Positions 1 to 46,994 of a stretch of 46,994 nucleotides of DNA are shown piece after piece. The number at the start of each line of letters is the position of its first letter. Within the stretch, counting starts at the first letter, position 1. The notes beneath the pieces were generated by a model that saw nothing but the letters and a program-made list of their open reading frames with translations, was not told where the DNA came from and made no database searches. The position numbers and the translations under genes were made by a program. The stretch lies in the IMG/VR virus record IMGVR_UViG_3300001471_000004. One strand, written 5' to 3'. This DNA is from a virus.

Positions 1-938
1 AGCGGCGTCGGGTTGACCACTGCCGTGCCATTCGCGCGCATGTAGTTGGTGATCGCCCAATTGCCGAGCCCACCACTGCTCTTGCCGAGATAAACCGCAA
101 CGGCGGTGTCGCCCGCCGCAGCGGCGATATTAGCCGCCCCTGGCGTCTGGATGCAGCCACCAACCGTCGCGCAACTCGTCTGGTTCCAGGTGATCGTGAG
201 CGGCGACGTGAACGTGACCTGATAGTTGGGGTACGTCGTCGTCGCCGTCTGACCGAAAGACGTGATCGTGGTCGAGCCAGTGATACTGACGTTGTGTGAT
301 GAGACGGTGCCCAGATCGGTGGTCGTCGCCGAAGCGAGATTAGTGAGTGGCCCGACACCGCCATATTGCACGCCCCCGCAATTCGTACACTCGAACTCGC
401 TGCCATCCCATTGGGCAATGACAATCTGGTTAGCCTGTATCTCGCCGCCAATCATCGGCACAGGCCCGTTCGGCCCGATATTATAAAAACTCGGCGGACA
501 AGTCCCGGTCGAACACGCGGGGTTTGTGGTCGCGGTGACGGTCTGCGACGCAACTTCAAGCGTGGTCACACCTGTGTTCGTCAGCGACGCGACGAAGATC
601 ACTGTGTACCCGGTAACGAGCGTAAAACCCGTAGGCGCGGGCGAAGCGAAGGTGATTGCGTTGGCTGTGCCCGTCACCGCCCCGCCGAAGAACACGGATG
701 ATCCGCCCCCGGAAGGCGGGATTGGCGTCGTCAGGCCGAGCAGCGCCGTGATGTCGTTATTTGCGCCTGCTGCAGCCGCGTTGCCGAGACAGACAACCAG
801 CGCGTTATAGTTCGCCATCACCTGACTTGCGTCGGCGGTCGTGCCGTTCTGCAAATTAAAAGGCAAGCTGCAAGTAACGCCCGCCGAAGCCGCGGACACC
901 CACAGCGAAAATATAAACCCAACAATCCAGCGCTTCAT
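1..938 (-). CDS. Tail-fibre-like protein, 5' part only (same gene as 42907-44619)
   Basis: ATG at 938 preceded by GAGGG. The N-terminus MKRWIVGFIFSLWVSAASA/G looks like a Sec signal. The gene is truncated only by the window edge. Confidence 0.7.
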   Translation of the reverse strand, partial: MKRWIVGFIFSLWVSAASAGVTCSLPFNLQNGTTADASQVMANYNALVVCLGNAAAAGANNDITALLGLTTPIPPSGGGSSVFFGGAVTGTANAITFASPAPTGFTLVTGYTVIFVASLTNTGVTTLEVASQTVTATTNPACSTGTCPPSFYNIGPNGPVPMIGGEIQANQIVIAQWDGSEFECTNCGGVQYGGVGPLTNLASATTTDLGTVSSHNVSITGSTTITSFGQTATTTYPNYQVTFTSPLTITWNQTSCATVGGCIQTPGAANIAAAAGDTAVAVYLGKSSGGLGNWAITNYMRANGTAVVNPTP

Positions 939-945
939 GGTGCCC

Positions 946-2607
946 TCACTGCTGCAGGTAGCCGAGCACCTCATAGCGAAGGTGCAGCCGACCAATCTTG
1001 ATCCCCGACGCACAGACGCCCGTCGCGACGATTGCCATCCGGCGAAACACGATAGGAAAATGCCACTGGAGCGGGCGCGGGTAAAGAGCGTTCGCAACGC
1101 CTTGCCATAACGCCTGATCCCAAATAAACGCGCCCCACAAAGTAGCGGAGCCTGCGGGAACAACCGTCACCGTATCAAGCACCACGCCATTTTGATCTTG
1201 CGAGGTGACCGTGATCGTGTTGCCGGCAACTAGCGCCATATGAAGCGTCGTCTCGACCATCGCCACCTCGGCCATCTGATCGGTGTCAGGAAGCATCGGC
1301 GTCGCCCAATTGAAATTCATCGCGACGCCGTTCTCGACATATGTCGTGCTTGAGGACTGTGCCGTGTCACTTTGAAATAGTGCGGCCGTGCCTTGTAGCG
1401 CGACGATGAACGAGTTAGCATAGGCGGCCATCAACGAAGCGGCTTGCGTGTGAGGCCCGGACCAGATGGTGCGAACGAAGTCATACCACCACTGCTGCTG
1501 CGGATTACCCGACGCGCCGCCGTTCTGCAGCTGCACTCGATAGATGCCGTTGTTGTAAGCGGCGCACATGCGCGACGGTGTGAGCGCCGAGACGAATGGC
1601 GCGGCAATGCCATCGCCGTCTACGCCGATCGGGTCCCCTACGTTCGCGCCGAAATCAATGACACGCACGCCGTCCGGCGCGACAAAGGCCAAGCCCTTGG
1701 GCGTCGAGACAATTGTGTTAGCCGCGTACGTTCCGGTGCCAGGATTGAGCGCATTGAGCGACAAATTCTGCAACGCGTAGTCGCCAGTGATCTGGTAGAT
1801 ATTGGTGACGCCCTTGAACACCATCATCGACTGGAGGACGCCGCCAAGCTGGTTGTCGAGCGGCACACCCCCCGCGCCAGTCAAAGGAACGTTGTCGCCG
1901 AAAGTCAGTATCTGGTTCGCGTTCGTGATAATCGTCGGCGTCAGCGGGTCGGAGAAGTACGCGGCTGGCATCTGATTTGGTGGATTGACGAGGAAGTAGC
2001 AGCGACCGTTGAAATTAAAAACCCATGTCGGTGGGGCGATCAGCGTGTTGGTCGTCGTATTCTGCGCACTCCATGCCGGCGCCGCGGGGTTGGTGATATC
2101 GAGCACGCCAAAATAGGCGTTGCCCGCACCGGTAAAGCCAGGGTGCGAGAATATGATCGTCGAACCCACCAGCGCCATCGACGGTGGGCTCCAAGGGCCG
2201 GCAGTCTGCGGGCTGATTGGTGTGTTTACAGCCGTGACACCAGAAATCGCTGTATAGAGCCCGGTCAGGATGTTGTACGCAAAAGGCTCGTCGTGCCCTG
2301 GATTGCGGGAGGTAGAAACCATCCCGTAGACCCACGTTCCGTAGACGCGATAAACAGAGACGAACGTCGGACCGACGAAAAGATCGGGTCCGAACGCGCT
2401 AGAAAACGCCGCCGACCAGGGCCGATTGGCGCCAACAAAATTAGCTAATGAAATCGCTGCCGGGCGACACTGCCACAGATCCCGCGTAGTTGGGTCGGGG
2501 ATCAGGTTCGTCAGCGCGCCCATTGCACCTTTCGGCGCGGTCGAGCTATCGAGGGTGTCAGACGCGCCTCGTGGTGACCAGACCAGTGGTTTGCCCGGTA
2601 AGGCCAT
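946..2607 (-). CDS. Virion structural protein, 553 aa (possible tail nozzle/tubular-B-like; family not recognised)
   Basis: Dominant long ORF with the stop 8 nt upstream of the fibre ATG. Gly/Thr/Asn/Pro-rich, beta-type composition, located among tail genes. Confidence 0.6.
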   Translation of the reverse strand: MALPGKPLVWSPRGASDTLDSSTAPKGAMGALTNLIPDPTTRDLWQCRPAAISLANFVGANRPWSAAFSSAFGPDLFVGPTFVSVYRVYGTWVYGMVSTSRNPGHDEPFAYNILTGLYTAISGVTAVNTPISPQTAGPWSPPSMALVGSTIIFSHPGFTGAGNAYFGVLDITNPAAPAWSAQNTTTNTLIAPPTWVFNFNGRCYFLVNPPNQMPAAYFSDPLTPTIITNANQILTFGDNVPLTGAGGVPLDNQLGGVLQSMMVFKGVTNIYQITGDYALQNLSLNALNPGTGTYAANTIVSTPKGLAFVAPDGVRVIDFGANVGDPIGVDGDGIAAPFVSALTPSRMCAAYNNGIYRVQLQNGGASGNPQQQWWYDFVRTIWSGPHTQAASLMAAYANSFIVALQGTAALFQSDTAQSSSTTYVENGVAMNFNWATPMLPDTDQMAEVAMVETTLHMALVAGNTITVTSQDQNGVVLDTVTVVPAGSATLWGAFIWDQALWQGVANALYPRPLQWHFPIVFRRMAIVATGVCASGIKIGRLHLRYEVLGYLQQ

Positions 2608-2631
2608 CCACGAGGAACCTCTGCAACGAGG

Positions 2632-3537
2632 TTAGAACTTGTATTCGAGCGATGCGCGTACGAGGTTCTCGGCGTTGAAGCTCGCGGTCGCCGCGTTCGC
2701 CACGCCGACTGACGCCGAACCATAGTTCAGGTAACGATACCCGATGTCGAGAATGATCTTCGGCGCGATGACGAACTTCGCACCAGCCCCTGTCTCGAAG
2801 CCCGTGGCGAAGCCGCGCTCGACGATGCCGGCCGCGACATAGAGGGATATCAGGTCGGCCGTCAGGTTGCTCGGCACGACAACCGGCGCCTGCGTGCCGA
2901 AGATGCCGGACAGCGTCCCGCCGACCTGCGCCTCCTGGTAAGCGAGCACACCGCCTTCGTTGTTCGTCACCCCGCCCACGTTGACCTGGTCGCCAACGCC
3001 GGCCTCGATCGCGAGGAACGTGGTGCCGTTCCAATACTGCCAACCCCCGTTGACGAAGGGGATCGCGCCGGCCGCGAAGACGGAACCGGATAGCCCGCTG
3101 CCGATGATGTCGGCGTTCGTGCCGTTGCCCGCGAAGCCACCGCCGACATACCAGCCAGTGCAGTAGACCGTCGTGCACCCCGAAGTCGCGGAGGGCGGCG
3201 TCTTGGTCACCACCTGCGCGCTGGCCGGCGTAATCGCGGCCAGCAGCCATGACAGCGCAACGGCGAGGAACAGAAGCTGCGCGACGTTGCCCACACTGCC
3301 GTCACGGTGATAGCCGGGGATTGCAGGCGGTGTCTCGGCGTAGCTCTTGGCGAGGTGCGACCACACACCAACGGCGAGCGTCGCAATAGCAGCGGCGATC
3401 TCGATCTGCGTCGCCGGATCGACCCACTGATTGAACATGGGCCATCGGCCGCTCACCATAACGAACAGCGCCCCGACGCCGCTACGCACCCAGCCGGCGA
3501 GCTTGCTGGTGTTCACCAGCGCAAAAATCAAATCCAC
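2632..3537 (-). CDS. In-frame ORF: N-terminal 2-TM segment, then a Sec-type signal, then an Omp25/Omp31-like 8-stranded outer-membrane beta-barrel. It may be made as two products from an internal GTG at 3294.
   Basis: GGAGG followed by 5 nt and GTG at 3537. Hydrophobic stretches are LAGWVRSGVGALFVMVSG and IEIAAAIATLAVGVW. An internal signal AQLLFLAVALSWLLAAITPASA/Q follows. The mature part starts CTGWYVGGGFAG, has alternating beta-strand patterns and ends in the OMP beta-signal ASLEYKF. Confidence 0.65.
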   Translation of the reverse strand: MDLIFALVNTSKLAGWVRSGVGALFVMVSGRWPMFNQWVDPATQIEIAAAIATLAVGVWSHLAKSYAETPPAIPGYHRDGSVGNVAQLLFLAVALSWLLAAITPASAQVVTKTPPSATSGCTTVYCTGWYVGGGFAGNGTNADIIGSGLSGSVFAAGAIPFVNGGWQYWNGTTFLAIEAGVGDQVNVGGVTNNEGGVLAYQEAQVGGTLSGIFGTQAPVVVPSNLTADLISLYVAAGIVERGFATGFETGAGAKFVIAPKIILDIGYRYLNYGSASVGVANAATASFNAENLVRASLEYKF

Positions 3538-3546
3538 AGCCACCTC

Positions 3547-4020
3547 CTACGGATCGAGAATGGGGTTGAGCAGCGACAGGACCGATCCCTGTATCGGATT
3601 GGTGTCGAGCTTCAATTCGCTCGTCTTGATGTGCGGTATTGTTACCCCGCTCACCCCGTCGAGCGTCTTGTTCAGTTCGTCAGTGTAATCCTGCATTTTG
3701 GCGTTGGCAACGGCGTTCCCGTCGTCGGAGTATTTGTGGATAAGCGCCAGATTTGCGTGTTGAAACGCTTCGTCGACCGGCCGCAACGCCGTAATCGATT
3801 GACCAATCTGCACGCGCAAGCCGCCGCCGAGATCGTAAATCTGCACCGCCGTCTTTTCGATCTGGCCATCCTTGATGATCTTCTGATAGCCGTCGAGCAT
3901 CAGCAGACCTTGCAAAACCTGCCGCGCCTGCCGGATCGTCAGCGGCTGCGGCGGATCGGCCGCCAGCGCCTGGCTGATAGCCGCGATACAAAACAACCCG
4001 ATCAACAAAACCCGCGTCAT
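3547..4020 (-). CDS. Secreted/periplasmic protein of unknown function, 157 aa
   Basis: ATG at 4020 with GGGAG 6 nt upstream. Signal peptide MTRVLLIGLFCIAAISQALA/ADPP. The upstream 57 codons of the tracked ORF overlap the fibre gene end and lack an SD. Confidence 0.6.
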   Translation of the reverse strand: MTRVLLIGLFCIAAISQALAADPPQPLTIRQARQVLQGLLMLDGYQKIIKDGQIEKTAVQIYDLGGGLRVQIGQSITALRPVDEAFQHANLALIHKYSDDGNAVANAKMQDYTDELNKTLDGVSGVTIPHIKTSELKLDTNPIQGSVLSLLNPILDP

Positions 4021-4072
4021 GACGTTCTCCCAAAAAGGAACGTCGAACAGAAGCACAAACATAACAGACTTG

Positions 4073-5452
4073 TCAACATGCGGTAACGAGACCACCAACG
4101 ACGGTCGGTAACACCGCACAGGTCTTGGAGACGCCAGCCGTACCGCCGGATTTATACCCACCAACGACGTTAAGCGTCTGATCCTGCCCAAAAGTTGCCG
4201 CTAGCGTTTCCGTGATCGAACTATTAGGCGTTGTGTAAATTGCACACTGCGTACCCAACGCGCTACCGTGTGTCCAGTTTTGAGTGGCCGAGCAACGTAT
4301 TTCGCCCGTACCGACTACGTTAGCAGTTCCGTCGTAGCCGCCGATCAATTGCTGCATCAACAAATCCCCGCTCGCTACAGCGGTTGGAGAAGCTACTGTA
4401 CCGTGCGCCTCTACAAAAGTGACTGCTGGATTAGTAGCGCCGAAACCAAAGATCACTAGCCCGTACCCAGATGCCGAGCTTTCTACAATATCAAGCGCTC
4501 CTGCCGCCCCTGACAGAGTTGGAGCACCGCTTGTAGCTGTCCAGTTTATGATCGGCGTCGCAGCGACGGACAAACCCGTCCCCTGCAATTTCCCCGAAAT
4601 ATTAGTGAGCAACTCCGGCGCATTTCCACTGCCGATGTTGGTTGTACCTTCCGTGATTGTCGTAACGGACGCGGCCGCCCACGCCGGCAGACCTCCGCTA
4701 ACCGTGAGCACTTGAGCAGATAACCCGATCCCCAAACGTGTAAGTACACCACTTGAGTTGCGATAGTACGTATCGCCTGTAGCGTCCGACCCTAACGTCA
4801 TAGTGACGCCCGCAACAACGAAACCGGTGCTGGCCGTCCCTGCCGTAAGCGTACCGACCGTGGCGATGTCCGTCCCCACAAGCTTACTTGCCGCGATTGA
4901 ACCGGCGAGATCGGCATTCGTCACCAGACCCGTAGCCGTGAACGCGCTTGTCACCGTCAGCCCGGAAATTGAAGGCGACGTAGCAAGCACCACGCTACCC
5001 GAACCGGTAACGCCGTTGCTTAAATCCGAGGCCGCAGGCTGCGTCGACGACGGCACACCACTCGTCGATATCGCGTTGATCCACTGGTGAGATACCGCAG
5101 CGTACGACTGAATTCCACCCAGGGTACTTGCACTTGGGTTTGGCAGCTGCGCTGCGGCCACCGTGCCTGATATGTTGCTGAACGTCGGCTGCGCGCACGA
5201 AAGCGAGCTTAGCGTCGCAAAGCCGGTCACAAACTGATTTGTTGGACAGGCAAGCGACGAGCCACCATTAGCGTCGAGCCACGAGTTGACCATGTTCGTA
5301 AGCAGCGTAGTCATCGTCGCAGGCGTGATCGAGCCCGGCGTGCTCGTCAACGTCGCCGTGATCTGGGAAAGAAGCGCCGCTTTCGTATTTTGCGCGTGCA
5401 CCGGCGTCGCCAGGGCAACGAGAACCGCGACCAAAAGGGCGATGCGTTTCAT
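4073..5452 (-). CDS. Tail-fibre-like protein, 459 aa, with Sec-type N-terminus
   Basis: N-terminus MKRIALLVAVLVALATPVHA/QNTK. Ser/Thr/Gly/Ala-rich fibre-type repeats. The C-terminal Cys-containing knob (GVSKTCAVLPTVVGGLVTAC) resembles the C-terminus of the 11205-12440 product. Confidence 0.65.
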   Translation of the reverse strand: MKRIALLVAVLVALATPVHAQNTKAALLSQITATLTSTPGSITPATMTTLLTNMVNSWLDANGGSSLACPTNQFVTGFATLSSLSCAQPTFSNISGTVAAAQLPNPSASTLGGIQSYAAVSHQWINAISTSGVPSSTQPAASDLSNGVTGSGSVVLATSPSISGLTVTSAFTATGLVTNADLAGSIAASKLVGTDIATVGTLTAGTASTGFVVAGVTMTLGSDATGDTYYRNSSGVLTRLGIGLSAQVLTVSGGLPAWAAASVTTITEGTTNIGSGNAPELLTNISGKLQGTGLSVAATPIINWTATSGAPTLSGAAGALDIVESSASGYGLVIFGFGATNPAVTFVEAHGTVASPTAVASGDLLMQQLIGGYDGTANVVGTGEIRCSATQNWTHGSALGTQCAIYTTPNSSITETLAATFGQDQTLNVVGGYKSGGTAGVSKTCAVLPTVVGGLVTAC

Positions 5453-5453
5453 T

Positions 5454-6188
5454 TCACCACCCGATGTTCTTGGTGTTCTTCAACTGATCAAACGGCCGCC
5501 CCCACCGCCTGCGATCTTTACCTACCGTGTGTACCGCACCCTCTCGATCCTCGACGTTCTTCAGATACGCGTTTAGCAGCGTCCCCGCACCGAGCGGATA
5601 CCGCATCGGGTCGTCGCCAAGGTACTCGGCCTGTCGGCTGTCGCCGGTGATCCCCATCAAGCGGCCGGCGAGGCTACGTATCAAAATCTGCGTATTGAGA
5701 AACCACGGCACCGTCGTGCTTGTCTGCGGGCTGGCAATGTCGGGCATGAGTTTGTAATAGCGCAGCGTGCACGGATAGCCTCCACTTGCCGGGGGCCACA
5801 CAAACAGTTGCGCGGGTGACTGCGAGAGGTCGGTCGCGTAGTTGTACGGGTAGGAATTAAAACCCGGTGTCTGCACCAGCCAATCATACTCGGCCTTAGT
5901 GACCTGGATCAGGGGGTACGGCACACCTTGGATCGTGTAGAAAAACTCATCCTTGCCGTCCTTGACCTGCGTACGCAGATAGTCGGCCGGTAAAAGGTAC
6001 GGACCCGATCCGTTACCCGCCGCCGAATTGAACGAGAAGACGAAGGTGCCAAGCGCTGCGTCGAGATCGTAGTTCTGACAAAGATCCTGTAGCGTAGCGT
6101 TCAACAACTGCCCGGCCTGCAAAACCATACCGGGACACTTAGCTTCCTGCGTTGCGAGAGTGACAATCTGCTGTGCCTGAAGCCCCAT
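5454..6188 (-). CDS. Tail tubular-A/adaptor-like virion protein, 244 aa
   Basis: ATG at 6188 overlaps the upstream stop (ATGA). Its position and N-terminal pattern loosely resemble podovirus gp11-type proteins. This is a weak assignment. Confidence 0.45.
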   Translation of the reverse strand: MGLQAQQIVTLATQEAKCPGMVLQAGQLLNATLQDLCQNYDLDAALGTFVFSFNSAAGNGSGPYLLPADYLRTQVKDGKDEFFYTIQGVPYPLIQVTKAEYDWLVQTPGFNSYPYNYATDLSQSPAQLFVWPPASGGYPCTLRYYKLMPDIASPQTSTTVPWFLNTQILIRSLAGRLMGITGDSRQAEYLGDDPMRYPLGAGTLLNAYLKNVEDREGAVHTVGKDRRRWGRPFDQLKNTKNIGW

Positions 6189-6637
6189 CAATCCACCGGA
6201 TGTATCTTCGCCTCGCAGGCTGCGATGTCGAGCTTGAGCTCGACGATCTTCTGCCGATATCGCTCGATATTGGTTTTGGCAGTGCCCTTCTGCGCAATTT
6301 CGTTCGGCGACATCTTTACCGGACCCTTGCGCTGCGACGCTGCCCACGCCTTCTCCGCACGAGCCTCAATGCCGTTAAAATCTTCCTCCATGTTTTTCAG
6401 CGTCGTCACATGGAGTTCGAGATTGGCTTTAAGCCCGTCAAGCTGATACTTCGCCTGCTGTCGATCGACAGCCTCGCCGAGCTTATCGAGCATGTCGTGA
6501 TACGCGCCCACCGGATCGTCGCGGCCGATATAGGTCTGCATCACGATCATGCGGCCGTTGTCGATCGTCACCTGCACCGTAATGGCGCAAGCCAATTCCT
6601 CCGCACCCGGAGGGCTTTTCACCTGGGGGACTTCCAC
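6188..6637 (-). CDS. Hypothetical virion-module protein, 149 aa, coiled-coil C-terminal half
   Basis: ORF in operon frame, translationally coupled to the downstream gene. Confidence 0.6.
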   Translation of the reverse strand: MEVPQVKSPPGAEELACAITVQVTIDNGRMIVMQTYIGRDDPVGAYHDMLDKLGEAVDRQQAKYQLDGLKANLELHVTTLKNMEEDFNGIEARAEKAWAASQRKGPVKMSPNEIAQKGTAKTNIERYRQKIVELKLDIAACEAKIHPVD

Positions 6638-6639
6638 GA

Positions 6640-7098
6640 CTACAACTCCGCTACGATGGGTCCATTGACGCCACGGGTGACCGTACCGGCGTCACGCGGG
6701 CCGAGCACGATGCTGCGCGGGCGCCGGCCGGGGCTAAAGCGGCTGCGGCCGTGGGTCTCGTCCTCGTGCTGCCAGGACCGCTGCATCTGCTCGTAAAGCA
6801 CGACGGCGCGGCTGCGGGGCACATCGTAAGAGTAGCCATGAAAATACTGCACCTCGTCGAGCATGACGTACGGCAGGAACGGCGCCAAGTCGACCGTGAC
6901 GTGCAACATCTGCTCATCGGGAACGTGCGCTTGTCGAGCTTCGCGCAGGGCTTCCTGAAAAAAGGCATCCCGCGCGTCCTGCTCCATCTCCGCAAGGACT
7001 GACTTGCGGGCTTCGGCCTTGAGCGCCTCGCGATCTTCAACCGTCAGCAAATCCTTGCGCACCGGGATCTTGCGGCGCACTTCCGGTTTCTTCGCCAC
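6640..7098 (-). CDS. Hypothetical virion-module protein, 152 aa
   Basis: GTG start at 7098 with GGAGG 6 nt upstream. Basic N-terminus. Confidence 0.6.
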   Translation of the reverse strand: MAKKPEVRRKIPVRKDLLTVEDREALKAEARKSVLAEMEQDARDAFFQEALREARQAHVPDEQMLHVTVDLAPFLPYVMLDEVQYFHGYSYDVPRSRAVVLYEQMQRSWQHEDETHGRSRFSPGRRPRSIVLGPRDAGTVTRGVNGPIVAEL

Positions 7099-7111
7099 GA
7101 ACTACCTCCGA

Positions 7112-7414
7112 TCAGGGAACGTGTGTCCATGCGGCGTTGGCAATGGCGTTCTTCGACACGAGGATCGGCCAGCCACTTGCATCGACGCCGACGTAATCGC
7201 CCGCCAGCACCTTCAAGATGCCACGGTTCGGCACATAGAGCAAGCCGCTCTGTGCAAAGGCGCCGACAAAGATCGGCTGGTTCGGGTAAGTGTTGATCTG
7301 ATCGTTGAGGATCAGGTTCGCGATCGTGGCGATGTCAGCCGCCGCCAGCGCCCCGGCCATCGGAAGCGCCGTCAGCGAATTGTTGGCCGTCGTGCCGAGC
7401 GTTGACGTGGCCAT
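7112..7414 (-). CDS. Hypothetical small head/connector protein, 100 aa
   Basis: ATG at 7414. The codon-by-codon translation was verified against the sequence. Confidence 0.6.
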   Translation of the reverse strand: MATSTLGTTANNSLTALPMAGALAAADIATIANLILNDQINTYPNQPIFVGAFAQSGLLYVPNRGILKVLAGDYVGVDASGWPILVSKNAIANAAWTHVP

Positions 7415-7417
7415 GGC

Positions 7418-7687
7418 TTAGTCCGTGCCGGTCGAGAAGTTCTGAATGCGCGTGATGTTCGTCGTCATCTGCGCCGCGATGTCAGCCGCCATCGCGTTCG
7501 TCAGCGTCGTGATGTCGGCGGACAGAAAGGTCAGGCTGTTCTGACCGCCTGTCTTGTTGAACAACGCCAGGGTCTGCGCGCCGCCTGCCGGCGCTAGTCC
7601 GACCTGTGGCCCGACGTTGCCACTCATCGGCCCGATGCCGGGGCCAACCCACATGACGTTGACCTGATACGTGATCCGATAGGCCAT
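7418..7687 (-). CDS. Hypothetical small head-associated protein, 89 aa
   Basis: ATG at 7687 preceded by AGGAGGG. The longer tracked ORF start lies inside the hairpin/intergenic region. Confidence 0.6.
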   Translation of the reverse strand: MAYRITYQVNVMWVGPGIGPMSGNVGPQVGLAPAGGAQTLALFNKTGGQNSLTFLSADITTLTNAMAADIAAQMTTNITRIQNFSTGTD

Positions 7688-7708
7688 AAGACCCTCCTGT
7701 TTAACCTG

Positions 7709-7747
7709 CAAGGACGAGCGGGCCGAAGCCCGCCCGCAGCACCCTTG
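7709..7747 (-). promoter_or_regulatory. Stable RNA stem-loop directly downstream of the major capsid gene (attenuator or 3' stabiliser)
   Basis: The minus-strand RNA reads CAAGG-GUGCU-GCGGGCGGGC-UUCG-GCCCGCUCGU-CCUUG. It has an 8-bp G/C stem with a UUCG tetraloop plus an outer 5-bp stem, and no U-tract follows. Confidence 0.5.
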
Positions 7748-7754
7748 AAGGCTG

Positions 7755-9095
7755 TTAGCCGAACGTCGAGTTGAACGCGGACGTGCTCTCAATCCGCATC
7801 ATGAACTGCGAATTGGTGATCAGCGTTCCGTAGAAATTCTTCCAGCCGACCACACGCAACTGATTGAGCGGGTCCGACTTGTCGGCGTTCTTGAGGTACG
7901 TGAACTCGGCATTCTGCAGCACGACCTGCGAGTACGCCCCACGCCCGAAAACGAACGTCGGATAGACGGTGACGCCGGTCGCGGGCGCTGCGGGCGGCAC
8001 TTGCGCGACGCCGAGCGCCGTGATCATGCACACCGTGTTCGGCGGCAACTGCGTCGCTTGTCCCTGCAGCGGCCCGGTCGTCGGACCCTGCACGGAGACA
8101 CCAAGATTGAACGGCGACGTCGTTGTGCCGATGTAGGCGTTGTACGTGTAGCCGGGGGTGTTTGGCGTGGTGAACTGCACTGCGCCGTTCGCCAGCACGA
8201 CGACGCCGGCCGACACCTGATAAATCTGGCTCTCGTACTGGTTCTGCGTGTCCTGGCCGGTGAGCTGGATGTAATAGGTGCCGGCCGCGAGTGCGCCACC
8301 GCCAACCGCCGCACCGTTGATGGCCGCAACACCAGTCCACGACGGCACCATGTTGGTCTGACAGAAGCGGATACCACGCCACTCGCCCGCCTCGTAATTG
8401 TACAGCCGGTTGAGATCGCTATACGACCAGGCCGTGACGACCGTCGAATTTTCGGAAAAGTCGCCGACGACGAACGGATGACACACCGCAACGTAGTGCG
8501 GCATCTTGCGCGGATTGCTCGACGCCTTGGCGCCGCCCGCGTCCGCTTCGAGCTTCATGTCGGTGACTTCATCGCCCATGTAGCGCGGAGCGCCGAGGTT
8601 GCTGAGCATCGCGGTCGCGCGATTGATCTCGTGCGGGTTGATCACGTCGCCGGTGACGAGCGATGCGCGCGCACCGCGACTGTTCACATAATTGATCTGC
8701 GAGCCCGCCATCAGGTTGTTGAAGGTGTTGCGCTCCATGGTTTCGGAAAGCTGAAGCGCGACGAGCTCGATCGCTTTCTTGAACAGCGGATGCTTGATCG
8801 TCATCTCCGCAACATCGGTAATGGTGATCTTGTCACCCCACTGCTGGGCCTGCGCGGAGACCTGCTGCAGCGTCATCGTCTGCCCGATGGGCGGAACACC
8901 CTCGGACAACGGCGCGTAAGGCAGCGGCACGCGGTTGTAGCGGCTCGCGGTGTAAGTTACGCCCTGGCCTTTGGGGAGCGTCGCCGGGTCGCCGAACTGA
9001 TAAACGACCAACTGGCGCCGCGCGAGGGGAAGCGTCTTCGCCGCAATATACGGGCTTATGTCGCCGGAAAATTGGGCTGCACTGTTCGTGGGCAT
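7755..9095 (-). CDS. Major capsid protein, 446 aa (HK97-fold, N4-gp56-like)
   Basis: It follows the scaffold gene. The N-terminal block (YIAAKTLPLARRQLVVYQFG...GQGVTYTASRYNR) and C-terminal block (VYPTFVFGRGAYSQVVL...LRVVGWKNFYG) match my recollection of N4-gp56-type capsid proteins. Confidence 0.75.
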   Translation of the reverse strand: MPTNSAAQFSGDISPYIAAKTLPLARRQLVVYQFGDPATLPKGQGVTYTASRYNRVPLPYAPLSEGVPPIGQTMTLQQVSAQAQQWGDKITITDVAEMTIKHPLFKKAIELVALQLSETMERNTFNNLMAGSQINYVNSRGARASLVTGDVINPHEINRATAMLSNLGAPRYMGDEVTDMKLEADAGGAKASSNPRKMPHYVAVCHPFVVGDFSENSTVVTAWSYSDLNRLYNYEAGEWRGIRFCQTNMVPSWTGVAAINGAAVGGGALAAGTYYIQLTGQDTQNQYESQIYQVSAGVVVLANGAVQFTTPNTPGYTYNAYIGTTTSPFNLGVSVQGPTTGPLQGQATQLPPNTVCMITALGVAQVPPAAPATGVTVYPTFVFGRGAYSQVVLQNAEFTYLKNADKSDPLNQLRVVGWKNFYGTLITNSQFMMRIESTSAFNSTFG

Positions 9096-9116
9096 CTCAC
9101 CGCTCTCCTAGTTTGA

Positions 9117-9136
9117 GGCGGTGACTGCTCACCGCC
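9117..9136 (-). promoter_or_regulatory. Intercistronic RNA hairpin between the scaffold and capsid genes
   Basis: Arms GGCGGTGA / TCACCGCC form a perfect 8-bp stem with a 4-nt loop. An AGGAGA SD for the capsid gene follows. Confidence 0.45.
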
Positions 9137-9970
9137 CTAAATTATGTCGTCGCCATGACGGCGCTCGAAGTCCTCTACCGTGTTCCCGCTGCGACGCTGC
9201 GAACGGTTCGGGGCAATGTCGCCTCGTCCGTTCGTCGGCCGGGAAGTCTGTTGCTGCCGGCGTTGCTGCGCTCCGGGCTTCGCCTTGCCCATCTGCGCAA
9301 TCGCGCGCTCACCAATGATGTACGTTGCGATGACTTCGCGCGGAACACTCGCCTCGCCGCGCTGCCGGAAACCAGCAAGACGCTGCTCGACTTCGTTCGC
9401 GATCTTCTGAAAAACAGGATTGGCCGCGCACCGAGCTTGAAATGACGACCGGTCAGACTGATCGAGCAGATGGTTGGTAAGCTGAGCAGTCTTGTGCTCA
9501 TGAACAGCGAGCGCGGAATTGACCGTCTCGGCGATCCGTTCTTCGGGGGACATGAGCGCAAGGCGCTCGGCCCGTTGCGCGGCAGTCTCGGTCGGCTGCT
9601 GAGGCTGCGGCGGGTTACGCCGCATTTCGTCAAGCTGACGAGTAAGGGTTGCGATTGCAGCGGCGTCTTCGCGGCGCTGCCGGCGAAGCTCGGCGTATTG
9701 GCGCTCGCCACGCGACGGTTGACGAGCGCCTGCCTCGGCGCCACCATCTGCATCGTCGTCTTCGCCGTGCGTGTCATCGTCTTCCGCGTCCTGGTCGTCG
9801 TTCGCACCGCCGCCTGTGTCGTCCTCTGCCGGGTCGTCGATCGGATCGGTCGGCGTCTCGTCATCATCCGACAGATCGCCCGGAATTCGTTCGTCTTCCG
9901 GCGTACCCCCGGCACCCTCATCGCGCGGGGCAAAGTACGCAGCACTCGACAGCAAGTGTCGCTTAAACAT
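9137..9970 (-). CDS. Scaffolding protein, 277 aa
   Basis: Located immediately upstream of the capsid gene. It has a very acidic disordered N-terminal third (DDDE.., DDTGGGANDDQDAEDDD) followed by a helical Arg/Gln/Glu-rich part. Confidence 0.65.
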   Translation of the reverse strand: MFKRHLLSSAAYFAPRDEGAGGTPEDERIPGDLSDDDETPTDPIDDPAEDDTGGGANDDQDAEDDDTHGEDDDADGGAEAGARQPSRGERQYAELRRQRREDAAAIATLTRQLDEMRRNPPQPQQPTETAAQRAERLALMSPEERIAETVNSALAVHEHKTAQLTNHLLDQSDRSSFQARCAANPVFQKIANEVEQRLAGFRQRGEASVPREVIATYIIGERAIAQMGKAKPGAQQRRQQQTSRPTNGRGDIAPNRSQRRSGNTVEDFERRHGDDII

Positions 9971-10053
9971 GACAGTCCTCCAGCGGCGCCTTACGGGGGC
10001 CAGTCGTCAGATGAACGCGAGGGGTGGGTTACGCCCACCATGCGAAACGCTAG

Positions 10054-10082
10054 ATATTGTACACGTTAGGATTAAAAGTCAA
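10054..10082 (-). promoter_or_regulatory. Sigma70-like promoter for the scaffold/capsid genes
   Basis: The minus strand reads TTGACT, a 17-nt spacer, then CAATAT, directly after the upstream stop codon. A 5'UTR hairpin GGTGGG-CGTAA-CCCACC lies at 10023-10039, followed by a GGAGGA SD. Confidence 0.5.
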
Positions 10083-10376
10083 CTAGCGACGCGGCAAACT
10101 ATCCACTTGCCCTTGTAGGTGATCGAGCTGCTTCACGGCCGCGTCTACCTTAGCCGACACCCCCGCCGCCGCAGCGTTCGTCACCGCCTGCGCGTCGATC
10201 ATCTTACCAAGCTGAGCCCAAATCTGCTGGTTAGAGAATTTCAAATCCGAAAGCGTCGTCGACAGAAAATACCCCAAGACCGCGACAACGAGCGGCATAA
10301 AAAACCGCGCAAGCGTGATCGCCGTCGTACTATCGATGAATTTGCGAAACGAAGGACCGAGCTCGTCGCTGCTCAA
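10083..10376 (-). CDS. Single-pass membrane protein with coiled-coil C-terminus, 97 aa (holin/antiholin or i-spanin-like)
   Basis: TTG start at 10376 with GGGAGA 6 nt upstream and a TTGA overlap with the upstream stop. TM segment FFMPLVVAVLGYFLST. Confidence 0.5.
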   Translation of the reverse strand: MSSDELGPSFRKFIDSTTAITLARFFMPLVVAVLGYFLSTTLSDLKFSNQQIWAQLGKMIDAQAVTNAAAAGVSAKVDAAVKQLDHLQGQVDSLPRR

Positions 10377-10606
10377 CGTGTGTCTCCCAAAATTTCTGCC
10401 CGACCGGCCAAAACTCCCTTAGCGTGCTCGGACTGCCCCGTTACCTCTACGAGCGCGTCCTTTATGCTGTTCGTATTTTTTTCGAGGCTTGCGATGACTT
10501 CCGCATTCCGGCGCTGCGTGTTCCAGGTAAACAGCTGCGCGAGTGCGCCGAGCAGCACCCCAAAGCCAAGCGCGCAATCCCCGACAGTCTTGATCGTATC
10601 GAGCAT
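10373..10606 (-). CDS. Single-pass membrane protein, 77 aa (holin-like)
   Basis: TM segment CALGFGVLLGALAQLF followed by a charged helical tail. It lies directly downstream of the endolysin. Confidence 0.5.
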   Translation of the reverse strand: MLDTIKTVGDCALGFGVLLGALAQLFTWNTQRRNAEVIASLEKNTNSIKDALVEVTGQSEHAKGVLAGRAEILGDTR

Positions 10607-10612
10607 CGAAAG

Positions 10613-11140
10613 CTACCCCGCGACTAGCGTACGCGCATTCAGCTGTACGAACGCAACCCGCTCCATCCAGCCGTGATCGAACTTCGCGTCGACCGGATGC
10701 GCCGCCTCGATCTCTTTGTACACCTTGATCCGCTCGACCGTCATCGCCTCAACGAGCTTCATCGGATCTGCCTTTGACAGCGCAGCGCTCGTCACCACGC
10801 CAATATGTCCGTCAGCCGTGACGCCAAGCGCCCGCTGCAGAACAAGCACCGCTTCGTGAAACCCGCTGTTCACGCTCTCGTCGAAGAAAACGTAATCAGC
10901 ACCCGCGGGCAACACCGGACAGTACGGCATCCAAAACCCACGGTGATATATGTCGTCGATGACTGGATCAGGTGCTTTCCATACGTCACCTTGAGGCAAG
11001 CCCGCTACCTGACAATACGAATTGAAAGAACGCTGCGTGATCCCGCGCGACGTGCGCCCACCCGCGTCGTCGGGATCATCGACGTTACCACCTTCCGATA
11101 CGCGCACCCAGGCGAGGGCCTTTGGCCAGCTGGTGTCCAT
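10613..11140 (-). CDS. Endolysin: GH108-type muramidase domain plus PG_binding_3-like C-terminus, 175 aa
   Basis: Motif VSEGGNVDDPDDAGGRTSRGIT is the GH108 EGG...DP.D.GG.T..GI signature. ATG at 11140 with a GAGG SD. Confidence 0.75.
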   Translation of the reverse strand: MDTSWPKALAWVRVSEGGNVDDPDDAGGRTSRGITQRSFNSYCQVAGLPQGDVWKAPDPVIDDIYHRGFWMPYCPVLPAGADYVFFDESVNSGFHEAVLVLQRALGVTADGHIGVVTSAALSKADPMKLVEAMTVERIKVYKEIEAAHPVDAKFDHGWMERVAFVQLNARTLVAG

Positions 11141-11204
11141 TACCGCCTCGCGTAAATAACGAGCGTGGGTGCGTCGTCGAAGAAAAATATGACAGCGTAG
11201 GGGA

Positions 11205-12440
11205 TCATGAGCACGTACCACCCGTGCCTGTCGCGGCGGTAATAATGCCATTCGTGATTGTGATGCTAGCAATGACAGTAAGCGCACCAGAGCACGTCAC
11301 GCCCTTCGTTCCGTTCGCGTAGTACGCTGCGGCAGAATTAATTGTGCCTGCTCCTTCATTACCGCCTGTAGGGGCTCCTACCGCCAGACCGCCTGCAACT
11401 ACACTCCCTGTAGCCGTCCAGCTTTGCGATAAGGTTGAACCGGCTGCAATGCCCACCGTGTTTGTAGCAGGTAAGTACATTCCATTAGCGGGCACACTAG
11501 ACCCTGTCGGAAAGAAAGCGGTACATTTTAAATTCCCCGATCCTGTGGGTACTGAGCACACCGTACCCCCGCCGCTGTTCAAAAATATAAGATCAGAACT
11601 CGAACCCTTTCCCATCAAGGTTAGACCGTTAGCGCTCGCCAGATATACGGCACCTTCGCCATTGGCGCTCATAGTTGGGCCTGATATTATTCCGCCAAAG
11701 ACGTTGGTGCCAGCCGCCATTGTGGGCGCAGTCGTGCCCGTCACCGTAAAGAGCGCAGAGCCGGTATGGCCACCTGACGTAATCGTGCTGGCGTCCGGCA
11801 TTGTAACGGTGCCAGTGAAGGTCGGCGACGCAAGCGGCGCGTACGCAGTCGAGTTGAAAGCATTCGTACCAAGCGATCCGCCTACTCCCGATGACGTGAT
11901 TGCTGAACCACCACCAATGACAACGGAAGTAGCCGAAGCTGCGCCAAGGGTGGGCGTAACAAACGTGGGCGATGTTGTAGCAGATATTGCGCCGGAACCA
12001 TTAAGCGTAAGACCCAACGCCGTATTAACGTTAGTCCCTAGACTAGCAATCGCTACGTACGTAGCCGACAATGATGGGATATCGGCAGCCACAAGCGCAC
12101 GGAACGAGGGCGTGTTCGCGATGCCAGTCGTCGGCCCGGCGAACACCGTATTCGCAGTCTGGTTCTGGAGCGTCGCGCTGAGCGTGCCGGACACGGTCAC
12201 CGGCGATCCCGTCACAGCGAAAACTGATGCTGGCAATGAAAGCCCAACACTCGTTACGGTGCCCGCCCCGCTCCCATCAATACAAAAATTACCATTCACG
12301 TCGACAGTAAGTGGCTGCGTCGAACCGACAGGATACGCTTGTGGAAGCACTCCGCAAACCGCAACAACCAGCGCGTCTTGCGCGTGCGCAACGCCAAGCG
12401 ATGAGAACAATAAAGACAGCGCGATGAGGATCGCCCTCAT
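11205..12440 (-). CDS. Tail-fibre-like protein, 411 aa, with Sec-type N-terminus
   Basis: ATG at 12440 with an ATGA overlap. N-terminus MRAILIALSLLFSSLGVAHA/QD. Ser/Thr/Gly-rich repeats, with motif FAGPTTGIANTPSFRALVAADIPSL. C-terminal knob YYANGTKGVTCSG... Confidence 0.65.
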   Translation of the reverse strand: MRAILIALSLLFSSLGVAHAQDALVVAVCGVLPQAYPVGSTQPLTVDVNGNFCIDGSGAGTVTSVGLSLPASVFAVTGSPVTVSGTLSATLQNQTANTVFAGPTTGIANTPSFRALVAADIPSLSATYVAIASLGTNVNTALGLTLNGSGAISATTSPTFVTPTLGAASATSVVIGGGSAITSSGVGGSLGTNAFNSTAYAPLASPTFTGTVTMPDASTITSGGHTGSALFTVTGTTAPTMAAGTNVFGGIISGPTMSANGEGAVYLASANGLTLMGKGSSSDLIFLNSGGGTVCSVPTGSGNLKCTAFFPTGSSVPANGMYLPATNTVGIAAGSTLSQSWTATGSVVAGGLAVGAPTGGNEGAGTINSAAAYYANGTKGVTCSGALTVIASITITNGIITAATGTGGTCS

Positions 12441-12607
12441 GACAAGCACGCCTGGCCGCTGGTGTTGACCGTGATCGACCGCGTCGAGCCGACCGCGTAC
12501 GCGACAGGCAGCGTCCCGCACGTCGCCACGACGTAGGCACCCCCACCGTCAGCCTTGAGCGAAGTCGCCAAGCACACAAAAATCAGCGCTATAAAAAAGC
12601 GTGACAT
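12437..12607 (-). CDS. Small secreted protein, 56 aa; paralog of the N-terminal module of the downstream fibre
   Basis: ATG at 12607. Signal MSRFFIALIFVCLATSLKA/D. The mature part AYVVATCGTLPVAYAVGSTRSITVNTSGQAC aligns with ALVVAVCGVLPQAYPVGSTQPLTVDVNGNFC (18 of 31 identical, both Cys conserved). Confidence 0.55.
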   Translation of the reverse strand: MSRFFIALIFVCLATSLKADGGGAYVVATCGTLPVAYAVGSTRSITVNTSGQACLS

Positions 12608-12617
12608 GCGCGTTGTC

Positions 12618-14852
12618 CTACCGGCGCGGCACCGCCGACGCATCCTGCATCCGATCCTGGTGTATCGCACCTGCCGGGTTTTGTCCACCGCGAGGCGCTG
12701 TAGGTTGCGCACCCGGCCGAGGCGCACCCGCTGCCCCTGGTGGTCCGCCCCCCGGACTGCCCGGCAAGCCGCGCTGCATCGACGCTATGCTCTGCTGCTG
12801 GATCTGCATCTTCTGGTTCATCTGCATCCGGTGGCGCAGCATGTGCTCGCGCACGGCGCCGGTCGGATCGCCCTTCACCAGCGCCTTCAAATGCTCCTTC
12901 ATGTGCTGCTCGTCGTCGTCGAGCTCGTGCACCGGCAGCGACAACCCCTCGATCAAAAACTCATTCTCCTGTTCGGCGCCGACCGTCAGCTTCGATTTGA
13001 TGTCCTCGAATATCTGCGGAGCAAGTCGCGGTCCAAACACGTTCTCGATCATCATCGATATCAGCGGCACCGCGTTGAGCTTATAGCCCTCGTACTGCTG
13101 CGGCGGGATGCCCTTGATGACGTTCAGCGTCGACACCTGAACCTGCATCATCTGCTGCGACTTCGCAGCCTCGACACCCCACCACCGAAACTCATAGCGC
13201 CGGTTCGACTGTATCGGCGGAATGTCCTGCATCTGCGCCCGCAAGCCCATCTGGCCGTACTGTTTCACCGTCAAAGGCTTGTCGCGGAACTGATAGTCGA
13301 GATCGACAAACCAGCGCAGCAGCGGCGTCAACACCTCGTCTTCGAGGTTTGTGCACACATCCGCGGTCGACACGAGATCGACCTGCTGTTCGAGCGCAAC
13401 TTCAGCCTGGTTACGCTTGGTCTTGCCCCCGGTCGACTGTGGGATTTGCGCAGGCGAGACTGACAGGATTTGAAAAATCTCGGTCTTCAGCTGTGAGACA
13501 ATCGTCAAACCATCCTTCCACAGTGGCGGGAACTGGGCAAATTTTGTATCGTTCGGGTCCGTCTCCCATATCGCTGCGAGGTTGAGCACCATCGATCCGA
13601 CGCGCGGGTTTTTGCTCGGGTTGGTCATGACTATGGGCATCAGCGCGTAGGCAGCGCTGTCCATGGCCTCGTTCACCGTATCGTTCGCCGCGTATTGCAG
13701 ATCAGCGACTGGCTTCACCTCGCTCTGACCCTTGAACACATTCGATATCTTTTTCAGCGGCGCCGACAGCACCGGACACTTGTCGTTCCAGTACGGCCCG
13801 CGCTTGACCGACGCCACCAACTCATTATCACCACCACCGAAATAAATACGACACAGCCGGCGCTCGCCGTCTACCTTCAGCCGCGTCCACGTCTCGTGTA
13901 CCGTCCACACCTTGCTCCCGCCACCGTCGCTCGTGATGCCCGCGGCATCGACGTGCTTCTTCGTCGCGTTCGGCTGACCAGCGTCGTCCTTTGCCCCGGC
14001 GCTGATTTCCTCGATCATCGCCTTGCCGACGTCCTTATCGATCTCGTCATCGTCGATCGCCTGCTCGATCCGCTCTTTGCTCCAGCGCCGCAGCACCGTC
14101 ACCGAACCACCGATCGACAGCGCGTGACCTACGCTGTTCGCGGTCTTCGGTAGCACGAGCACGTCACAGTCGGCCAGCACCTCAACGGTGGGCTTCATGT
14201 GAAACGTCTCAACTTCCTCGATATCGTCATCCTCGCCCTCCGGCGCCTCGATCGTCTCGCCCTCGATCTCGATCTGCTCTTTGGTCCGATAGACGACGTG
14301 ACGTGACGAATTCTCCCAGCCGACGTACAAATTATAGTGCCCCTCGACATCACCGTTGCGCATCAGCGCCGGCACACACTGCGTACGCAGCTTCGTCTCG
14401 CGAATATAGTGTTCGAGCAGCGCCATGATGTCGTAGGGCTTCTCGTCGCTGGTGATGCAGTCGACGTTGCGCTGCGAGCGCGGGAATATCTGGTTTACGA
14501 AACGCGTGACGCGCGCCTCGACCGCCTGGCGCACGATGGGAAGATAAATCTGCGAGTTGCCCGCGTACGCCTGCCGCCCACCGAGCACCTGATCGTACAC
14601 GTCCCACATATCGAGCTGATCGTTGCCGCGCTCCCATTGGGTCTGAAAACCCTTGGAGACTGTCTTCATCAACTCGATGACTTGTTCTTTGATCTCCGTC
14701 TCGCCGCAAAGCTCATCGTCGCGGTTGCGCGCTCGCTCGCGGCGGTCAGTCTCGGAGGGCTCGTCGTCAGTCTCGGCAACATCCTTTTCAGGCTCTAGTG
14801 GCTCGGGCTCAATGGCCGGGGGCTTGTCCTTGGTCTTCCGTCGCTTGGCCAT
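12618..14852 (-). CDS. Portal protein, 744 aa
   Basis: Assigned from size and position directly downstream of TerL (6-nt gap). It has a basic/acidic N-terminus and a Pro/Gly-rich C-terminal tail. No motif-level confirmation is possible by eye. Confidence 0.65.
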   Translation of the reverse strand: MAKRRKTKDKPPAIEPEPLEPEKDVAETDDEPSETDRRERARNRDDELCGETEIKEQVIELMKTVSKGFQTQWERGNDQLDMWDVYDQVLGGRQAYAGNSQIYLPIVRQAVEARVTRFVNQIFPRSQRNVDCITSDEKPYDIMALLEHYIRETKLRTQCVPALMRNGDVEGHYNLYVGWENSSRHVVYRTKEQIEIEGETIEAPEGEDDDIEEVETFHMKPTVEVLADCDVLVLPKTANSVGHALSIGGSVTVLRRWSKERIEQAIDDDEIDKDVGKAMIEEISAGAKDDAGQPNATKKHVDAAGITSDGGGSKVWTVHETWTRLKVDGERRLCRIYFGGGDNELVASVKRGPYWNDKCPVLSAPLKKISNVFKGQSEVKPVADLQYAANDTVNEAMDSAAYALMPIVMTNPSKNPRVGSMVLNLAAIWETDPNDTKFAQFPPLWKDGLTIVSQLKTEIFQILSVSPAQIPQSTGGKTKRNQAEVALEQQVDLVSTADVCTNLEDEVLTPLLRWFVDLDYQFRDKPLTVKQYGQMGLRAQMQDIPPIQSNRRYEFRWWGVEAAKSQQMMQVQVSTLNVIKGIPPQQYEGYKLNAVPLISMMIENVFGPRLAPQIFEDIKSKLTVGAEQENEFLIEGLSLPVHELDDDEQHMKEHLKALVKGDPTGAVREHMLRHRMQMNQKMQIQQQSIASMQRGLPGSPGGGPPGAAGAPRPGAQPTAPRGGQNPAGAIHQDRMQDASAVPRR

Positions 14853-14858
14853 GCCCGC

Positions 14859-16838
14859 TCACCGATGAGTTGCTCGCGCCGACAAGTACCGGCGTCCCTG
14901 CGCATCCGTAGCATAGTTCGGGGTGTCCTCGCCATCCCTGGCCAACGCCCCCGACGCCGCGGCAGCGAACGTCTCAAGGCCCTCCATGAGCACCCGGTAC
15001 ACGTTGTCGTCGGCCATGCCCTCGACACCTCCCCCCTTCACCACCTTGCGTGCATAGCCGCCCGCGAAGCCGTTGAGCGTCCAGCGCGCGACTGTGGATA
15101 TCTCCAGCTGCGGGCGCCCATGGGTCAAGCCCTCGATCCGCTTCCGTAGTTCCTCTCGCCCCGCCGCGACGTCACCGCCTGTCTTGATCGACGTCTGCAG
15201 CTTGCGCGCGGCCGGCTGAAGCCCGATCGGGTCATAGGCGTTCCAGTGCTGCGGGCCGGCATAGAGGGTGAAGCGCTGCCCGCACAGCAAGCGAGCCTCC
15301 GTCAGTATCCCGTCGAGCCCCGCCCCCGGATCGCCCTCACGCACCCAGTCACCAATCACCCTCACCTGATTGCCAAGGATCTGAACCGCTATGGCCGTGG
15401 TGAACTGCCGCGTCGCGCCGAGCACCAGATAGCACGCGCTGCCCTTCGTAAGCTTCATGCCGTCGACGACGTTATTCACAGAAAAATTCTCATAGACCGG
15501 CAGGCCCGGCCGCATCCGCAGCGCGTAGGCGAGTGCGTTCGGAACGTCAATCCTCCCGGTCGGAAAGCTCAGTAATTGCTGCATGAGCACTGGCAAGTCT
15601 TTCGCAAACACCACTTCGTCCGCTGCGAAGAAAGGCTGCAAAGAGCGGATGAAGGCCAGCTTGCCAACAGGCGCAGGCATTACTTCGACAGGGATAATCT
15701 GCTGCCGTCGCGTCTGTTCGGCCCGCAAAGGCTGCAAGATAAATTCTTCGAGCCCCTCCTTCTCCACCCCGATCTTGATCGGCTGGTACTGATCGTTGGT
15801 CGCGAACATGTCGTCGATGATCTTGTCGGGCATCCATAGCTGTCCGTCCCCTTCCCAGATGACGAGCTTCGTACCCACCCACGAGAACACCACCTTGCCC
15901 GTATGTGCGCTCGTCACCTTCACGCTGCGCGCCGGGTCATACATCGCGTATGTGGGCTGCCACGACTTCACCTGCGGCTCGACCTTGATCATCGCCGACG
16001 TGAACACGCGGGTGGATGGGTCGACAGCCTGCACCATGTACTCCTGCTGGTATTCGTTGAGCATCCCGGCTTCCTCGTACTCGTGCCGGGTCGTATCAAT
16101 ATGCTCTAAAGAAAATCGGGCCGGCCATATTGCTCGTCGCTGACCGTCAGCGCCAACGTATTCCCACGGGTACTCTCGCACAGTCCACACACCCGTTTTC
16201 CGCAGGCGCACGGCAAGGCAGTCAGGGTCAAGCATGTTGGCCAACATGCGCACCTTCGCTCCGGGCGCGAGGGCGGGCAACAAGGTCCGCATGAGCCATC
16301 GCTGGGTCTTGTCTCGTCCCTCGGGAGTGTTGACACTTTCCTCATCCTCGATGTCGTCGATCAGACAGCCGTCCGGCCGCACGTCGTTGTGTTTGACGCC
16401 GCGCATCGACTGCCCGCGGCCGAACGCCTGGATCACCACTCCGTTCATCAACTCGATCTTGTCTTCGTTCCACGTCTTGCCGTGAAGGCCGCCAAACAGG
16501 GTGTTGATGTGCTCGTTGAAATCGATTTCATGCTTTATAGCGCCTAGTCGTTCGACGGCTCGGGTAGCGCTCTCCCCGACAATAATGAAATTCTTGAAGC
16601 GCTGATAGCAAGCATCAATCGCAATGTATTCCTCGGCGATTGTTGATTTAGCTGCGCCGCGAAAGGCCAATTCGAGTACTCGGTGCGAGGGACCGTGAAG
16701 ATCGTCGATGATCTCGAAATGAAAAGGGGGTGTCGCATCGGGATGCCTGTGCGGGAACAGCGCTTGGTGCGCCAGACGGTGATCGAGGCCGAGACGTACG
16801 ATCAGGTCTTCCTTATCGCGCTCGGTCTGCGTAGTCAT
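14859..16838 (-). CDS. terL: Terminase large subunit, 659 aa
   Basis: Walker A-like FRGAAKST and Walker B-like GCLIDDIEDEE, followed by a nuclease-type C-terminal half. ATGA overlap with the upstream methyltransferase gene. Confidence 0.8.
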   Translation of the reverse strand: MTTQTERDKEDLIVRLGLDHRLAHQALFPHRHPDATPPFHFEIIDDLHGPSHRVLELAFRGAAKSTIAEEYIAIDACYQRFKNFIIVGESATRAVERLGAIKHEIDFNEHINTLFGGLHGKTWNEDKIELMNGVVIQAFGRGQSMRGVKHNDVRPDGCLIDDIEDEESVNTPEGRDKTQRWLMRTLLPALAPGAKVRMLANMLDPDCLAVRLRKTGVWTVREYPWEYVGADGQRRAIWPARFSLEHIDTTRHEYEEAGMLNEYQQEYMVQAVDPSTRVFTSAMIKVEPQVKSWQPTYAMYDPARSVKVTSAHTGKVVFSWVGTKLVIWEGDGQLWMPDKIIDDMFATNDQYQPIKIGVEKEGLEEFILQPLRAEQTRRQQIIPVEVMPAPVGKLAFIRSLQPFFAADEVVFAKDLPVLMQQLLSFPTGRIDVPNALAYALRMRPGLPVYENFSVNNVVDGMKLTKGSACYLVLGATRQFTTAIAVQILGNQVRVIGDWVREGDPGAGLDGILTEARLLCGQRFTLYAGPQHWNAYDPIGLQPAARKLQTSIKTGGDVAAGREELRKRIEGLTHGRPQLEISTVARWTLNGFAGGYARKVVKGGGVEGMADDNVYRVLMEGLETFAAAASGALARDGEDTPNYATDAQGRRYLSARATHR

Positions 16839-17308
16839 TTCCAGATCATACCTAAGCCGGACTGTTCGAGTGCTGCTATGGCAACGTCGCCCATCGCGAG
16901 AAGTATCATGCCATGCCCCGGACTTCCACCAATAGAACCGTCAGGGCGCACAAACTTTGTCTTGCCTCGTGGAAACAATCGGGCATGTGTAAGTGGAACT
17001 AAATCATGAAACCAACTCGCAGAAGTGTACGCACGCACTATCGCAATTCCATTCGCGTGCTGTATGAACTTCTCCAACCATGGCACTTGTCCTAAGCGGC
17101 CACCGAACGGTGGGTTTACCCACACCATACCGAACCACGGCTGTGCTAGTCCATCTTCCGCGATGGTGTACACATACTTGCACGGCACCCAATGGGTCGG
17201 TCCCGGCGAACACGGATCGAGATCGAAGACGAGCCTAAGTGCATCAAACAGTTCGGAAGGCGTATACCACTCGTCAGTTTCTCCGACGCACGTTTCCCAT
17301 TCGCTCAT
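16835..17308 (-). CDS. Phage Dam-family DNA N6-adenine methyltransferase, 157 aa
   Basis: Motifs DEWYTP, FDLDPC and VWVNPPFGG (catalytic NPPF). Confidence 0.8.
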   Translation of the reverse strand: MSEWETCVGETDEWYTPSELFDALRLVFDLDPCSPGPTHWVPCKYVYTIAEDGLAQPWFGMVWVNPPFGGRLGQVPWLEKFIQHANGIAIVRAYTSASWFHDLVPLTHARLFPRGKTKFVRPDGSIGGSPGHGMILLAMGDVAIAALEQSGLGMIWK

Positions 17309-17529
17309 TTACGTGTGAACATGTCCGGCTGAAGTATCAAGTGCTTCATGCGGTCGAGCAACCAGTTCGTATGTGCAATATCATGCCCCTGATCGAGAAA
17401 TACGAGACTGCCATCCTCTAACTCGCTAAGCACCAATACGTTCGGCAAATTCATTTTTGCCGCGTACGCCAGCACATCCTCGACGCTGCGAAAATTCTCC
17501 GGCACGCGCGCCAGGATCACGTCGGCCAT
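17305..17529 (-). CDS. Hypothetical protein, 74 aa
   Basis: ORF coupled on both sides (a TAATG overlap upstream, an ATGA overlap downstream). Located where a small terminase subunit might be expected, but no similarity was recognised. Confidence 0.55.
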   Translation of the reverse strand: MADVILARVPENFRSVEDVLAYAAKMNLPNVLVLSELEDGSLVFLDQGHDIAHTNWLLDRMKHLILQPDMFTRK

Positions 17530-17849
17530 TAGTACGCATCCTTGATGTTGGCATGCCAGTACGAGCCCGGCGAGCGCGCGTTGCGCAATTCGTTGAACAC
17601 GGTGTCGGGCACACCCTCGTAGGTGTACGTCCGCCCATCGGTGAACGCGATGTTGAGCGTCTGCGTCGCGTCGTCGTAGCTGGCTTCGCGTAGCGCGGTG
17701 CTTTGCAGGGGGACGGTGATCTTAGTCATGGTGACGACCTTCTGCGCGACGTTCGCGCTGCGTGAGTTCGGCTTCCAGCACAATCCTAATACTCGCCAGC
17801 GCCAGATTGCTTCCAACTCCGTGTCGGATATCAGATCGATGTTGCTCAT
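17529..17849 (-). CDS. KTSC-domain protein (106 aa from ATG 17849; alternative 66-aa form from ATG 17729)
   Basis: The C-terminal segment ALREASYDDATQTLNIAFTDGRTYTYEGVPDTVFNELRNARSPGSYW is KTSC-like. ATG 17729 has an AAGG SD. ATG 17849 lies where a leaderless transcript from the adjacent promoter would start. Confidence 0.6.
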   Translation of the reverse strand: MSNIDLISDTELEAIWRWRVLGLCWKPNSRSANVAQKVVTMTKITVPLQSTALREASYDDATQTLNIAFTDGRTYTYEGVPDTVFNELRNARSPGSYWHANIKDAY

Positions 17850-17884
17850 ATTTAAATTCTGCCCTATTGTGTTAACCTTGTCAA
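17842..17884. promoter_or_regulatory. Back-to-back candidate sigma70-like promoters
   Basis: On the minus strand, TTGACA (17884-17879), a 17-nt spacer and CAGAAT (17861-17856) sit with ATG 17849 about 7 nt downstream. On the plus strand, TTGCTC (17842-47), a 17-nt spacer and TATTGT (17865-70) sit upstream of GGAGGG and ATG 17898. Confidence 0.4.
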
Positions 17885-17897
17885 CTCTGGAGGGATC

Positions 17898-18092
17898 ATG
17901 TGGACAATTAAGCCGCAGACGGTTGTCGCCGGGATTTATCGTATTGAGTTTAAAGCTGCAGGTGAAGGCGGCAAACACACGGTGGATGTGGCTACGTGGG
18001 ATGGTGGCTGCCGCGTGCGCATGTACTTCAGTGACGCTGGTGACGTGCTGAGCATTCGTGAGTTGACACCTGCGGGTGACGCGCCTAAGTGA
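17898..18092 (+). CDS. Orphan hypothetical protein, 64 aa, in its own transcription unit
   Basis: Strong SD (GGAGGGATC followed by ATG). It is followed by an intrinsic terminator and is isolated from both arms. Confidence 0.6.
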   Translation: MWTIKPQTVVAGIYRIEFKAAGEGGKHTVDVATWDGGCRVRMYFSDAGDVLSIRELTPAGDAPK

Positions 18093-18162
18093 ATGCTTCG
18101 GGTTTCCACCCGTCTGCGGACTGGTATTTGTTGCGTGTGGTTTGTTGCTGCGTCGAACGAAA

Positions 18163-18192
18163 GCCCCTGGCCGAAAGGTTGGGGGCTTTTTT
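18163..18192 (+). terminator. Rho-independent terminator
   Basis: GCCCCTGGCC-GAAA-GGTTGGGGGC forms a 10-bp stem (three G-U pairs) with a GAAA loop, followed by TTTTTT. An upstream AAA run could allow bidirectional function. Confidence 0.75.
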
Positions 18193-18199
18193 CGTGGGT

Positions 18200-18752
18200 G
18201 ATGGGGTAGTATTTATAGGGATAGGATTTAAGTCTTAAAAATTTTGCGATATGTAAGTCAGGTCATAAAACCGCATTTGGGGGCGTCCGGCCCTCAGCTA
18301 TCCCGAGTTAAGGTCTTTGTATAAAGCTCTGCGGGTTTGGTGTATAGAAGGCGTCAGACTAGTTATAAAGGTACGGTATAAACACTATAAATATTAGTAT
18401 GACCGAAATTGCATGTTGTTGAAATACAAAGAGAAATTCCATTCTAGGATAGTATATCTATTAATATATAAAAACATAAGACCTATAGAATTGAAATGAC
18501 AAATGGAAAGCAGCTTCCATACGGTACGGAGAAATATAGGCGTCATATCGCCGGACCTCCATACTTTCTTAGTTTAAAAATTGTTGTTTGTTTTCATAGC
18601 CTTAAACTAGCACGTTTTCAGACTAAGTTTTTATAGTCGATCACAAACGCGTGATCAGCCTTCCGTATGGTAAGATTTTAGCTTGACATATGGTAGATTT
18701 TGCTTTCCATATGGCAAGCAAAAATTAACATACGACAAGCGAGGATTTCCAT
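18200..18752. promoter_or_regulatory. AT-rich non-coding control region (early promoter/operator cluster; possible origin or genome end)
   Basis: GC falls far below the genome level. TTCCATATGG-type motifs lie at 18515-24, 18661-70, 18686-93 (partial), 18705-14 and 18747-56. An inverted repeat GATCAC-N6-GTGATC lies at 18639-56, TAGCTTGACA at 18679-88, and there are multiple TATAAA tracts. Confidence 0.6.
18394..18546 (-). CDS. Candidate 50-codon ORF inside the AT-rich island (not in the ORF track)
   Basis: ATG at 18546 with GGAGG 9 nt upstream. The manual translation is MTPIFLRTVWKLLSICHFNSIGLMFLYINRYTILEWNFSLYFNNMQFRSY. An open frame of this length is unexpected in stop-rich AT DNA. Confidence 0.25.
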   Translation of the reverse strand: MTPIFLRTVWKLLSICHFNSIGLMFLYINRYTILEWNFSLYFNNMQFRSY

Positions 18753-19010
18753 ATGCCAAGCGAAGCGAGAAAGATCGATCAAGCATGGCGCGCTACTTAC
18801 AGTGGGATTTCATGCCTATGCCGCGTGCAAGGTGACGAAACCGCTGTAACCGTACTGTTTCCGAGGTACACCAAGCTCGGCCGACGTATGCTCGTGGCGT
18901 CTGTGGTGGATCAAAATGTTAGGCCGGTGCTGGCCAACTATCTGCGCCAAGAGCTCGGCTTACCGCGCGGCGAGGCCAACATGACGCGCGTTTCGTTTGT
19001 CGGAGTGTGA
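18753..19010 (+). CDS. First early protein, 85 aa, unknown function
   Basis: A GAGGA SD lies 7 nt upstream of the ATG. The start codon is embedded in one copy of the TTCCATATG motif. Confidence 0.6.
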   Translation: MPSEARKIDQAWRATYSGISCLCRVQGDETAVTVLFPRYTKLGRRMLVASVVDQNVRPVLANYLRQELGLPRGEANMTRVSFVGV

Positions 19011-19014
19011 CAAG

Positions 19015-19173
19015 ATGCCTTGCACCAAAGAAACCGCCACGCGGCGTCTCACGGCCCGCTGGCACGAACAATGCTTGGCGTTCCCGATCATGAGAGCCGA
19101 CGTGCCGCTGGCCCTCTATGTGTCCGGCAAACCTTGCGTATGTCATGCAGCACGATATCCTGAAAAGCTATGA
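19015..19173 (+). CDS. Candidate small Cys-rich early protein, 52 aa (not in the ORF track)
   Basis: ATG 19015 with GGAG 9 nt upstream. It exactly fills the gap between neighbouring genes and its third codon positions are about 60% G/C. Translation: MPCTKETATRRLTARWHEQCLAFPIMRADVPLALYVSGKPCVCHAARYPEKL. Confidence 0.4.
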   Translation: MPCTKETATRRLTARWHEQCLAFPIMRADVPLALYVSGKPCVCHAARYPEKL

Positions 19174-19185
19174 CGAGGTCACCCA

Positions 19186-19587
19186 ATGACCAAAGAAGAC
19201 CTCCTAATCTGGCGCCGCGTGCACAAACTCAAGCAGCACCAGCTGGGCGCCATGCTCAAGCCGCCTAAGACCAGGCAGACGATCAGCAGCTGGGAAGCCG
19301 GCCACACGCCGCTACCGGTCAATCTCGCTGCGGACCTGGAGCGCCTGACGTTCACCCTCGCCCCAAAAGCACCGCCCGCAGTGGAATTCCTGACGATCGA
19401 GACCGCGAGGAAATACCCGGACCTTGACGTCTACGCCAAAGGCTTTGAGAAAGACCGTGGTATTGGTTCGGAGCACCCAAACGTGATGCTCGGCCCTAAC
19501 CCCACAGGCGGGCGCTGGCCACTCACTGTGCTTGACAGCCCCGAATACCTCGCCGCAGTGGAAGCCAAGCGGGCCAGGAGGCGATGA
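19186..19587 (+). CDS. XRE-type helix-turn-helix protein, 133 aa
   Basis: The N-terminal segment LKQHQLGAMLKPPKTRQTISSWEAG fits the HTH_3 pattern. GAGG SD. Confidence 0.6.
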   Translation: MTKEDLLIWRRVHKLKQHQLGAMLKPPKTRQTISSWEAGHTPLPVNLAADLERLTFTLAPKAPPAVEFLTIETARKYPDLDVYAKGFEKDRGIGSEHPNVMLGPNPTGGRWPLTVLDSPEYLAAVEAKRARRR

Positions 19588-19787
19588 TGTGCGAAGATGA
19601 CATCATGCACGAAAACGGCAACTACTGGGTTGCGCGCGACCACAAGCCGTACGTTCACTTCACGGTGTACAAGGCCGGCACCACACACTCCGTAAGCGAC
19701 AGCGCATATACTGAACTGTCAGTAGCAACAGCGCGGTGCGACTACCTGGCGCGACGCGCGAAGGAACGCACTATCACGAAACCGTGA
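19584..19787 (+). CDS. Hypothetical early protein, 67 aa
   Basis: ORF with an ATGA overlap to the upstream gene. Confidence 0.55.
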   Translation: MMCEDDIMHENGNYWVARDHKPYVHFTVYKAGTTHSVSDSAYTELSVATARCDYLARRAKERTITKP

Positions 19788-19851
19788 ATTGACCTTTATA
19801 CAAACTATTATAGCTTGACAACTGTAACACACGTAACAAGAGGGGACATAC

Positions 19852-20028
19852 ATGAACGAAGGACCATATTTTGCCGAAGGCACGGAAGCGATGCTTCAGC
19901 TGGAGGCGATGCTTGACAAAGTCGGCCTGTGCAACTTGCTCTACGCCGTCGCAAGTGCTGTGCGGCGCAAGGGCGGAACGGGCAAAGCTGAGACAATAGA
20001 GACGCTCGCTAGACGGGTGCGGTCATGA
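19852..20028 (+). CDS. Small early protein, 58 aa (not in the ORF track)
   Basis: ATG 19852 with an AGAGGGGA SD and an ATGA overlap with the next gene. Translation: MNEGPYFAEGTEAMLQLEAMLDKVGLCNLLYAVASAVRRKGGTGKAETIETLARRVRS. Confidence 0.55.
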   Translation: MNEGPYFAEGTEAMLQLEAMLDKVGLCNLLYAVASAVRRKGGTGKAETIETLARRVRS

Positions 20029-20405
20029 CCGGCTACATCTTCGATTTCCAGGGCAAAGCCTTCGACCCGGACGGCAGACTGCGCGGCGTCGTGACGCCTG
20101 CGCAAATTGCGGCGCACAACGCCACGCTGGCTCAAGCCGAGCTCGAGAGGTGGAATGACAAGCCCGAGCACTTCCTGGTGTACGTGTCGGGCGACGCGAT
20201 AACGACCTGGTCGGGAGTAGACCTTGGGCGCGTCACGTCCGCACGCACCGGGGCATGGCGCTACCACAATATCGGCGGACACCCGTGCCATCCGTACCGC
20301 CTGACGCATATCCGCGTGCGAGGCACCAACGGTGCGGAGTATTACGGCTCGTACGGTTCCGACAATTTGCAAGCCTGCCGCGTGAGGCGGGTGAAGGGAG
20401 AATAA
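20025..20405 (+). CDS. Hypothetical early protein, 126 aa
   Basis: ORF in the operon frame, coupled to its neighbours. Confidence 0.6.
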   Translation: MTGYIFDFQGKAFDPDGRLRGVVTPAQIAAHNATLAQAELERWNDKPEHFLVYVSGDAITTWSGVDLGRVTSARTGAWRYHNIGGHPCHPYRLTHIRVRGTNGAEYYGSYGSDNLQACRVRRVKGE

Positions 20406-20406
20406 T

Positions 20407-20826
20407 ATGCTTATGATCGACGACTGTCGTTATCGCCTGCGTTTGCTCGGTATCAGCCACGCAGACGCTCATGACTTACGCTGGATCGCCATGACGCTGC
20501 ACCGCTGGCACGAGCTTGAGTGTGGCAGCAGTGACAACTATAAGAGTTACTGCGTCACACGCGGCCGGAAGGTCGACGGCAAATTTGTGCATGATGACGC
20601 CGGCAAGCCCTTTATGGAAACGCACTTTCACAGCGAGAGCAAGGCGCGTTACTACCCTCTCGCCGACCGCGAGCGTGGTGCGCAGAAACGCCTCGCGAAG
20701 ATCATGGCGTCCTATCCGCTCTTGACCGCTTACGTTCAGACCGACCCGCGAGGCGCGGCGCTGTACGTCGGCGAAAAGGACCGCATGGCCGTTGCGTATA
20801 CGAACGGCGTGGCGGTGTACAAATGA
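20407..20826 (+). CDS. Hypothetical early protein, 139 aa
   Basis: ORF starting 1 nt after the upstream stop. Confidence 0.6.
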   Translation: MLMIDDCRYRLRLLGISHADAHDLRWIAMTLHRWHELECGSSDNYKSYCVTRGRKVDGKFVHDDAGKPFMETHFHSESKARYYPLADRERGAQKRLAKIMASYPLLTAYVQTDPRGAALYVGEKDRMAVAYTNGVAVYK

Positions 20827-21161
20827 TCTTCCATTGCAACACCTCATCCGACGAATTCATCGCGTGGCTGCGCTATAACGCGATCAAGGGTGGAATGCCA
20901 CCGCAGTTCATTGACTGCGTCGATCGTCTCGCCAGCGTGGAAGATCTGGAAGCCGAACTTGCAGATGCCGGGGATGAGCTCGTCGACGCGGAGCGCGACC
21001 GGGACGATTTGTTAGAGGAATTGGAAGCGCTGGTGAAGGCGCTCGACGAAAACCTGCTGCCCGACTTGGAAAAGGTTGTTGATCTGACAGACGGCAGCGG
21101 CAAAGTGGTCGAGAACGCGCTGGCAGCTGCGCGCAGTGCGATCGAGAGGCACAGTAAATGA
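20823..21161 (+). CDS. Highly acidic early protein, 112 aa
   Basis: By hand count, 27 Asp/Glu against about 11 Arg/Lys. It contains a long acidic helical run, DLEAELADAGDELVDAERDRDDLLEELEALVKALDENLLPDLEKVVDLTD. Confidence 0.6.
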   Translation: MIFHCNTSSDEFIAWLRYNAIKGGMPPQFIDCVDRLASVEDLEAELADAGDELVDAERDRDDLLEELEALVKALDENLLPDLEKVVDLTDGSGKVVENALAAARSAIERHSK

Positions 21162-21454
21162 CACCCATAATCACCTTCGGCCAGCAGATCCACCGCGCGC
21201 GCCGGCACCTGCACATGACCCAGGGAGACATGGCGCTTGCGCTCGGCTATGATGCGCAGACGCTGTCGAACTGGGAGTGCGAGCGCACGCGGCCGTGGCC
21301 GAAACAGCAGGCGGCGATCTTGCTGCAGGTGCTAGCACTTTACGAGCCGAACGCCGTGACTATCACCCTAAACGATGTTGGGCGCTTAATGGACGCACAC
21401 CCGGTTATCGAGAGGATGGTAGGGCGGCGACAACGCGTTTGCGAGAGGATATGA
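21158..21454 (+). CDS. XRE-type helix-turn-helix protein, 98 aa
   Basis: Segment FGQQIHRARRHLHMTQGDMALALGYDAQTLSNWECERTRP fits the HTH_3 pattern. Confidence 0.65.
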   Translation: MTPIITFGQQIHRARRHLHMTQGDMALALGYDAQTLSNWECERTRPWPKQQAAILLQVLALYEPNAVTITLNDVGRLMDAHPVIERMVGRRQRVCERI

Positions 21455-21501
21455 CATGCTAACCGCACAGAACGGGCACTACTTTCTGGAAAGGATAGCC
21501 G

Positions 21502-21690
21502 ATGCCTGACATCTCAATCCACGTCAGCACCAGGTGGGGACGCGCCACCGTCATCGGCGAGACCGAAGCCGGCAAGGCATGGGTCCGGCGCAAATTCACC
21601 GAGCCGGCGCCCGTCAGTGTGACAGACGAGGCGGCGCGGGAGATCGAGCAGGAAGCCGTCGCGGAACACCTTGACGTGCTCGTGCGCTGA
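21502..21690 (+). CDS. Hypothetical protein, 62 aa
   Basis: ORF in the operon frame. Confidence 0.5.
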   Translation: MPDISIHVSTRWGRATVIGETEAGKAWVRRKFTEPAPVSVTDEAAREIEQEAVAEHLDVLVR

Positions 21691-21902
21691 TGACCACGAA
21701 CGAAATGATCAATGGGCTTTCGGAGCGTGCCGCGCGTTACCTGCTATATGTGATCGACATTGAAGTTCCGCTTAGTGCTGTGTATTGGGATAATACGCAA
21801 GATTGGACTGTACCTGAACTGCGCTACCTAGTCCTTACGGCTGCAGCAGACGGACTGCTCATCCCACCGCAGATCGCGCACGCATTCGAGGATATGCACT
21901 AA
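21690..21902 (+). CDS. Hypothetical protein, 70 aa
   Basis: ORF whose start overlaps the upstream stop. Confidence 0.5.
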   Translation: MTTNEMINGLSERAARYLLYVIDIEVPLSAVYWDNTQDWTVPELRYLVLTAAADGLLIPPQIAHAFEDMH

Positions 21903-21983
21903 AACCGAGCCCCACAAATGGCCGCTGGTACGTTATTTCGGACATCGAGCTACGTAAGTACCCCCTAGATTTGAGAATAAACC

Positions 21984-23879
21984 GTGGATATTGTAACACT
22001 TGATTTTGAAACTTTTTTCGACGACGGTTACACGTTGTCAAAGATGACGACGGAGCACTACGTACGCGATCCGCGTTTCAAAGCCCATGGCGCAGGAATT
22101 CGCTGGCCGGACGGCCGTGTAGAGTGGTTTGACGATGGTGCGCACTGCACGCTGCGCAACAAGCTCCGTGGGATCGACTGGGACAAAACCGCCTGCCTCG
22201 CCCACCACGCTCATTTCGATGGGCTGATCCTCAACCACCACTACGGCATTCGGCCGGCGTTCTGGTTTGACACGCTGAGCATGGCGCGTGCGTTGATCGG
22301 CAACCACCTATCCGCGGGGCTCGGCTCGCTTGCCGAACAGTTTGGGCTCGGCGCCAAAGACGTGCCGTATGACGTATTCAGAGGAAAGCACTGGTCCGAG
22401 TTGACGGACCATGAGCAACGGTGGGTAGGAGAGGGGTGTTGTCACGATGTACAGCTTACATGGGATATTTTTCTTCGTCTCGCGTCCGCGTTCCCAGATG
22501 AGGAGTACGAACTCGTCGACGCGACCGTGCGCATGTTCACCGAGCCTAAGCTGGTCGGTGACACCGATCTACTCGCTGAAATCTGGCAAGAGGAACAGGC
22601 TGCGAAGGCAGCGCTACTTGCCGAGCTGGGCATTACGGGCGAGGCGCTCCGCAAGAACGAAGTCTTTGCCAACCTATTACGAGCGCGTGGCGTCGAGCCA
22701 GGTGTGAAGGCCGGGAAGCCGGATAAGGACGGGGGTGAACGCGAGATATATGCGTTTGCGAAGACTGACGTTTTCATGCGCGATCTTTTGGAGGGGGACG
22801 ATGATAGCTTGGTTTTGCTCGCAGAAGCTCGACTATCCGAAAAATCAAATCTCGTTGCAACTCGCAGTGCAAGATTGGGCTGGATGTCAACCAGAGGCTC
22901 GATGTGCGTGTACCTCGGATACGCAGCCGCACACACTAAAAGGTGGGGAGGCGGCGATAAAACCAACTACCAAAACTTCCCCCGACCCAAAGAAATCCCT
23001 GAAGGGTTGAAGCCCACCGAACAAATGAAGACGAGTGCGAAGCGCGCCGCGAAGATGCAGCGCACCCAACGCGCGCCGCCAGGCCACCTGCTCGTCATCC
23101 GCGACGCTTCGCAGATCGAGTGCCGGCTGCTCAATATGTGCGCCGGTCAGTGGGACAAGGTCGAGGATTTCAGGCTCGGTCGAGATCCCTACGTCGGTGT
23201 GGCGTCGGCGTTCTTCGGCTATGAGGTGAACAAAAAAGATCATCCCGACCAGCGCCAGGTCGGCAAGGTGCTGGAGCTGCAGTGCGGCTATCAGTCGGGA
23301 GGCGCCAAGATCAAGCACACGCTGCGCACGCAAGCCGGCGTCCACCTGACCGACGAGGAAGGTGTGCGGGCACGCGACGCTTACCGGGCAACCCACCCCG
23401 CGGTGCAGAGCTATTGGGACACGGCCGGCTATGACGTTCTGCCGAAGATGCACGCCGGCCAGGAATTTAGTTGGGGAATATTCCACATCCGCGAAAAGCG
23501 GCTCTACGCACCCAACGGGCTGTCGATCGACTATACGACGCTGGAGTGGCATGTCGCTGAAAACGGTGACAAATTCTGGCGGATCAAGACCCGCGACGGA
23601 TGTACCAAGCTGTACGGCGGCAAGTTCACCGAGAACGTCATTCAGTTCGCCGCGAGGGTGCATGTCTCACAGGCTTGGCTGCGTTGCCGCCGTGCCGGAC
23701 TTGACATGGTGAGTATGGAGCATGATAAGCTTATTGCCTGCGTACGTGAGGGTGAAGCCGAGGCTGCATTTGCGTACATGGGCCAGGAGATGTCACGGGC
23801 GCCCGAGTGGATGCCTGAACTTCCCCTGGACAGCGAAGGATATATCAGCGACACGTTCGCTAAACCGGAGAAACCATGA
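21984..23879 (+). CDS. Family A DNA polymerase with 3'-5' exonuclease domain, 631 aa
   Basis: GTG start. Exonuclease motifs are LDFETFF and HHAHFDGLIL. Polymerase motif A is IRDASQIECRLL, motif B is RQVGKVLELQCGYQSG, and motif C is VSMEHDKL. Confidence 0.85.
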   Translation: MDIVTLDFETFFDDGYTLSKMTTEHYVRDPRFKAHGAGIRWPDGRVEWFDDGAHCTLRNKLRGIDWDKTACLAHHAHFDGLILNHHYGIRPAFWFDTLSMARALIGNHLSAGLGSLAEQFGLGAKDVPYDVFRGKHWSELTDHEQRWVGEGCCHDVQLTWDIFLRLASAFPDEEYELVDATVRMFTEPKLVGDTDLLAEIWQEEQAAKAALLAELGITGEALRKNEVFANLLRARGVEPGVKAGKPDKDGGEREIYAFAKTDVFMRDLLEGDDDSLVLLAEARLSEKSNLVATRSARLGWMSTRGSMCVYLGYAAAHTKRWGGGDKTNYQNFPRPKEIPEGLKPTEQMKTSAKRAAKMQRTQRAPPGHLLVIRDASQIECRLLNMCAGQWDKVEDFRLGRDPYVGVASAFFGYEVNKKDHPDQRQVGKVLELQCGYQSGGAKIKHTLRTQAGVHLTDEEGVRARDAYRATHPAVQSYWDTAGYDVLPKMHAGQEFSWGIFHIREKRLYAPNGLSIDYTTLEWHVAENGDKFWRIKTRDGCTKLYGGKFTENVIQFAARVHVSQAWLRCRRAGLDMVSMEHDKLIACVREGEAEAAFAYMGQEMSRAPEWMPELPLDSEGYISDTFAKPEKP

Positions 23880-24475
23880 GCGACATCCCCAACGTTGCCC
23901 CGCGTCCCGCCATCCCGTCACGCGCCGCGGGCGAAGCGCCTAACCAGACGGGTCCGAATTTTGCTGCGCAAGTACCGAGCGCCGCGCCACCGCCGATGTT
24001 TGACGATGACTGCCGCACAGCGCCGTTGCCGCCCGGAGCCGTAGGACGCAGCGGACCAATACTCGGACGCGGCGAGAAAGCCGCCCACACGCGCGTTCGT
24101 AACGAGAAGCTGAAGGCGGTCGAGATCAAAAAACTGAAGGCTAAACGCGCTGCGGCGCTCAAAGCGAAGAAGGGAAAAACGGTGAAAAAACCAACTAATC
24201 GGCAGTCGTTGCGCGCTGCCAAAGCGCACCTCGCGCCGGGCAAGCCGAAGCGCGTACGTCGTCCGGTCCTCCACGCGATCCCCGACAGCAAGCCCGCTAA
24301 AAACCCCAACCGTCCGCTCGAAATGAAGAACCAACTGGCGGCGGTGCTGGCGGTCGTGTCGGACCTCAAGGGCGCGGAGCTCACATTCTTCTCCGAAGCC
24401 TGCAAATCGCTGCAGGACCTCACGCACGCCGGCCGTAAGCGGGTGATCGAGGCACTTGGGAGGGTGTACGGGTGA
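23876..24475 (+). CDS. Basic Lys/Ala/Pro-rich protein, 199 aa (histone-H1/AlgP-like composition)
   Basis: Contains the run KLKAVEIKKLKAKRAAALKAKKGKTVKKPTNRQSLRAAKAHLAPGKPKRVRRP. Coupled to the polymerase upstream and the nuclease downstream. Confidence 0.55.
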   Translation: MSDIPNVAPRPAIPSRAAGEAPNQTGPNFAAQVPSAAPPPMFDDDCRTAPLPPGAVGRSGPILGRGEKAAHTRVRNEKLKAVEIKKLKAKRAAALKAKKGKTVKKPTNRQSLRAAKAHLAPGKPKRVRRPVLHAIPDSKPAKNPNRPLEMKNQLAAVLAVVSDLKGAELTFFSEACKSLQDLTHAGRKRVIEALGRVYG

Positions 24476-25149
24476 AACTCCCTATCGGCACATACACGTT
24501 CTATAACAACATGGAAAATTGCCCGCATAAAGCGTGGCATTTATATGTGCTGAAGGACATCCCGCGTACCGAAAGCCCGGAAATGAAATGGGGCAACGAC
24601 GTACACACGGCCATGGAGAACGCCATAGCTAAAGGTACGCCGTTGCCTGACACCATGAAGGACGCAGTTGAGGTAGCATCCGCCTTTCGCCAGATTTACG
24701 ATAAGCTGCCCACGCTTGTCGAGGCAAAGCTGGCGATGACAGCGAGGGGTGAGCCCTGCGACTTCTGGGACGACAAACTCGCGTGGTTCCGCGGCAAAGC
24801 CGACGTGTCGGTGTTTACAAACGAGCGCGCGACCGCCTGGATCGTCGACTGGAAGACTGGCAGTGTCCGCGAGGATCCCTTCGAGCTCGAAACCAACGCG
24901 CTTTTGCTGAAGGTCAACCACCCGACGCTTACCGAAGTGATCGGCGAATACTACTGGATAAAGACCGGCAGCAAAGGGCTGCGCTATACCCTTACGAAGT
25001 TCGGCGACACGTTCGCCAGGCTCCAGGCGCTGCGCGCCGAGGCCGAAGGCTACATGCGATCGGGCGAGTGGCCCAAGCGCAAAAATCCGCTGTGCGGCTG
25101 GTGCGGAGTTCTCAGCTGCGAGCACAACACCAGCCATAAGAGGAAGTGA
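24472..25149 (+). CDS. Cas4-like PD-(D/E)XK exonuclease with Fe-S cysteines, 225 aa
   Basis: An N-terminal Cys (MENCPHKAW), the core GKADVSV...IVDWKTG, and the C-terminal cluster CGWCGVLSCEH. Confidence 0.75.
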   Translation: MKLPIGTYTFYNNMENCPHKAWHLYVLKDIPRTESPEMKWGNDVHTAMENAIAKGTPLPDTMKDAVEVASAFRQIYDKLPTLVEAKLAMTARGEPCDFWDDKLAWFRGKADVSVFTNERATAWIVDWKTGSVREDPFELETNALLLKVNHPTLTEVIGEYYWIKTGSKGLRYTLTKFGDTFARLQALRAEAEGYMRSGEWPKRKNPLCGWCGVLSCEHNTSHKRK

Positions 25150-25511
25150 TGAGCGTATATCCAGATGGGACGTGCTATGTGTGCCGAAAAGGGGGCGCCA
25201 TGCCGGGTGAACAGTGCCCTAATTGTGGGTGCACACAGCCTGGACCCGCGCCCGTCACCCGCGTCCCCGGTAGGCACATCCGCGTTGTCACGAAGCAGGG
25301 GCTTTGGTTCGACATGGACATGCAGGTCGGCTTTTCCATGGTCACCTTCGTGACGGCGATCAAAGCGATGGGGCAGCTTATCAACGAAGCGGTGTACCAG
25401 CCGCACGATAACATCGCGACCATATTCGTATGGTCTGACGCGGCGCCTCCCAAGGACGGTGGAGTGAACCTCCCTACGCCGACAGTGCCAGGGACGGAGA
25501 CGAAGCAGTGA
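25146..25511 (+). CDS. Zn-ribbon protein, 121 aa
   Basis: N-terminal CYVC...CPNC pair; the remainder is unknown. Confidence 0.55.
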   Translation: MMSVYPDGTCYVCRKGGAMPGEQCPNCGCTQPGPAPVTRVPGRHIRVVTKQGLWFDMDMQVGFSMVTFVTAIKAMGQLINEAVYQPHDNIATIFVWSDAAPPKDGGVNLPTPTVPGTETKQ

Positions 25512-25729
25512 AAATGGTCACGATCGACTTGGGTCTGGTCGGAGAGCGGCGTCACAACGAAGCCATTGTACCGATGCAACCGCCTTGTGCCTGCAAAAAT
25601 TGGGAGCTGATGCCGTACATATCGAACCAAAACGGTTTGAGGTATTTTCACGGTTATCAATACGAGGTGTCTAACGAGACGGCCGCCGTGCTCTTAGCGA
25701 AAATGGAGATGTACCGAAATGAAAACTGA
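25508..25729 (+). CDS. Hypothetical protein, 73 aa
   Basis: GTG 25508 overlaps the upstream stop; an ATG at 25514 is an alternative start. Confidence 0.5.
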   Translation: MKMVTIDLGLVGERRHNEAIVPMQPPCACKNWELMPYISNQNGLRYFHGYQYEVSNETAAVLLAKMEMYRNEN

Positions 25730-26012
25730 GGAAGGCAAGCTTAAGGACAAAATTCGCGCCTACCTCAAAGCCCAAGGTGCGTACGTTCACATGCCTGTGC
25801 CGAGCGGCTACGGCACGCCGACCCTCGATTTCGTTGGGTGCTACCGCGGCAGGTTCTTCGCGATCGAGACCAAGGCGCCGGGGAAAAAGCCTACGGCGCG
25901 TCAGGATTTCACCATGGGCGAGATGATGAAGGCGGGCGCGTTCGTGATATGGGGTGACAATGCCGACGAGCTGATCGGGAAGCTTGCGACGTTCTTTTTG
26001 AGGTGTAAGTGA
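25719..26012 (+). CDS. VRR-NUC nuclease, 97 aa
   Basis: Segment PTLDFVGCYRGRFFAIETKAPGKKPTARQ fits the VRR-NUC D...E.K...Q core. Confidence 0.7.
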   Translation: MKTEEGKLKDKIRAYLKAQGAYVHMPVPSGYGTPTLDFVGCYRGRFFAIETKAPGKKPTARQDFTMGEMMKAGAFVIWGDNADELIGKLATFFLRCK

Positions 26013-26203
26013 TGGGTAACCCGCTGAAGCTGCGTACTATCAAAACGCTACATACGAAGGTACTCGCGTACAAACTGCGTGTCGATCGGGTATTTGGCGA
26101 ATATGACCCTGGCGATGACACTTACGAAGGTGACGTCCAACGAGCGATTGAAAACTTGCTAGACAAGCTGGAAGCCGCTGTGGGCCACCTTACTCCAAAA
26201 TGA
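26009..26203 (+). CDS. Hypothetical protein, 64 aa
   Basis: ORF coupled on both sides. Confidence 0.5.
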   Translation: MMGNPLKLRTIKTLHTKVLAYKLRVDRVFGEYDPGDDTYEGDVQRAIENLLDKLEAAVGHLTPK

Positions 26204-27795
26204 CCTTCTGGCACGACCAGCAGACCAACAGCTTGGTGTACGACACGCCGCTGCGCGACCGTATCCTGCCGTACCTGCATGGAGGCACACCACTCCACAA
26301 CGGCTATATGGCCTGCCCTGCGAACCTGTATAATTGTCAGGTGCTCGCGTACTGTAAACTTCCCGTTATCCCCATCGTCGATCAGACTTACGATTGGCCA
26401 ATCAAGAAGCCCTGGCGTCCGCGCGAGCAGCAAAAGCTCATGACGAATTTTATGGTGATGAACCCGCGGTCGTTCAATTTGTCGGACATGGGAACGATGA
26501 AAACGTTGGCGACGCTATGGGCTGCGGACTACGTGATGCAGCAGCATCCATGCACCAAGGCCATCATCTGCGCGCCGCTCTCGATCCTGCAGCGTGTATG
26601 GGGTGACGCGCTCACACAGCACTTCCTCGGCCGGCGCACCTACACTATAGTGTACGGCGACGCGAAGAAGCGGCGAAAGCTTCTGGCACAGAATACCGAT
26701 TTCTACATCATCAACCACGACGGCGTTGGCATCGGCGCCAAGAGCGAGAAGTCGAAACTGAAGCTCGAAGGGCTTGCCAATGACATCGCCACTCGACAGG
26801 ATATTGGCATATGCATTATCGACGAGGCTTCCGCGTACCGAGACGGAACTACTCGAAGACATCGGATTGCTCGTGCAGTGCTTGCACACAAGCCTTACTT
26901 CTGGCCTCTCACCGGAACACCAACAGCGAATGGTCCTCTCGATGCACATGGCCTTGCACGCCTTGTCAACGGAGCTTTTGGTGAAAGTTTTCACTCGTAC
27001 AAAAATCGGGTGATGTATCGCCTCTCGCAGTTCGTGTGGGTACCCCGCGTCGGCGCTCACGAGCAAGCGTACCAACTGCTGCAGCCATCAATCCGCTTCG
27101 AGATGCGCGAGTGCACCGACGTGCCGCCGTGCACCGAGCAGATGCGGGACGTGGAGCTGAGCGCCGAGCAACAGAAATTGTACAAAGAGCTTAAACGTGA
27201 CTTGCAGCTTATGCTTGAAAAAGGACGTGTCGACGTACCTAACGAAGCTGCACTGCGCGGAAAACTCATACAAATTTGTGCTGGAGCTATCTACGGCAAG
27301 GATGGCAACGGAAAGCGTACCGTTACATATCTGGACTGCGCTCCGCGCTTTGCCGAACTGCGCGCCGTGATCGCGGAGGCTAGTCGCAAGGTTGTAATCT
27401 TTACACCCTTGACAAGTGTGGTACATATGATATATGACAATCTCAAAGAATATAGTCGCGCCTACATAAACGGCGATGTACCGACGAGCGCACGCAACGA
27501 GATACTTTCTAGCTTTCTTCATGCGAAGGACCCCCATATTCTTATAGTGGACCCTGCTACTACGGCACACGGGATCAACGAAATGGTTGCGGCGTCGGTT
27601 GAGGTTTGGTGGGGCTGCACGGATAGGACCGAGCTATACCTGCAAGGTAAGCAGCGGGTCGATCGTCCCGGTCAGATTGGCGCGACCACCATTGTCCAAC
27701 TAGCGTCAACGCCGGTTGAGCGTGAAATCTTCAAACGCGCCGCCAGCAGTCAATCGATGCAAGGCGCCATCCTCGATCTAGTGAGAGCAGCATGA
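26200..27795 (+). CDS. SNF2-family helicase/ATPase, 531 aa
   Basis: Motif I LSDMGTMKT, motif II IIDEASAYRD, motif III LTGTPTANGPLD, and motif VI QGKQRVDRPGQ. Confidence 0.8.
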   Translation: MTFWHDQQTNSLVYDTPLRDRILPYLHGGTPLHNGYMACPANLYNCQVLAYCKLPVIPIVDQTYDWPIKKPWRPREQQKLMTNFMVMNPRSFNLSDMGTMKTLATLWAADYVMQQHPCTKAIICAPLSILQRVWGDALTQHFLGRRTYTIVYGDAKKRRKLLAQNTDFYIINHDGVGIGAKSEKSKLKLEGLANDIATRQDIGICIIDEASAYRDGTTRRHRIARAVLAHKPYFWPLTGTPTANGPLDAHGLARLVNGAFGESFHSYKNRVMYRLSQFVWVPRVGAHEQAYQLLQPSIRFEMRECTDVPPCTEQMRDVELSAEQQKLYKELKRDLQLMLEKGRVDVPNEAALRGKLIQICAGAIYGKDGNGKRTVTYLDCAPRFAELRAVIAEASRKVVIFTPLTSVVHMIYDNLKEYSRAYINGDVPTSARNEILSSFLHAKDPHILIVDPATTAHGINEMVAASVEVWWGCTDRTELYLQGKQRVDRPGQIGATTIVQLASTPVEREIFKRAASSQSMQGAILDLVRAA

Positions 27796-28016
27796 CCGAC
27801 CTAGTAAAGAATGCCAGGGTTGCCCTTCGCGCTGCAGAGAAGCGCTTAGAACAAGCGCTGCGCACGCAATACCCTGTGGGTCACCCGATAGTGTGGCAGC
27901 GCGGGGGACACAACCAGCTAGGTCACCTCACGCGGCACGGCTACGGCGATCGGTTTCAAGTGCTGAACGCGCGCACCAAAAAATTGGTGTGGCTTTCTTC
28001 CGGAGACATTATATGA
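27792..28016 (+). CDS. Hypothetical protein, 74 aa
   Basis: ORF coupled on both sides. Confidence 0.5.
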   Translation: MTDLVKNARVALRAAEKRLEQALRTQYPVGHPIVWQRGGHNQLGHLTRHGYGDRFQVLNARTKKLVWLSSGDII

Positions 28017-28408
28017 CAACCCCCACCCTCGGCGATTTGATTGACAAATATAAAGAGCTTGAGACCTACGTCGAGGCTGAAGACGCCGCCTACGGCGCAG
28101 CGATGAAACCCTACAAGGATGCCATCAACCTGATCAAAAGCGCCGTGCTGGCCGAGCTTCAGCGCACTGGGCAGCAGAATGCGAAGTCCGAGAACGGCGG
28201 CACTGCTTATCAACAGACGAGCATGAGTGTCAAGGTTGACAACCGCGAGCAGTTCCTCGACTTTATCTCGCAACAGGGGCGATGGGACATGCTTGACGCG
28301 GGCGCCTTGAAAGAGCCCGTCAAGGACTGGCTTGATAAGAACAACGGCGTCGAGCCGCCCGGTCTCAAAGTTTCGTATTTCACCAAGTGCAACATTCGGA
28401 GATCGTGA
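28013..28408 (+). CDS. Replication/recombination-module protein, 131 aa (possibly Gp157-like)
   Basis: ATG 28013 with a GGAG SD and an ATGA overlap. The 40 upstream codons of the tracked ORF overlap the previous gene. An N-terminal coiled coil is followed by a beta-rich part. The family assignment is weak. Confidence 0.5.
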   Translation: MTTPTLGDLIDKYKELETYVEAEDAAYGAAMKPYKDAINLIKSAVLAELQRTGQQNAKSENGGTAYQQTSMSVKVDNREQFLDFISQQGRWDMLDAGALKEPVKDWLDKNNGVEPPGLKVSYFTKCNIRRS

Positions 28409-29598
28409 TGAACACTCCCCTACCTCGCCGACGAATTGTCGACGATGCCACCAGCGGCCTCGGTTCGACGCGCGGCCCGCACCTCTCGATCCGCGGTGGT
28501 CGCTTCCGGCTGATCGCCGCGACGGAGGTGTTGCTCGACACGCACTATGTCGACATCATCATTGTGGACGCCAACCGGAACTCGGCGCGGGTCTACTTCG
28601 AGGGCGACTTTGCCGACAACACCGACGAGCCCCCGGCATGTTTCAGCGATAACGGCACCGGACCTTCGACGCAGTCCATGTCGCCGCAGTCGACAACATG
28701 CGCTATCTGCCCTCATAATGTCCGGGGCTCCGACCAGACGTTCACCGGCAAGGCCACGACAGCCTGCAGCAACCGAAAAAAGCTCGCCTTTATTCTCCCC
28801 GACGACCAGTCGTGCACGGTCTACGAATTCCAGATCCCGCCTGCCAGCTTGACCGGGTTGCGCACCTACGGCGATTGGGTGGGCGCTCAGATGTGCCCCC
28901 ATCGTAATGCGCCGGCCGACTTCGCCGACTTCGTCACCCGCGTCAGCTTCGATCCGGCACGCCAGTTCGTGCTGGCGTTCCAGGCGGTGTCCTGGGCCGA
29001 TGACGAGCGCACCCTGCAGATGCTCGAATACATTGTGCAAAATAACCTGTCAGACGCGGCGGTCGGCCGCAATGACGTCGCCCACGATCCAGCCTTCGTC
29101 GCGCAAATGATCGCCGCTCGCAGGCAGGCATCAGCGGGCGCCTTGGGAAGCAACCCACCCTCCCCCGCACTGCAGTCCGGGCAACAACAACAACTCCCAC
29201 CTCGCCAGGCAGCCCCAGCCCCCCAGCCCCTGCCTGCCGGCGCCCCGGCCGCGCCCCGAGCCCCGCAGGCTCCCAGGCGCGGCCGGGGACCTGCGAAGGC
29301 ACAGGCTCAGCTGCCGCCCGCCTCCCCTTCGCCGGCAGCACCGTTTATGGCCCCGGCTGCTGCCCAACCTGTGGCCTTCCCGTCGACGCCCGCGGCAACC
29401 GCACCGATCGCACACGCGCCCCCTGCGCAGGCTGTATCGAGTACTGACGGCATCCCTGCGTTTCTCCAGCGCAGTGCCGACAACACGCCGCCCGCGCCCA
29501 CCCCGCCTCGGTTCGGCATCGGCACCCCGCCCGCGCCGCCTGCCGCGATCGGTGAGGCGTTGGCGCAGGCGATGAACCTGCCGACGAGACGAGGATGA
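28408..29598 (+). CDS. Cys4-containing protein with a roughly 170-aa Pro/Ala-rich tail, 396 aa (possible ssDNA-binding or annealing protein)
   Basis: ATG 28408 with a GGAG SD. The four Cys lie in PACFSD...CAIC...TACS. The C-terminal half is low complexity (APAPQPLPAGAPAAPRAPQAP...). The functional guess rests on position in the replication module. Confidence 0.45.
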   Translation: MNTPLPRRRIVDDATSGLGSTRGPHLSIRGGRFRLIAATEVLLDTHYVDIIIVDANRNSARVYFEGDFADNTDEPPACFSDNGTGPSTQSMSPQSTTCAICPHNVRGSDQTFTGKATTACSNRKKLAFILPDDQSCTVYEFQIPPASLTGLRTYGDWVGAQMCPHRNAPADFADFVTRVSFDPARQFVLAFQAVSWADDERTLQMLEYIVQNNLSDAAVGRNDVAHDPAFVAQMIAARRQASAGALGSNPPSPALQSGQQQQLPPRQAAPAPQPLPAGAPAAPRAPQAPRRGRGPAKAQAQLPPASPSPAAPFMAPAAAQPVAFPSTPAATAPIAHAPPAQAVSSTDGIPAFLQRSADNTPPAPTPPRFGIGTPPAPPAAIGEALAQAMNLPTRRG

Positions 29599-29912
29599 GT
29601 TCCTTCGCGCAGCGGCTCGCCGCGTGTAAAAAGCACGGCGAGCTGACAATCTCGGACCTGGCGCACTGGTTCGCGCGGCCGGTCTGCACCGTGCGGACGT
29701 GGCTGCCCGAACACGGCGGGCGCGATCCGCATGGGCCGGCTGGCCGGCTTGCGCAAGAGTGGCTTACCCGCCTTGAGCTCTGCATCAAGAGAAAACGTGG
29801 CTTTCCGGTGCCTGCGTCGTTAAGCTGGCACAACAGACCAACATACATCCGGGAACAGCGCGATGATGCGGGACGAAACGTTGGCGTTCCTCGCGTGCGT
29901 GCTACCGGCTGA
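29595..29912 (+). CDS. Small putative DNA-binding protein, 105 aa
   Basis: HTH-like segment LTISDLAHWFARPVCTVRTWL. The 3' end overlaps the primase start by 50 nt. Confidence 0.45.
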   Translation: MSSFAQRLAACKKHGELTISDLAHWFARPVCTVRTWLPEHGGRDPHGPAGRLAQEWLTRLELCIKRKRGFPVPASLSWHNRPTYIREQRDDAGRNVGVPRVRATG

Positions 29913-32739
29913 GGGCTACTACTGCGCGGTCGTCTTTGACAGTCCTAACCCGAAGCCGGGCGTCGACTTCCCGCGACAAAAGTTCTGCTCGACGATAGAG
30001 GAACTGACCGATGTCATATTGGCAAGCGACAAAGTCGGCACGACGGTATTTCATGGCTGCGCAGCGTACGTCGATCCGCGCGTCGCAAAACCCCGATCCC
30101 AAGTCAACGTCCGCGCGTGTCGGTCCCTTTGGCTTGATGTCGACGCAGGATCCGATAAAGCCTATCCCGACGCGCGCGCCGCCGCGCAATCCGTCGCCAA
30201 TTTTTGTGCTCGTGTGGGTCTGCCTGTGCCTGTCTTTGTCGGTAGCGGCACTGGCATTCACTGTTACTGGCCGCTTGCTGTCGAGCTTGGTCCCGCCGAT
30301 TGGAATGTCTACGCTAATGGACTTAAAGCCCTTTGCACCGTAGAAGGACTGAAAGCCGACCCGTCGCGAACGAGCGACATATCGAGCATCCTGCGACCAC
30401 CAGGGACTTACCACCGAAAGAACGGAGAGAACCTTGTCCAGGTCGACCCACGCAGCCTACGCCGCTTTGATCTCGGCACTCTTAGCACTCTCTGTGCCGC
30501 TGCTCGGGTACAGCCTGCTCATCAGCGACCAGATCGACGAAGCGTACCGACAGGTTCGATCCTCGAACGAATTGTCGGCGATGCAAGCTACAGCGCCGTA
30601 TACGCTGACGATATCGCAGACGAATGTGGTCAGCTTAACCATTTCCGTATCACAGGCAATTTACACGAACCTCTATGGTACGCAGGTCTTGGCGTGCTCG
30701 GGTTCTGCCACGACGGCGACGTACGTGCTCATGAATGGTCGGCAAGAGATTATACAGGCTACAGCGCCGGGGGGACCTCTTTCAAGCTTGACCGCGCTCG
30801 ACAACTCACCGGCGCCACCACCTGCGCAAAATTCCACGACGTCAACCCAGGCGTCTGCCCAAGGTGCCCCCACTTCGGCCGGATCAAATCTCCCATCGCT
30901 TTGGGGTTCCGACATCCAGAGCCTGCAATTCAGTTCACCACCGTTGCGCCGCCTCTCACCGAAACCGAAGACGGCGGGTTGCAACTGCCACCCCCACCAT
31001 CACCGTTCATATGGTCGGCGAGAAATCAGCTTTGCATCACCCAGGAAGACAACAATGGCGGCAGCATCGCGACTGTGGTCAGCGAGCATCCAGTCTACCT
31101 CGAAGGGGTGCAGACCGGAGAGCTCGAACGCTCGTCGTTCAGCTATCTGTTCAGGAAATTCCTGCCGCACGAAGGCTGGTCCGACGTCATCATTGACGCG
31201 AAGACACTCCATAGCTCGGCCGGCATTTCTGAGATGTTCGGCAAAGGCGTCGTCGTGCATGATGCTAAAGCTTTTTTGAAGTATGCGAGGCACGCAGTGG
31301 ATGAATATCATGCCGAGGAAGTCACCGAGACCCGCTACGATCAGTTCGGGTGGAAAAACGAGAATTCATCGTTTCTATTCGGGAAAATGCTTTACACATC
31401 AGTGGGACCGGTCGAAAGCATTGGTGCCAAAGAAGTACAAGCTCGATCGCAGTGGCTCGGGCCTCGTGCCCGCGGTTCCGTACAAGCATGGACCGAGGCC
31501 GCAGATAGTCTCTTTGCTGCGGACATGGAAGCGATATCAAGCGTGGTACTCGCCTCGTTCGCCGCTCCACTTATGCGGTTTCAGTCGGCCGAAGAAGGCG
31601 GCGCTATCATCCATCTCTTTACGCCGGGGAGCGGGCAGGGCAAGACAACCGCACTCATGGGTGCCTGGACAGTATGGGGCACGAAGGAAGGTCTTACGCT
31701 CACCAACGAGGATACCCGCGTCTCGAAGCCAATAATGATTGGCACGCTCGGCAACCTGCCGGTGATTTACGACGAGCTGCGCGACAAGGATCCCGAGGTG
31801 ATCAAGCGCATGGTGGTGATGTTCACCGAAGGCCGCGATCGCATGCGCGGCACGGTCGACGGCGGCATACGTCACACCAAGGCCAATTGGCAGACAATCA
31901 TGCTGTCGGCTGCGAACCTCTCGCTGATCGACCAGCTGCAGACGGACGGCGTCGACGCGCCGGCCTTTCGGGTCATGGAGCTTTCGACCGAGCTCCCCGC
32001 CAACATCGACAAGAAAAAGGGTGATCAGCTTAAAAAGGTCATGGCCGAGAACGCGGGTCACGCGGGCGACGCGTATCTGCGCTATCTGCTCAATCCCGAC
32101 GTGTTGGCGTGGACGAAAGCGGCGTTGGAGAAGTGGACGCAAGACATTTGGGATGTAACGCGTGCGGACAGCGCGCATCGGTTTCGCGTACGCGCTGTCG
32201 GCGCGATTGCCGTCGCCGCTGCACTTGTCAACAAGCTCGGCATCCTGCATTTCCAGACCAACCGGATCGTCGAGTGGCTCATTGACGAGATCGGCCAGGG
32301 GCGCCATCAAGGCACGGTGAGCGCTGTTACGTCGATCGACGCGGCGATCGGCGCGCTCGGCAACTTCATCAACGAGCATTACGGCGAGACCGTCGTCGTC
32401 CCCGACAAGTATCAGCCAAAGCGGCACATGGTGCCGATCTTAAAGCCTCACAACAAGTTGTCGGTGCGCTACGAGATCGCGCCAGCTCGTGTGTTCATTT
32501 CGTGGAACGTGTTCAACGAGTGGGCGATCAGGCGTCAGATGTCGGCGCGTACCATCGTCGAGCAGTTGCTCGACGCACAGATCGTGGTGTCTAAGAAGCG
32601 CGCCTGTACGCTCGGCGCCGGCACCGACATCCCTGGCGCCCAGATACCCTGCATCGAAGTGAACGCGTTGCACCCCGCGATGAGCGGGCTCGTGACGACG
32701 GTCACGGAACTTCGAGGGGCACAAACTGTTGCGGAATAA
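29863..32739 (+). CDS. Bifunctional primase-polymerase (AEP) / SF3 helicase, 958 aa
   Basis: AEP motifs are LWLDVDAG (DxD) and GSGTGIHCYW (sGxGxH). Walker A is TPGSGQGKTT and Walker B is PVIYDELRD. Confidence 0.8.
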   Translation: MMRDETLAFLACVLPAEGYYCAVVFDSPNPKPGVDFPRQKFCSTIEELTDVILASDKVGTTVFHGCAAYVDPRVAKPRSQVNVRACRSLWLDVDAGSDKAYPDARAAAQSVANFCARVGLPVPVFVGSGTGIHCYWPLAVELGPADWNVYANGLKALCTVEGLKADPSRTSDISSILRPPGTYHRKNGENLVQVDPRSLRRFDLGTLSTLCAAARVQPAHQRPDRRSVPTGSILERIVGDASYSAVYADDIADECGQLNHFRITGNLHEPLWYAGLGVLGFCHDGDVRAHEWSARDYTGYSAGGTSFKLDRARQLTGATTCAKFHDVNPGVCPRCPHFGRIKSPIALGFRHPEPAIQFTTVAPPLTETEDGGLQLPPPPSPFIWSARNQLCITQEDNNGGSIATVVSEHPVYLEGVQTGELERSSFSYLFRKFLPHEGWSDVIIDAKTLHSSAGISEMFGKGVVVHDAKAFLKYARHAVDEYHAEEVTETRYDQFGWKNENSSFLFGKMLYTSVGPVESIGAKEVQARSQWLGPRARGSVQAWTEAADSLFAADMEAISSVVLASFAAPLMRFQSAEEGGAIIHLFTPGSGQGKTTALMGAWTVWGTKEGLTLTNEDTRVSKPIMIGTLGNLPVIYDELRDKDPEVIKRMVVMFTEGRDRMRGTVDGGIRHTKANWQTIMLSAANLSLIDQLQTDGVDAPAFRVMELSTELPANIDKKKGDQLKKVMAENAGHAGDAYLRYLLNPDVLAWTKAALEKWTQDIWDVTRADSAHRFRVRAVGAIAVAAALVNKLGILHFQTNRIVEWLIDEIGQGRHQGTVSAVTSIDAAIGALGNFINEHYGETVVVPDKYQPKRHMVPILKPHNKLSVRYEIAPARVFISWNVFNEWAIRRQMSARTIVEQLLDAQIVVSKKRACTLGAGTDIPGAQIPCIEVNALHPAMSGLVTTVTELRGAQTVAE

Positions 32740-32752
32740 GCGGGAGAAGATC

Positions 32753-32998
32753 ATGAGCGAGCGGGGTGGATTATCGTTTCTTGGAAAGCAGCAGGTTCAC
32801 GTCTTGAGTGTTGCTGCTAATGCCACTATTGGCATTCCAATCTATCCGCAGGACCGAGCGCAAGAGCGCGTCTGTGATTCACTGGTGAAGCGTGGCTTGC
32901 TCAAACTAGACGGTCTGAAAAAGAAATACGTGACGCCGTGCTACCACATCACGGATGGTGGCCGCCGTATATATAACGAAGTTAAACCGGCGAGTTGA
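32753..32998 (+). CDS. Hypothetical protein, 81 aa (possibly winged-helix)
   Basis: ATG 32753 with GGGAG 6 nt upstream. The earlier tracked start lies inside the primase gene. Confidence 0.5.
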   Translation: MSERGGLSFLGKQQVHVLSVAANATIGIPIYPQDRAQERVCDSLVKRGLLKLDGLKKKYVTPCYHITDGGRRIYNEVKPAS

Positions 32999-33024
32999 TG
33001 CACCATGACTGCGGAGGGAACGTG

Positions 33025-33246
33025 ATGTGTGAGTGGAAGCCGATAAGTGAGCCGCCGACAACCAGTAAAGAAGGTGCGTCGGTGCGTGTACTTGGCGTTA
33101 TCAAAGGTGGTCATCATGTCTTTGCTTCCTACACGCCCTATTATCTCGGACATGCCGATGAGGCCAAAATGCTCTGGACTTGCGAGCATTTTGGCTGGGC
33201 GGAAAAGCCTACACATTGGCGACCGCTCACGCAGCCATCGCACTAA
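33025..33246 (+). CDS. DUF551-like protein, 73 aa
   Basis: ATG 33025 with GGAGGG 6 nt upstream (alternative ATG at 32998). It begins MCEWKPISEPP and ends PTHWRPLTQP, as DUF551 proteins do. Confidence 0.6.
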   Translation: MCEWKPISEPPTTSKEGASVRVLGVIKGGHHVFASYTPYYLGHADEAKMLWTCEHFGWAEKPTHWRPLTQPSH

Positions 33247-33253
33247 CGCGGCA

Positions 33254-33487
33254 TCACAGCGCGTCGATCGTAGTCACCTGTTGCGGTGATGGTAGTCGCG
33301 CCGCTGTCTCGTTCACCAGCCGCAATAACGCCGGCAACCGATCGAGCGTCTGCCGGCGAAGGCGCGTCTCGTCGACCTTCGCTTGTGTCGCAAGCACCGT
33401 CGCGATCACGGATGTTTTGGCGCGGATCGTAGGACCAAACGCACCATCTGCGCCAGCGTCTCCCGGATTGAGCTCCAGGTCGAGCAC
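33254..33487 (-). CDS. Candidate terminal small protein of the late arm, 77 aa
   Basis: This is the non-overlapping 3' part of tracked ORF 33254-33967. It has a GTG at 33487, about 70% G/C at third codon positions, and non-repetitive sequence. No clear SD. Confidence 0.35.
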   Translation of the reverse strand: MLDLELNPGDAGADGAFGPTIRAKTSVIATVLATQAKVDETRLRRQTLDRLPALLRLVNETAARLPSPQQVTTIDAL

Positions 33488-33516
33488 GTTCTCGGCGTTG
33501 GCCAGTGCCTTCTCGG

Positions 33517-34857
33517 TTACGCGCTCAAGCTGAGTGGAATTGTCGAGAACTCCATGCCCGTCGCGTAGCCCATCCGCTGCAAATCGGGCAGCTGCTTCTT
33601 CAGACGCCGTCCGATATCCGTCCGGTACATCGGGGAGTTGGGCATGATCAATGTCTTTAAGCGACGGTATACTGTGTCGGTCGCCGTCTTCACGTCGTGC
33701 CCCGTGCCCGACATCACCAGGACGTAGTCCCCCGCCGTCACCATCATGGGCACGACCGCGAAACTGTCTTTGATCTTGATCGGCGCCATGCCCATCATCA
33801 TCTCGCAAGGATGAACGTGATCCCACGTCTCCTGCTTGAGCCCGTAGATCGGTACGCCGATCACTTCCTTCCTCGTCAAGTGCGAGTACGGATAGTCGGG
33901 TATGGAGACGACTACGCCAGCCGCCACTCCGTTCATCACCCAGTTGTGTGCGTCCTTGCCGTGCCATAGGTTGTCAAGCCACTCGACGTGATCGCCCTCG
34001 TGGAGCGCCTGCTGGATGTTGAACGTCGGCCAGCCGGGGCGCATGGTGAATTCCAGAGGCCACGGCGTACCATTGTCGTCGATTATACAATTGACGTCAA
34101 CGTACCCGCAGTAGTGGGCGCGGGCGAGCTCGTCTGCGAGCGGCGCCAAGACTTTGCGGGCGAGCTTCGAGGTGCGCACGTAGCGAAGAATAGTGCCCTG
34201 CTCGCCGGTGGCCACCCCCATGTCATCGTTCATTAGCTTTTTGAATTCAAAGTTCTCGCACCAGCCGGCGTTGAAGCCGCCAGGGCCGAACCAGGCCCCC
34301 ACGGCCATCTCGATGCCAGGCATGAATTCTTGCAGGATGAACGGCGACTTGAGCTTGCCGAGCTTCTTCCACCGCTGCAGCATGTAAATCATGTCGGCTG
34401 GCGTCTTCGAGCAGTACGACAGCGCCTTGTCGGCGTCGCCTGACGGCTTCGACACAAACCGCCGATCCTCGCGCTTGACGTAGGCGATGGCCTGATCGTA
34501 GTCGTTGAATTCCTTATAGGCGGGCACTTCGATGCCGTGTTTTTTGAGCACCTTCATGCCGACCGTGCGATCGAGCTCCCATTTCGCCGTCTCGATCGAG
34601 GCGCCGACCGCCTTCACCCCTTCGTCGCGCCAGCGCTGATCGAGATCGTAGGTGTAAAACGTGTTGTCGGTCATGAAGACGAGGTGCGCCCACCGCACCC
34701 ACTGACGATAATCGTCGACCAGCGTCACGAGCCCTTTGCCGATGTGCTTGGTCTTCTCGGTCTTGCGGACGGCTAGCCGCACCTCGTGGCCGTCGCGCTG
34801 AGCGCGGAGCGCGAAGTCGAGGCCGTTACCTTGGGGATCTATGATGAGAACACGCAT
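33517..34857 (-). CDS. PurD (GAR synthetase)-like ATP-grasp ligase, 446 aa
   Basis: MRVLIIDPQGNGLDFALRAQ is a pre-ATP-grasp N-domain. RFVSKPSGDADK and ILQEFMPGIEMAV are ATP-grasp B-domain/hinge elements. YCGYVDVNCIIDDNGTPWPLEFTMRPG is the C-domain, but the canonical PurD FGDPE motif is absent. Confidence 0.7.
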   Translation of the reverse strand: MRVLIIDPQGNGLDFALRAQRDGHEVRLAVRKTEKTKHIGKGLVTLVDDYRQWVRWAHLVFMTDNTFYTYDLDQRWRDEGVKAVGASIETAKWELDRTVGMKVLKKHGIEVPAYKEFNDYDQAIAYVKREDRRFVSKPSGDADKALSYCSKTPADMIYMLQRWKKLGKLKSPFILQEFMPGIEMAVGAWFGPGGFNAGWCENFEFKKLMNDDMGVATGEQGTILRYVRTSKLARKVLAPLADELARAHYCGYVDVNCIIDDNGTPWPLEFTMRPGWPTFNIQQALHEGDHVEWLDNLWHGKDAHNWVMNGVAAGVVVSIPDYPYSHLTRKEVIGVPIYGLKQETWDHVHPCEMMMGMAPIKIKDSFAVVPMMVTAGDYVLVMSGTGHDVKTATDTVYRRLKTLIMPNSPMYRTDIGRRLKKQLPDLQRMGYATGMEFSTIPLSLSA

Positions 34858-35036
34858 TTAGGGCACTGGATGTCAGAGCTGTGGTCCGAGACCTTCCACC
34901 CCTGCCGCCGCATGTCGGCGATGAATAAATGCGGGTGCACCGGATCGCTGGCTTCAAGCGTGTTCTTTTCGCCGCAGCGCGAGCACGTGATCTGCAGCAT
35001 CGGCTTTTTACCCGGCTCACTCATGTTCTGCGCCAT
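34839..35036 (-). CDS. Small Zn-ribbon protein, about 65 aa
   Basis: Candidate starts at ATG 35036 or 35024. CSRC...CPKC pairs. Its 3' end overlaps the ATP-grasp start by 19 nt. Confidence 0.5.
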   Translation of the reverse strand: MAQNMSEPGKKPMLQITCSRCGEKNTLEASDPVHPHLFIADMRRQGWKVSDHSSDIQCPKCVFSS

Positions 35037-35346
35037 TGCCCGCGCCGGGCGCTCGAAAGGGCTGCTCGGAACCGGGTAAAGGGGCGTTCGACAACTGGTT
35101 GATGGCGTTCTCGGCTGCGGTAATGGCGGTGTCCTGCTCGTCGAGATGTGCGTCCCACTTGCTGAATACGTCATCCCCGCGCTTCGCCAGCGCAGACAGT
35201 CGACCAGCGAGCTTGTCGGCGCGAGCCTCCAGCGCCTTGACCGCGGCCGGCGCGGCGGTGGCGATCTCCTGTAATTTGCTCATCTGTCGTTCCTGTTCGC
35301 GTAGCCGGTTAAGCAGCGTCAACCCATTGAGCGTCAATACGCGCAT
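35017..35346 (-). CDS. Coiled-coil protein, 109 aa
   Basis: TAATG overlap with the upstream gene. Helical Ala/Glu/Leu-rich sequence. Confidence 0.55.
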   Translation of the reverse strand: MRVLTLNGLTLLNRLREQERQMSKLQEIATAAPAAVKALEARADKLAGRLSALAKRGDDVFSKWDAHLDEQDTAITAAENAINQLSNAPLPGSEQPFRAPGAGNGAEHE

Positions 35347-35528
35347 TATTTGGAAGCGAGGTGTTCCTGCAGTGTACGCTCTGCGCGCAACGCCGCCGAC
35401 TTATACTTTTCGTAGCAGCCCTCGGGGCAGAATGGCAGCTTCTCGGCCGTCGCAATACCCAGTGGCCGCAGCTTCCAGTAACCGGACTTCCCGCAGTAAG
35501 CGCAGTCGTTGATCGGGGGCTTTGCCAT
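35346..35528 (-). CDS. Small Zn-ribbon protein, 60 aa
   Basis: CAYC...CPEGC. TGATG overlap with the 923-aa gene. Confidence 0.55.
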   Translation of the reverse strand: MAKPPINDCAYCGKSGYWKLRPLGIATAEKLPFCPEGCYEKYKSAALRAERTLQEHLASK

Positions 35529-38299
35529 CAGTCATACAGCCTTTGTTGTGCGCGGTCGTGTCGCTCTTTGGTCTTCCACTGGCTGCCGTGAATTTTTTTC
35601 ATCATATCCTCGTACCCTTCCGGGTCGGTTAGGTAGCGGGGCGCGGTGCGGGCGCCGAGCAGTTGCTCGCCGAGCGACACATTGCTATCGTCTTTTCTGC
35701 CCTTCGCCAAGTTGCGCAGCGAGATCGGGCCAAAATTGTCGGTCACGTAGTTCCAGAATTGAGTGTACCACGGCGGCGCTTCCTCGGCTCGCGAAAAATT
35801 CGGGTCGCCCCGCCAGTCGGAATTCCAGAACAGGTCCCACACCTGCCGCGGTCCGGTGCCGACCTTGTTGCCGATCTCCTGTTGCGGGTTTTCGTACATC
35901 CCGAAGACGTCCTTCTCGGGACCGGGCATCAGCAGGCGCTCGGGCTCGCCCGTGGCTGCGTCGATGCCGCCTGTCTTCGGCGCCATCAGGTCTTGCGCGC
36001 TCTCCGGCCCTTCGCCCGTTTTCCACAGCTGATACATCATCGACAGTGTGCCGTAGACGATCGGCATGGCGATGGCCATGTCCATCTTTTGTGTCCAGCG
36101 CCCGTCGTTCGGGGCGATGCCGGTGGGCCTTTTAAAAGGTGCGCGAACGACGTCACGGGCAGCGCCGCCGAGCATCCGCACGTCCTGGCCGACCGACCAC
36201 GACCACGACCGCAGCGCGACGGTGCCGAGTTGCTTAATAAACTTGTTCATAAATATGTTGTCTTGCACCATCTCGCCGAAGCGGTCGTCCATGCTGTCCC
36301 AAATCTGGCGCGCCGCCTTGGTGACTTCCTCGGGCGCGGCCTGTGGGTGCACCTTCATCCAGTTGGCGAGGTTTTCTTTAAAGGCGCCCGCTTTGACGGC
36401 CGGGATGTATTTGTCGAACAGCGGCGCAGCGATCGTGTCCATGATCCGCCCGACGTGCCGCGCGCCGACCTTGGCGGCGCCGACCGGGCTTCCCATCGCC
36501 TCGGCGCGATCGGCCGCAAGCTGAAGCTTCAGCGCACCACGCTTGAACGCTTTCCAGTAGTCTCCCCCTTTGGAGAATTCATATTCAGGCGCATAATCAC
36601 GGCCGGCGACGCGCCCGCCCGCCTTCGTCAGTTCATCAACGATGCCCTCAAGCTCTCTCGTGCCGGGGCGCAGGCCGAGGTATACTTCTTTGACCGTGCC
36701 ACCCTGACGCGCATAGTTGACGGGCGCGAACGGCGTCTTCGCCACCTGCTTGATAGCCTCGATCGGCTTGCCCTTGCGCGCGAGATAGATCGCCTGGCTT
36801 AACGAGTTGTCGAGCGCGGCCTTCGCGACCGTCATTGTGTGGTAGCCCGACAGCGACAGTTCGAGGCCGGTGATCGCGTTCGCGGTATGGCGCACAGCGT
36901 CGTAGCCCTGCTGCAAGGCCGGGTCGAGCTCGGCGATGCCGCGCGAGATGTAGTTATTATAGACGCGTGCCCAGCCTTCGGGCGCGTACGCGACCTGCGG
37001 GCCGGCCGGCGTCGTTCGCTTCCCAAGGCGCCCCTTTAACTCCACCTCGCCGGGCAGCTGTTTGCCGGGGGTGCGGTAGTTGACGGTGCCGAGATTGCGC
37101 GCGGTGTCGAACACTTCGTTCTGCGCGATGAAGCGGTCGGCGTTCGTCACGTACCGAATGGTGGCGGCGATGGGATCGGTCGTCAGAGGTTCGAGCCCTG
37201 CGGCCAAGCCATCAGCGACGGTCGGAAGCGTACGCCCTTTGGTGAAGCCACCGCTGCCTTGCTTACCGAAGCCGGCGAGAAACTGCTGCGCCTTCTGTGG
37301 GTCTTTCCACATGTGGGGATAATAATCCTCTATAAAGCTCAGCTGCGCGGTCGACGGCAGCGCCTGGAGCTTCGCCATGCGCTTGTCAAAGGCGCCCTTC
37401 ATCGTGTTGGCCAAGTCCTGCAGCGCCGGGTCTTTCATCTGGAGCCCGGAGAATTTGCTGGAGCGACCCTCCACGTAGTCGATAAAATTGAGGCGATCCT
37501 GCGTCGGCAGCGCGTTTACGGTCTTCCATGCTGGTTCGAGAGCCGCGGTGGTCTTGGCGCTATCACGCGCTGCGGTGCCCGTCGCTTCGCGGATCGCAGC
37601 CGCGGCGTTCTGCGCGCTGGCATCAACAGTCTCGGGGCTCGCGATATTCTCGATCACCTTACCGGCGTTGCGCGCGGCGTCGAGGGCTGGCGTCGCCAAG
37701 CCCCCTGCCTGCAACCCTTTCCACCGTTCTGTAAGGTCATCCCACCCCATTTCTTTGGTAAATTTCTGTACGCCTTCGGGCTTAGCACTTAGCGGGGTAA
37801 TCTCGCCGCGCTGAAGGTCGCCCATAAGGTCGTAATTATGGGGCCCGAATTTGGGTGCTCCTGTTTCGGGGGCGACCCTTTCGGGTTTTCCACCTCCACC
37901 CATCATCATAGCGATGTCGCCACCTGCTTTAATTTCCGCGCTGCCGATCGCGCGCGCGTTCTCAGCGTCTTCTTCGCTCATGGAGCCTTTGCGTTGCACG
38001 TTTTGCGAAAGGTCCGTAGCCGCGCTGGCGATCTCACCGGGCTTCTTCACCACGTCGATCGCGCCCTTGACCGCTGCCATCGGCATCTGGCTGACGACAC
38101 CCCACACGTTCGAGCGCCCTTCAGGCGTCGTCAGGAGTTGCGAACCTTTGGGCAGATCGCCGGATGGCAAGAGCGAGCGGCCCTTGGTGTCCTGCGTCGC
38201 CGGCAGATGGCTCACCACTTTCCAGGCGTCGTCTACGCGAGCGGCTGGCGTAATAGTGATGGGATGAGGTGCTTGGCCCTGCCAAAAGTCGTCAGGCAT
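35528..38299 (-). CDS. Large internal virion/ejection-type protein, 923 aa
   Basis: ATG 38299 (a TGATG overlap, AGGTGA SD). Assigned from size and position after the low-complexity proteins. No catalytic motif recognised. Confidence 0.55.
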   Translation of the reverse strand: MPDDFWQGQAPHPITITPAARVDDAWKVVSHLPATQDTKGRSLLPSGDLPKGSQLLTTPEGRSNVWGVVSQMPMAAVKGAIDVVKKPGEIASAATDLSQNVQRKGSMSEEDAENARAIGSAEIKAGGDIAMMMGGGGKPERVAPETGAPKFGPHNYDLMGDLQRGEITPLSAKPEGVQKFTKEMGWDDLTERWKGLQAGGLATPALDAARNAGKVIENIASPETVDASAQNAAAAIREATGTAARDSAKTTAALEPAWKTVNALPTQDRLNFIDYVEGRSSKFSGLQMKDPALQDLANTMKGAFDKRMAKLQALPSTAQLSFIEDYYPHMWKDPQKAQQFLAGFGKQGSGGFTKGRTLPTVADGLAAGLEPLTTDPIAATIRYVTNADRFIAQNEVFDTARNLGTVNYRTPGKQLPGEVELKGRLGKRTTPAGPQVAYAPEGWARVYNNYISRGIAELDPALQQGYDAVRHTANAITGLELSLSGYHTMTVAKAALDNSLSQAIYLARKGKPIEAIKQVAKTPFAPVNYARQGGTVKEVYLGLRPGTRELEGIVDELTKAGGRVAGRDYAPEYEFSKGGDYWKAFKRGALKLQLAADRAEAMGSPVGAAKVGARHVGRIMDTIAAPLFDKYIPAVKAGAFKENLANWMKVHPQAAPEEVTKAARQIWDSMDDRFGEMVQDNIFMNKFIKQLGTVALRSWSWSVGQDVRMLGGAARDVVRAPFKRPTGIAPNDGRWTQKMDMAIAMPIVYGTLSMMYQLWKTGEGPESAQDLMAPKTGGIDAATGEPERLLMPGPEKDVFGMYENPQQEIGNKVGTGPRQVWDLFWNSDWRGDPNFSRAEEAPPWYTQFWNYVTDNFGPISLRNLAKGRKDDSNVSLGEQLLGARTAPRYLTDPEGYEDMMKKIHGSQWKTKERHDRAQQRLYD

Positions 38300-39603
38300 C
38301 ACTTCACCTGTTCGGGCTTACCGTCTTTGAGTGTCCACTTCTGGCCGTTCTGGAAGGTTGTTACCATGCCCTCTTTGAGCGCCTGCAGGGCTTCGGGCGG
38401 GGGTTGACCAGGCGAGCCGCTCGGCGCGCGATCGTCGGTCTTGGGCTGTGGCGTCGCGGACGTGCCCCCGGTCGGCGTTGAGCGACCAGCCGCCGCTCGC
38501 AGCTGCTCTAATCCCGTGTTATAGTCCTTGTCCGCTTGGTCGAGCAGCGCCTTGCGCTCCGCGGGCTTCAACGTGTTGGCAGATGAGTACGCCTGAATGC
38601 GCGTGCGAACGTGCTTATCCTGCTGGTCGAGTAGCGCCCGCGCTTCGGCGAGCCCTTGCTTGCCCTTGCTCTCTTGCACCCGCTGAATGGCAGCCTGTTT
38701 CTGCTGGTCGAGACGCTGGTACGTGCTGTCCTCTCGAAATTTAAGCGCGTCTTCGAGCCGCTGCTCGCGCTGCTGGAATTCCGACTTGCGCTCGCCGAGC
38801 GCTGCGGCGCGGTCTTGGCTTTGGGTATTGGCGATCGTCTCGCGCGATTGCCGATTACCGGATGCAATATCCTCGCGCCCCGCAACATTTTCCTCGTTGC
38901 GCGAATTGCGTCCCTGCTCGGCGATCAAAAACTGCTGCTCGCGCTGCTGAAGCGCCTGCTCGCGGATTTGAAGGCTGATGCCCTGCCACTCCTGTTTCGA
39001 CTGCTGCGACATCATCGGCAGGAACTGATTGACGGCTTCCGCTATCACGTCAGGCGGCAAGTTCGGATTGGCCTGCTTGACCGCAGCCACCAGCTGCCGC
39101 CAGTCGAGCGCGCCGCCTTGTCCGCCACCCTGTCCGCCGCCGGGCATTCCACCAGGTTGACCAAGCTGCATCGGGGGACCGGGTGCACCACCAGGCATCG
39201 GCGGACGCGGCATCCCGCCAGGAGGCATCCCCGGAGCCCCACCTTGCGGCATCATCGGGCGCGGGGGCATACCCTGCGGCATTCCACCCGGAGGCGGCAT
39301 ACCGCCGCCAGGAGCCCCGCCCATAGGCGGTTGCTGGCCGGGTCGCATCATCGGCTGCGAGGGCTGTCCCGGCATGGGCGGCTGCGCCTGCGGCCCGACA
39401 TTCGACGTATTGCCCTGCCCCCCGCTGCCACTGGCGAGCATCTGCAGCGCGTTGCCCATGGCGACCTTTGCCAGCGCCGAACGCTTGGCATCCTGCGCCG
39501 CTACGTCGGACACCTGGATCTGGTCTTCGGTCAGACGCCCCTTCTGGTAGCCGGGGTATTCGGCCGACAGACCAGAGAGCGCGCCGGAGAGGCTGAAGGG
39601 CAT
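38299..39603 (-). CDS. Internal virion-type protein with a Pro/Gly/Met-rich low-complexity region and a Gln/Glu/Arg coiled coil, 434 aa
   Basis: ATG 39603 (a TAATG overlap). The longer tracked N-terminus overlaps the upstream gene in another frame. Repeats read GGMPPPGGMPQGMPPRPMMPQGGAPGMPPGGMPRPPMPGG. Confidence 0.55.
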   Translation of the reverse strand: MPFSLSGALSGLSAEYPGYQKGRLTEDQIQVSDVAAQDAKRSALAKVAMGNALQMLASGSGGQGNTSNVGPQAQPPMPGQPSQPMMRPGQQPPMGGAPGGGMPPPGGMPQGMPPRPMMPQGGAPGMPPGGMPRPPMPGGAPGPPMQLGQPGGMPGGGQGGGQGGALDWRQLVAAVKQANPNLPPDVIAEAVNQFLPMMSQQSKQEWQGISLQIREQALQQREQQFLIAEQGRNSRNEENVAGREDIASGNRQSRETIANTQSQDRAAALGERKSEFQQREQRLEDALKFREDSTYQRLDQQKQAAIQRVQESKGKQGLAEARALLDQQDKHVRTRIQAYSSANTLKPAERKALLDQADKDYNTGLEQLRAAAGRSTPTGGTSATPQPKTDDRAPSGSPGQPPPEALQALKEGMVTTFQNGQKWTLKDGKPEQVK

Positions 39604-40589
39604 TAGTAGAGGCCCCCAAGCCCACCTGTGAACTGCGACGAGCTTGTAGGCGTCGGGGCGATCCCACCAAAACCGCCGCCCCCGCCGCCAAACCAGCTGC
39701 CTGGTGACATCCCGGAAAGACCCGCAAGGCTCGAGCCGAGATTGTTGCCAAGCGTCTGCTGCTGGTTGAACGTCGAATTCGCCTGGTTGAGCTGCTGCCC
39801 GAACAGACTGGTGTTGGAGTTTTGCTGTCCAGTCGCGCCCGACAGGTATTGCAGGTAGTCGGTGATCTGCTGCTGCGGCAGCACCGAGGCCGACTGTCCG
39901 AACTGGCCGGTCTGGCCGAGCGTGTTCAGCGCGTTGGCATTGATGCCCTGGAATGTGTTGTATGGCAGCGCCGAGCCCGCCGTCATCTGGTTGAGCCCGG
40001 TGTTGGTCGCCCCGCCGATCTGACTGAGCAGGCTTCCCGCGGCGCCCGCGCCCTGCGTCGCGCGCCCAAGCTGTTGGTTCTGCCACGCGAGATTGAAATT
40101 CTGGTTCGACTGATCGGCGACGCCGGCACCATAAGGCGTGCCCTGCACCCCGTATTGCCCGGCGATGGCGTTCGTCTGCTGCTGGTTTTGGTTTTGCAGT
40201 TGCGAGTAAAGCGCATTCTGCGGGTCGAAGCCGAGCGACAAAAGGGATTGTACGTCAGGCAACGCGCTCAGCGCGTTGCCGGCGATGTTCGCTCCGCTGT
40301 TGAAGCCCGCCTGCCCCGTTGCGTTCGCCCCTTGCTGGTAGCCCGGCGCGTAAGGATTGGCGACCGTCTGCTGCGCGATCTGCTGATACTGCGGCAAGAG
40401 GCTGCCGGCGACGTTGTAATTGCTCAAGCCCCCGATGCCCGAGTAGGCGTTGCTGTCAGCGCCCGACTGGTTCTGAAACTGATATCCTTGCGGCGACTGG
40501 ACGTTCTGTGAAGGGGTGCCATTTGCGAGACCGTAGATCGCGGCGCCGCCGCTCGCGAGTGCGCCAAGCCCACCGATTGTCAGACCCAT
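39603..40589 (-). CDS. Gln/Asn/Gly-rich protein with an N-terminal hydrophobic segment, 328 aa (internal virion-type)
   Basis: ATG 40589 with a GGAGA SD. The N-terminus reads GLTIGGLGALASGGAAIYGL; the remainder is Q/N/G-rich low complexity. Confidence 0.55.
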   Translation of the reverse strand: MGLTIGGLGALASGGAAIYGLANGTPSQNVQSPQGYQFQNQSGADSNAYSGIGGLSNYNVAGSLLPQYQQIAQQTVANPYAPGYQQGANATGQAGFNSGANIAGNALSALPDVQSLLSLGFDPQNALYSQLQNQNQQQTNAIAGQYGVQGTPYGAGVADQSNQNFNLAWQNQQLGRATQGAGAAGSLLSQIGGATNTGLNQMTAGSALPYNTFQGINANALNTLGQTGQFGQSASVLPQQQITDYLQYLSGATGQQNSNTSLFGQQLNQANSTFNQQQTLGNNLGSSLAGLSGMSPGSWFGGGGGGFGGIAPTPTSSSQFTGGLGGLY

Positions 40590-40590
40590 C

Positions 40591-41148
40591 TCAGTCTCCA
40601 ATCCACTTGCCGTGCACCACGTCTTCGGCGACGTAACCGAGGCGCTTGAATAGCACATTCACCTTGCGGCCGCCACTATTGGCGAAGTGCGCCTTTTCCG
40701 CCACCGCGATCTTCTGGACGCCCGCCGACTTCAGAAATCGCTCATTCTCGCGGAACAGTTTTAGCCCGAGCAGCCCGAAGCGATACGCTGGGTGCAGCCA
40801 GTACATATCGACGACACCGAAGCGCGTCGAGCGCTTGTGCAGGTTCGGGCCGATGATATTGAAAATGTAGCCCACTAGCGCCGGGCCGTCGCGCACGGTC
40901 ACGATTTGCAGGATGCCGAGCCGATCAAGGTCGAAATAGCGGTCCCAATCAGGATCGAGCGGCGCCCGGTCACGATCAACCGCGAGCTCGGCGTGATGCT
41001 TTTTAAACAGCGCGGGAAGCTCGCGCGCGATGACGCCGAGCCGCTGTCGCTGGATCGTGACGCCCCGGTACGCGACCGGCTGGCTAAGCGGTTCGAGGGC
41101 CGATGGTGGGTTGCTGAGGCGCGGTTTCTTTACGTGTCGTGTTTGCAT
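40591..41148 (-). CDS. GNAT-family N-acetyltransferase, 185 aa
   Basis: ATG 41148 with GGGAG 5 nt upstream. GNAT-like core: LVGYIFNII...VVDMYWLHPAYRFGLLGLKLFRENERFLKSAGVQKIAV. Confidence 0.6.
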   Translation of the reverse strand: MQTRHVKKPRLSNPPSALEPLSQPVAYRGVTIQRQRLGVIARELPALFKKHHAELAVDRDRAPLDPDWDRYFDLDRLGILQIVTVRDGPALVGYIFNIIGPNLHKRSTRFGVVDMYWLHPAYRFGLLGLKLFRENERFLKSAGVQKIAVAEKAHFANSGGRKVNVLFKRLGYVAEDVVHGKWIGD

Positions 41149-41222
41149 CGACACTCCCACTCGGCGGCTTCATGCTGCTGTCGACCGGCTGCGCGGAGCG
41201 GTCCTTCATGCCGGCGTGCATA

Positions 41223-41567
41223 TCACTCTTGGCCATTGGGACCTTCTTTCGGATCAAAGTCGTGCCCTACCGGCAGTTCCGGATCGGACGGCGCGAGCTC
41301 GGCATCATCCGGCGCCGGAGTGTGGGTGAGCACCAACTGAGTGAGCGCCGTCAGCCCGCGATGCAGCGACGCGATCCGGTCGTGCAGATCGATCCGTGGG
41401 GCCTGCAAGTCGAGCAGGAGCTTCTTCAGCTGGTTGTGCGGGTGCGCGGCAAGCTCGGCCGCGCGCTGGTTCTTCTCGGCGTCGGCTTCGTCCTGCGCGG
41501 CTTTCACGTTGCGCCGCTCGATCTCAGCCGAATGATCCGGGCTGAGGCCTTCCGATGGTTCAGGCAA
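41223..41567 (-). CDS. Acidic coiled-coil protein, 114 aa
   Basis: TTG start at 41567 with AGGAGG 5 nt upstream, directly after the fibre stop. The earlier part of the tracked ORF overlaps the fibre gene. Confidence 0.5.
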   Translation of the reverse strand: MPEPSEGLSPDHSAEIERRNVKAAQDEADAEKNQRAAELAAHPHNQLKKLLLDLQAPRIDLHDRIASLHRGLTALTQLVLTHTPAPDDAELAPSDPELPVGHDFDPKEGPNGQE

Positions 41568-41581
41568 AATAACCTCCTGGG

Positions 41582-42814
41582 TTAAAAGTCCGCGCTGACT
41601 GTGATGGTGTTCGCGGCACCCGTGGCTGCGTAAAGCATCAAGTGCATAGTGCCCACGGCCGCAGTCTCGGATACAGCGCACGTCAGCTTGATCGAGTTAA
41701 GATTGCTCGAGCTGGCCACGGTCGCAAGCGTCGTACAGGCTTCGGCGGTGCCATCGGCAACTTTAGTCATGCCGAACGATGTGGCAGCCGCTACCGCGAC
41801 AACCGGTGTCTTAACCAACGTCGCCGGCAACATGAGCGTGCAAGCCGCCGTCGCACCCGACGAAGTTTCGGTGCAGGTGCCGGGCAACGTAAAGGTCGCC
41901 GCCGGGCTGTCGGCCCATTGCGCGTAAAAAGATTGCGCGACCCTGAGTTCATCAACAAAAGGTCGGAATTCAAACGCGGACGGTGCGTAACCCTGTTCCA
42001 GCTGCACGCCGGTAAACTCAAACCCATCGGTCGCGCCGGCCGTACCGCCCGTCGTCGGCGTCCAGCACAGAGCAACAGCAGCCTCGGTCGCGGTCGTTGG
42101 GATTGCGAAGCCGGTGCTCAGCCGCTGCCACGAAGAAGTCAGCGTGAACGCAGTCGTGTTCGTCGACGCAATCCCGGTCCATGCCGGCGTGATGGCGGGC
42201 GACGCGGTGAAGGACTGCAAGCCCTGATCGACGCCGGTGCCGGTGAACAGGTACGCGTTAAGCGTCGTCTGCTCGGCGAGCATCAGCGCCAGCCCCTTGG
42301 CGTAGAAACTCAACTCGACGTACGTGCCGGCGAGCGGCGTCAAGCGCGTCGTCGGGATTTCCTGCATCACACATTGCGGCTGCGCAAGCGCGCCGGAGGT
42401 GCGATAAAACAGCGATGCGGCGTTGAAAATCGGCGATGAAGGCAGGTCCGTCGTCTCGATCGAGAGCGTGCCGGCGCCGGACGTGACGTTGACATTGGCG
42501 CCCCACCGATCGGCGCTGTACGCCGAACTCGGGATTGTGGTTGTGCCGGCCGTTCGCGTACCGGTGCCGCGCTGCTGGACCTGCATCCCGCCGTTGTCGA
42601 GCACATTGCGTGGCGTGGTGTACGGCGCCATCGTCTGCGGCGTCACATACTGGTTGATGAGCTCGATCAGATGATTGACCGTCGCTAGGATATGCGAAGC
42701 GTCGGCAAACACCGGATTGGTGGACGGCAGGTAGGGCACGTTCTGCGCGCGCACCGCGGCCGTTCCGAGACCGAACACACACAACGCCGCAATGATGGAT
42801 CTGCGAAACCGCAT
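41582..42814 (-). CDS. Fibre/receptor-binding-like protein, 410 aa, with Sec-type N-terminus
   Basis: ATG 42814 with a GGGAGA SD. N-terminus MRFRRSIIAALCVFGLGTAAVRA/QN. Thr/Ala/Ser-rich beta-type sequence. Confidence 0.6.
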   Translation of the reverse strand: MRFRRSIIAALCVFGLGTAAVRAQNVPYLPSTNPVFADASHILATVNHLIELINQYVTPQTMAPYTTPRNVLDNGGMQVQQRGTGTRTAGTTTIPSSAYSADRWGANVNVTSGAGTLSIETTDLPSSPIFNAASLFYRTSGALAQPQCVMQEIPTTRLTPLAGTYVELSFYAKGLALMLAEQTTLNAYLFTGTGVDQGLQSFTASPAITPAWTGIASTNTTAFTLTSSWQRLSTGFAIPTTATEAAVALCWTPTTGGTAGATDGFEFTGVQLEQGYAPSAFEFRPFVDELRVAQSFYAQWADSPAATFTLPGTCTETSSGATAACTLMLPATLVKTPVVAVAAATSFGMTKVADGTAEACTTLATVASSSNLNSIKLTCAVSETAAVGTMHLMLYAATGAANTITVSADF

Positions 42815-42906
42815 GGTCGTATCTCCCAAAAAGGCGTCAAGCGCCGACCGAGCCTGCCGGAACCTACACTATATCCGGTGCCACTTCAACAGGCTGTTAC
42901 CCACAG

Positions 42907-44619
42907 CTAGTTGGCGTTTACGTTGTCCTTGTAGGCCAGGATTTGGACAAGGCCATTCGCCGCCCCGTTGATGCTGACATAGATCGTAGCTGTCTCCAAC
43001 TTCATCCACCCTGTTGCGGTGGTGACCGCCGTATTGAGCCCAAGCGGCGGCGGGTTTGGCGTTTCAAGGCTTTCGTACGTGTTATTCGGCGCCGCGCACG
43101 TTGCTGCCGCCGAAGCGGCGTCCGCCCCTACCAGGACGAGCTCGACATCGGTCGCGGTCGACGGCGCCCACAAAGGCGCCACCCCGGACGTACCCGCAAT
43201 CGTCTCTGCCGCCCATGTAGGTGTTGTCGACGTGGTTCCACAGCTGGTTCCACCATTCAAATGCTGCGCTACGACGGGGAGGGTCGAGAGGTTCGCCCCA
43301 CCGTTCACGTACTGGGTAACCGCACCCGTCGTGCGAAAACCGTAGAAGTTGGCCGATCCGTTCGTCTTGCTAGCACCAAGGCGGCACAAATAAATATACC
43401 CGCTCGGCATCGTCGGTGACGTCGCAGAGGCACTGTCAAGCCCGGCCGTCGTCGTGCCGTTGCTGATCAAGTAGTGATTGTACATCGTGTTGTTGCCGAG
43501 CGACACGGCATCGAGACCGTTGGCGCCGTTGATGGTGTCGTTGATCGCGACCGAGACACCGGTCACATAGATTGGCACGTTGCCGGTCGGATTGATGAGC
43601 ACCGCCGAACCGGCCGTGATGTCGATCTTGGTGTTCGGCGTACCCGTGTCGTTGTAGATCGCTAACCCAACCGCGCCGCACAGCGGCGTCGGGTTGACCA
43701 CTGCCGTGCCATTCGCGCGCATGTAGTTGGTGATCGCCCAATTGCCGAGCCCACCACTGCTCTTGCCGAGATAAACCGCAACGGCGGTGTCGCCCGCCGC
43801 AGCGGCGATATTAGCCGCCCCTGGCGTCTGGATGCAGCCACCAACCGTCGCGCAACTCGTCTGGTTCCAGGTGATCGTGAGCGGCGACGTGAACGTGACC
43901 TGATAGTTGGGGTACGTCGTCGTCGCCGTCTGACCGAAAGACGTGATCGTGGTCGAGCCAGTGATACTGACGTTGTGTGATGAGACGGTGCCCAGATCGG
44001 TGGTCGTCGCCGAAGCGAGATTAGTGAGTGGCCCGACACCGCCATATTGCACGCCCCCGCAATTCGTACACTCGAACTCGCTGCCATCCCATTGGGCAAT
44101 GACAATCTGGTTAGCCTGTATCTCGCCGCCAATCATCGGCACAGGCCCGTTCGGCCCGATATTATAAAAACTCGGCGGACAAGTCCCGGTCGAACACGCG
44201 GGGTTTGTGGTCGCGGTGACGGTCTGCGACGCAACTTCAAGCGTGGTCACACCTGTGTTCGTCAGCGACGCGACGAAGATCACTGTGTACCCGGTAACGA
44301 GCGTAAAACCCGTAGGCGCGGGCGAAGCGAAGGTGATTGCGTTGGCTGTGCCCGTCACCGCCCCGCCGAAGAACACGGATGATCCGCCCCCGGAAGGCGG
44401 GATTGGCGTCGTCAGGCCGAGCAGCGCCGTGATGTCGTTATTTGCGCCTGCTGCAGCCGCGTTGCCGAGACAGACAACCAGCGCGTTATAGTTCGCCATC
44501 ACCTGACTTGCGTCGGCGGTCGTGCCGTTCTGCAAATTAAAAGGCAAGCTGCAAGTAACGCCCGCCGAAGCCGCGGACACCCACAGCGAAAATATAAACC
44601 CAACAATCCAGCGCTTCAT
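42907..44619 (-). CDS. Tail-fibre-like protein, 570 aa, with Sec-type N-terminus
   Basis: ATG 44619 with a GAGGG SD. N-terminus MKRWIVGFIFSLWVSAASA/G. It carries the fibre-type motif ANNDITALLGLTTPIPPSGGG and a Cys-rich segment. Confidence 0.7.
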   Translation of the reverse strand: MKRWIVGFIFSLWVSAASAGVTCSLPFNLQNGTTADASQVMANYNALVVCLGNAAAAGANNDITALLGLTTPIPPSGGGSSVFFGGAVTGTANAITFASPAPTGFTLVTGYTVIFVASLTNTGVTTLEVASQTVTATTNPACSTGTCPPSFYNIGPNGPVPMIGGEIQANQIVIAQWDGSEFECTNCGGVQYGGVGPLTNLASATTTDLGTVSSHNVSITGSTTITSFGQTATTTYPNYQVTFTSPLTITWNQTSCATVGGCIQTPGAANIAAAAGDTAVAVYLGKSSGGLGNWAITNYMRANGTAVVNPTPLCGAVGLAIYNDTGTPNTKIDITAGSAVLINPTGNVPIYVTGVSVAINDTINGANGLDAVSLGNNTMYNHYLISNGTTTAGLDSASATSPTMPSGYIYLCRLGASKTNGSANFYGFRTTGAVTQYVNGGANLSTLPVVAQHLNGGTSCGTTSTTPTWAAETIAGTSGVAPLWAPSTATDVELVLVGADAASAAATCAAPNNTYESLETPNPPPLGLNTAVTTATGWMKLETATIYVSINGAANGLVQILAYKDNVNAN

Positions 44620-44626
44620 GGTGCCC

Positions 44627-46288
44627 TCACTGCTGCAGGTAGCCGAGCACCTCATAGCGAAGGTGCAGCCGACCAATCTTGATCCCCGACGCACAGACGC
44701 CCGTCGCGACGATTGCCATCCGGCGAAACACGATAGGAAAATGCCACTGGAGCGGGCGCGGGTAAAGAGCGTTCGCAACGCCTTGCCATAACGCCTGATC
44801 CCAAATAAACGCGCCCCACAAAGTAGCGGAGCCTGCGGGAACAACCGTCACCGTATCAAGCACCACGCCATTTTGATCTTGCGAGGTGACCGTGATCGTG
44901 TTGCCGGCAACTAGCGCCATATGAAGCGTCGTCTCGACCATCGCCACCTCGGCCATCTGATCGGTGTCAGGAAGCATCGGCGTCGCCCAATTGAAATTCA
45001 TCGCGACGCCGTTCTCGACATATGTCGTGCTTGAGGACTGTGCCGTGTCACTTTGAAATAGTGCGGCCGTGCCTTGTAGCGCGACGATGAACGAGTTAGC
45101 ATAGGCGGCCATCAACGAAGCGGCTTGCGTGTGAGGCCCGGACCAGATGGTGCGAACGAAGTCATACCACCACTGCTGCTGCGGATTACCCGACGCGCCG
45201 CCGTTCTGCAGCTGCACTCGATAGATGCCGTTGTTGTAAGCGGCGCACATGCGCGACGGTGTGAGCGCCGAGACGAATGGCGCGGCAATGCCATCGCCGT
45301 CTACGCCGATCGGGTCCCCTACGTTCGCGCCGAAATCAATGACACGCACGCCGTCCGGCGCGACAAAGGCCAAGCCCTTGGGCGTCGAGACAATTGTGTT
45401 AGCCGCGTACGTTCCGGTGCCAGGATTGAGCGCATTGAGCGACAAATTCTGCAACGCGTAGTCGCCAGTGATCTGGTAGATATTGGTGACGCCCTTGAAC
45501 ACCATCATCGACTGGAGGACGCCGCCAAGCTGGTTGTCGAGCGGCACACCCCCCGCGCCAGTCAAAGGAACGTTGTCGCCGAAAGTCAGTATCTGGTTCG
45601 CGTTCGTGATAATCGTCGGCGTCAGCGGGTCGGAGAAGTACGCGGCTGGCATCTGATTTGGTGGATTGACGAGGAAGTAGCAGCGACCGTTGAAATTAAA
45701 AACCCATGTCGGTGGGGCGATCAGCGTGTTGGTCGTCGTATTCTGCGCACTCCATGCCGGCGCCGCGGGGTTGGTGATATCGAGCACGCCAAAATAGGCG
45801 TTGCCCGCACCGGTAAAGCCAGGGTGCGAGAATATGATCGTCGAACCCACCAGCGCCATCGACGGTGGGCTCCAAGGGCCGGCAGTCTGCGGGCTGATTG
45901 GTGTGTTTACAGCCGTGACACCAGAAATCGCTGTATAGAGCCCGGTCAGGATGTTGTACGCAAAAGGCTCGTCGTGCCCTGGATTGCGGGAGGTAGAAAC
46001 CATCCCGTAGACCCACGTTCCGTAGACGCGATAAACAGAGACGAACGTCGGACCGACGAAAAGATCGGGTCCGAACGCGCTAGAAAACGCCGCCGACCAG
46101 GGCCGATTGGCGCCAACAAAATTAGCTAATGAAATCGCTGCCGGGCGACACTGCCACAGATCCCGCGTAGTTGGGTCGGGGATCAGGTTCGTCAGCGCGC
46201 CCATTGCACCTTTCGGCGCGGTCGAGCTATCGAGGGTGTCAGACGCGCCTCGTGGTGACCAGACCAGTGGTTTGCCCGGTAAGGCCAT
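44627..46288 (-). CDS. Virion structural protein, 553 aa (same gene as 946-2607)
   Basis: Translation identical to 946-2607. Confidence 0.6.
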   Translation of the reverse strand: MALPGKPLVWSPRGASDTLDSSTAPKGAMGALTNLIPDPTTRDLWQCRPAAISLANFVGANRPWSAAFSSAFGPDLFVGPTFVSVYRVYGTWVYGMVSTSRNPGHDEPFAYNILTGLYTAISGVTAVNTPISPQTAGPWSPPSMALVGSTIIFSHPGFTGAGNAYFGVLDITNPAAPAWSAQNTTTNTLIAPPTWVFNFNGRCYFLVNPPNQMPAAYFSDPLTPTIITNANQILTFGDNVPLTGAGGVPLDNQLGGVLQSMMVFKGVTNIYQITGDYALQNLSLNALNPGTGTYAANTIVSTPKGLAFVAPDGVRVIDFGANVGDPIGVDGDGIAAPFVSALTPSRMCAAYNNGIYRVQLQNGGASGNPQQQWWYDFVRTIWSGPHTQAASLMAAYANSFIVALQGTAALFQSDTAQSSSTTYVENGVAMNFNWATPMLPDTDQMAEVAMVETTLHMALVAGNTITVTSQDQNGVVLDTVTVVPAGSATLWGAFIWDQALWQGVANALYPRPLQWHFPIVFRRMAIVATGVCASGIKIGRLHLRYEVLGYLQQ

Positions 46289-46312
46289 CCACGAGGAACC
46301 TCTGCAACGAGG

Positions 46313-46994
46313 TTAGAACTTGTATTCGAGCGATGCGCGTACGAGGTTCTCGGCGTTGAAGCTCGCGGTCGCCGCGTTCGCCACGCCGACTGACGCCGAA
46401 CCATAGTTCAGGTAACGATACCCGATGTCGAGAATGATCTTCGGCGCGATGACGAACTTCGCACCAGCCCCTGTCTCGAAGCCCGTGGCGAAGCCGCGCT
46501 CGACGATGCCGGCCGCGACATAGAGGGATATCAGGTCGGCCGTCAGGTTGCTCGGCACGACAACCGGCGCCTGCGTGCCGAAGATGCCGGACAGCGTCCC
46601 GCCGACCTGCGCCTCCTGGTAAGCGAGCACACCGCCTTCGTTGTTCGTCACCCCGCCCACGTTGACCTGGTCGCCAACGCCGGCCTCGATCGCGAGGAAC
46701 GTGGTGCCGTTCCAATACTGCCAACCCCCGTTGACGAAGGGGATCGCGCCGGCCGCGAAGACGGAACCGGATAGCCCGCTGCCGATGATGTCGGCGTTCG
46801 TGCCGTTGCCCGCGAAGCCACCGCCGACATACCAGCCAGTGCAGTAGACCGTCGTGCACCCCGAAGTCGCGGAGGGCGGCGTCTTGGTCACCACCTGCGC
46901 GCTGGCCGGCGTAATCGCGGCCAGCAGCCATGACAGCGCAACGGCGAGGAACAGAAGCTGCGCGACGTTGCCCACACTGCCGTCACGGTGATAG
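46313..46994 (-). CDS. Omp25/Omp31-like beta-barrel ORF, 5'-truncated by the window end (same gene as 2632-3537)
   Basis: Identical to 2632-3313. The internal GTG at 46975 corresponds to 3294. Confidence 0.6.
   Translation of the reverse strand, partial: YHRDGSVGNVAQLLFLAVALSWLLAAITPASAQVVTKTPPSATSGCTTVYCTGWYVGGGFAGNGTNADIIGSGLSGSVFAAGAIPFVNGGWQYWNGTTFLAIEAGVGDQVNVGGVTNNEGGVLAYQEAQVGGTLSGIFGTQAPVVVPSNLTADLISLYVAAGIVERGFATGFETGAGAKFVIAPKIILDIGYRYLNYGSASVGVANAATASFNAENLVRASLEYKF

Follow-up and report, generated by a model that had tools for sequence, protein, structure and literature searches.

Why does a phage carry, among its tail genes, a single reading frame that begins like a small two-helix membrane protein and ends like an outer-membrane (OM) β-barrel, and what would the products of such a gene do? 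The question is raised by IMG/VR virus record IMGVR_UViG_3300001471_000004, whose whole stretch of 46,994 nucleotides was analysed and is referred to here as the window. The fused ORF comes from a soil phage. The window wraps around a genome of 43,681 bp, bases 1–300 being repeated at 43682–43981 (offset 43,681), and because of this wrapping the end of the window carries the barrel ORF a second time in truncated form. An earlier note, made from the sequence alone, had placed two ORFs between a fibre gene and a 553-aa tail gene; both lie at that place on the minus strand, flanked by a 459-aa fibre-like gene (4073..5452) and the 553-aa tail gene (946..2607). The features of the locus and of the lysis genes are as follows.

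2632..3537, minus strand: fused ORF, 301 aa, from the ORF list, start codon and Shine-Dalgarno (SD) sequence; stop codon at 2632..2634
3543..3548, minus strand: SD sequence AGGAGG, read from the sequence, 5 nt upstream of GTG 3537
3340..3537, minus strand: putative holin-like domain, residues 1–66, from hydropathy, family alignment A3 and stand-alone homologues
3217..3294, minus strand: predicted internal signal peptide VGNVAQLLFLAVALSWLLAAITPASA, residues 82–107, the strongest hydropathy peak
2635..3216, minus strand: predicted mature OM barrel, residues 108–301, from the AF2 model and Foldseek
3547..4020, minus strand: putative secreted ORF, 157 aa, ATG start, directly upstream of the fused gene
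10613..11143, minus strand: endolysin, GH108 and PG_binding_3, from the probable start Met of MDTSWPK
10373..10606, minus strand: 77-aa ORF with one transmembrane (TM) segment, directly after the endolysin
10083..10376, minus strand: 97-aa ORF with one TM segment, after the 77-aa ORF
46313..46994, minus strand: truncated second copy of the barrel ORF, from the wrap-around of the 43,681-bp genome

The ORF listing extends the fused ORF to 2632..3543, with 303 aa counted from the first GTG. The position of the SD sequence, which overlaps the TAG stop codon of the upstream 157-aa ORF, and homologues beginning MDL... make GTG 3537 the likely start. This start yields 301 aa, in agreement with the 301 codons given before and with the independent gene call of the ENA assembly. 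The hydropathy profile comprises a weak segment at ~13–29 that contains R18, a second segment at ~42–63 and the strongest at ~85–107, which terminates in A-S-A/Q; the two hydrophobic helices and the internal signal peptide described earlier are thereby confirmed, and signal peptidase I is predicted to cut after A107. No stop codon separates the 2-TM part from the barrel in the sequence. Ahead of the signal segment, GTG 3294 is the sole in-frame internal start, and no SD sequence is found in the 20 nt that precede it, again as first described.

The AF2 model of the C-terminal part is a β-barrel of 8 main strands, with pLDDT mostly 80–92 for the block. The best Foldseek matches of the barrel in the PDB are the OmpA transmembrane domain, NspA, Ail (E 4e-4), OmpX and OprF-N, and the top PDB matches are all small OM barrels with E values of 5e-6 to 1e-3. 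Further hallmarks are the Sec-type signal peptide that precedes the barrel and the C-terminal aromatic residue, the BAM β-signal, within the terminal EYKF; this residue, F303 in the 303-aa numbering, is almost invariant among barrel relatives. Model and fold comparison thus agree with the earlier view of a membrane barrel, and they support an 8-stranded OM barrel precursor with its own signal peptide. A CxxxxC pair and a GNGTNADIxGSG motif are conserved in the barrel family. The latter is the most conserved of the barrel motifs and in the model joins the first strand to the second, where it would form the first external loop.

The more specific assignment of the barrel to the Omp25/Omp31 type could not be upheld. 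Against Pfam OMP_b-brl (PF13505) the window protein attains 15.8 bits (E 0.016), below the gathering cut-off of 28.7 bits; the cut-off is reached by two relatives, P0001 (33.8) and P0002 (28.7), and 36 of 71 long forms match the profile at E ≤ 0.01. Judged by these profile matches, the barrel family is a divergent branch of the OMP_b-brl superfamily. Barrels of the Omp25/Omp31/Omp2b type in Hyphomicrobiales carry an N-terminal Ala-Asp motif that ties the barrel to peptidoglycan (PMC12729407). Shared with them are the Pfam superfamily and a proline-rich N-terminal periplasmic stretch (KAPP). However, the predicted mature N-terminus of the window barrel is QVVTKTPP, without Ala-Asp, and the CxxxxC and GNGTNADIxGSG motifs belong to its own family. 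There is likewise no Pfam match to the Ail/Lom family (PF06316) at E ≤ 1, and the likeness to Ail is one of fold only.

Homologous cluster representatives number 201 at E ≤ 1e-3, so that the ORF is no product of chance. No cellular relative was confirmed by a pattern scan of 185,579 species genomes, which finds only sequences that have the chosen motifs, and the Omp25/Omp31 assignment gained no support from it. A tblastn search of the fused protein against 50,697 GenBank phage records gave no match, and neither ORF of the block has a match in PHROGs, NCBIfam or PADLOC. As sampled by these searches, the barrel family is known so far only from uncultured phages, in about 200 clusters at 50% identity. 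The alphaproteobacterial host proposed from the barrel type is not supported: capsid relatives are spread over metagenome-assembled genome (MAG) bins of Acidobacteriota, Alpha- and Betaproteobacteria and further phyla, probably as phage contigs that were binned wrongly.

The in-frame fusion is genuine and occurs repeatedly. Among 162 barrel relatives, counted as clusters at 50% identity, the position of the mature N-terminus is bimodal: it lies at ~20–45 in roughly 80, at 80–150 in 65 and at 50–80 in none. The fused layout is therefore common, being found in about 65 of 162 (~40%), and not the unusual architecture it had been taken for. Full-length homologues of the fused protein include P0003, P0028, P0032 and P0038. 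A sequencing or assembly error that hides a stop codon or a frameshift between two genes would agree with the holin-like and barrel genes being separate in many relatives, but it is extremely improbable. The independent ENA assembly is 100% identical over 5.5 kb and again gives a 301-aa product, 65 divergent cluster representatives are fused alike, and P0003 aligns end to end with the window protein at ~50% identity with indels that preserve the frame. Error as the source of the fusion, which the earlier note had named as a refutation, is rejected on the strength of the identical assembly together with the fused relatives.

The cleavage site is retained as well. In a motif count, AxA is present in 62 of 65 fused and 71 of 81 unfused relatives, and ~100 of 146 relatives have AxA followed by x-Asp in the cleavage region. 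A stricter predictor puts Ala-Asp at the mature N-terminus of 59 of 146. A Met able to serve as an internal start is found in only 33 of the 65 fused forms. Release of the N-terminal anchor by signal peptidase, as suggested earlier, is thus the most plausible processing of the fused protein. The N-terminal extensions appear to be several unrelated 2-TM families, a statement that refers to the three largest clusters and to those recognisable by motif; an all-against-all BLAST of the extensions over-merged them (48 of 73 in one cluster), probably because of hydrophobic composition and leftover signal-peptide residues. Fused and unfused forms are completely intermixed in a neighbour-joining tree of the barrels (45 changes against 43.6 after shuffling), which is probably too poorly resolved for counting separate fusion events.

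Several lines of comparison suggest that the 2-TM part of the fused protein is holin-like. Phage_holin_10 is matched by 19 of the 71 long forms (best E 8e-15) and Holin_SPP1 by one, and these are the sole non-barrel Pfam families among them. The N-domain of the window protein itself matches no holin model of Pfam or PHROG. Two of the 13 members of its family match PF23987 weakly (E 0.018); a remote link between this N-domain and Phage_holin_10 was considered and not established, the hhalign probability being 5% and the member matches reaching only that E value. In alignment A3 of the N-domain family K12, G15, R18, V21, Q44, W59, S60 and K64 are invariant, so that the weakly hydrophobic first "TM" helix contains two invariant charged residues, K12 and R18. 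Stand-alone homologues of 84–90 aa exist (P0022, P0117 and P0152), and P0022 lies, in locus L004, two genes downstream of a gene that resembles, by eye, a GH108/PG_binding_3 endolysin. In layout the window N-domain fits a small TM protein with a charged tail of the kind encoded beside endolysins; in the window, however, some 7 kb separate its gene from the endolysin. No other small 2-TM candidate occurs on the coding strands of the window genome. In P0111 and P0123 the window-type holin-like domain is fused to lipoprotein-signal modules (lipoboxes assigned by eye), and this domain has therefore been joined repeatedly to exported partners.

In related phages the barrel is found within lysis cassettes. 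The order endolysin, 2-TM protein, small protein of 57–74 aa and barrel occurs in L001/L010 (Peptidase_M15_4), L002 and L012 (GH24), L011 (PG_binding_1) and L023 (GH25). The barrel follows the endolysin closely, with other genes between, in L013, L020 (GH25) and L021 (GH24). The fused gene itself stands directly after GH108 in L006/L007, and in L014 two genes past a weak GH19 match. In total, the barrel adjoins five or more endolysin types and comes after endolysin and holin in about 10 loci, and about 8 of the 18 loci having context show no endolysin near it. Proteins with one TM segment and coiled-coil-like tails are often nearby. The stand-alone 2-TM proteins of L001, L002, L011, L012 and L023 match fused N-termini with E values of 1e-5 to 5e-16, indicating by homology that one 2-TM family exists both separately and fused to the barrel. 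L015 is syntenic with the window (capsid 83%, adaptor 77% and tail protein 65% identical), and its slot equivalent to the fused gene holds three separate genes, for a 2-TM protein, a 69-aa protein and a barrel. This comparative evidence links the barrel to the lysis module, in which we infer that it acts; among the functions listed in the earlier note, help with lysis fits these neighbours best.

The endolysin of the window phage has no signal peptide or SAR segment and should therefore need a holin. The fused gene stands among the tail genes, about 7 kb away, and this counts against the lysis reading, as do the two ORFs directly after the endolysin. The 77-aa ORF has a weak PHROG holin match (E 0.016), and the tails of the 77-aa and 97-aa ORFs look helical and coiled-coil-like by eye; both are candidates for an alternative holin or for i-spanin-like proteins. 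A simple pattern scan of the window genome and of the surroundings of the barrel in 18 related loci, run without a known-spanin control, gave no credible lipobox ORF (o- or u-spanin), and the signal of the fused protein ends in ASA/Q and not in a lipobox.

The reading preferred here, with a probability of about 0.5, is that the 301-aa ORF encodes a cleaved holin-barrel precursor, a natural fusion of two neighbouring lysis-module genes: one for a small two-helix holin-like inner-membrane protein and one for a phage-specific 8-stranded OM barrel. The gene would be read from GTG 3537 together with the late genes, and the N-terminal helices would insert as a hairpin, N-in and C-in. The third hydrophobic segment would then act as an internal Sec signal that takes the barrel across the inner membrane, and signal peptidase I would cut after ASA107, leaving a ~107-aa holin-like inner-membrane protein and a free 194-aa barrel that BAM would insert into the outer membrane via the C-terminal EYKF. 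Among these steps, the barrel fold is the one that has model support. The inner-membrane product may form all or part of the holin through which the GH108 endolysin, which lacks a signal, gains access to the wall, and the barrel may act at the outer membrane in lysis, where other phages carry spanins. A bolder extension is offered tentatively: the barrel family may be the OM component of an unrecognised phage lysis system in which a β-barrel does the job of the lipoprotein o-spanin. Such a barrel may work with the neighbouring 1-TM proteins, or alternatively may weaken barrel-peptidoglycan tethering in hosts that anchor the outer membrane through barrels. Many phages would deliver it as a holin-barrel polyprotein cut by signal peptidase.

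Other explanations of the same locus were weighed against the cleaved precursor. Late envelope remodelling, in which the OM barrel masks or replaces a receptor and the hairpin is a mere anchor or co-expression device, would block superinfection or keep progeny from adsorbing to debris. T5 Llp, a phage OM protein that blocks a receptor, provides a precedent; the fold is of the surface-exposed Ail/OmpX/Opa kind, the conserved motif in the predicted first external loop could mean a conserved surface function, and the barrel gene would be expressed together with the tail genes, in the window as in L015. Remodelling nonetheless appears unlikely. It leaves unexplained why the barrel travels with 2-TM holin-like genes beside so many endolysin types, why it is repeatedly fused to such genes and why lipoprotein-signal modules occur on the same holin-like domain. 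PADLOC gives no match, and an exclusion protein made only with the holin at the end of the cycle would be poorly timed.

The barrel may instead be a moron, a host-derived OM protein for host fitness like lambda Lom or Bor, lodged where insertions are common, behind lysis genes or between tail genes, its fusions being incidental stop losses. Lambda bor lies just after the lysis genes of lambda, and morons of the bor type show that OM proteins can adjoin lysis genes, which counts against the lysis reading. The fold class is that of Lom and Ail, the GC content of the fused ORF (64.9%; genome 59.6%) hints that it came from elsewhere, the barrel of L002 is the final gene before a strand switch, and relatives carry the JGI label "opacity protein-like surface antigen". 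Many relatives also have the Ala-Asp N-terminus that Hyphomicrobiales barrels use (PMC12729407). However, fusion to a holin-like domain bars the barrel from separate expression in a lysogen, no window ORF of 200 aa or more yielded an integrase domain, which argues against a role in lysogeny only, and the pattern scan of the species genomes yielded no close cellular relative. Moreover, the ~40% of fused forms, the several N-terminal families and the retained cleavage site together imply that fusion is not incidental, and this origin is considered quite doubtful. Less likely again is an uncleaved single-chain tether, with the signal segment serving as a third TM helix as in a unimolecular spanin, of which T1 gp11 is an example. 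The fusion does connect an inner-membrane to an OM element, and no spanin-like lipoprotein was found by the simple scan. Yet AxA is as well retained in fused forms as in unfused precursors, unfused versions are equally common, and the many relatives with an Ala-Asp N-terminus would be expected to need a free amino end. In addition, the model leaves only ~20 residues between the signal segment and the first strand, a linker too short for crossing the periplasm.

The cleaved holin-barrel precursor resembles several known systems in part. Like lambda Lom, the window barrel is a small 8-stranded phage-encoded OM barrel among tail genes, and unfused barrels sit after lysis genes as Bor does. Lom and Bor are, however, independent genes expressed in lysogens, whereas the window barrel is fused to, or paired tightly with, a holin-like protein, in a phage with no integrase seen and without sequence membership in Ail/Lom. 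In the cassettes the barrel holds the place that spanins (Rz/Rz1, T1 gp11) take after endolysin and holin, and, as with spanins, an inner-membrane and an OM element are paired in both separate and single-chain versions. In contrast to spanins, the OM element is a β-barrel without a lipobox instead of a lipoprotein, the inner-membrane element, a 2-TM hairpin, lacks a long coiled coil in the periplasm, and predicted cleavage separates the two parts of the fusion, unlike single-chain spanins. We know of no membrane-fusion activity for the barrel family. The window domain is likewise comparable to class II holins and pinholins (phage 21 S68) and to Phage_holin_10 (Pam3 gp28) in being small with two helices, a weakly hydrophobic, charged first helix and a later basic stretch. 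After cleavage, however, it would keep the signal peptide as a third helix with the C-terminus outside, a topology undescribed for holins.

The 157-aa ORF directly upstream has the N-terminus MTRVLLIGLFCIAAISQALA followed by AD, and its top hydropathy segment spans residues 1–23, which bears out the signal peptide (ALA/AD) reported earlier as cleavable-looking. No match was found in Pfam, PHROG, NCBIfam or PADLOC. The only homologue among 5.8 billion proteins is the protein itself, an ORFan, and none is present in the syntenic L015, so that a functional link to the fused gene finds no support; the single-sequence AF2 model (pLDDT 40) is unusable. The T4 antiholin RI is a periplasmic regulator with a cleavable signal peptide (PMC8385771). 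The 157-aa protein is likewise small, putatively secreted and encoded directly upstream of a holin-like gene, but has no sequence similarity to RI; a similar role is a lead by analogy.

A literature search found no paper on a holin-barrel fusion or on a barrel in a lysis cassette, and no experiment or paper tying any β-barrel to phage lysis; a lysis role for a phage barrel is thus previously undescribed. No spanin can be recognised in some phages that infect Gram-negative bacteria, and the way in which these phages breach the outer membrane is an open question in phage lysis. The barrel described here, which neighbours holin-like genes and is repeatedly fused to them, is a concrete candidate for lysis genetics. 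In the predicted architecture, an internal signal peptide would split one polypeptide into an inner-membrane and an OM product, which is rarely seen in nature. If the barrel is instead a surface-remodelling or exclusion factor, its obligatory coupling to a holin would still want explaining. If the o-spanin-like reading is true, the family would constitute a new class of OM disruption in addition to spanins, two-component or unimolecular, and disruptin peptides.

Both open reading frames and the in-frame fusion of a 2-TM segment to a barrel, described in the earlier note, were confirmed by the ORFs, hydropathy, the lack of a stop codon in the window sequence between the 2-TM part and the barrel precursor, a barrel model and the C-terminal EYKF (a slash marks the cleavage point in this text).

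3547..4020, minus strand: 157-aa ORF starting MTRVLLIGLFCIAAISQALA/AD, a plain signal peptide without lipobox
3543..3548, minus strand: Shine-Dalgarno sequence AGGAGG, overlapping the TAG stop of the 157-aa ORF
2632..3537, minus strand: fused ORF of 301 codons, with start GTG 3537 located 5 nt past AGGAGG

The ORF listing also gives GTG 3543 (303 aa), a start that is disfavoured because the codon directly abuts the Shine-Dalgarno sequence. Homologues open with MDL..., in agreement with GTG 3537, and in an ENA soil-metagenome assembly that matches the window exactly over 5.5 kb, a separate gene call yields a 301-aa protein. The hydropathy profile contains a weak segment 1 at residues ~13-29 with R18 inside, segment 2 at ~42-63, and the strongest segment at ~85-107, which ends A-S-A/Q. 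The only in-frame start ahead of the signal segment, GTG 3294, lacks a Shine-Dalgarno sequence, as previously noted and now borne out on the sequence upstream of that codon. The GC content of the fused ORF is 64.9% compared with 59.6% for the genome and ~57-58% for the adjoining 157-aa ORFan and fibre gene, a hint that the cassette came from another source. A protein database search identified no homologue of the ORFan.

The final 194 residues of the fused protein were modelled as a barrel of 8 main strands, with block pLDDT mostly 80-92. A structure search matched small outer-membrane barrels; the best PDB matches were the OmpA transmembrane domain, NspA, Ail, OmpX and OprF-N (E 5e-6 to 1e-3), and the C-terminal part is predicted to be a small outer-membrane barrel by fold. 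The window protein scores below the cut-off of the Pfam family OMP_b-brl, and by sequence the barrel is a divergent, phage-specific branch of this superfamily. The Omp25/Omp31-type label was not sustained, as the Ala-Asp N-terminus is lacking and a motif-pattern scan of 185,579 species genomes turned up no cellular relatives. The barrel falls outside the Lom/Ail family and, lacking a lipobox, is not a spanin. A tblastn search of the fused protein against 50,697 GenBank phage records gave no match. Within residues ~121-156, a CxxxxC pair just ahead of strand 1 is invariant across the barrel family and a loop motif, GNGTNADIxGSGLSGSVF, is nearly so; the latter was modelled in the first external loop, where pLDDT is low. 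External loops are usually the most variable parts of host outer-membrane proteins.

A word-indexed search retrieved 21 relatives, of which five measure ~280-311 aa and most, ~215 aa long, consist of a signal peptide and a barrel. When 1.84 billion cluster representatives were searched exhaustively with HMMER, 201 matched at E<=1e-3. Projection of the mature N-terminus onto each of 162 barrel-containing sequences resulted in a bimodal distribution, with positions 20-45 in ~80 sequences, 80-150 in 65 and 50-80 in none. All long forms proceed from hydrophobic helices through a basic stretch to a signal peptide, and the cleavage motif AxA/xD or AxA/Q is present in 62 of 65 long and 71 of 81 short forms. 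Only 33 of the 65 long forms contain a Met usable as an internal start, so many of them would make the barrel solely via the precursor. Judged from these sequences, the holin-like/barrel fusion is a common architecture. A sequencing error behind the fusion was excluded by the 65 long forms and the identical ENA assembly.

The N-terminal extensions of the long forms belong to several, apparently unrelated families. Beyond the barrel families, a Pfam scan of 71 long forms identified just Phage_holin_10 (19 sequences, best E 8e-15) and Holin_SPP1 (one sequence). The window-type N-domain, with the pattern MDL..FVNTSK.GGW.R....WSH.AK, has no match in Pfam or PHROG and aligns weakly with Phage_holin_10 (hhalign probability 5%), the two layouts being alike. 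This domain also stands alone in three homologues of 84-90 aa (P0022, P0117 and P0152), and the second gene upstream of P0022 encodes a C-terminus similar, by eye, to the GH108/PG_binding_3 endolysin. In other metagenomic proteins the domain is combined with a lipoprotein signal and a Cys-containing domain of ~110 aa in P0111 (231 aa) and P0123 (208 aa), their lipoboxes LSAC and LGAC being recognised by eye, and with a signal peptide and another, non-barrel domain in P0157 (242 aa); none of these three C-terminal domains matches Pfam. The N-terminal part of the fused proteins thus appears holin-like.

Gene order at the loci of relatives (L numbers)
L001/L010: secreted small protein, Peptidase_M15_4 endolysin, 2-TM 124 aa, 68-74 aa (gene-call dependent), barrel
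L002: GH24 lysozyme, 2-TM 99 aa, 67 aa, barrel
L012: GH24-like, 2-TM, 70 aa, barrel
L011: 278-aa PG_binding_1 protein, 2-TM, 57 aa, barrel
L013: homologue of the L011 278-aa protein (by eye), four small ORFs including a 2-TM, barrel
L023: GH25, 2-TM 101 aa, 64 aa, barrel
L020: GH25, 2-TM 151 aa, barrel
L021: Phage_lysozyme, one ORF, barrel
L006/L007: GH108 endolysin overlapping the start of a fused Phage_holin_10-barrel gene
L014: weak GH19 match two genes ahead of the fused gene

Of the 18 independent loci whose context suffices, ~10 place an endolysin at most a few genes upstream of the barrel, and the endolysins are of at least 5 types, a mosaic pattern typical of lysis cassettes; by linkage, the barrel appears to be a lysis-cassette gene. 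Homology links the stand-alone 2-TM proteins of L001, L002, L011, L012 and L023 with the N-termini of the fused P0113, P0051, P0124, P0057, P0039, P0019, P0044, P0033 and P0062 (phmmer E 1e-5 to 5e-16, small database), and hence one 2-TM family both adjoins the barrel and is fused to it. No credible lipobox ORF was found from -3.5 to +2.5 kb of the barrel in 18 loci, and the barrel is often succeeded by 1-TM proteins whose tails are coiled-coil-like.

In unfused cassettes, the 2-TM and barrel genes are separated by one for a small soluble protein of 57-74 aa (L001 5798..6004, L002 5801..6004, L011 4206..4379, L012 5738..5950, L015 4887..5096, L023 4757..4951); this protein is missing from fused genes. 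Several of these proteins contain, by eye, an ..AQIAQ.EA.IP.. motif, and the one case searched belongs to no Pfam or PHROG family. L013 has a 1-TM 103-aa ORF at a similar place.

The window comprises a 43,681-bp phage genome plus a wrap-around of ~3.3 kb (1-3313 and 43682-46994), which accounts for a truncated fused-ORF copy at 46313..46994 and explains why the gene for the 553-aa tail protein, like part of the barrel ORF, appears twice. The direct repeat (1-300 = 43682-43981) points to a circular or terminally redundant contig with no real duplication.

7755..9095: capsid (weak Pfam match)
5454..6347: SU10-type adaptor (Pfam)
10613..11143, minus strand: endolysin, GH108 + PG_binding_3, without signal or SAR segment
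33517..34857, minus strand: ATP-grasp protein resembling phosphoribosylglycinamide synthetase (GARS_A, E 4e-10)
40591..41160, minus strand: weak GNAT acetyltransferase match
4073..5452, 11205..12440 and 12437..12607, all minus strand: fibre-like proteins

Other Pfam matches include family A DNA polymerase, SNF2 helicase, DUF927 primase, PD-(D/E)XK nuclease and Dam methylase; among ORFs of >=200 aa no integrase domain was found. The capsid is 28% identical to that of uncultured Caudoviricetes, and the phage is distant from cultured phages. After the endolysin come two ORFs (77 and 97 aa), both with a single TM segment and a coiled-coil-like tail as judged by eye; the 77-aa ORF has a weak PHROG holin match (E 0.016). 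The sole small 2-TM element on the coding strands of the genome is the N-terminal part of the fused ORF, and a six-frame lipobox scan of the genome found no credible o- or u-spanin-like lipoprotein. The endolysin and the 77- and 97-aa ORFs (10083..11143, minus strand) are situated inside the head-gene block, with a 438-aa gene on one side and putative genes for scaffold and capsid on the other, far from the fused gene. The ATP-grasp and GNAT genes, both among the tail-side genes, are unusual in a structural module. The fibre-like proteins are Thr/Gly/Ser-rich and, in the window and in relatives (L001 2944..4680, L002 3696..4754, L013 2125..3882), they open with stretches resembling cleavable signal peptides, such as MKRIALLVAVLVALATPVHA/QNT, MRAILIALSLLFSSLGVAHA/QDA and MNRPLLAIIAVLVAACAAQA/QQP. 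The 56-aa ORF of this set and the next gene have the N-terminal module VVA.CG.LP.AY.VGST in common.

A 9.7-kb IMG/VR contig, L015, is a close relative, with identities of 83% for the capsid, 77% for the adaptor and 65% for the 549/553-aa tail protein. Three genes lie in its adaptor-to-tail interval: one for a 2-TM protein of 117 aa, one of 69 aa and one for a barrel with a signal peptide. The first two have no homologue in the window, the barrels are just 37% identical, and the 459-aa fibre-like gene and the 157-aa ORFan are absent from this slot. In this phage group the slot is thus occupied by an exchangeable '2-TM plus barrel' cassette, which the window carries in fused form. The proposed alphaproteobacterial host was not established: capsid relatives of 65-83% identity (L025-L031, one of them within a contig of 43,328 bp) come from MAG bins that bear the labels Terracidiphilus, Phenylobacterium, beta proteobacterium, Acetobacteraceae, Thermoanaerobaculia, Vulcanimicrobiota and Chakrabartia. 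These contigs are probably mis-binned, and the labels therefore say little on the host.

It is established that the ORF has a fused architecture, that the cleavage motif is conserved, that the fusion recurs and that the barrel is linked to lysis cassettes; the barrel fold is established by the model. We give a probability of about 0.5 to the reading that the fused ORF encodes a cleaved holin-like/barrel precursor whose barrel takes part in the outer-membrane step of lysis. The two N-terminal helices would be inserted N-in and C-in, the third hydrophobic segment would serve as an internal Sec signal, and signal peptidase I would cut after A107. The 107-aa product would be kept in the inner membrane as the holin, or part of the holin, for the signal-less GH108 endolysin, and the 194-aa barrel would be put into the outer membrane by BAM. 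Retention of the signal segment, giving one uncleaved chain across both membranes, is unlikely given the retained cleavage motif and a linker of just ~20 residues. The whole case for a barrel in outer-membrane lysis consists of gene position, repeated fusions and the lack of detectable spanins; that it replaces the o-spanin is rather improbable. Against the lysis reading as a whole, the window N-domain has no holin-model match of its own, helix 1 contains the invariant K12 and R18, the fused gene is 7 kb from the endolysin, and the 77- and 97-aa ORFs are rival holin candidates.

The barrel could instead act in exclusion or receptor masking, as first proposed, and its best-conserved motif, GNGTNADIxGSG, is in the presumed first external loop, but this leaves the coupling to holins without explanation. 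The fold and the higher GC content would suit a moron of the Lom/Bor kind, as would the Ala-Asp motif of many relatives, which is associated with peptidoglycan anchoring (PMC12729407); however, a holin-fused gene would be of no use to a lysogen, and no integrase was seen in the window. Full-text literature searches turned up neither a report of a holin-barrel fusion nor one of a barrel belonging to a lysis cassette. We take the fused ORF as a phage outer-membrane protein joined to a probable holin, a variation on known kinds of protein. There is a real, though unproven, chance that it stands for a new class of outer-membrane lysis factor.

Follow-up and report, generated by a model that had tools for sequence, protein, structure and literature searches.

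Phosphoribosylamine-glycine ligase (PurD; EC 6.3.4.13; TIGR00877; PDB 2yw2, 1gso and 2qk4) is the best structural match of the enzyme described here, a virus-encoded 446-aa ATP-grasp ligase, and the two have the same N-B-A-C architecture. They share the ATP-binding Lys and Glu residues, the Mg-binding Glu, an acyl-phosphate-stabilising Arg (R273 in the ligase, R292 in the human enzyme) and an R-x-D-I-G motif, and presumably the acyl-phosphate chemistry as well. Unlike PurD, the ligase has no GGREH loop, reads ExT for ExN and GWPT for GDPE, and is encoded in a virion operon with no linkage to purine genes. The next structural neighbours, PurK, PurT and biotin carboxylase, re-use one scaffold for bicarbonate or formate and for varied amine acceptors, but match the ligase with lower TM scores and at 11-16% identity. 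To our knowledge, none of them is known from a phage virion module.

The genomic setting invites a second comparison, with effectors carried in virions. Injection together with the DNA has been predicted for polyvalent proteins, and fusion to portal or MuF domains has been read as evidence of packaging and injection (PMC5512222). On genomic grounds the ligase is a candidate for the class of virion-module effectors: it resembles the polyvalent and MuF effectors (Iyer et al. 2017) in its polyvalent-family neighbour, its fusion to portal and MuF domains elsewhere and its optional, exchangeable presence, but in the window it is a separate gene and not a domain of a large protein. Since 'ATP-grasp' occurs in the text of PMC5512222 only within a discussion of RNA ligases, a PurD-like ATP-grasp enzyme would appear to be a new type of effector. 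The T4 Alt ADP-ribosyltransferase, the N4 virion RNA polymerase and P1 DarB are late-expressed, injected and act immediately in the next host (PMC5512222). The ligase is likewise encoded among structural genes, though we infer its packaging, and its predicted ATP-dependent amide ligation is unlike the chemistry of these proteins.

Gene order and conservation at the end of the late arm

The window, by which we mean the whole 46,994-nucleotide stretch analysed (IMG/VR record IMGVR_UViG_3300001471_000004), had no DNA similarity to cultured phages. On its minus strand the late-arm genes run from a 923-aa internal protein through three small ORFs to the 446-aa ATP-grasp gene, as follows.

33254..33967, minus strand: orfX, 237 aa, last gene of the late arm by frame conservation, overlapping the ligase gene
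33517..33967, minus strand: dual-coding segment; frame 0 encodes the GARS_C-like C-terminal domain of the ligase, frame -1 the N-terminal part of orfX
33517..34857, minus strand: PurD-like ATP-grasp ligase, 446 aa, of the 'EFT...RxG[WY]PT' clade; not a PurD equivalog
34839..35036, minus strand: second Zn-ribbon ORF, CSRCG...CPKC, 65 aa (61 aa if it starts at the ATG at 35024)
35017..35346, minus strand: 109-aa coiled-coil ORF, accessory, found in a subclade only
35346..35528, minus strand: 60-aa ORF, CAYCG...CPEGC, TGATG/TAATG-coupled
35528..38299, minus strand: 923-aa internal protein of a polyvalent-protein-like family (homologue alignment, AF2)
38299..39603, minus strand: 434-aa Gly/Pro/Gln/Met-rich and coiled-coil internal protein, TAATG/TGATG-coupled to both neighbours
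39603..40658, minus strand: 351-aa protein of the internal-protein module, conserved in relatives
40591..41160, minus strand: 189-aa weakly GNAT-like ORF, first in the internal-protein module (Pfam Acetyltransf_1 below cutoff)

The initial annotation had described a chain of overlapping stop and start codons leading into the ATP-grasp gene, and every feature of that description was found on the minus strand. The 923-aa protein, whose start at the ATG at 38299 is TGATG-coupled to the upstream gene, ends in a TGA (35530-35528) that overlaps the ATG of the 60-aa ORF as TGATG. The TAA of the 60-aa ORF overlaps the ATG of the coiled-coil ORF as TAATG, the second Zn-ribbon ORF begins 20 nt (65-aa form) or 8 nt (61-aa form) inside the coiled-coil ORF, and the ligase gene overlaps the Zn-ribbon ORF by 19 nt. 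A possible 77-aa ORF at the end of the chain, starting from a GTG at 33487, had to be corrected: it is only the tail of the 237-aa ORF (33254-33967). A scan of 32600-35700 for promoters and terminators gave nothing above chance.

The idea that the small ORFs and the ligase travel as a cassette, for which co-occurrence in relatives had been proposed as a check, had to be given up, as the flanking small genes are not conserved with the ligase. No homologue of the 60-aa CxxC...CxxxC ORF was found in 80 related loci and no family match in Pfam, PHROG or NCBIfam; by this comparison it is unique to this genome. Homologues of the coiled-coil ORF were detected by tblastn at 26-35% identity (L005, L006, L041, L053, L065 and L078), and ORFs of 91-111 aa occupy its position in about 9 of 26 loci. 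ORFs with two CxxC motifs (61-87 aa) take the place of the second Zn-ribbon ORF in just 6 of 25 relatives, and its own zinc-ribbon and Com-like matches are all sub-threshold. The coiled-coil and Zn-ribbon pair is restricted to one subclade, while in 14 of 26 distinct loci there is no intervening ORF and the ligase start overlaps the internal-protein stop directly. Judged by this distribution, the Zn-ribbon and coiled-coil ORFs are lineage-specific accessory inserts, and the conserved partners of the ligase are the upstream 923-aa polyvalent-type protein and the downstream overlapping orfX.

The 923-aa protein has 92 homologues and is conserved over residues ~200-924. Members of its family carry ART-PolyVal (52 bits, cutoff 31), LPD23 (53 bits, cutoff 27) or LysM domains; the window copy itself had no match in Pfam, PHROG, NCBIfam or PADLOC. 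A variable, disordered N-terminal stretch of ~200 aa (residues 1-198 in the AF2 model, pLDDT 75) precedes an all-helical conserved core, and no PDB fold match to the model was found. The 434-aa protein is conserved upstream of it in relatives and, like the 351-aa protein, has no family match (Pfam, PHROG and NCBIfam for the former). The 189-aa ORF matches Pfam Acetyltransf_1 at E=0.005, has homologues in distant phage contigs (L084, L086, L087 and L090), where they precede the ligase by 4-5 kb, and corresponds in position to an annotated GNAT in MW202796.1.

The ligase lies downstream of this internal-protein family in 43 of 68 loci and its presence is thus optional, but where the two genes adjoin, a 4-nt overlap between them is kept across diverged genomes. 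The proposed co-translation with virion-internal proteins corresponds to a tight translational linkage that is conserved across relatives. In a different phage lineage a 1236-aa protein (P0249, on 3 contigs), encoded between TerL and the capsid gene, combines portal, ligase domain and Phage_Mu_F in one ORF, although its ligase domain is only ~33% identical. A relative 59% identical to P0249 (L165) is a portal-MuF protein without the ligase, which argues that the ligase is an insertable module.

Fold, substrate pocket and distribution of the ligase

The resemblance to PurD noted at the outset was supported by profile and structure searches. Pfam GARS_A matched at 4.4e-10 (40.1 bits, cutoff 27), with a GARS_C match below cutoff. 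Foldseek comparison of the AF2 model (pLDDT 88.9, pTM 0.88) with the PDB placed PurD at all of ranks 1-15 (TM 0.65-0.77, E 1e-26 to 1e-20), followed by PurK and biotin carboxylase (TM 0.49-0.61). The predicted structure has the four-domain PurD fold at ~20% identity to PurD, and a fold of this type hints at a small-molecule substrate over a peptide. RimK-, TTL-, microviridin-ligase- or graspetide-type matches were absent near the top of the Foldseek results, a BFVD search found no close viral structural relative, and PADLOC gave no match to the ligase, to the cellular relative or to the neighbouring proteins. A graspetide- or RimK-type peptide modifier was considered and rejected on the grounds that the top folds are PurD, PurK and biotin carboxylase and that the small neighbouring ORFs are not conserved.

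Membership in PurD proper failed. The ligase scored 92.0 bits against an equivalog cutoff of 288 for TIGR00877, and its homologues behaved similarly (99.1 bits for a cellular relative, 87.3 bits for P0224). Motifs were compared in an 11-sequence alignment that includes Salmonella PurD, in which K137, E183, K206, E269, R273, R412 and D414 are invariant. The ATP-grasp features conserved in the ligase comprise K137, K144, the hinge Q176-E177-F178, E183, K206 and E269, among them the ATP-binding Lys residues and the Mg-binding Glu, and from conservation alone it would be an active ATP-grasp carboxylate-amine ligase.

The loop and pocket residues of PurD bind glycine and phosphoribosylamine (PRA): in human GARS, Arg13 and Glu14 of the GGREH loop contact the PRA phosphate and ribose, and Asp217, Arg292, Asp295 and Glu297 bind glycine (PMC2978367). 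Comparison of the pocket with that of PurD, as the initial annotation had suggested, revealed that the full set is not retained. Salmonella GNGGREHA aligns with DPQGNGLD in the ligase, GGREH becoming QGNGL with loss of the Arg and the Glu. The glycine-binding set corresponds to E204, R273, W276 and T278, two of the four being replaced (D by W, E by T), and in an alignment of 39 close homologues (A1) W276 is invariant and T278 nearly so (at least 90%). The canonical FGDPE segment is indeed absent, EFNCRFGDPE reading EFTMRPGWPT. The canonical E-x-N Mg2+ motif likewise gives way to E269-F-T271, a family-specific variant whose T271 is invariant in close homologues and the cellular clade. PurD DHKR aligns with EFKK, and the B-loop GLAAGK with SGDA-DK, in which the Gly and Lys (K144) are kept and the others differ. 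By its sequence the enzyme is thus an uncharacterised PurD-like ligase and not a glycinamide-ribonucleotide synthetase. Since it is not a plain PurD and its tight translational linkage to virion-internal proteins is conserved, the earlier suggestion of a repurposed ligase is a better reading than that of a metabolic helper.

The family comprises 247 clusters (50% identity) at E<1e-30, and inteins occur in homologues at three sites, all inside the two signature loops; both observations speak for functional importance. The only close copy found in the phage collection came from one metagenomic genome (48% identical, unannotated there), and JGI labels homologues phosphoribosylamine--glycine ligase. 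At 31-34% identity there is a cellular clade, in Acidobacteriota and Woeseiaceae, whose genes are standalone and adjoin ValS, response regulators and similar housekeeping genes (neighbour sequences judged by reading); no pur-like gene was seen among the neighbour clusters read. This setting argues that the family is not intrinsically a conflict effector. As far as these homologues tell, the clade is large, uncharacterised, often intein-bearing and spans phages and cells.

Two distant homologues (P0224 and P0235) have a HAD-like C-terminal extension with a DxDxT...T...K...DD pattern, for which Pfam and PDB sequence searches gave no support; the putative fusion is a hint of a phosphorylated small-molecule substrate. 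P0191 and P0128 carry N-terminal extensions that showed no similarity to the internal proteins.

The overprinted gene orfX

Overprinted (dual-coding) genes are familiar in phages from lambda Rz/Rz1, and overprinted regions are typically compositionally biased. Like Rz/Rz1, orfX is nested out of frame within a longer gene that is itself conserved, with a conserved start, avoided stops and an R/G/D-rich overprinted part. It differs in that the nesting stops after its first 150 codons, which lie in the -1 frame on the final 150 of the ligase gene and are followed by 87 more beyond it, in having standalone, non-overlapping versions in relatives, and in having no link to lysis. A helical domain makes up its C-terminal ~87 aa. 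At the other end, the R/G/D-rich N-terminal ~95 residues occur only in genomes that have the ligase and lie wholly inside its gene.

Several observations support the reading frame. The frame stays open across 40 distinct relatives; their 95-codon N-terminal extension by itself contains 0 stops against 89 expected from codon usage, and over 17 members with <70% identity the summed log10 P(0) is -21. In 36 of 40 the homologous site carries an ATG (background of A-ending codons, 0.31), and the start reads CTA-TGG in 6 of 6 against 6% CTA usage. Relatives without orfX have 1-14 stops in the 95-codon extension; for the whole 150-codon overlap the count is 2-22. Ligase residues 331-410 also show a mild excess of identical synonymous codons (0.55 vs ~0.46), confined to orfX genomes. 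Standalone homologues of 126-149 aa are found in relatives without the ligase, and where the ligase is present, its insertion separates orfX from the internal-protein gene. One standalone copy (L068) was rejected as independent evidence because a relic of the ligase C-terminus is still readable in its other frame; the standalone evidence was drawn from relatives with neither ligase nor relic.

A programmed -1 frameshift from ligase to orfX was also rejected, as no slippery heptamer was seen by eye near the junction and the conserved ATG argues for independent initiation. A database protein, P0128, switches frame at the ligase/orfX junction, which may be an indel. No Pfam, PHROG, PDB or NCBIfam match to orfX was found, and just 4 proteins (fragments) among 5.8 billion matched it. 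On the strength of its frame conservation, orfX is a conserved overprinted gene and the true last gene of the late arm.

Possible roles of the ligase

Our leading explanation, held with slightly less than even confidence, is that in this ~43.7-kb podophage lineage the ligase is optional cargo of the internal (ejection) protein module, a late-made and probably virion-delivered amide ligase with substrates other than those of PurD, and not a purine auxiliary metabolic gene (AMG). It would be made late through translational coupling to the 923-aa polyvalent-type protein, most likely packaged in the head and delivered with the DNA. With ATP it would activate a non-glycine carboxylate as an acyl-phosphate and pass the acyl group to a nucleophile other than PRA, more likely on a small, possibly phosphorylated, metabolite than on a protein. 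A gene at the end of a late operon need not encode a packaged protein, and we infer packaging, injection, the timing of action and the substrate class alike. A bolder version, which we regard as doubtful, is that ligases of the EFT/RxG[WY]PT clade are a new class of virion-delivered effectors, injected along with polyvalent-type internal proteins, that build or cap a nucleotide-like molecule by amide ligation with host ATP at entry, with orfX as a co-evolved partner.

The ligase could instead work during assembly, adding an amide-linked group to a virion component in the producing cell (the internal proteins, the acidic/basic N-terminal extension of orfX, or DNA) without being injected. Late-arm expression and coupling to structural genes would suit such a modifier, as would the confinement of the R/G/D-rich orfX N-terminus to ligase genomes and to the ligase gene itself. 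RimI/J/L and RimK are paired acyl-transfer enzymes on protein substrates, and a module that opens with a weakly GNAT-like ORF resembles that pairing. We nevertheless consider this rather unlikely, since the closest folds use small molecules or cofactors and not protein side chains, RimK-, TTL- and graspetide-type matches are not near the top, and the early-arm ORFs that were scanned yielded no gene for DNA hypermodification. Nor can orfX be an obligatory substrate, because an overlapping orfX is missing from ~14 group-B relatives that do have the ligase.

A somewhat poorer candidate is a late 'moron' that is not packaged but acts in the producing cell on small-molecule metabolism of host or phage, perhaps making or destroying a nucleotide-like compound, the operon end being merely a permissive insertion site. 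Presence in 43 of 68 loci, insertion ahead of orfX, variable small ORFs filling the same slot and standalone cellular homologues all fit this picture. The strikingly conserved 4-nt overlap with the internal-protein gene does not, and the in-frame portal-ligase-MuF fusion of the other lineage is hard to square with a cytoplasmic moron.

We find it improbable that the gene is a genuine AMG, as metagenomic AMG surveys presuppose, encoding a GAR synthetase that has diverged yet still works and raises purine synthesis in the host. The complete PurD-like fold, catalytic core and C-terminal R-x-D-I-G motif, together with the JGI label, speak for it; the standalone cellular homologues could in principle be host PurD, and viral 'purD/GART' genes have been reported as AMGs (PMC11097641, PMC11360552). 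Against these stand the TIGR00877 scores (92 bits, 99 for the cellular clade, cutoff 288), the missing PRA/phosphate loop (R13, E14), the glycine-binding residues that are now an invariant Trp and a Thr, and the location in the late virion operon and not in the early metabolic arm. No other purine-pathway gene was found among the window ORFs scanned, in line with the initial annotation. PRA has a half-life of ~5 s and is believed to be passed on by PurF (PMC2978367), which would leave little for a PurD made late and on its own to gain. The gene is moreover optional in close relatives and fused to portal and MuF domains in another lineage.

A Com/Mom-like cassette, in which the Zn-ribbon protein activates translation of a modification enzyme that may be toxic, much as Com of phage Mu does for Mom, was rejected as very improbable: despite the 19-nt overlap with the ligase start and weak matches to Zn_ribbon_Com (E=0.026) and PHROG 6417 'translational regulator' (E=4.8e-4), the former reaches 14.4 bits against a cutoff of 22.9, the PHROG matches contain no stretch that passes alone, RNA around the ligase start shows no better folding than shuffled sequences do (z=+1.0), and most relatives have no Zn-ribbon ORF, their ligase being coupled straight to the internal-protein gene.

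These results bear first on annotation. Automatic pipelines and AMG surveys (PMC11097641, PMC11360552) label the family phosphoribosylamine-glycine ligase, and one survey reports its enrichment in viruses; as the ligase is not PurD, counts of purine AMGs may be inflated, and if the bolder effector reading is true, many metagenomic 'viral purD/GART AMGs' would be mis-assigned. The statistically robust, unannotated overlap of orfX illustrates how gene callers miss conserved phage genes. Being abundant (247 clusters) and intein-bearing, the ligase is a well-defined biochemical target. The sequences of the cellular clade (Acidobacteriota, Woeseiaceae and other lineages) suggest an unrecognised ATP-grasp enzyme in cellular metabolism too. 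In phages, the candidate effector would add an ATP-dependent amide ligase to the enzymes placed in the ejection or internal-protein module, and a ligase acting at entry, if that is what it is, might pre-empt host defence or jump-start infection.

Organization of the late-arm end

The window holds a complete, circular phage genome. Its length is 43,681 bp, the remaining 3.3 kb being a wrap-around from assembly; the initial 200 nt reappear at 43,681. The late arm crosses the window end and stops at 33254, which places the ligase gene group at its very end, in agreement with the initial annotation.

Main features of the window
1-3313: terminal duplication from assembly, the same as 43682-46994 (for example, the 553-aa ORF at 946-2607 is repeated at 44627-46288)
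Minus strand: start of the late arm, with a ParB-like ORF and then the large terminase
14859-16838, minus: large terminase, late arm
12618-14852, minus: portal, late arm
7755-9095, minus: major capsid protein, late arm
5454-6347, minus: SU10-type adaptor, late arm
Plus strand, ending at 33246: early arm, with PolA, PD-(D/E)XK nuclease, SNF2 helicase and DUF927 primase-helicase

The two arms converge, and the stops of a DUF551-like 83-aa ORF (early) and of orfX, the last late ORF, are 7 nt apart (33246-33254). No hairpin resembling a terminator was picked up in this gap by a simple scan. Where the arms diverge, a low-GC island lies at 18000-19000 (GC 0.46 versus approximately 0.60) and contains a TTTCCATATGGCA-like palindromic box three times, two direct and one inverted, especially at 18497-18764; these boxes may be operator or origin sites. 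Directly upstream of the large terminase, in the position expected for a small terminase, a 157-aa ORF (16835-17308, minus) matches PHROG 111, 'DNA methyltransferase', over profile positions 63-201 of 345. In the early arm, a 403-aa protein (28387-29598, plus) with a long Pro/Ala-rich C-terminal half matches PHROG 27714, a family of unknown function, and is kept beside the primase in relatives.

Read on the minus strand, every overlap junction claimed initially is present. The 351-aa, 434-aa and 923-aa genes are linked by TAATG and TGATG overlaps. The TGA of the 923-aa gene (35528-38299) overlaps the ATG of a 60-aa CxxC...CxxxC ORF, whose TAA in turn shares bases with the start codon of a coiled-coil ORF of 109 aa. 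Next comes a CxxC...CxxC ORF of 65 or 61 aa, which shares 20 or 8 nt with the coiled-coil ORF before it and is itself overlapped by the ligase gene (33517-34857) over 19 nt.

Fold, motifs and family of the PurD-like ligase

The resemblance of the 446-aa protein to PurD proved to be real. In Pfam, GARS_A is matched above cutoff and GARS_C below it, and Aquifex PurD is the best PDB sequence match (E=3e-15). The AlphaFold model, built with 39 homologues, is confident (pLDDT 88.9), and PurD structures fill the first 15 places among its PDB structural matches (TM 0.65-0.77, approximately 20% identity), with PurK and biotin carboxylase ranking after them; BFVD yielded no close viral structure. The protein is nevertheless not a member of the PurD family proper, scoring 92 bits against the curated PurD equivalog model TIGR00877, for which the cutoff is 288.

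Motifs were compared using an alignment of the ligase with authentic Salmonella PurD. The reported loss of the FGDPE segment could be reproduced (EFNCRFGDPE to EFTMRPGWPT); in addition, the GGREH loop reads QGNGL and DHKR reads EFKK. In GARS, the Arg and Glu of GGREH were assigned to the phosphate and ribose of PRA, and D217, R292, D295 and E297 were reported to bind glycine (PMC2978367). Only the Arg among these four is identical in the ligase. Both acidic residues of the GDPE segment (D295 and E297) are replaced by Trp and Thr, and in the alignment of 39 close homologues Trp276 is invariant and Thr278 nearly so. The ATP-grasp core is kept (K137, K144, the QEF hinge, E183, K206, E269 and R273), as is the C-terminal R-x-D-I-G motif. 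A retained core combined with replacement of the glycine and PRA residues suggests that the ligase is probably active via an acyl-phosphate mechanism, with neither glycine as the carboxylate nor PRA as the nucleophile.

The family is very large. Clustered at 50% identity, it comprises 1,645 clusters for E<1e-3, of which 247 remain for E<1e-30. Clustered at 90% identity, more than 120 clusters have above 60% identity to the ligase, many of them on 40-46-kb contigs. Inteins with LAGLIDADG or Hint domains are common among the members (for example P0125, P0130, P0187, P0193 and P0250, the last with two). All three insertion sites, one preceding T217, one preceding T222 and one following E-F-T271, fall within the two signature loops. 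Intein insertion in functionally critical motifs is usual.

A cellular clade of approximately 428 aa (31-34% identity, motif PLEFT[AS]RFGYPT) was found on megabase contigs (L091-L162, for example L108, L123 and L154) of Acidobacteriota, Woeseiaceae, Parvularculaceae and others, and it also scores below the TIGR00877 cutoff (99 bits). Its genes are monocistronic, with neighbours that we take to be housekeeping genes (ValS, BamD-like, response-regulator and the like) rather than pur genes. Two distant members of the family, P0224 (approximately 425-533) and P0235 (approximately 415-523), have a C-terminal extension of approximately 110 aa whose DxDxT...T...K...DD pattern resembles that of HAD phosphatases, an identity for which Pfam and PDB sequence searches gave no support.

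A gene overprinted on the ligase

A 237-aa ORF, orfX (33254-33967, minus), overlaps the last 150 ligase codons in the -1 frame. Across the overlap this frame is free of stops in 40 distinct relatives, where synonymous-codon resampling predicts one to seven per sequence. Stops are frequent in the comparison sets: 2 to 21 in the same -1 frame of the upstream 296 ligase codons, 5 to 17 in the +1 frame of the overlap, and 2 to 22 in the overlap of 14 relatives without the downstream gene. Six others that had first been grouped with these orfX-less relatives were truncated contigs or borderline cases and were set apart. For the N-terminal 95 orfX codons alone, no stops were observed against 89 expected, and the summed log10 P(0) was -21 over 17 members with less than 70% identity to each other, whose lineages are not fully independent.

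The orfX ATG, formed from xxA-TGG, occupies either of two homologous sites in 36 of the 40 relatives, while A-ending Glu, Gln and Lys codons have a background of only 31%. In the subclade of the window, the rare codon CTA (6% of Leu codons there) precedes TGG in all six sequences. Mild synonymous-site constraint is seen in ligase codons 331-410, only where orfX exists.

Close relatives without the ligase carry a 126-149-aa orfX homologue directly after the 923-aa gene, with an ATGA or GTGA overlap, and no ligase relic was detectable in them. The short homologue and orfX have in common a PS[IL]xx[IL]DxxxLP motif and a helical C-domain. The R/G/D-rich first approximately 95 residues of orfX, which in some homologues include an AT-hook-like RGRPPK, occur only together with the ligase. 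orfX is almost absent from protein databases, and no homologue of known function was detected.

The database protein P0128 (745 aa), which has a 396-aa Gly/Ala/Ser-rich N-terminal extension, follows the ligase frame until approximately 10 codons after the orfX ATG, where it changes to the orfX frame; either a genuine frame switch or an indel or assembly error could account for this. In the related locus L068 (7231-8205), orfX is separate, 480 nt downstream of a ligase without an overlapping frame, and the 5' part of orfX still encodes, in its other frame, 41 aa left over from the C-terminus of an older ligase, the footprint of a gene replacement. Loci L011, L012, L013, L016, L049 and L079, which are without an overlapping orfX, encode a weakly similar 149-aa protein in the early arm, adjoining the primase gene (E~1e-5 against the orfX C-domain profile; for example L012 10017-10463, on the opposite strand).

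Association with virion-internal proteins

The 923-aa protein of the window had no family match of its own. Among its 92 homologues, residues approximately 200-924 are conserved and the N-terminal part is variable; it contains ART-PolyVal in some (P0294: 52 bits against a cutoff of 31), LPD23 in others (P0337: 53 bits against a cutoff of 27) and LysM in one. Domains of the ART-PolyVal and LPD23 type are signatures of polyvalent proteins, for which Iyer et al. predict packaging and injection with the DNA (PMC5512222). In the AF2 model the first 198 residues are disordered and the core is all-helical, with no PDB match. At the head of the internal-protein module lies a GNAT-like ORF (40591-41160, minus; a weak match, Pfam E=0.005, below cutoff), which keeps this position in distant phage contigs, at 4-5 kb upstream from the ligase, and is annotated as GNAT at the same position in MW202796.1. 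It is possibly a second acyl-transfer enzyme of that module.

The initial annotation had joined the small ORFs and the ligase in one cassette, a grouping that did not hold. Using tblastn on 80 IMG/VR loci with the ligase, no homologue was found for the first Zn-ribbon ORF (60 aa), and homologues of the second and of the coiled-coil ORF were present in two and six loci, respectively. Position was analyzed in 26 distinct loci with both a 923-aa homologue and the ligase: in 14 the two genes adjoin directly, through a 4-nt overlap between the upstream stop and the ligase ATG, and approximately nine have a 440-510-nt insert containing an ORF of 91-111 aa, in some accompanied by a 2xCxxC ORF of 61-87 aa. 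Since the small ORFs are scarce and direct overlap is this common, they are accessory; the conserved linkage is that of the 923-aa protein with the ligase. The ligase is downstream in 43 and absent in 25 of the 68 loci of the 923-aa family with enough downstream sequence.

P0249 (1,236 aa, one ORF), identical on three contigs and located between the terminase and capsid genes of a 65-kb phage, combines a portal, a member of the ligase clade (motif EWTAGRPGYP) and Phage_Mu_F. Its relative L165 (portal part 58% identical, MuF part 74%) has a portal-MuF protein of 966 aa without the ligase. The two forms together argue that the ligase is an insertable module on a head-internal scaffold, and fusion architectures of the portal/MuF type were taken as evidence of packaging by Iyer et al. 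(PMC5512222).

The reading that agrees best with the observations, and which we propose tentatively, is that the ligase is cargo that the ejection-protein module may or may not carry. It would be synthesised late, would probably be packaged in the virion and would catalyse ATP-dependent amide ligation; packaging, the time of action and the substrate are matters of inference. A modifier of virion components acting during assembly would suit the same late position and neighbours, and we consider it unlikely. A late moron that is not packaged would suit the optional presence of the gene and is somewhat less likely again, given the portal-MuF fusion. That the gene is a true PurD AMG is improbable: JGI names its homologues phosphoribosylamine--glycine ligase and viral purD/GART genes are reported in AMG surveys (PMC11097641, PMC11360552), but the TIGR00877 score and the replaced residues speak against it. 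A Com/Mom-like cassette is very improbable, since matches of the second Zn-ribbon ORF to Com-like families are weak and below threshold, and no unusual structure was seen in the RNA at the ligase start.

The three kinds involved here, namely ATP-grasp ligases, injected polyvalent proteins and overprinted genes, are already known. The polyvalent-protein paper uses 'ATP-grasp' only where RNA ligases are discussed (PMC5512222), and no description of a PurD-like ligase in an ejection module was found in the literature. What appears to be new is that a PurD-like ligase accompanies, or is inserted into, virion-internal proteins, together with its dual-coding arrangement with orfX.

What the first reader, a model, noticed from the sequence alone, without database searches (positions are those of the whole stretch)
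41582..44619. All four fibre-like proteins carry Sec-type signal peptides
Seen in the sequence: each large Ser/Thr/Gly-rich fibre-like ORF starts with a positively charged n-region, a hydrophobic core of 12-16 residues, and an AxA-type site.
- MKRWIVGFIFSLWVSAASA/G (42907-44619)
- MRFRRSIIAALCVFGLGTAAVRA/Q (41582-42814)
- MKRIALLVAVLVALATPVHA/Q (4073-5452)
- MRAILIALSLLFSSLGVAHA/Q (11205-12440)
Several also have conserved Cys pairs.

Established knowledge: tailed-phage virions assemble in the cytoplasm, and tail fibres normally lack cleavable export signals. Cys pairs that form disulfides are typical of exported proteins.

Inference: there are three possibilities. The N-termini may be uncleaved hydrophobic anchors used for attachment to the tail. 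The proteins may be exported and act outside the virion as decoys or cell-surface modifiers. Or assembly may involve an unusual step. Four paralogous receptor-binding candidates also imply a multi-receptor or broad-host adsorption apparatus.
Basis: partly seen in the sequence, partly recalled or inferred. Interest (0 to 1): 0.62.

Follow-up and report, generated by a model that had tools for sequence, protein, structure and literature searches.

The report
Phage tail fibres carrying export signals
A complete 43.7-kb genome of an uncultured short-tailed soil phage, like hundreds of its relatives, puts ordinary-looking bacterial secretion signals and paired cysteines on all of its tail-fibre-type proteins, which suggests the fibres mature in the periplasm, away from the cytoplasm where phage particles are built.

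Summary
All four fibre-like ORFs begin with a charged n-region, an 11-15-residue hydrophobic core and an AxA site, at well-supported start codons.

It is not chance. My rule-based scan found such N-termini on 0 of 577 core proteins in 80 related phage loci, but on 87 of 133 large non-core proteins.

These look like cleavable Sec signals, not structural anchors:
- In 70 homologues of the 570-aa fibre, only positions -3 and -1 are conserved inside the signal. Conservation jumps from 0.49 to 0.86 at the predicted cut.
- Mature parts carry 6, 6, 6 and 12 cysteines, and cysteine pairs appear and disappear together.
- Signal-bearing proteins are 134 even to 20 odd in cysteine count. Core proteins are 142 to 213.
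- Signal-less orthologues at the same locus lack the first cysteine pair.

They are also real fibre-type proteins by fold, by swapped tail-collar domains and by position after the adaptor and the nozzle-like gene. In 18 relatives the adaptor is fused in frame, through the signal, to the fibre.

The four are not paralogues. Export and virion membership are inferred, not shown. This scan has noted the same phenomenon on other phage genomes.

The parts
42907..44619 (-). F570: 570-aa fibre. It has a signal peptide (residues 1-19), a conserved N-module (residues 20 to about 190, with the C23-C50 pair) and variable beta-sandwich distal domains. It lies directly after the nozzle-like gene.
   Evidence: Translation. 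271 homologues, with all 120 listed carrying signals. AF2 pLDDT 86.8. Fold match to the Pseudomonas phage PPpW-3 tail-collar fibre, E 2e-16. Cys pairs covary.
44563..44619 (-). Signal peptide of F570, MKRWIVGFIFSLWVSAASA, with the predicted cut after ASA.
   Evidence: In 70 homologues A17 is 0.94 conserved, A19 0.97 and S18 0.14. The hydrophobic-core positions score 0.23-0.79, and the first 30 mature residues average 0.86.
41582..42814 (-). F410: 410-aa protein. It has a signal peptide (1-23), a short conserved N-module with a helix (residues 39-54) and two CBM-like jelly-roll domains. It is a candidate glycan-binding receptor-binding protein.
   Evidence: phrog_4492 'tail fiber protein', E 3.9e-18. 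10 of 10 relatives from a direct search plus 6 in the capsid-protein (MCP) loci carry signals. AF2 pLDDT 69 and PDB fold hits to CBM22/CBM4/CBM16, CBA120 TSP4 and the phi812 baseplate.
42746..42814 (-). Signal peptide of F410, MRFRRSIIAALCVFGLGTAAVRA, with the predicted cut after VRA.
4073..5452 (-). F459: 459-aa fibre encoded immediately after the adaptor. It has a signal peptide (1-20), a conserved N-module and widespread fibre modules (residues 63-140).
   Evidence: In 18 relatives its homologue is fused in frame to the adaptor through the signal.
5393..5452 (-). Signal peptide of F459, MKRIALLVAVLVALATPVHA, with the predicted cut after VHA.
11205..12440 (-). F411: 411-aa fibre-like protein between the portal and endolysin genes. 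It has a signal peptide (1-20). Residues 52-206 match a fibre module also found in phiRSL1, Motura and Cr-LKS3 fibres, and the phiRSL1 and Cr-LKS3 fibres were checked and have no signal.
12381..12440 (-). Signal peptide of F411, MRAILIALSLLFSSLGVAHA, with the predicted cut after AHA.
12437..12607 (-). 56-aa signal-bearing mini-protein whose mature part duplicates the N-module of F411 (2 Cys).
   Evidence: blastp gives 44% identity over 50 aa, E 7e-9.
3547..4020 (-). 157-aa signal-bearing protein directly after F459, with no Cys. It sits where a fibre-assembly chaperone gene often lies. That role is an inference only.
   Evidence: No Pfam or PHROG hit.
5454..6188 (-). Adaptor protein (SU10_adaptor family). 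Its conserved C-terminal end, ...KNTKNIGW-stop, lies 1 nt before the F459 start codon.
   Evidence: PF24175, 32.3 bits against a cut-off of 27. The likely true start is the ATG at 6188. C-terminal motif in 53 loci.
946..2607 (-). 553-aa conserved tail protein between the adaptor block and F570. It is nozzle-like by position and size only.
   Evidence: Conserved in 47 loci at a median 52% identity. No signal. No PDB, Pfam or PHROG hit even with a profile.

Best explanation
The four ORFs are genuine tail-fibre-type proteins of a short-tailed phage. They belong to three different N-terminal docking-module families, plus one fibre in a hot spot next to the portal gene. Each is made with a real, cleavable Sec signal peptide.

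Proposed mechanism:
1. The host Sec system exports the unfolded chains. This is inferred.
2. Signal peptidase I cuts after the AxA site. The site is shown to be conserved, but cleavage itself is inferred.
3. The chains fold, and probably oligomerise, in the periplasm, where their paired cysteines form disulfides. The pairing pattern is shown, but the bonds are inferred.
4. The finished fibres meet DNA-filled, fibre-less particles only when holin and endolysin break the barrier between cytoplasm and periplasm at lysis. They then dock through their conserved N-modules on the adaptor (F459) and on the nozzle-like protein (F570, F410). This is inferred. It is physically plausible because P22 tailspikes join tailspike-less particles spontaneously in vitro (own knowledge).

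In some relatives the adaptor and the fibre are one polypeptide, joined by the signal. Signal peptidase would split this into a cytoplasmic adaptor and a periplasmic fibre. This is inferred.

Confidence by step: about 0.8 that the signals drive export, and about 0.4 for the whole chain including virion incorporation after export.
For: (1) The signal features are not chance. My rule fires on 0 of 577 core proteins and on 87 of 133 large non-core ORFs in 80 related loci.

(2) The signals look cleavable rather than structural. All 120 listed homologues of the F570 N-module have signals that differ in sequence and length. Only -3 (0.94) and -1 (0.97) are conserved, and the mature start GVxC[ST]LPF is nearly invariant. 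F410 and F459 show the same picture.

(3) The disulfide signature is clear:
- Mature Cys counts are 12, 6, 6 and 6.
- Signal-bearing proteins are 134 even to 20 odd, against 142 to 213 for core proteins, Fisher p 2e-24.
- An independent set of 118 proteins sharing the F459 module gives 37:6 with a signal and 32:33 without.
- Cys pairs are gained and lost together: (23,50) in 70 of 70, (142,147) 10 both and 0 single, (256,262) 13 both and 0 single.

(4) Signal and first Cys pair go together. Among 146 N-module representatives the counts are: signal+pair 105, signal only 14, neither 25, pair only 2. Both of the last look like mis-called starts.

(5) The proteins are fibres:
- The F570 model matches the Pseudomonas phage PPpW-3 tail-collar fibre (E 2e-16), the Rhizobium phage Palo tail fibre and T7-fibre-type proteins.
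- Homologues swap in PF07484 tail-collar domains.
- F410 hits phrog_4492 and folds as tandem CBM-like domains.
- F411 and F459 share modules with annotated fibres; the phiRSL1 and Cr-LKS3 fibres sharing the F411 module were checked and have no signal.

(6) There are links to the virion:
- Gene order matches SU10, where the adaptor docks the fibre encoded next to it and the nozzle docks short fibres (PMC9509320).
- Signal-less F570 orthologues occupy the same slot in L057, L060 and L074.
- 18 proteins fuse the adaptor end ...NTKxIGW directly to a 10-20-residue hydrophobic core, P..AxA and the fibre N-module.

(7) No conserved alternative start would give a signal-less isoform. The V21 codon is GTG in 7, GTT in 4, GTC in 3, GTA in 2 and ATH in 3.
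Against: - There is no experiment of any kind. The phage family is uncultured, and no homologue exists in 50,697 GenBank phage records or in the PDB.
- No trained signal-peptide predictor was run.
- After correcting for relatedness, the link between signal and Cys pair rests on few events. Of 6 well-supported contrasts, about 4 go the same way, 0 the opposite way and 2 show no change, for a sign-test p of 0.125.
- 14 signal-bearing N-modules lack the first Cys pair.
- Disulfides could also form after release into air, so even Cys numbers do not strictly require periplasmic folding.
- Joining after lysis costs dilution and has no described precedent in vivo for tailed phages.
- In the fused relatives, cleavage would leave a hydrophobic tail on all twelve adaptor subunits, and this needs a further unproven step.
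- The nozzle identity of the 553-aa protein rests on position only.
- Earlier notes of this scan say later checks priced the equivalent bold reading on other genomes at about 10%.
Confidence: 0.4

Rival explanations
1. The proteins are exported but are not part of the virion. They would act in the periplasm or at the cell surface, for example by masking receptors, excluding superinfecting phages, binding envelope glycans to help lysis or release, or acting as decoys. The particle would adsorb through its nozzle or tip alone.
For: - The signals and disulfide signature show export but say nothing about virion incorporation.
- Textbook assembly of tailed phages is cytoplasmic.
- The slot after the portal gene, where F411 lies, holds highly variable cargo-like genes with up to 17 Cys in relatives.
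- F410 is lectin-like.
- Phage-encoded envelope proteins such as Llp, Cor, Lom and Bor are known (own knowledge).
Against: - The window genome has no signal-less fibre-like gene, so the particle would have no fibres at all.
- The N-modules are under strong purifying selection while the distal parts swap, which is the pattern of parts that dock on a conserved partner.
- Signal-less orthologues sit in the same slot in close relatives.
- The fibre is repeatedly fused to the adaptor, a core virion protein.
- The folds match bona fide fibres.
Confidence: 0.25
2. Dual localisation. Export is deliberately partial or slow. A cytoplasmic pool of precursor, or a fraction never targeted to Sec, is built into particles in the usual way, while the exported pool has a second role or is a by-product.
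For: - By parsimony the signal has been gained or lost at least 21 times on the N-module tree while the module itself stays conserved. This is easiest if both states feed the same assembly site.
- 14 signal-bearing variants lack the first Cys pair.
Against: - An uncleaved signal on a docking N-terminus would probably hinder docking.
- The cysteines would stay reduced in the cytoplasmic pool, yet they are conserved as pairs.
- There is no conserved internal start for a signal-less isoform.
- The hydrophobic cores are strong, not marginal.
Confidence: 0.15
3. There is no export. The hydrophobic N-terminus is an uncleaved structural element, such as an anchor in the tail, a trimerisation helix or a membrane-active segment used during infection. 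The cysteines oxidise only after release.
For: - In the fused relatives the hydrophobic segment is internal, about 245 residues from the N-terminus, and links two virion proteins.
- Some adaptors (L018/L019, L053) carry only a hydrophobic C-terminal extension of about 20-25 residues.
Against: - The segment is not conserved in sequence or length. Only the -3 and -1 small residues, a proline in the c-region and a basic n-region are kept, and this holds in the fused forms too.
- AF2 gives it low confidence and packs it against nothing.
- Signal-less orthologues function without it.
- The cores are 10-20 residues long and mostly 11-15 (F570 11; F459 12; F410 and F411 15), which fits signal peptides better than the roughly 20 residues expected of a membrane-spanning helix.
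Confidence: 0.1
4. The finding is an annotation artefact. The true starts would lie downstream of the hydrophobic stretch.
For: None found. High-GC genomes do offer many alternative GTG and TTG codons.
Against: - Shine-Dalgarno sites or translational coupling are present at the proposed ATGs.
- There are no Met codons near the cut sites.
- The hydrophobic segment is kept in frame in hundreds of homologues.
- The codon after the F570 cut site is not a conserved start codon.
Confidence: 0.02

Closest known systems
Podovirus tail fibres docked on adaptor and nozzle (SU10 gp12/gp13 long fibres and gp16 short fibres; T7 gp17)
   Same: - The gene order is the same: an adaptor (PF24175 SU10_adaptor), then a fibre, a nozzle-sized conserved protein, then more fibres.
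- The fibres have a conserved N-terminal module and a variable distal part.
- The F570 fold matches T7-fibre-type and tail-collar fibres.
- In SU10 the adaptor docks the first 90 residues of the fibre encoded next to it (PMC9509320).
   Different: - SU10 and T7 fibres have no signal peptide and assemble in the cytoplasm.
- There is no sequence-level match of any of the four proteins to any PDB chain.
- The fibres here carry conserved disulfide-type Cys pairs.
Classical Gram-negative Sec signal peptides cut by signal peptidase I (von Heijne -3/-1 rule)
   Same: - The n-region is basic, the hydrophobic core is 11-15 residues long, and there is often a Pro in the c-region.
- The -3 and -1 positions are small (A 0.94 and 0.97) and -2 is variable.
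- The mature proteins have an even number of Cys.
- There is no lipobox and no conserved twin-arginine motif.
   Different: They sit on proteins that by fold and gene position are tailed-phage fibres, and I know of no described tailed-phage fibre with such a signal. In relatives the same signal is internal, directly after a 245-residue cytoplasmic virion protein.
P22 tailspike addition to tailspike-less particles in vitro (own knowledge: Israel, Anderson and Levine 1967)
   Same: It shows that the last step of podovirus assembly, adding the receptor-binding organelle, can happen spontaneously outside an intact cytoplasm.
   Different: In P22 the step normally happens in the cytoplasm, and the tailspike has no export signal.
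Polyproteins split by host signal peptidase at an internal signal: flavivirus/hepacivirus capsid-signal-envelope junctions, and Bradyrhizobium japonicum FbcH, the cytochrome b-c1 precursor (own knowledge; FbcH lead from note e1-1001766)
   Same: The adaptor-signal-fibre fusions in 18 relatives have the same layout. A cytoplasmic structural protein is followed by an internal signal with an AxA site and then an exported protein.
   Different: - This applies to relatives only. The window genome has separate genes.
- Cleavage is not shown.
- I know of no phage example.
Virion proteins of filamentous phages (pIII, pVIII) and phage-encoded envelope proteins (T5 Llp, Cor, lambda Lom/Bor, Rz1)
   Same: These are phage proteins with Sec signals that use the host's export and, for pIII, its disulfide machinery (own knowledge).
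   Different: Filamentous phages assemble at the membrane and have no capsid or tail. The envelope proteins are not fibre-like and are not virion parts.
Signal peptides reported on Porphyromonas gingivalis phage proteins (Matrishin et al. 2023, PMC10367356)
   Same: It is a published survey noting Sec signals on phage-encoded proteins, including an N-terminal Gln after the cut.
   Different: There the signals are on capsid proteins, spanins and proteins of unknown function. Tail fibres are not mentioned.

Membership tests
Sec-type (SPase I) signal peptide | Net positive n-region at the extreme N-terminus | tested here: met
   The n-regions are MKR, MRFRR, MKR and MR. K2 is conserved at 0.83 in 70 F570 homologues.
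Sec-type (SPase I) signal peptide | Uncharged hydrophobic core of about 7-15 residues, shorter than a membrane-spanning helix | tested here: met
   The cores are 11, 15, 12 and 15 residues. Relatives have variable sequences and lengths of 10-20.
Sec-type (SPase I) signal peptide | Small neutral residues at -3 and -1 with a variable -2 | tested here: met
   The sites are ASA, VRA, VHA and AHA. In the F570 family -3 A is 0.94, -1 A is 0.97 and -2 is 0.14. Across the loci -1 is A in 136 of 171 and -3 is A or V in 134 of 171.
Sec-type (SPase I) signal peptide | Not a lipoprotein (lipobox) and not a Tat (twin-arginine) signal | tested here: met
   There is no L-x-x-C lipobox at the cut. The RR in F410 is not conserved in its 12 aligned homologues.
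Sec-type (SPase I) signal peptide | Positive call by a trained predictor (SignalP, DeepTMHMM) | not testable with these tools
   No such predictor was available, so I used my own rule-based scan only.
Sec-type (SPase I) signal peptide | Actual export and cleavage in the host | not testable with these tools
   The phage is uncultured, the host is unknown, and there are no proteomic data.
Disulfide-bonded exported proteins (even-cysteine rule, Dutton et al. 2008, own knowledge) | Even number of Cys in the mature part, in contrast to cytoplasmic proteins of the same genomes | tested here: met
   The four fibres have 12, 6, 6 and 6. Signal-bearing proteins are 134 even to 20 odd against 142:213 for core proteins. 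A second set gives 37:6 against 32:33.
Disulfide-bonded exported proteins (even-cysteine rule, Dutton et al. 2008, own knowledge) | Cys partners gained and lost together | tested here: met
   In the F570 alignment five pairs are never split, and one is split in 7 of 26 occurrences.
Disulfide-bonded exported proteins (even-cysteine rule, Dutton et al. 2008, own knowledge) | Loss of the signal goes with loss of the Cys pair, after correcting for relatedness | tested here: inconclusive
   The raw table is 105/14/2/25, Fisher p 4e-16. Only 6 contrasts are supported: about 4 go the same way, 0 the opposite way and 2 show no change, p 0.125.
Tailed-phage tail fibre / receptor-binding protein | Fold or domain shared with characterised or annotated fibres | tested here: met
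   F570: BFVD hits to the PPpW-3 tail-collar fibre (E 2e-16) and the Palo tail fibre, and a local PDB hit to the Pa193 fibre 9b45. PF07484 occurs in homologues. F410: phrog_4492. F411 shares a module with annotated fibres of phiRSL1, Motura and Cr-LKS3; F459's only matches in GenBank phage records are two short stretches in hypothetical proteins.
Tailed-phage tail fibre / receptor-binding protein | Conserved N-terminal docking module with exchangeable distal domains | tested here: met
   F570 residues 20-190 are conserved in 660 representatives while the C-terminal halves differ. F410 and F459 show the same pattern.
Tailed-phage tail fibre / receptor-binding protein | Gene located in the tail module next to its docking partner | tested here: met
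   F459 lies 1 nt after the adaptor stop, and F570 lies 7 nt after the 553-aa tail protein. Signal-bearing ORFs cluster in three slots: after g553 (39), after the portal (32) and after the adaptor (28).
Tailed-phage tail fibre / receptor-binding protein | Physical presence in the virion; homotrimer | not testable with these tools
   There are no virion proteomics or structures for this family, and only monomer models were made.
SU10-type adaptor-docked long tail fibre (gp12-like) | Adaptor of the SU10/T7 type with a fibre dock | tested here: met
   PF24175 SU10_adaptor, E 1.8e-7, 32.3 bits against a cut-off of 27. The dock domain itself was not examined.
SU10-type adaptor-docked long tail fibre (gp12-like) | Sequence similarity of the fibre to SU10 gp12 or T7 gp17 | tested here: not met
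   F459 matches no PDB chain at E up to 1. It is therefore not filed as a gp12 homologue, only as occupying the same position.

The most novel reading that the evidence does not exclude
In this large family of uncultured soil podoviruses the whole host-recognition apparatus is exported through Sec, cut by host signal peptidase and disulfide-bonded in the periplasm. It is added to fibre-less, DNA-filled particles only after the holin opens the inner membrane, which would be a two-compartment assembly line for a tailed phage. In some members the adaptor and its fibre are made as one polyprotein that the host signal peptidase splits across the membrane, the same logic as the capsid-signal-envelope junction of flaviviruses.
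Probability: 0.35. Interest if true: 0.85.

Novelty: new variant of a known kind. Interest (0 to 1): 0.68.

Why it matters
Tailed-phage particles are held to be assembled wholly in the cytoplasm. If the receptor-binding fibres of a widespread soil phage group mature in the periplasm, several things follow:
- Assembly would have a step after the inner membrane opens.
- Fibres could use the host's disulfide machinery, which would suit harsh soil conditions.
- Lysis timing and fibre attachment would be coupled.
- Genome annotation pipelines that treat a signal peptide as evidence against a structural role would mislabel receptor-binding proteins.

It also matters for engineering. Such fibres would probably need periplasmic expression to fold.

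The adaptor-signal-fibre fusions offer a simple test object. One construct reports export, cleavage and the fate of both halves.

Tried and rejected
- **Start-codon artefact:** rejected.
- **Paralogy of the four fibres:** rejected. No pair reaches significance; only the 56-aa ORF matches the F411 N-module.
- **Lipoprotein or Tat signals:** rejected.
- **Bacteroidetes 'Q rule':** Gln is the commonest +1 residue (61 of 171) but far from universal, and the F570 and F410 families use G/N and A. I did not take this as a host clue.
- **Cultured relatives with virion data:** none found.
  - tblastn of the capsid protein and all four fibres against 50,697 phage records gave only distant or module-level hits.
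  - The PDB sequence searches found nothing for the four fibres or for the 553-aa protein, the latter searched both alone and as a 26-sequence profile.
- **Host assignment:** the capsid gene occurs only on whole-phage contigs binned into MAGs of discordant taxa, including Terracidiphilus, Phenylobacterium, Acetobacteraceae and Thermoanaerobaculia. One fusion protein is labelled Bradyrhizobium sp. MAG. The host remains unknown.
- **Full-length PDB fold search of F570:** uninformative because the model has many domains. The viral library was informative.
- **Pfam and PHROG on the small signal-bearing proteins and neighbouring genes:** nothing found.
- **Literature:** four full-text searches found no paper describing Sec signals on tailed-phage fibres.

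Full report
**What the window is.** Bases 1-3313 are identical to 43682-46994. The window is therefore a circular or circularly permuted 43,681-bp genome read past its origin.

It encodes a DNA polymerase, a helicase and a primase-helicase on the plus strand. A long late operon lies on the minus strand. Its genes, in order:
- large terminase (14859-16838) and portal (12618-14852);
- a 56-aa ORF, then F411;
- a GH108 endolysin;
- a scaffold-like protein and the HK97-type major capsid protein (7755-9095);
- small head-tail proteins;
- an SU10-type adaptor (PF24175, 32.3 bits against a cut-off of 27), then F459;
- a 157-aa ORF and a holin-barrel fusion;
- a conserved 553-aa tail protein, then F570 and F410;
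- a GNAT and low-complexity internal proteins.

No cultured phage is close. The best capsid-protein match among 50,697 GenBank phage records is 28% identity. In IMG/VR the capsid protein finds 173 relatives at 67-85% identity on contigs of 41.9-46.8 kb. No whole host genome is held.

**The observation.** Each proposed ATG has a Shine-Dalgarno site or is translationally coupled to the gene before it. The predicted cuts are ASA|G, VRA|Q, VHA|Q and AHA|Q.

I could not run SignalP, so I wrote a simple rule. It requires a net positive n-region, an uncharged hydrophobic core of 8 or more residues, and small residues at -3 and -1.
- Across all ORFs of the genome it ranks the four fibres at or near the top among coding-strand ORFs. 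Three more late proteins rank with them: the 56-aa ORF, the 157-aa ORF and an internal signal in the barrel fusion.
- On greedy gene calls in 80 related loci it fires on 0 of 577 core proteins (capsid, portal, terminase, adaptor, 553-aa protein, scaffold and others).
- It fires on 87 of 133 non-core ORFs of at least 300 aa.

The feature is real, specific to the fibre-like genes, and shared by the family.

**Signal or structural anchor?** A search with residues 1-200 of F570 found 271 proteins. All 120 listed begin with a signal-like segment that differs in sequence and length, followed by a nearly invariant mature start, [GNT]VxC[ST]LPFNLxNGTTADAxQVMANYNAL..C.

In a 70-sequence alignment the mean majority-residue fraction is 0.49 within the signal and 0.86 in the first 30 mature residues. 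Within the signal only M1, K2, A17 (-3, 0.94) and A19 (-1, 0.97) stand out, and -2 is 0.14. That is the -3/-1 rule, with the conservation boundary exactly at the predicted cut.

Relatives of F410 fetched directly carry signals in 10 of 10 cases, again with conservation starting at ANIPL just after the cut. F459 relatives behave the same way.

AF2 gives the segment low confidence and packs it against nothing.

A conserved downstream start that could make a signal-less isoform is excluded for F570. The codon after the cut is GTG in 7, GTT in 4, GTC in 3, GTA in 2 and ATH in 3 loci.

I conclude that these are cleavable Sec-type signals, not uncleaved anchors.

**Cysteines.**
- The mature parts have 12, 6, 6 and 6 Cys in near-neighbour pairs.
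- In the related loci, signal-bearing proteins with Cys are even in 134 cases and odd in 20. Core proteins are 142 even and 213 odd, Fisher p 2e-24. Some of the odd cases are my rule placing the cut one Cys too late, as it did for F570.
- An independent sample of 118 proteins sharing the residue 63-140 module of F459 gives 37 even to 6 odd, none Cys-free, when a signal is present. It gives 32:33, with 10 Cys-free, when a signal is absent.
- In the F570 alignment Cys partners appear and vanish together. Pair (23,50) is present in 70 of 70. Pairs (142,147), (184,187), (256,262) and (460,508) are never split. Pair (314,412) is split in 7 of 26 occurrences.

This is the pattern of structural disulfides, which in Gram-negative cells are made in the periplasm (own knowledge).

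**Signal-less orthologues.** In L056/L057, L060 and L074 the gene directly after the 553-aa protein encodes the same N-module without a signal (MTTIIGTLPF..., MGLVVTLPF..., MSIIGSLPS...). It lacks the C23-C50 pair and has only 1-3 Cys in all.

A scan of 1.8 billion representatives with mature residues 20-200 found 660 relatives. Among 146 that I could classify, the counts are: signal plus pair 105, signal only 14, neither 25, pair only 2. The last two look like truncated signals. The raw association is strong, Fisher p 4e-16.

On a quick tree, however, only 6 well-supported independent contrasts exist. In about 4 of them the Cys pair changes in the same direction, in 0 the opposite, and in 2 it does not change, for p 0.125. 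The correlation is therefore suggestive and not proven.

The same tree needs at least 21 changes of signal state. The signal is thus an evolutionarily labile addition to an otherwise conserved fibre module.

**Are they fibres?**
- **F570.** The model (pLDDT 86.8) consists of a low-confidence N-terminal helix region followed by beta-sandwich domains. In the viral structure library it matches the tail-collar fibre of the P2-like Pseudomonas phage PPpW-3 (E 2e-16, rmsd 3.9 over 271 columns). It also matches the Rhizobium phage Palo tail fibre and T7-fibre-type proteins. The PPpW-3 protein has an ordinary signal-less fibre N-terminus. Many F570 homologues carry PF07484, the phage tail collar domain, instead of the window's distal part.
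- **F410.** It hits phrog_4492 'tail fiber protein' (E 3.9e-18). Its model (pLDDT 69) is two jelly-roll domains similar to carbohydrate-binding modules, CBA120 TSP4 and a phi812 baseplate protein.
- **F411.** It shares internal modules with annotated fibres of cultured phages; those checked (phiRSL1 and Cr-LKS3) lack signals.
- **F459.** Its residue 63-140 module recurs in more than 100 metagenomic proteins, some with and some without signals. Its only matches in GenBank phage records are two short stretches in hypothetical proteins.

The four are not paralogues of one another.

**Links to the particle.** In SU10 the adaptor ring docks the long fibre encoded by the next gene, and the nozzle docks the short fibres (PMC9509320). 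The window has the same order.

The adaptor's conserved end...NTKxIGW-stop, is followed within a few bases by a signal-bearing fibre gene in many relatives, and by the 553-aa gene in others. In L007, L009, L013/L015, L058 and L065 there is no stop. The adaptor runs in frame into a hydrophobic core, P..AxA and the conserved fibre N-module.

A search with the L009 fusion found 18 such proteins of 440-1131 aa. In the 17 where the NTKxIGW junction could be located, the layout is the same and the core sequences differ. Both fibre N-module subtypes (NCTAPCTK... and QKTKAAL...) occur fused and unfused, so fusion or fission happened more than once.

In the fusions the basic adaptor tail replaces the Met-Lys-Arg n-region, while the c-region proline and AxA are kept. 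The simplest reading is an internal signal that sends the fibre half across the membrane and is cut there. This resembles B. japonicum FbcH or viral capsid-signal-envelope junctions (own knowledge).

It also ties the signal-bearing fibre to a core virion protein.

**Mechanism and its weak points.** My best reading has three steps: Sec export, cleavage and disulfide-assisted folding in the periplasm, then docking onto fibre-less particles once the holin and endolysin remove the barrier. P22 tailspikes join particles spontaneously in vitro. Cells lacking spanins stay as outer-membrane-bounded spheres after holin action, so a mixing phase exists (both own knowledge).

The weak points are these:
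- Nothing is shown experimentally.
- No trained predictor was run.
- The 553-aa protein is called nozzle-like only from its position.
- The fusions would leave a hydrophobic tail on the adaptor, which needs removal or tolerance.
- Post-release oxidation could explain paired cysteines without periplasmic folding.

The main rival is export for a role outside the virion. It fits the signals equally well, but it would leave this phage with no fibres. It also does not explain the conserved docking-type N-modules, the signal-less orthologues in the same slot or the adaptor fusions.

**Prior notes and literature.** Earlier notes of this scan describe the same phenomenon on at least eight other phage genomes. 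According to those notes, later checks kept the observation but priced the bold reading near 10%. None concerns this phage family. The adaptor fusions were not among the notes I found.

Four full-text literature searches found no description of Sec signals on tailed-phage fibres. It reports signals on capsid, spanin and unknown proteins.

Noticed in passing
L018:13503-13600, L019:13503-13600, L053:11411-11500: In these relatives the adaptor does not stop at ...IGW. It carries a hydrophobic C-terminal extension of about 20-25 residues with no fibre behind it (for example MVLTGWMVQAMFEHLIGGMLWTIWS). This may be a remnant of a former adaptor-signal-fibre fusion.
   Followed up: no
window 3547-4020 (-): This 157-aa signal-bearing, Cys-free protein lies directly after the F459 fibre, where fibre-assembly chaperone genes often lie. 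If the fibre folds in the periplasm, it could be its periplasmic chaperone. It has no Pfam or PHROG hit.
   Followed up: partly
window 5454-6347 (-): The longest adaptor ORF starts at the GTG at 6347. Homologues and a Shine-Dalgarno-like GGTGGA instead point to the ATG at 6188 (MGLQAQQIV...), which gives a 244-aa adaptor that no longer overlaps the upstream gene.
   Followed up: partly
80 related loci (L001-L080), predicted cut sites: Gln is the commonest residue after the predicted cut (61 of 171), including three of the four window fibres. An N-terminal Gln can cyclise to pyroglutamate and would protect the mature end. It is not universal enough to be read as the Bacteroidetes Q rule.
   Followed up: partly
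L019:6208-9091, L047:1464-6717, L080:586-6678, L058:2-4029: The slot next to the portal gene, where F411 sits in the window, is a hot spot. It holds one to three highly variable signal-bearing proteins of up to 1,006 aa with up to 17 cysteines.
   Followed up: no
window 10083-10376 (-): This 97-aa ORF next to the endolysin has one N-terminal hydrophobic helix (MPLVVAVLGYFLSTTLS) and a coiled-coil-like tail. It is a candidate holin, antiholin or inner-membrane spanin-like lysis protein. It has no family hit.
   Followed up: no
L102-L108 (genome contigs): Whole-phage contigs of this family are binned into MAGs of discordant taxa (Terracidiphilus, Phenylobacterium, Acetobacteraceae, Thermoanaerobaculia, Vulcanimicrobiota, Chakrabartia). 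These bin labels are therefore unreliable as host evidence.
   Followed up: partly
window 41582-42814 (-): F410 folds as two tandem jelly-roll domains like carbohydrate-binding modules (CBM22, CBM4, CBM16), which points to a glycan receptor such as LPS or exopolysaccharide.
   Followed up: partly
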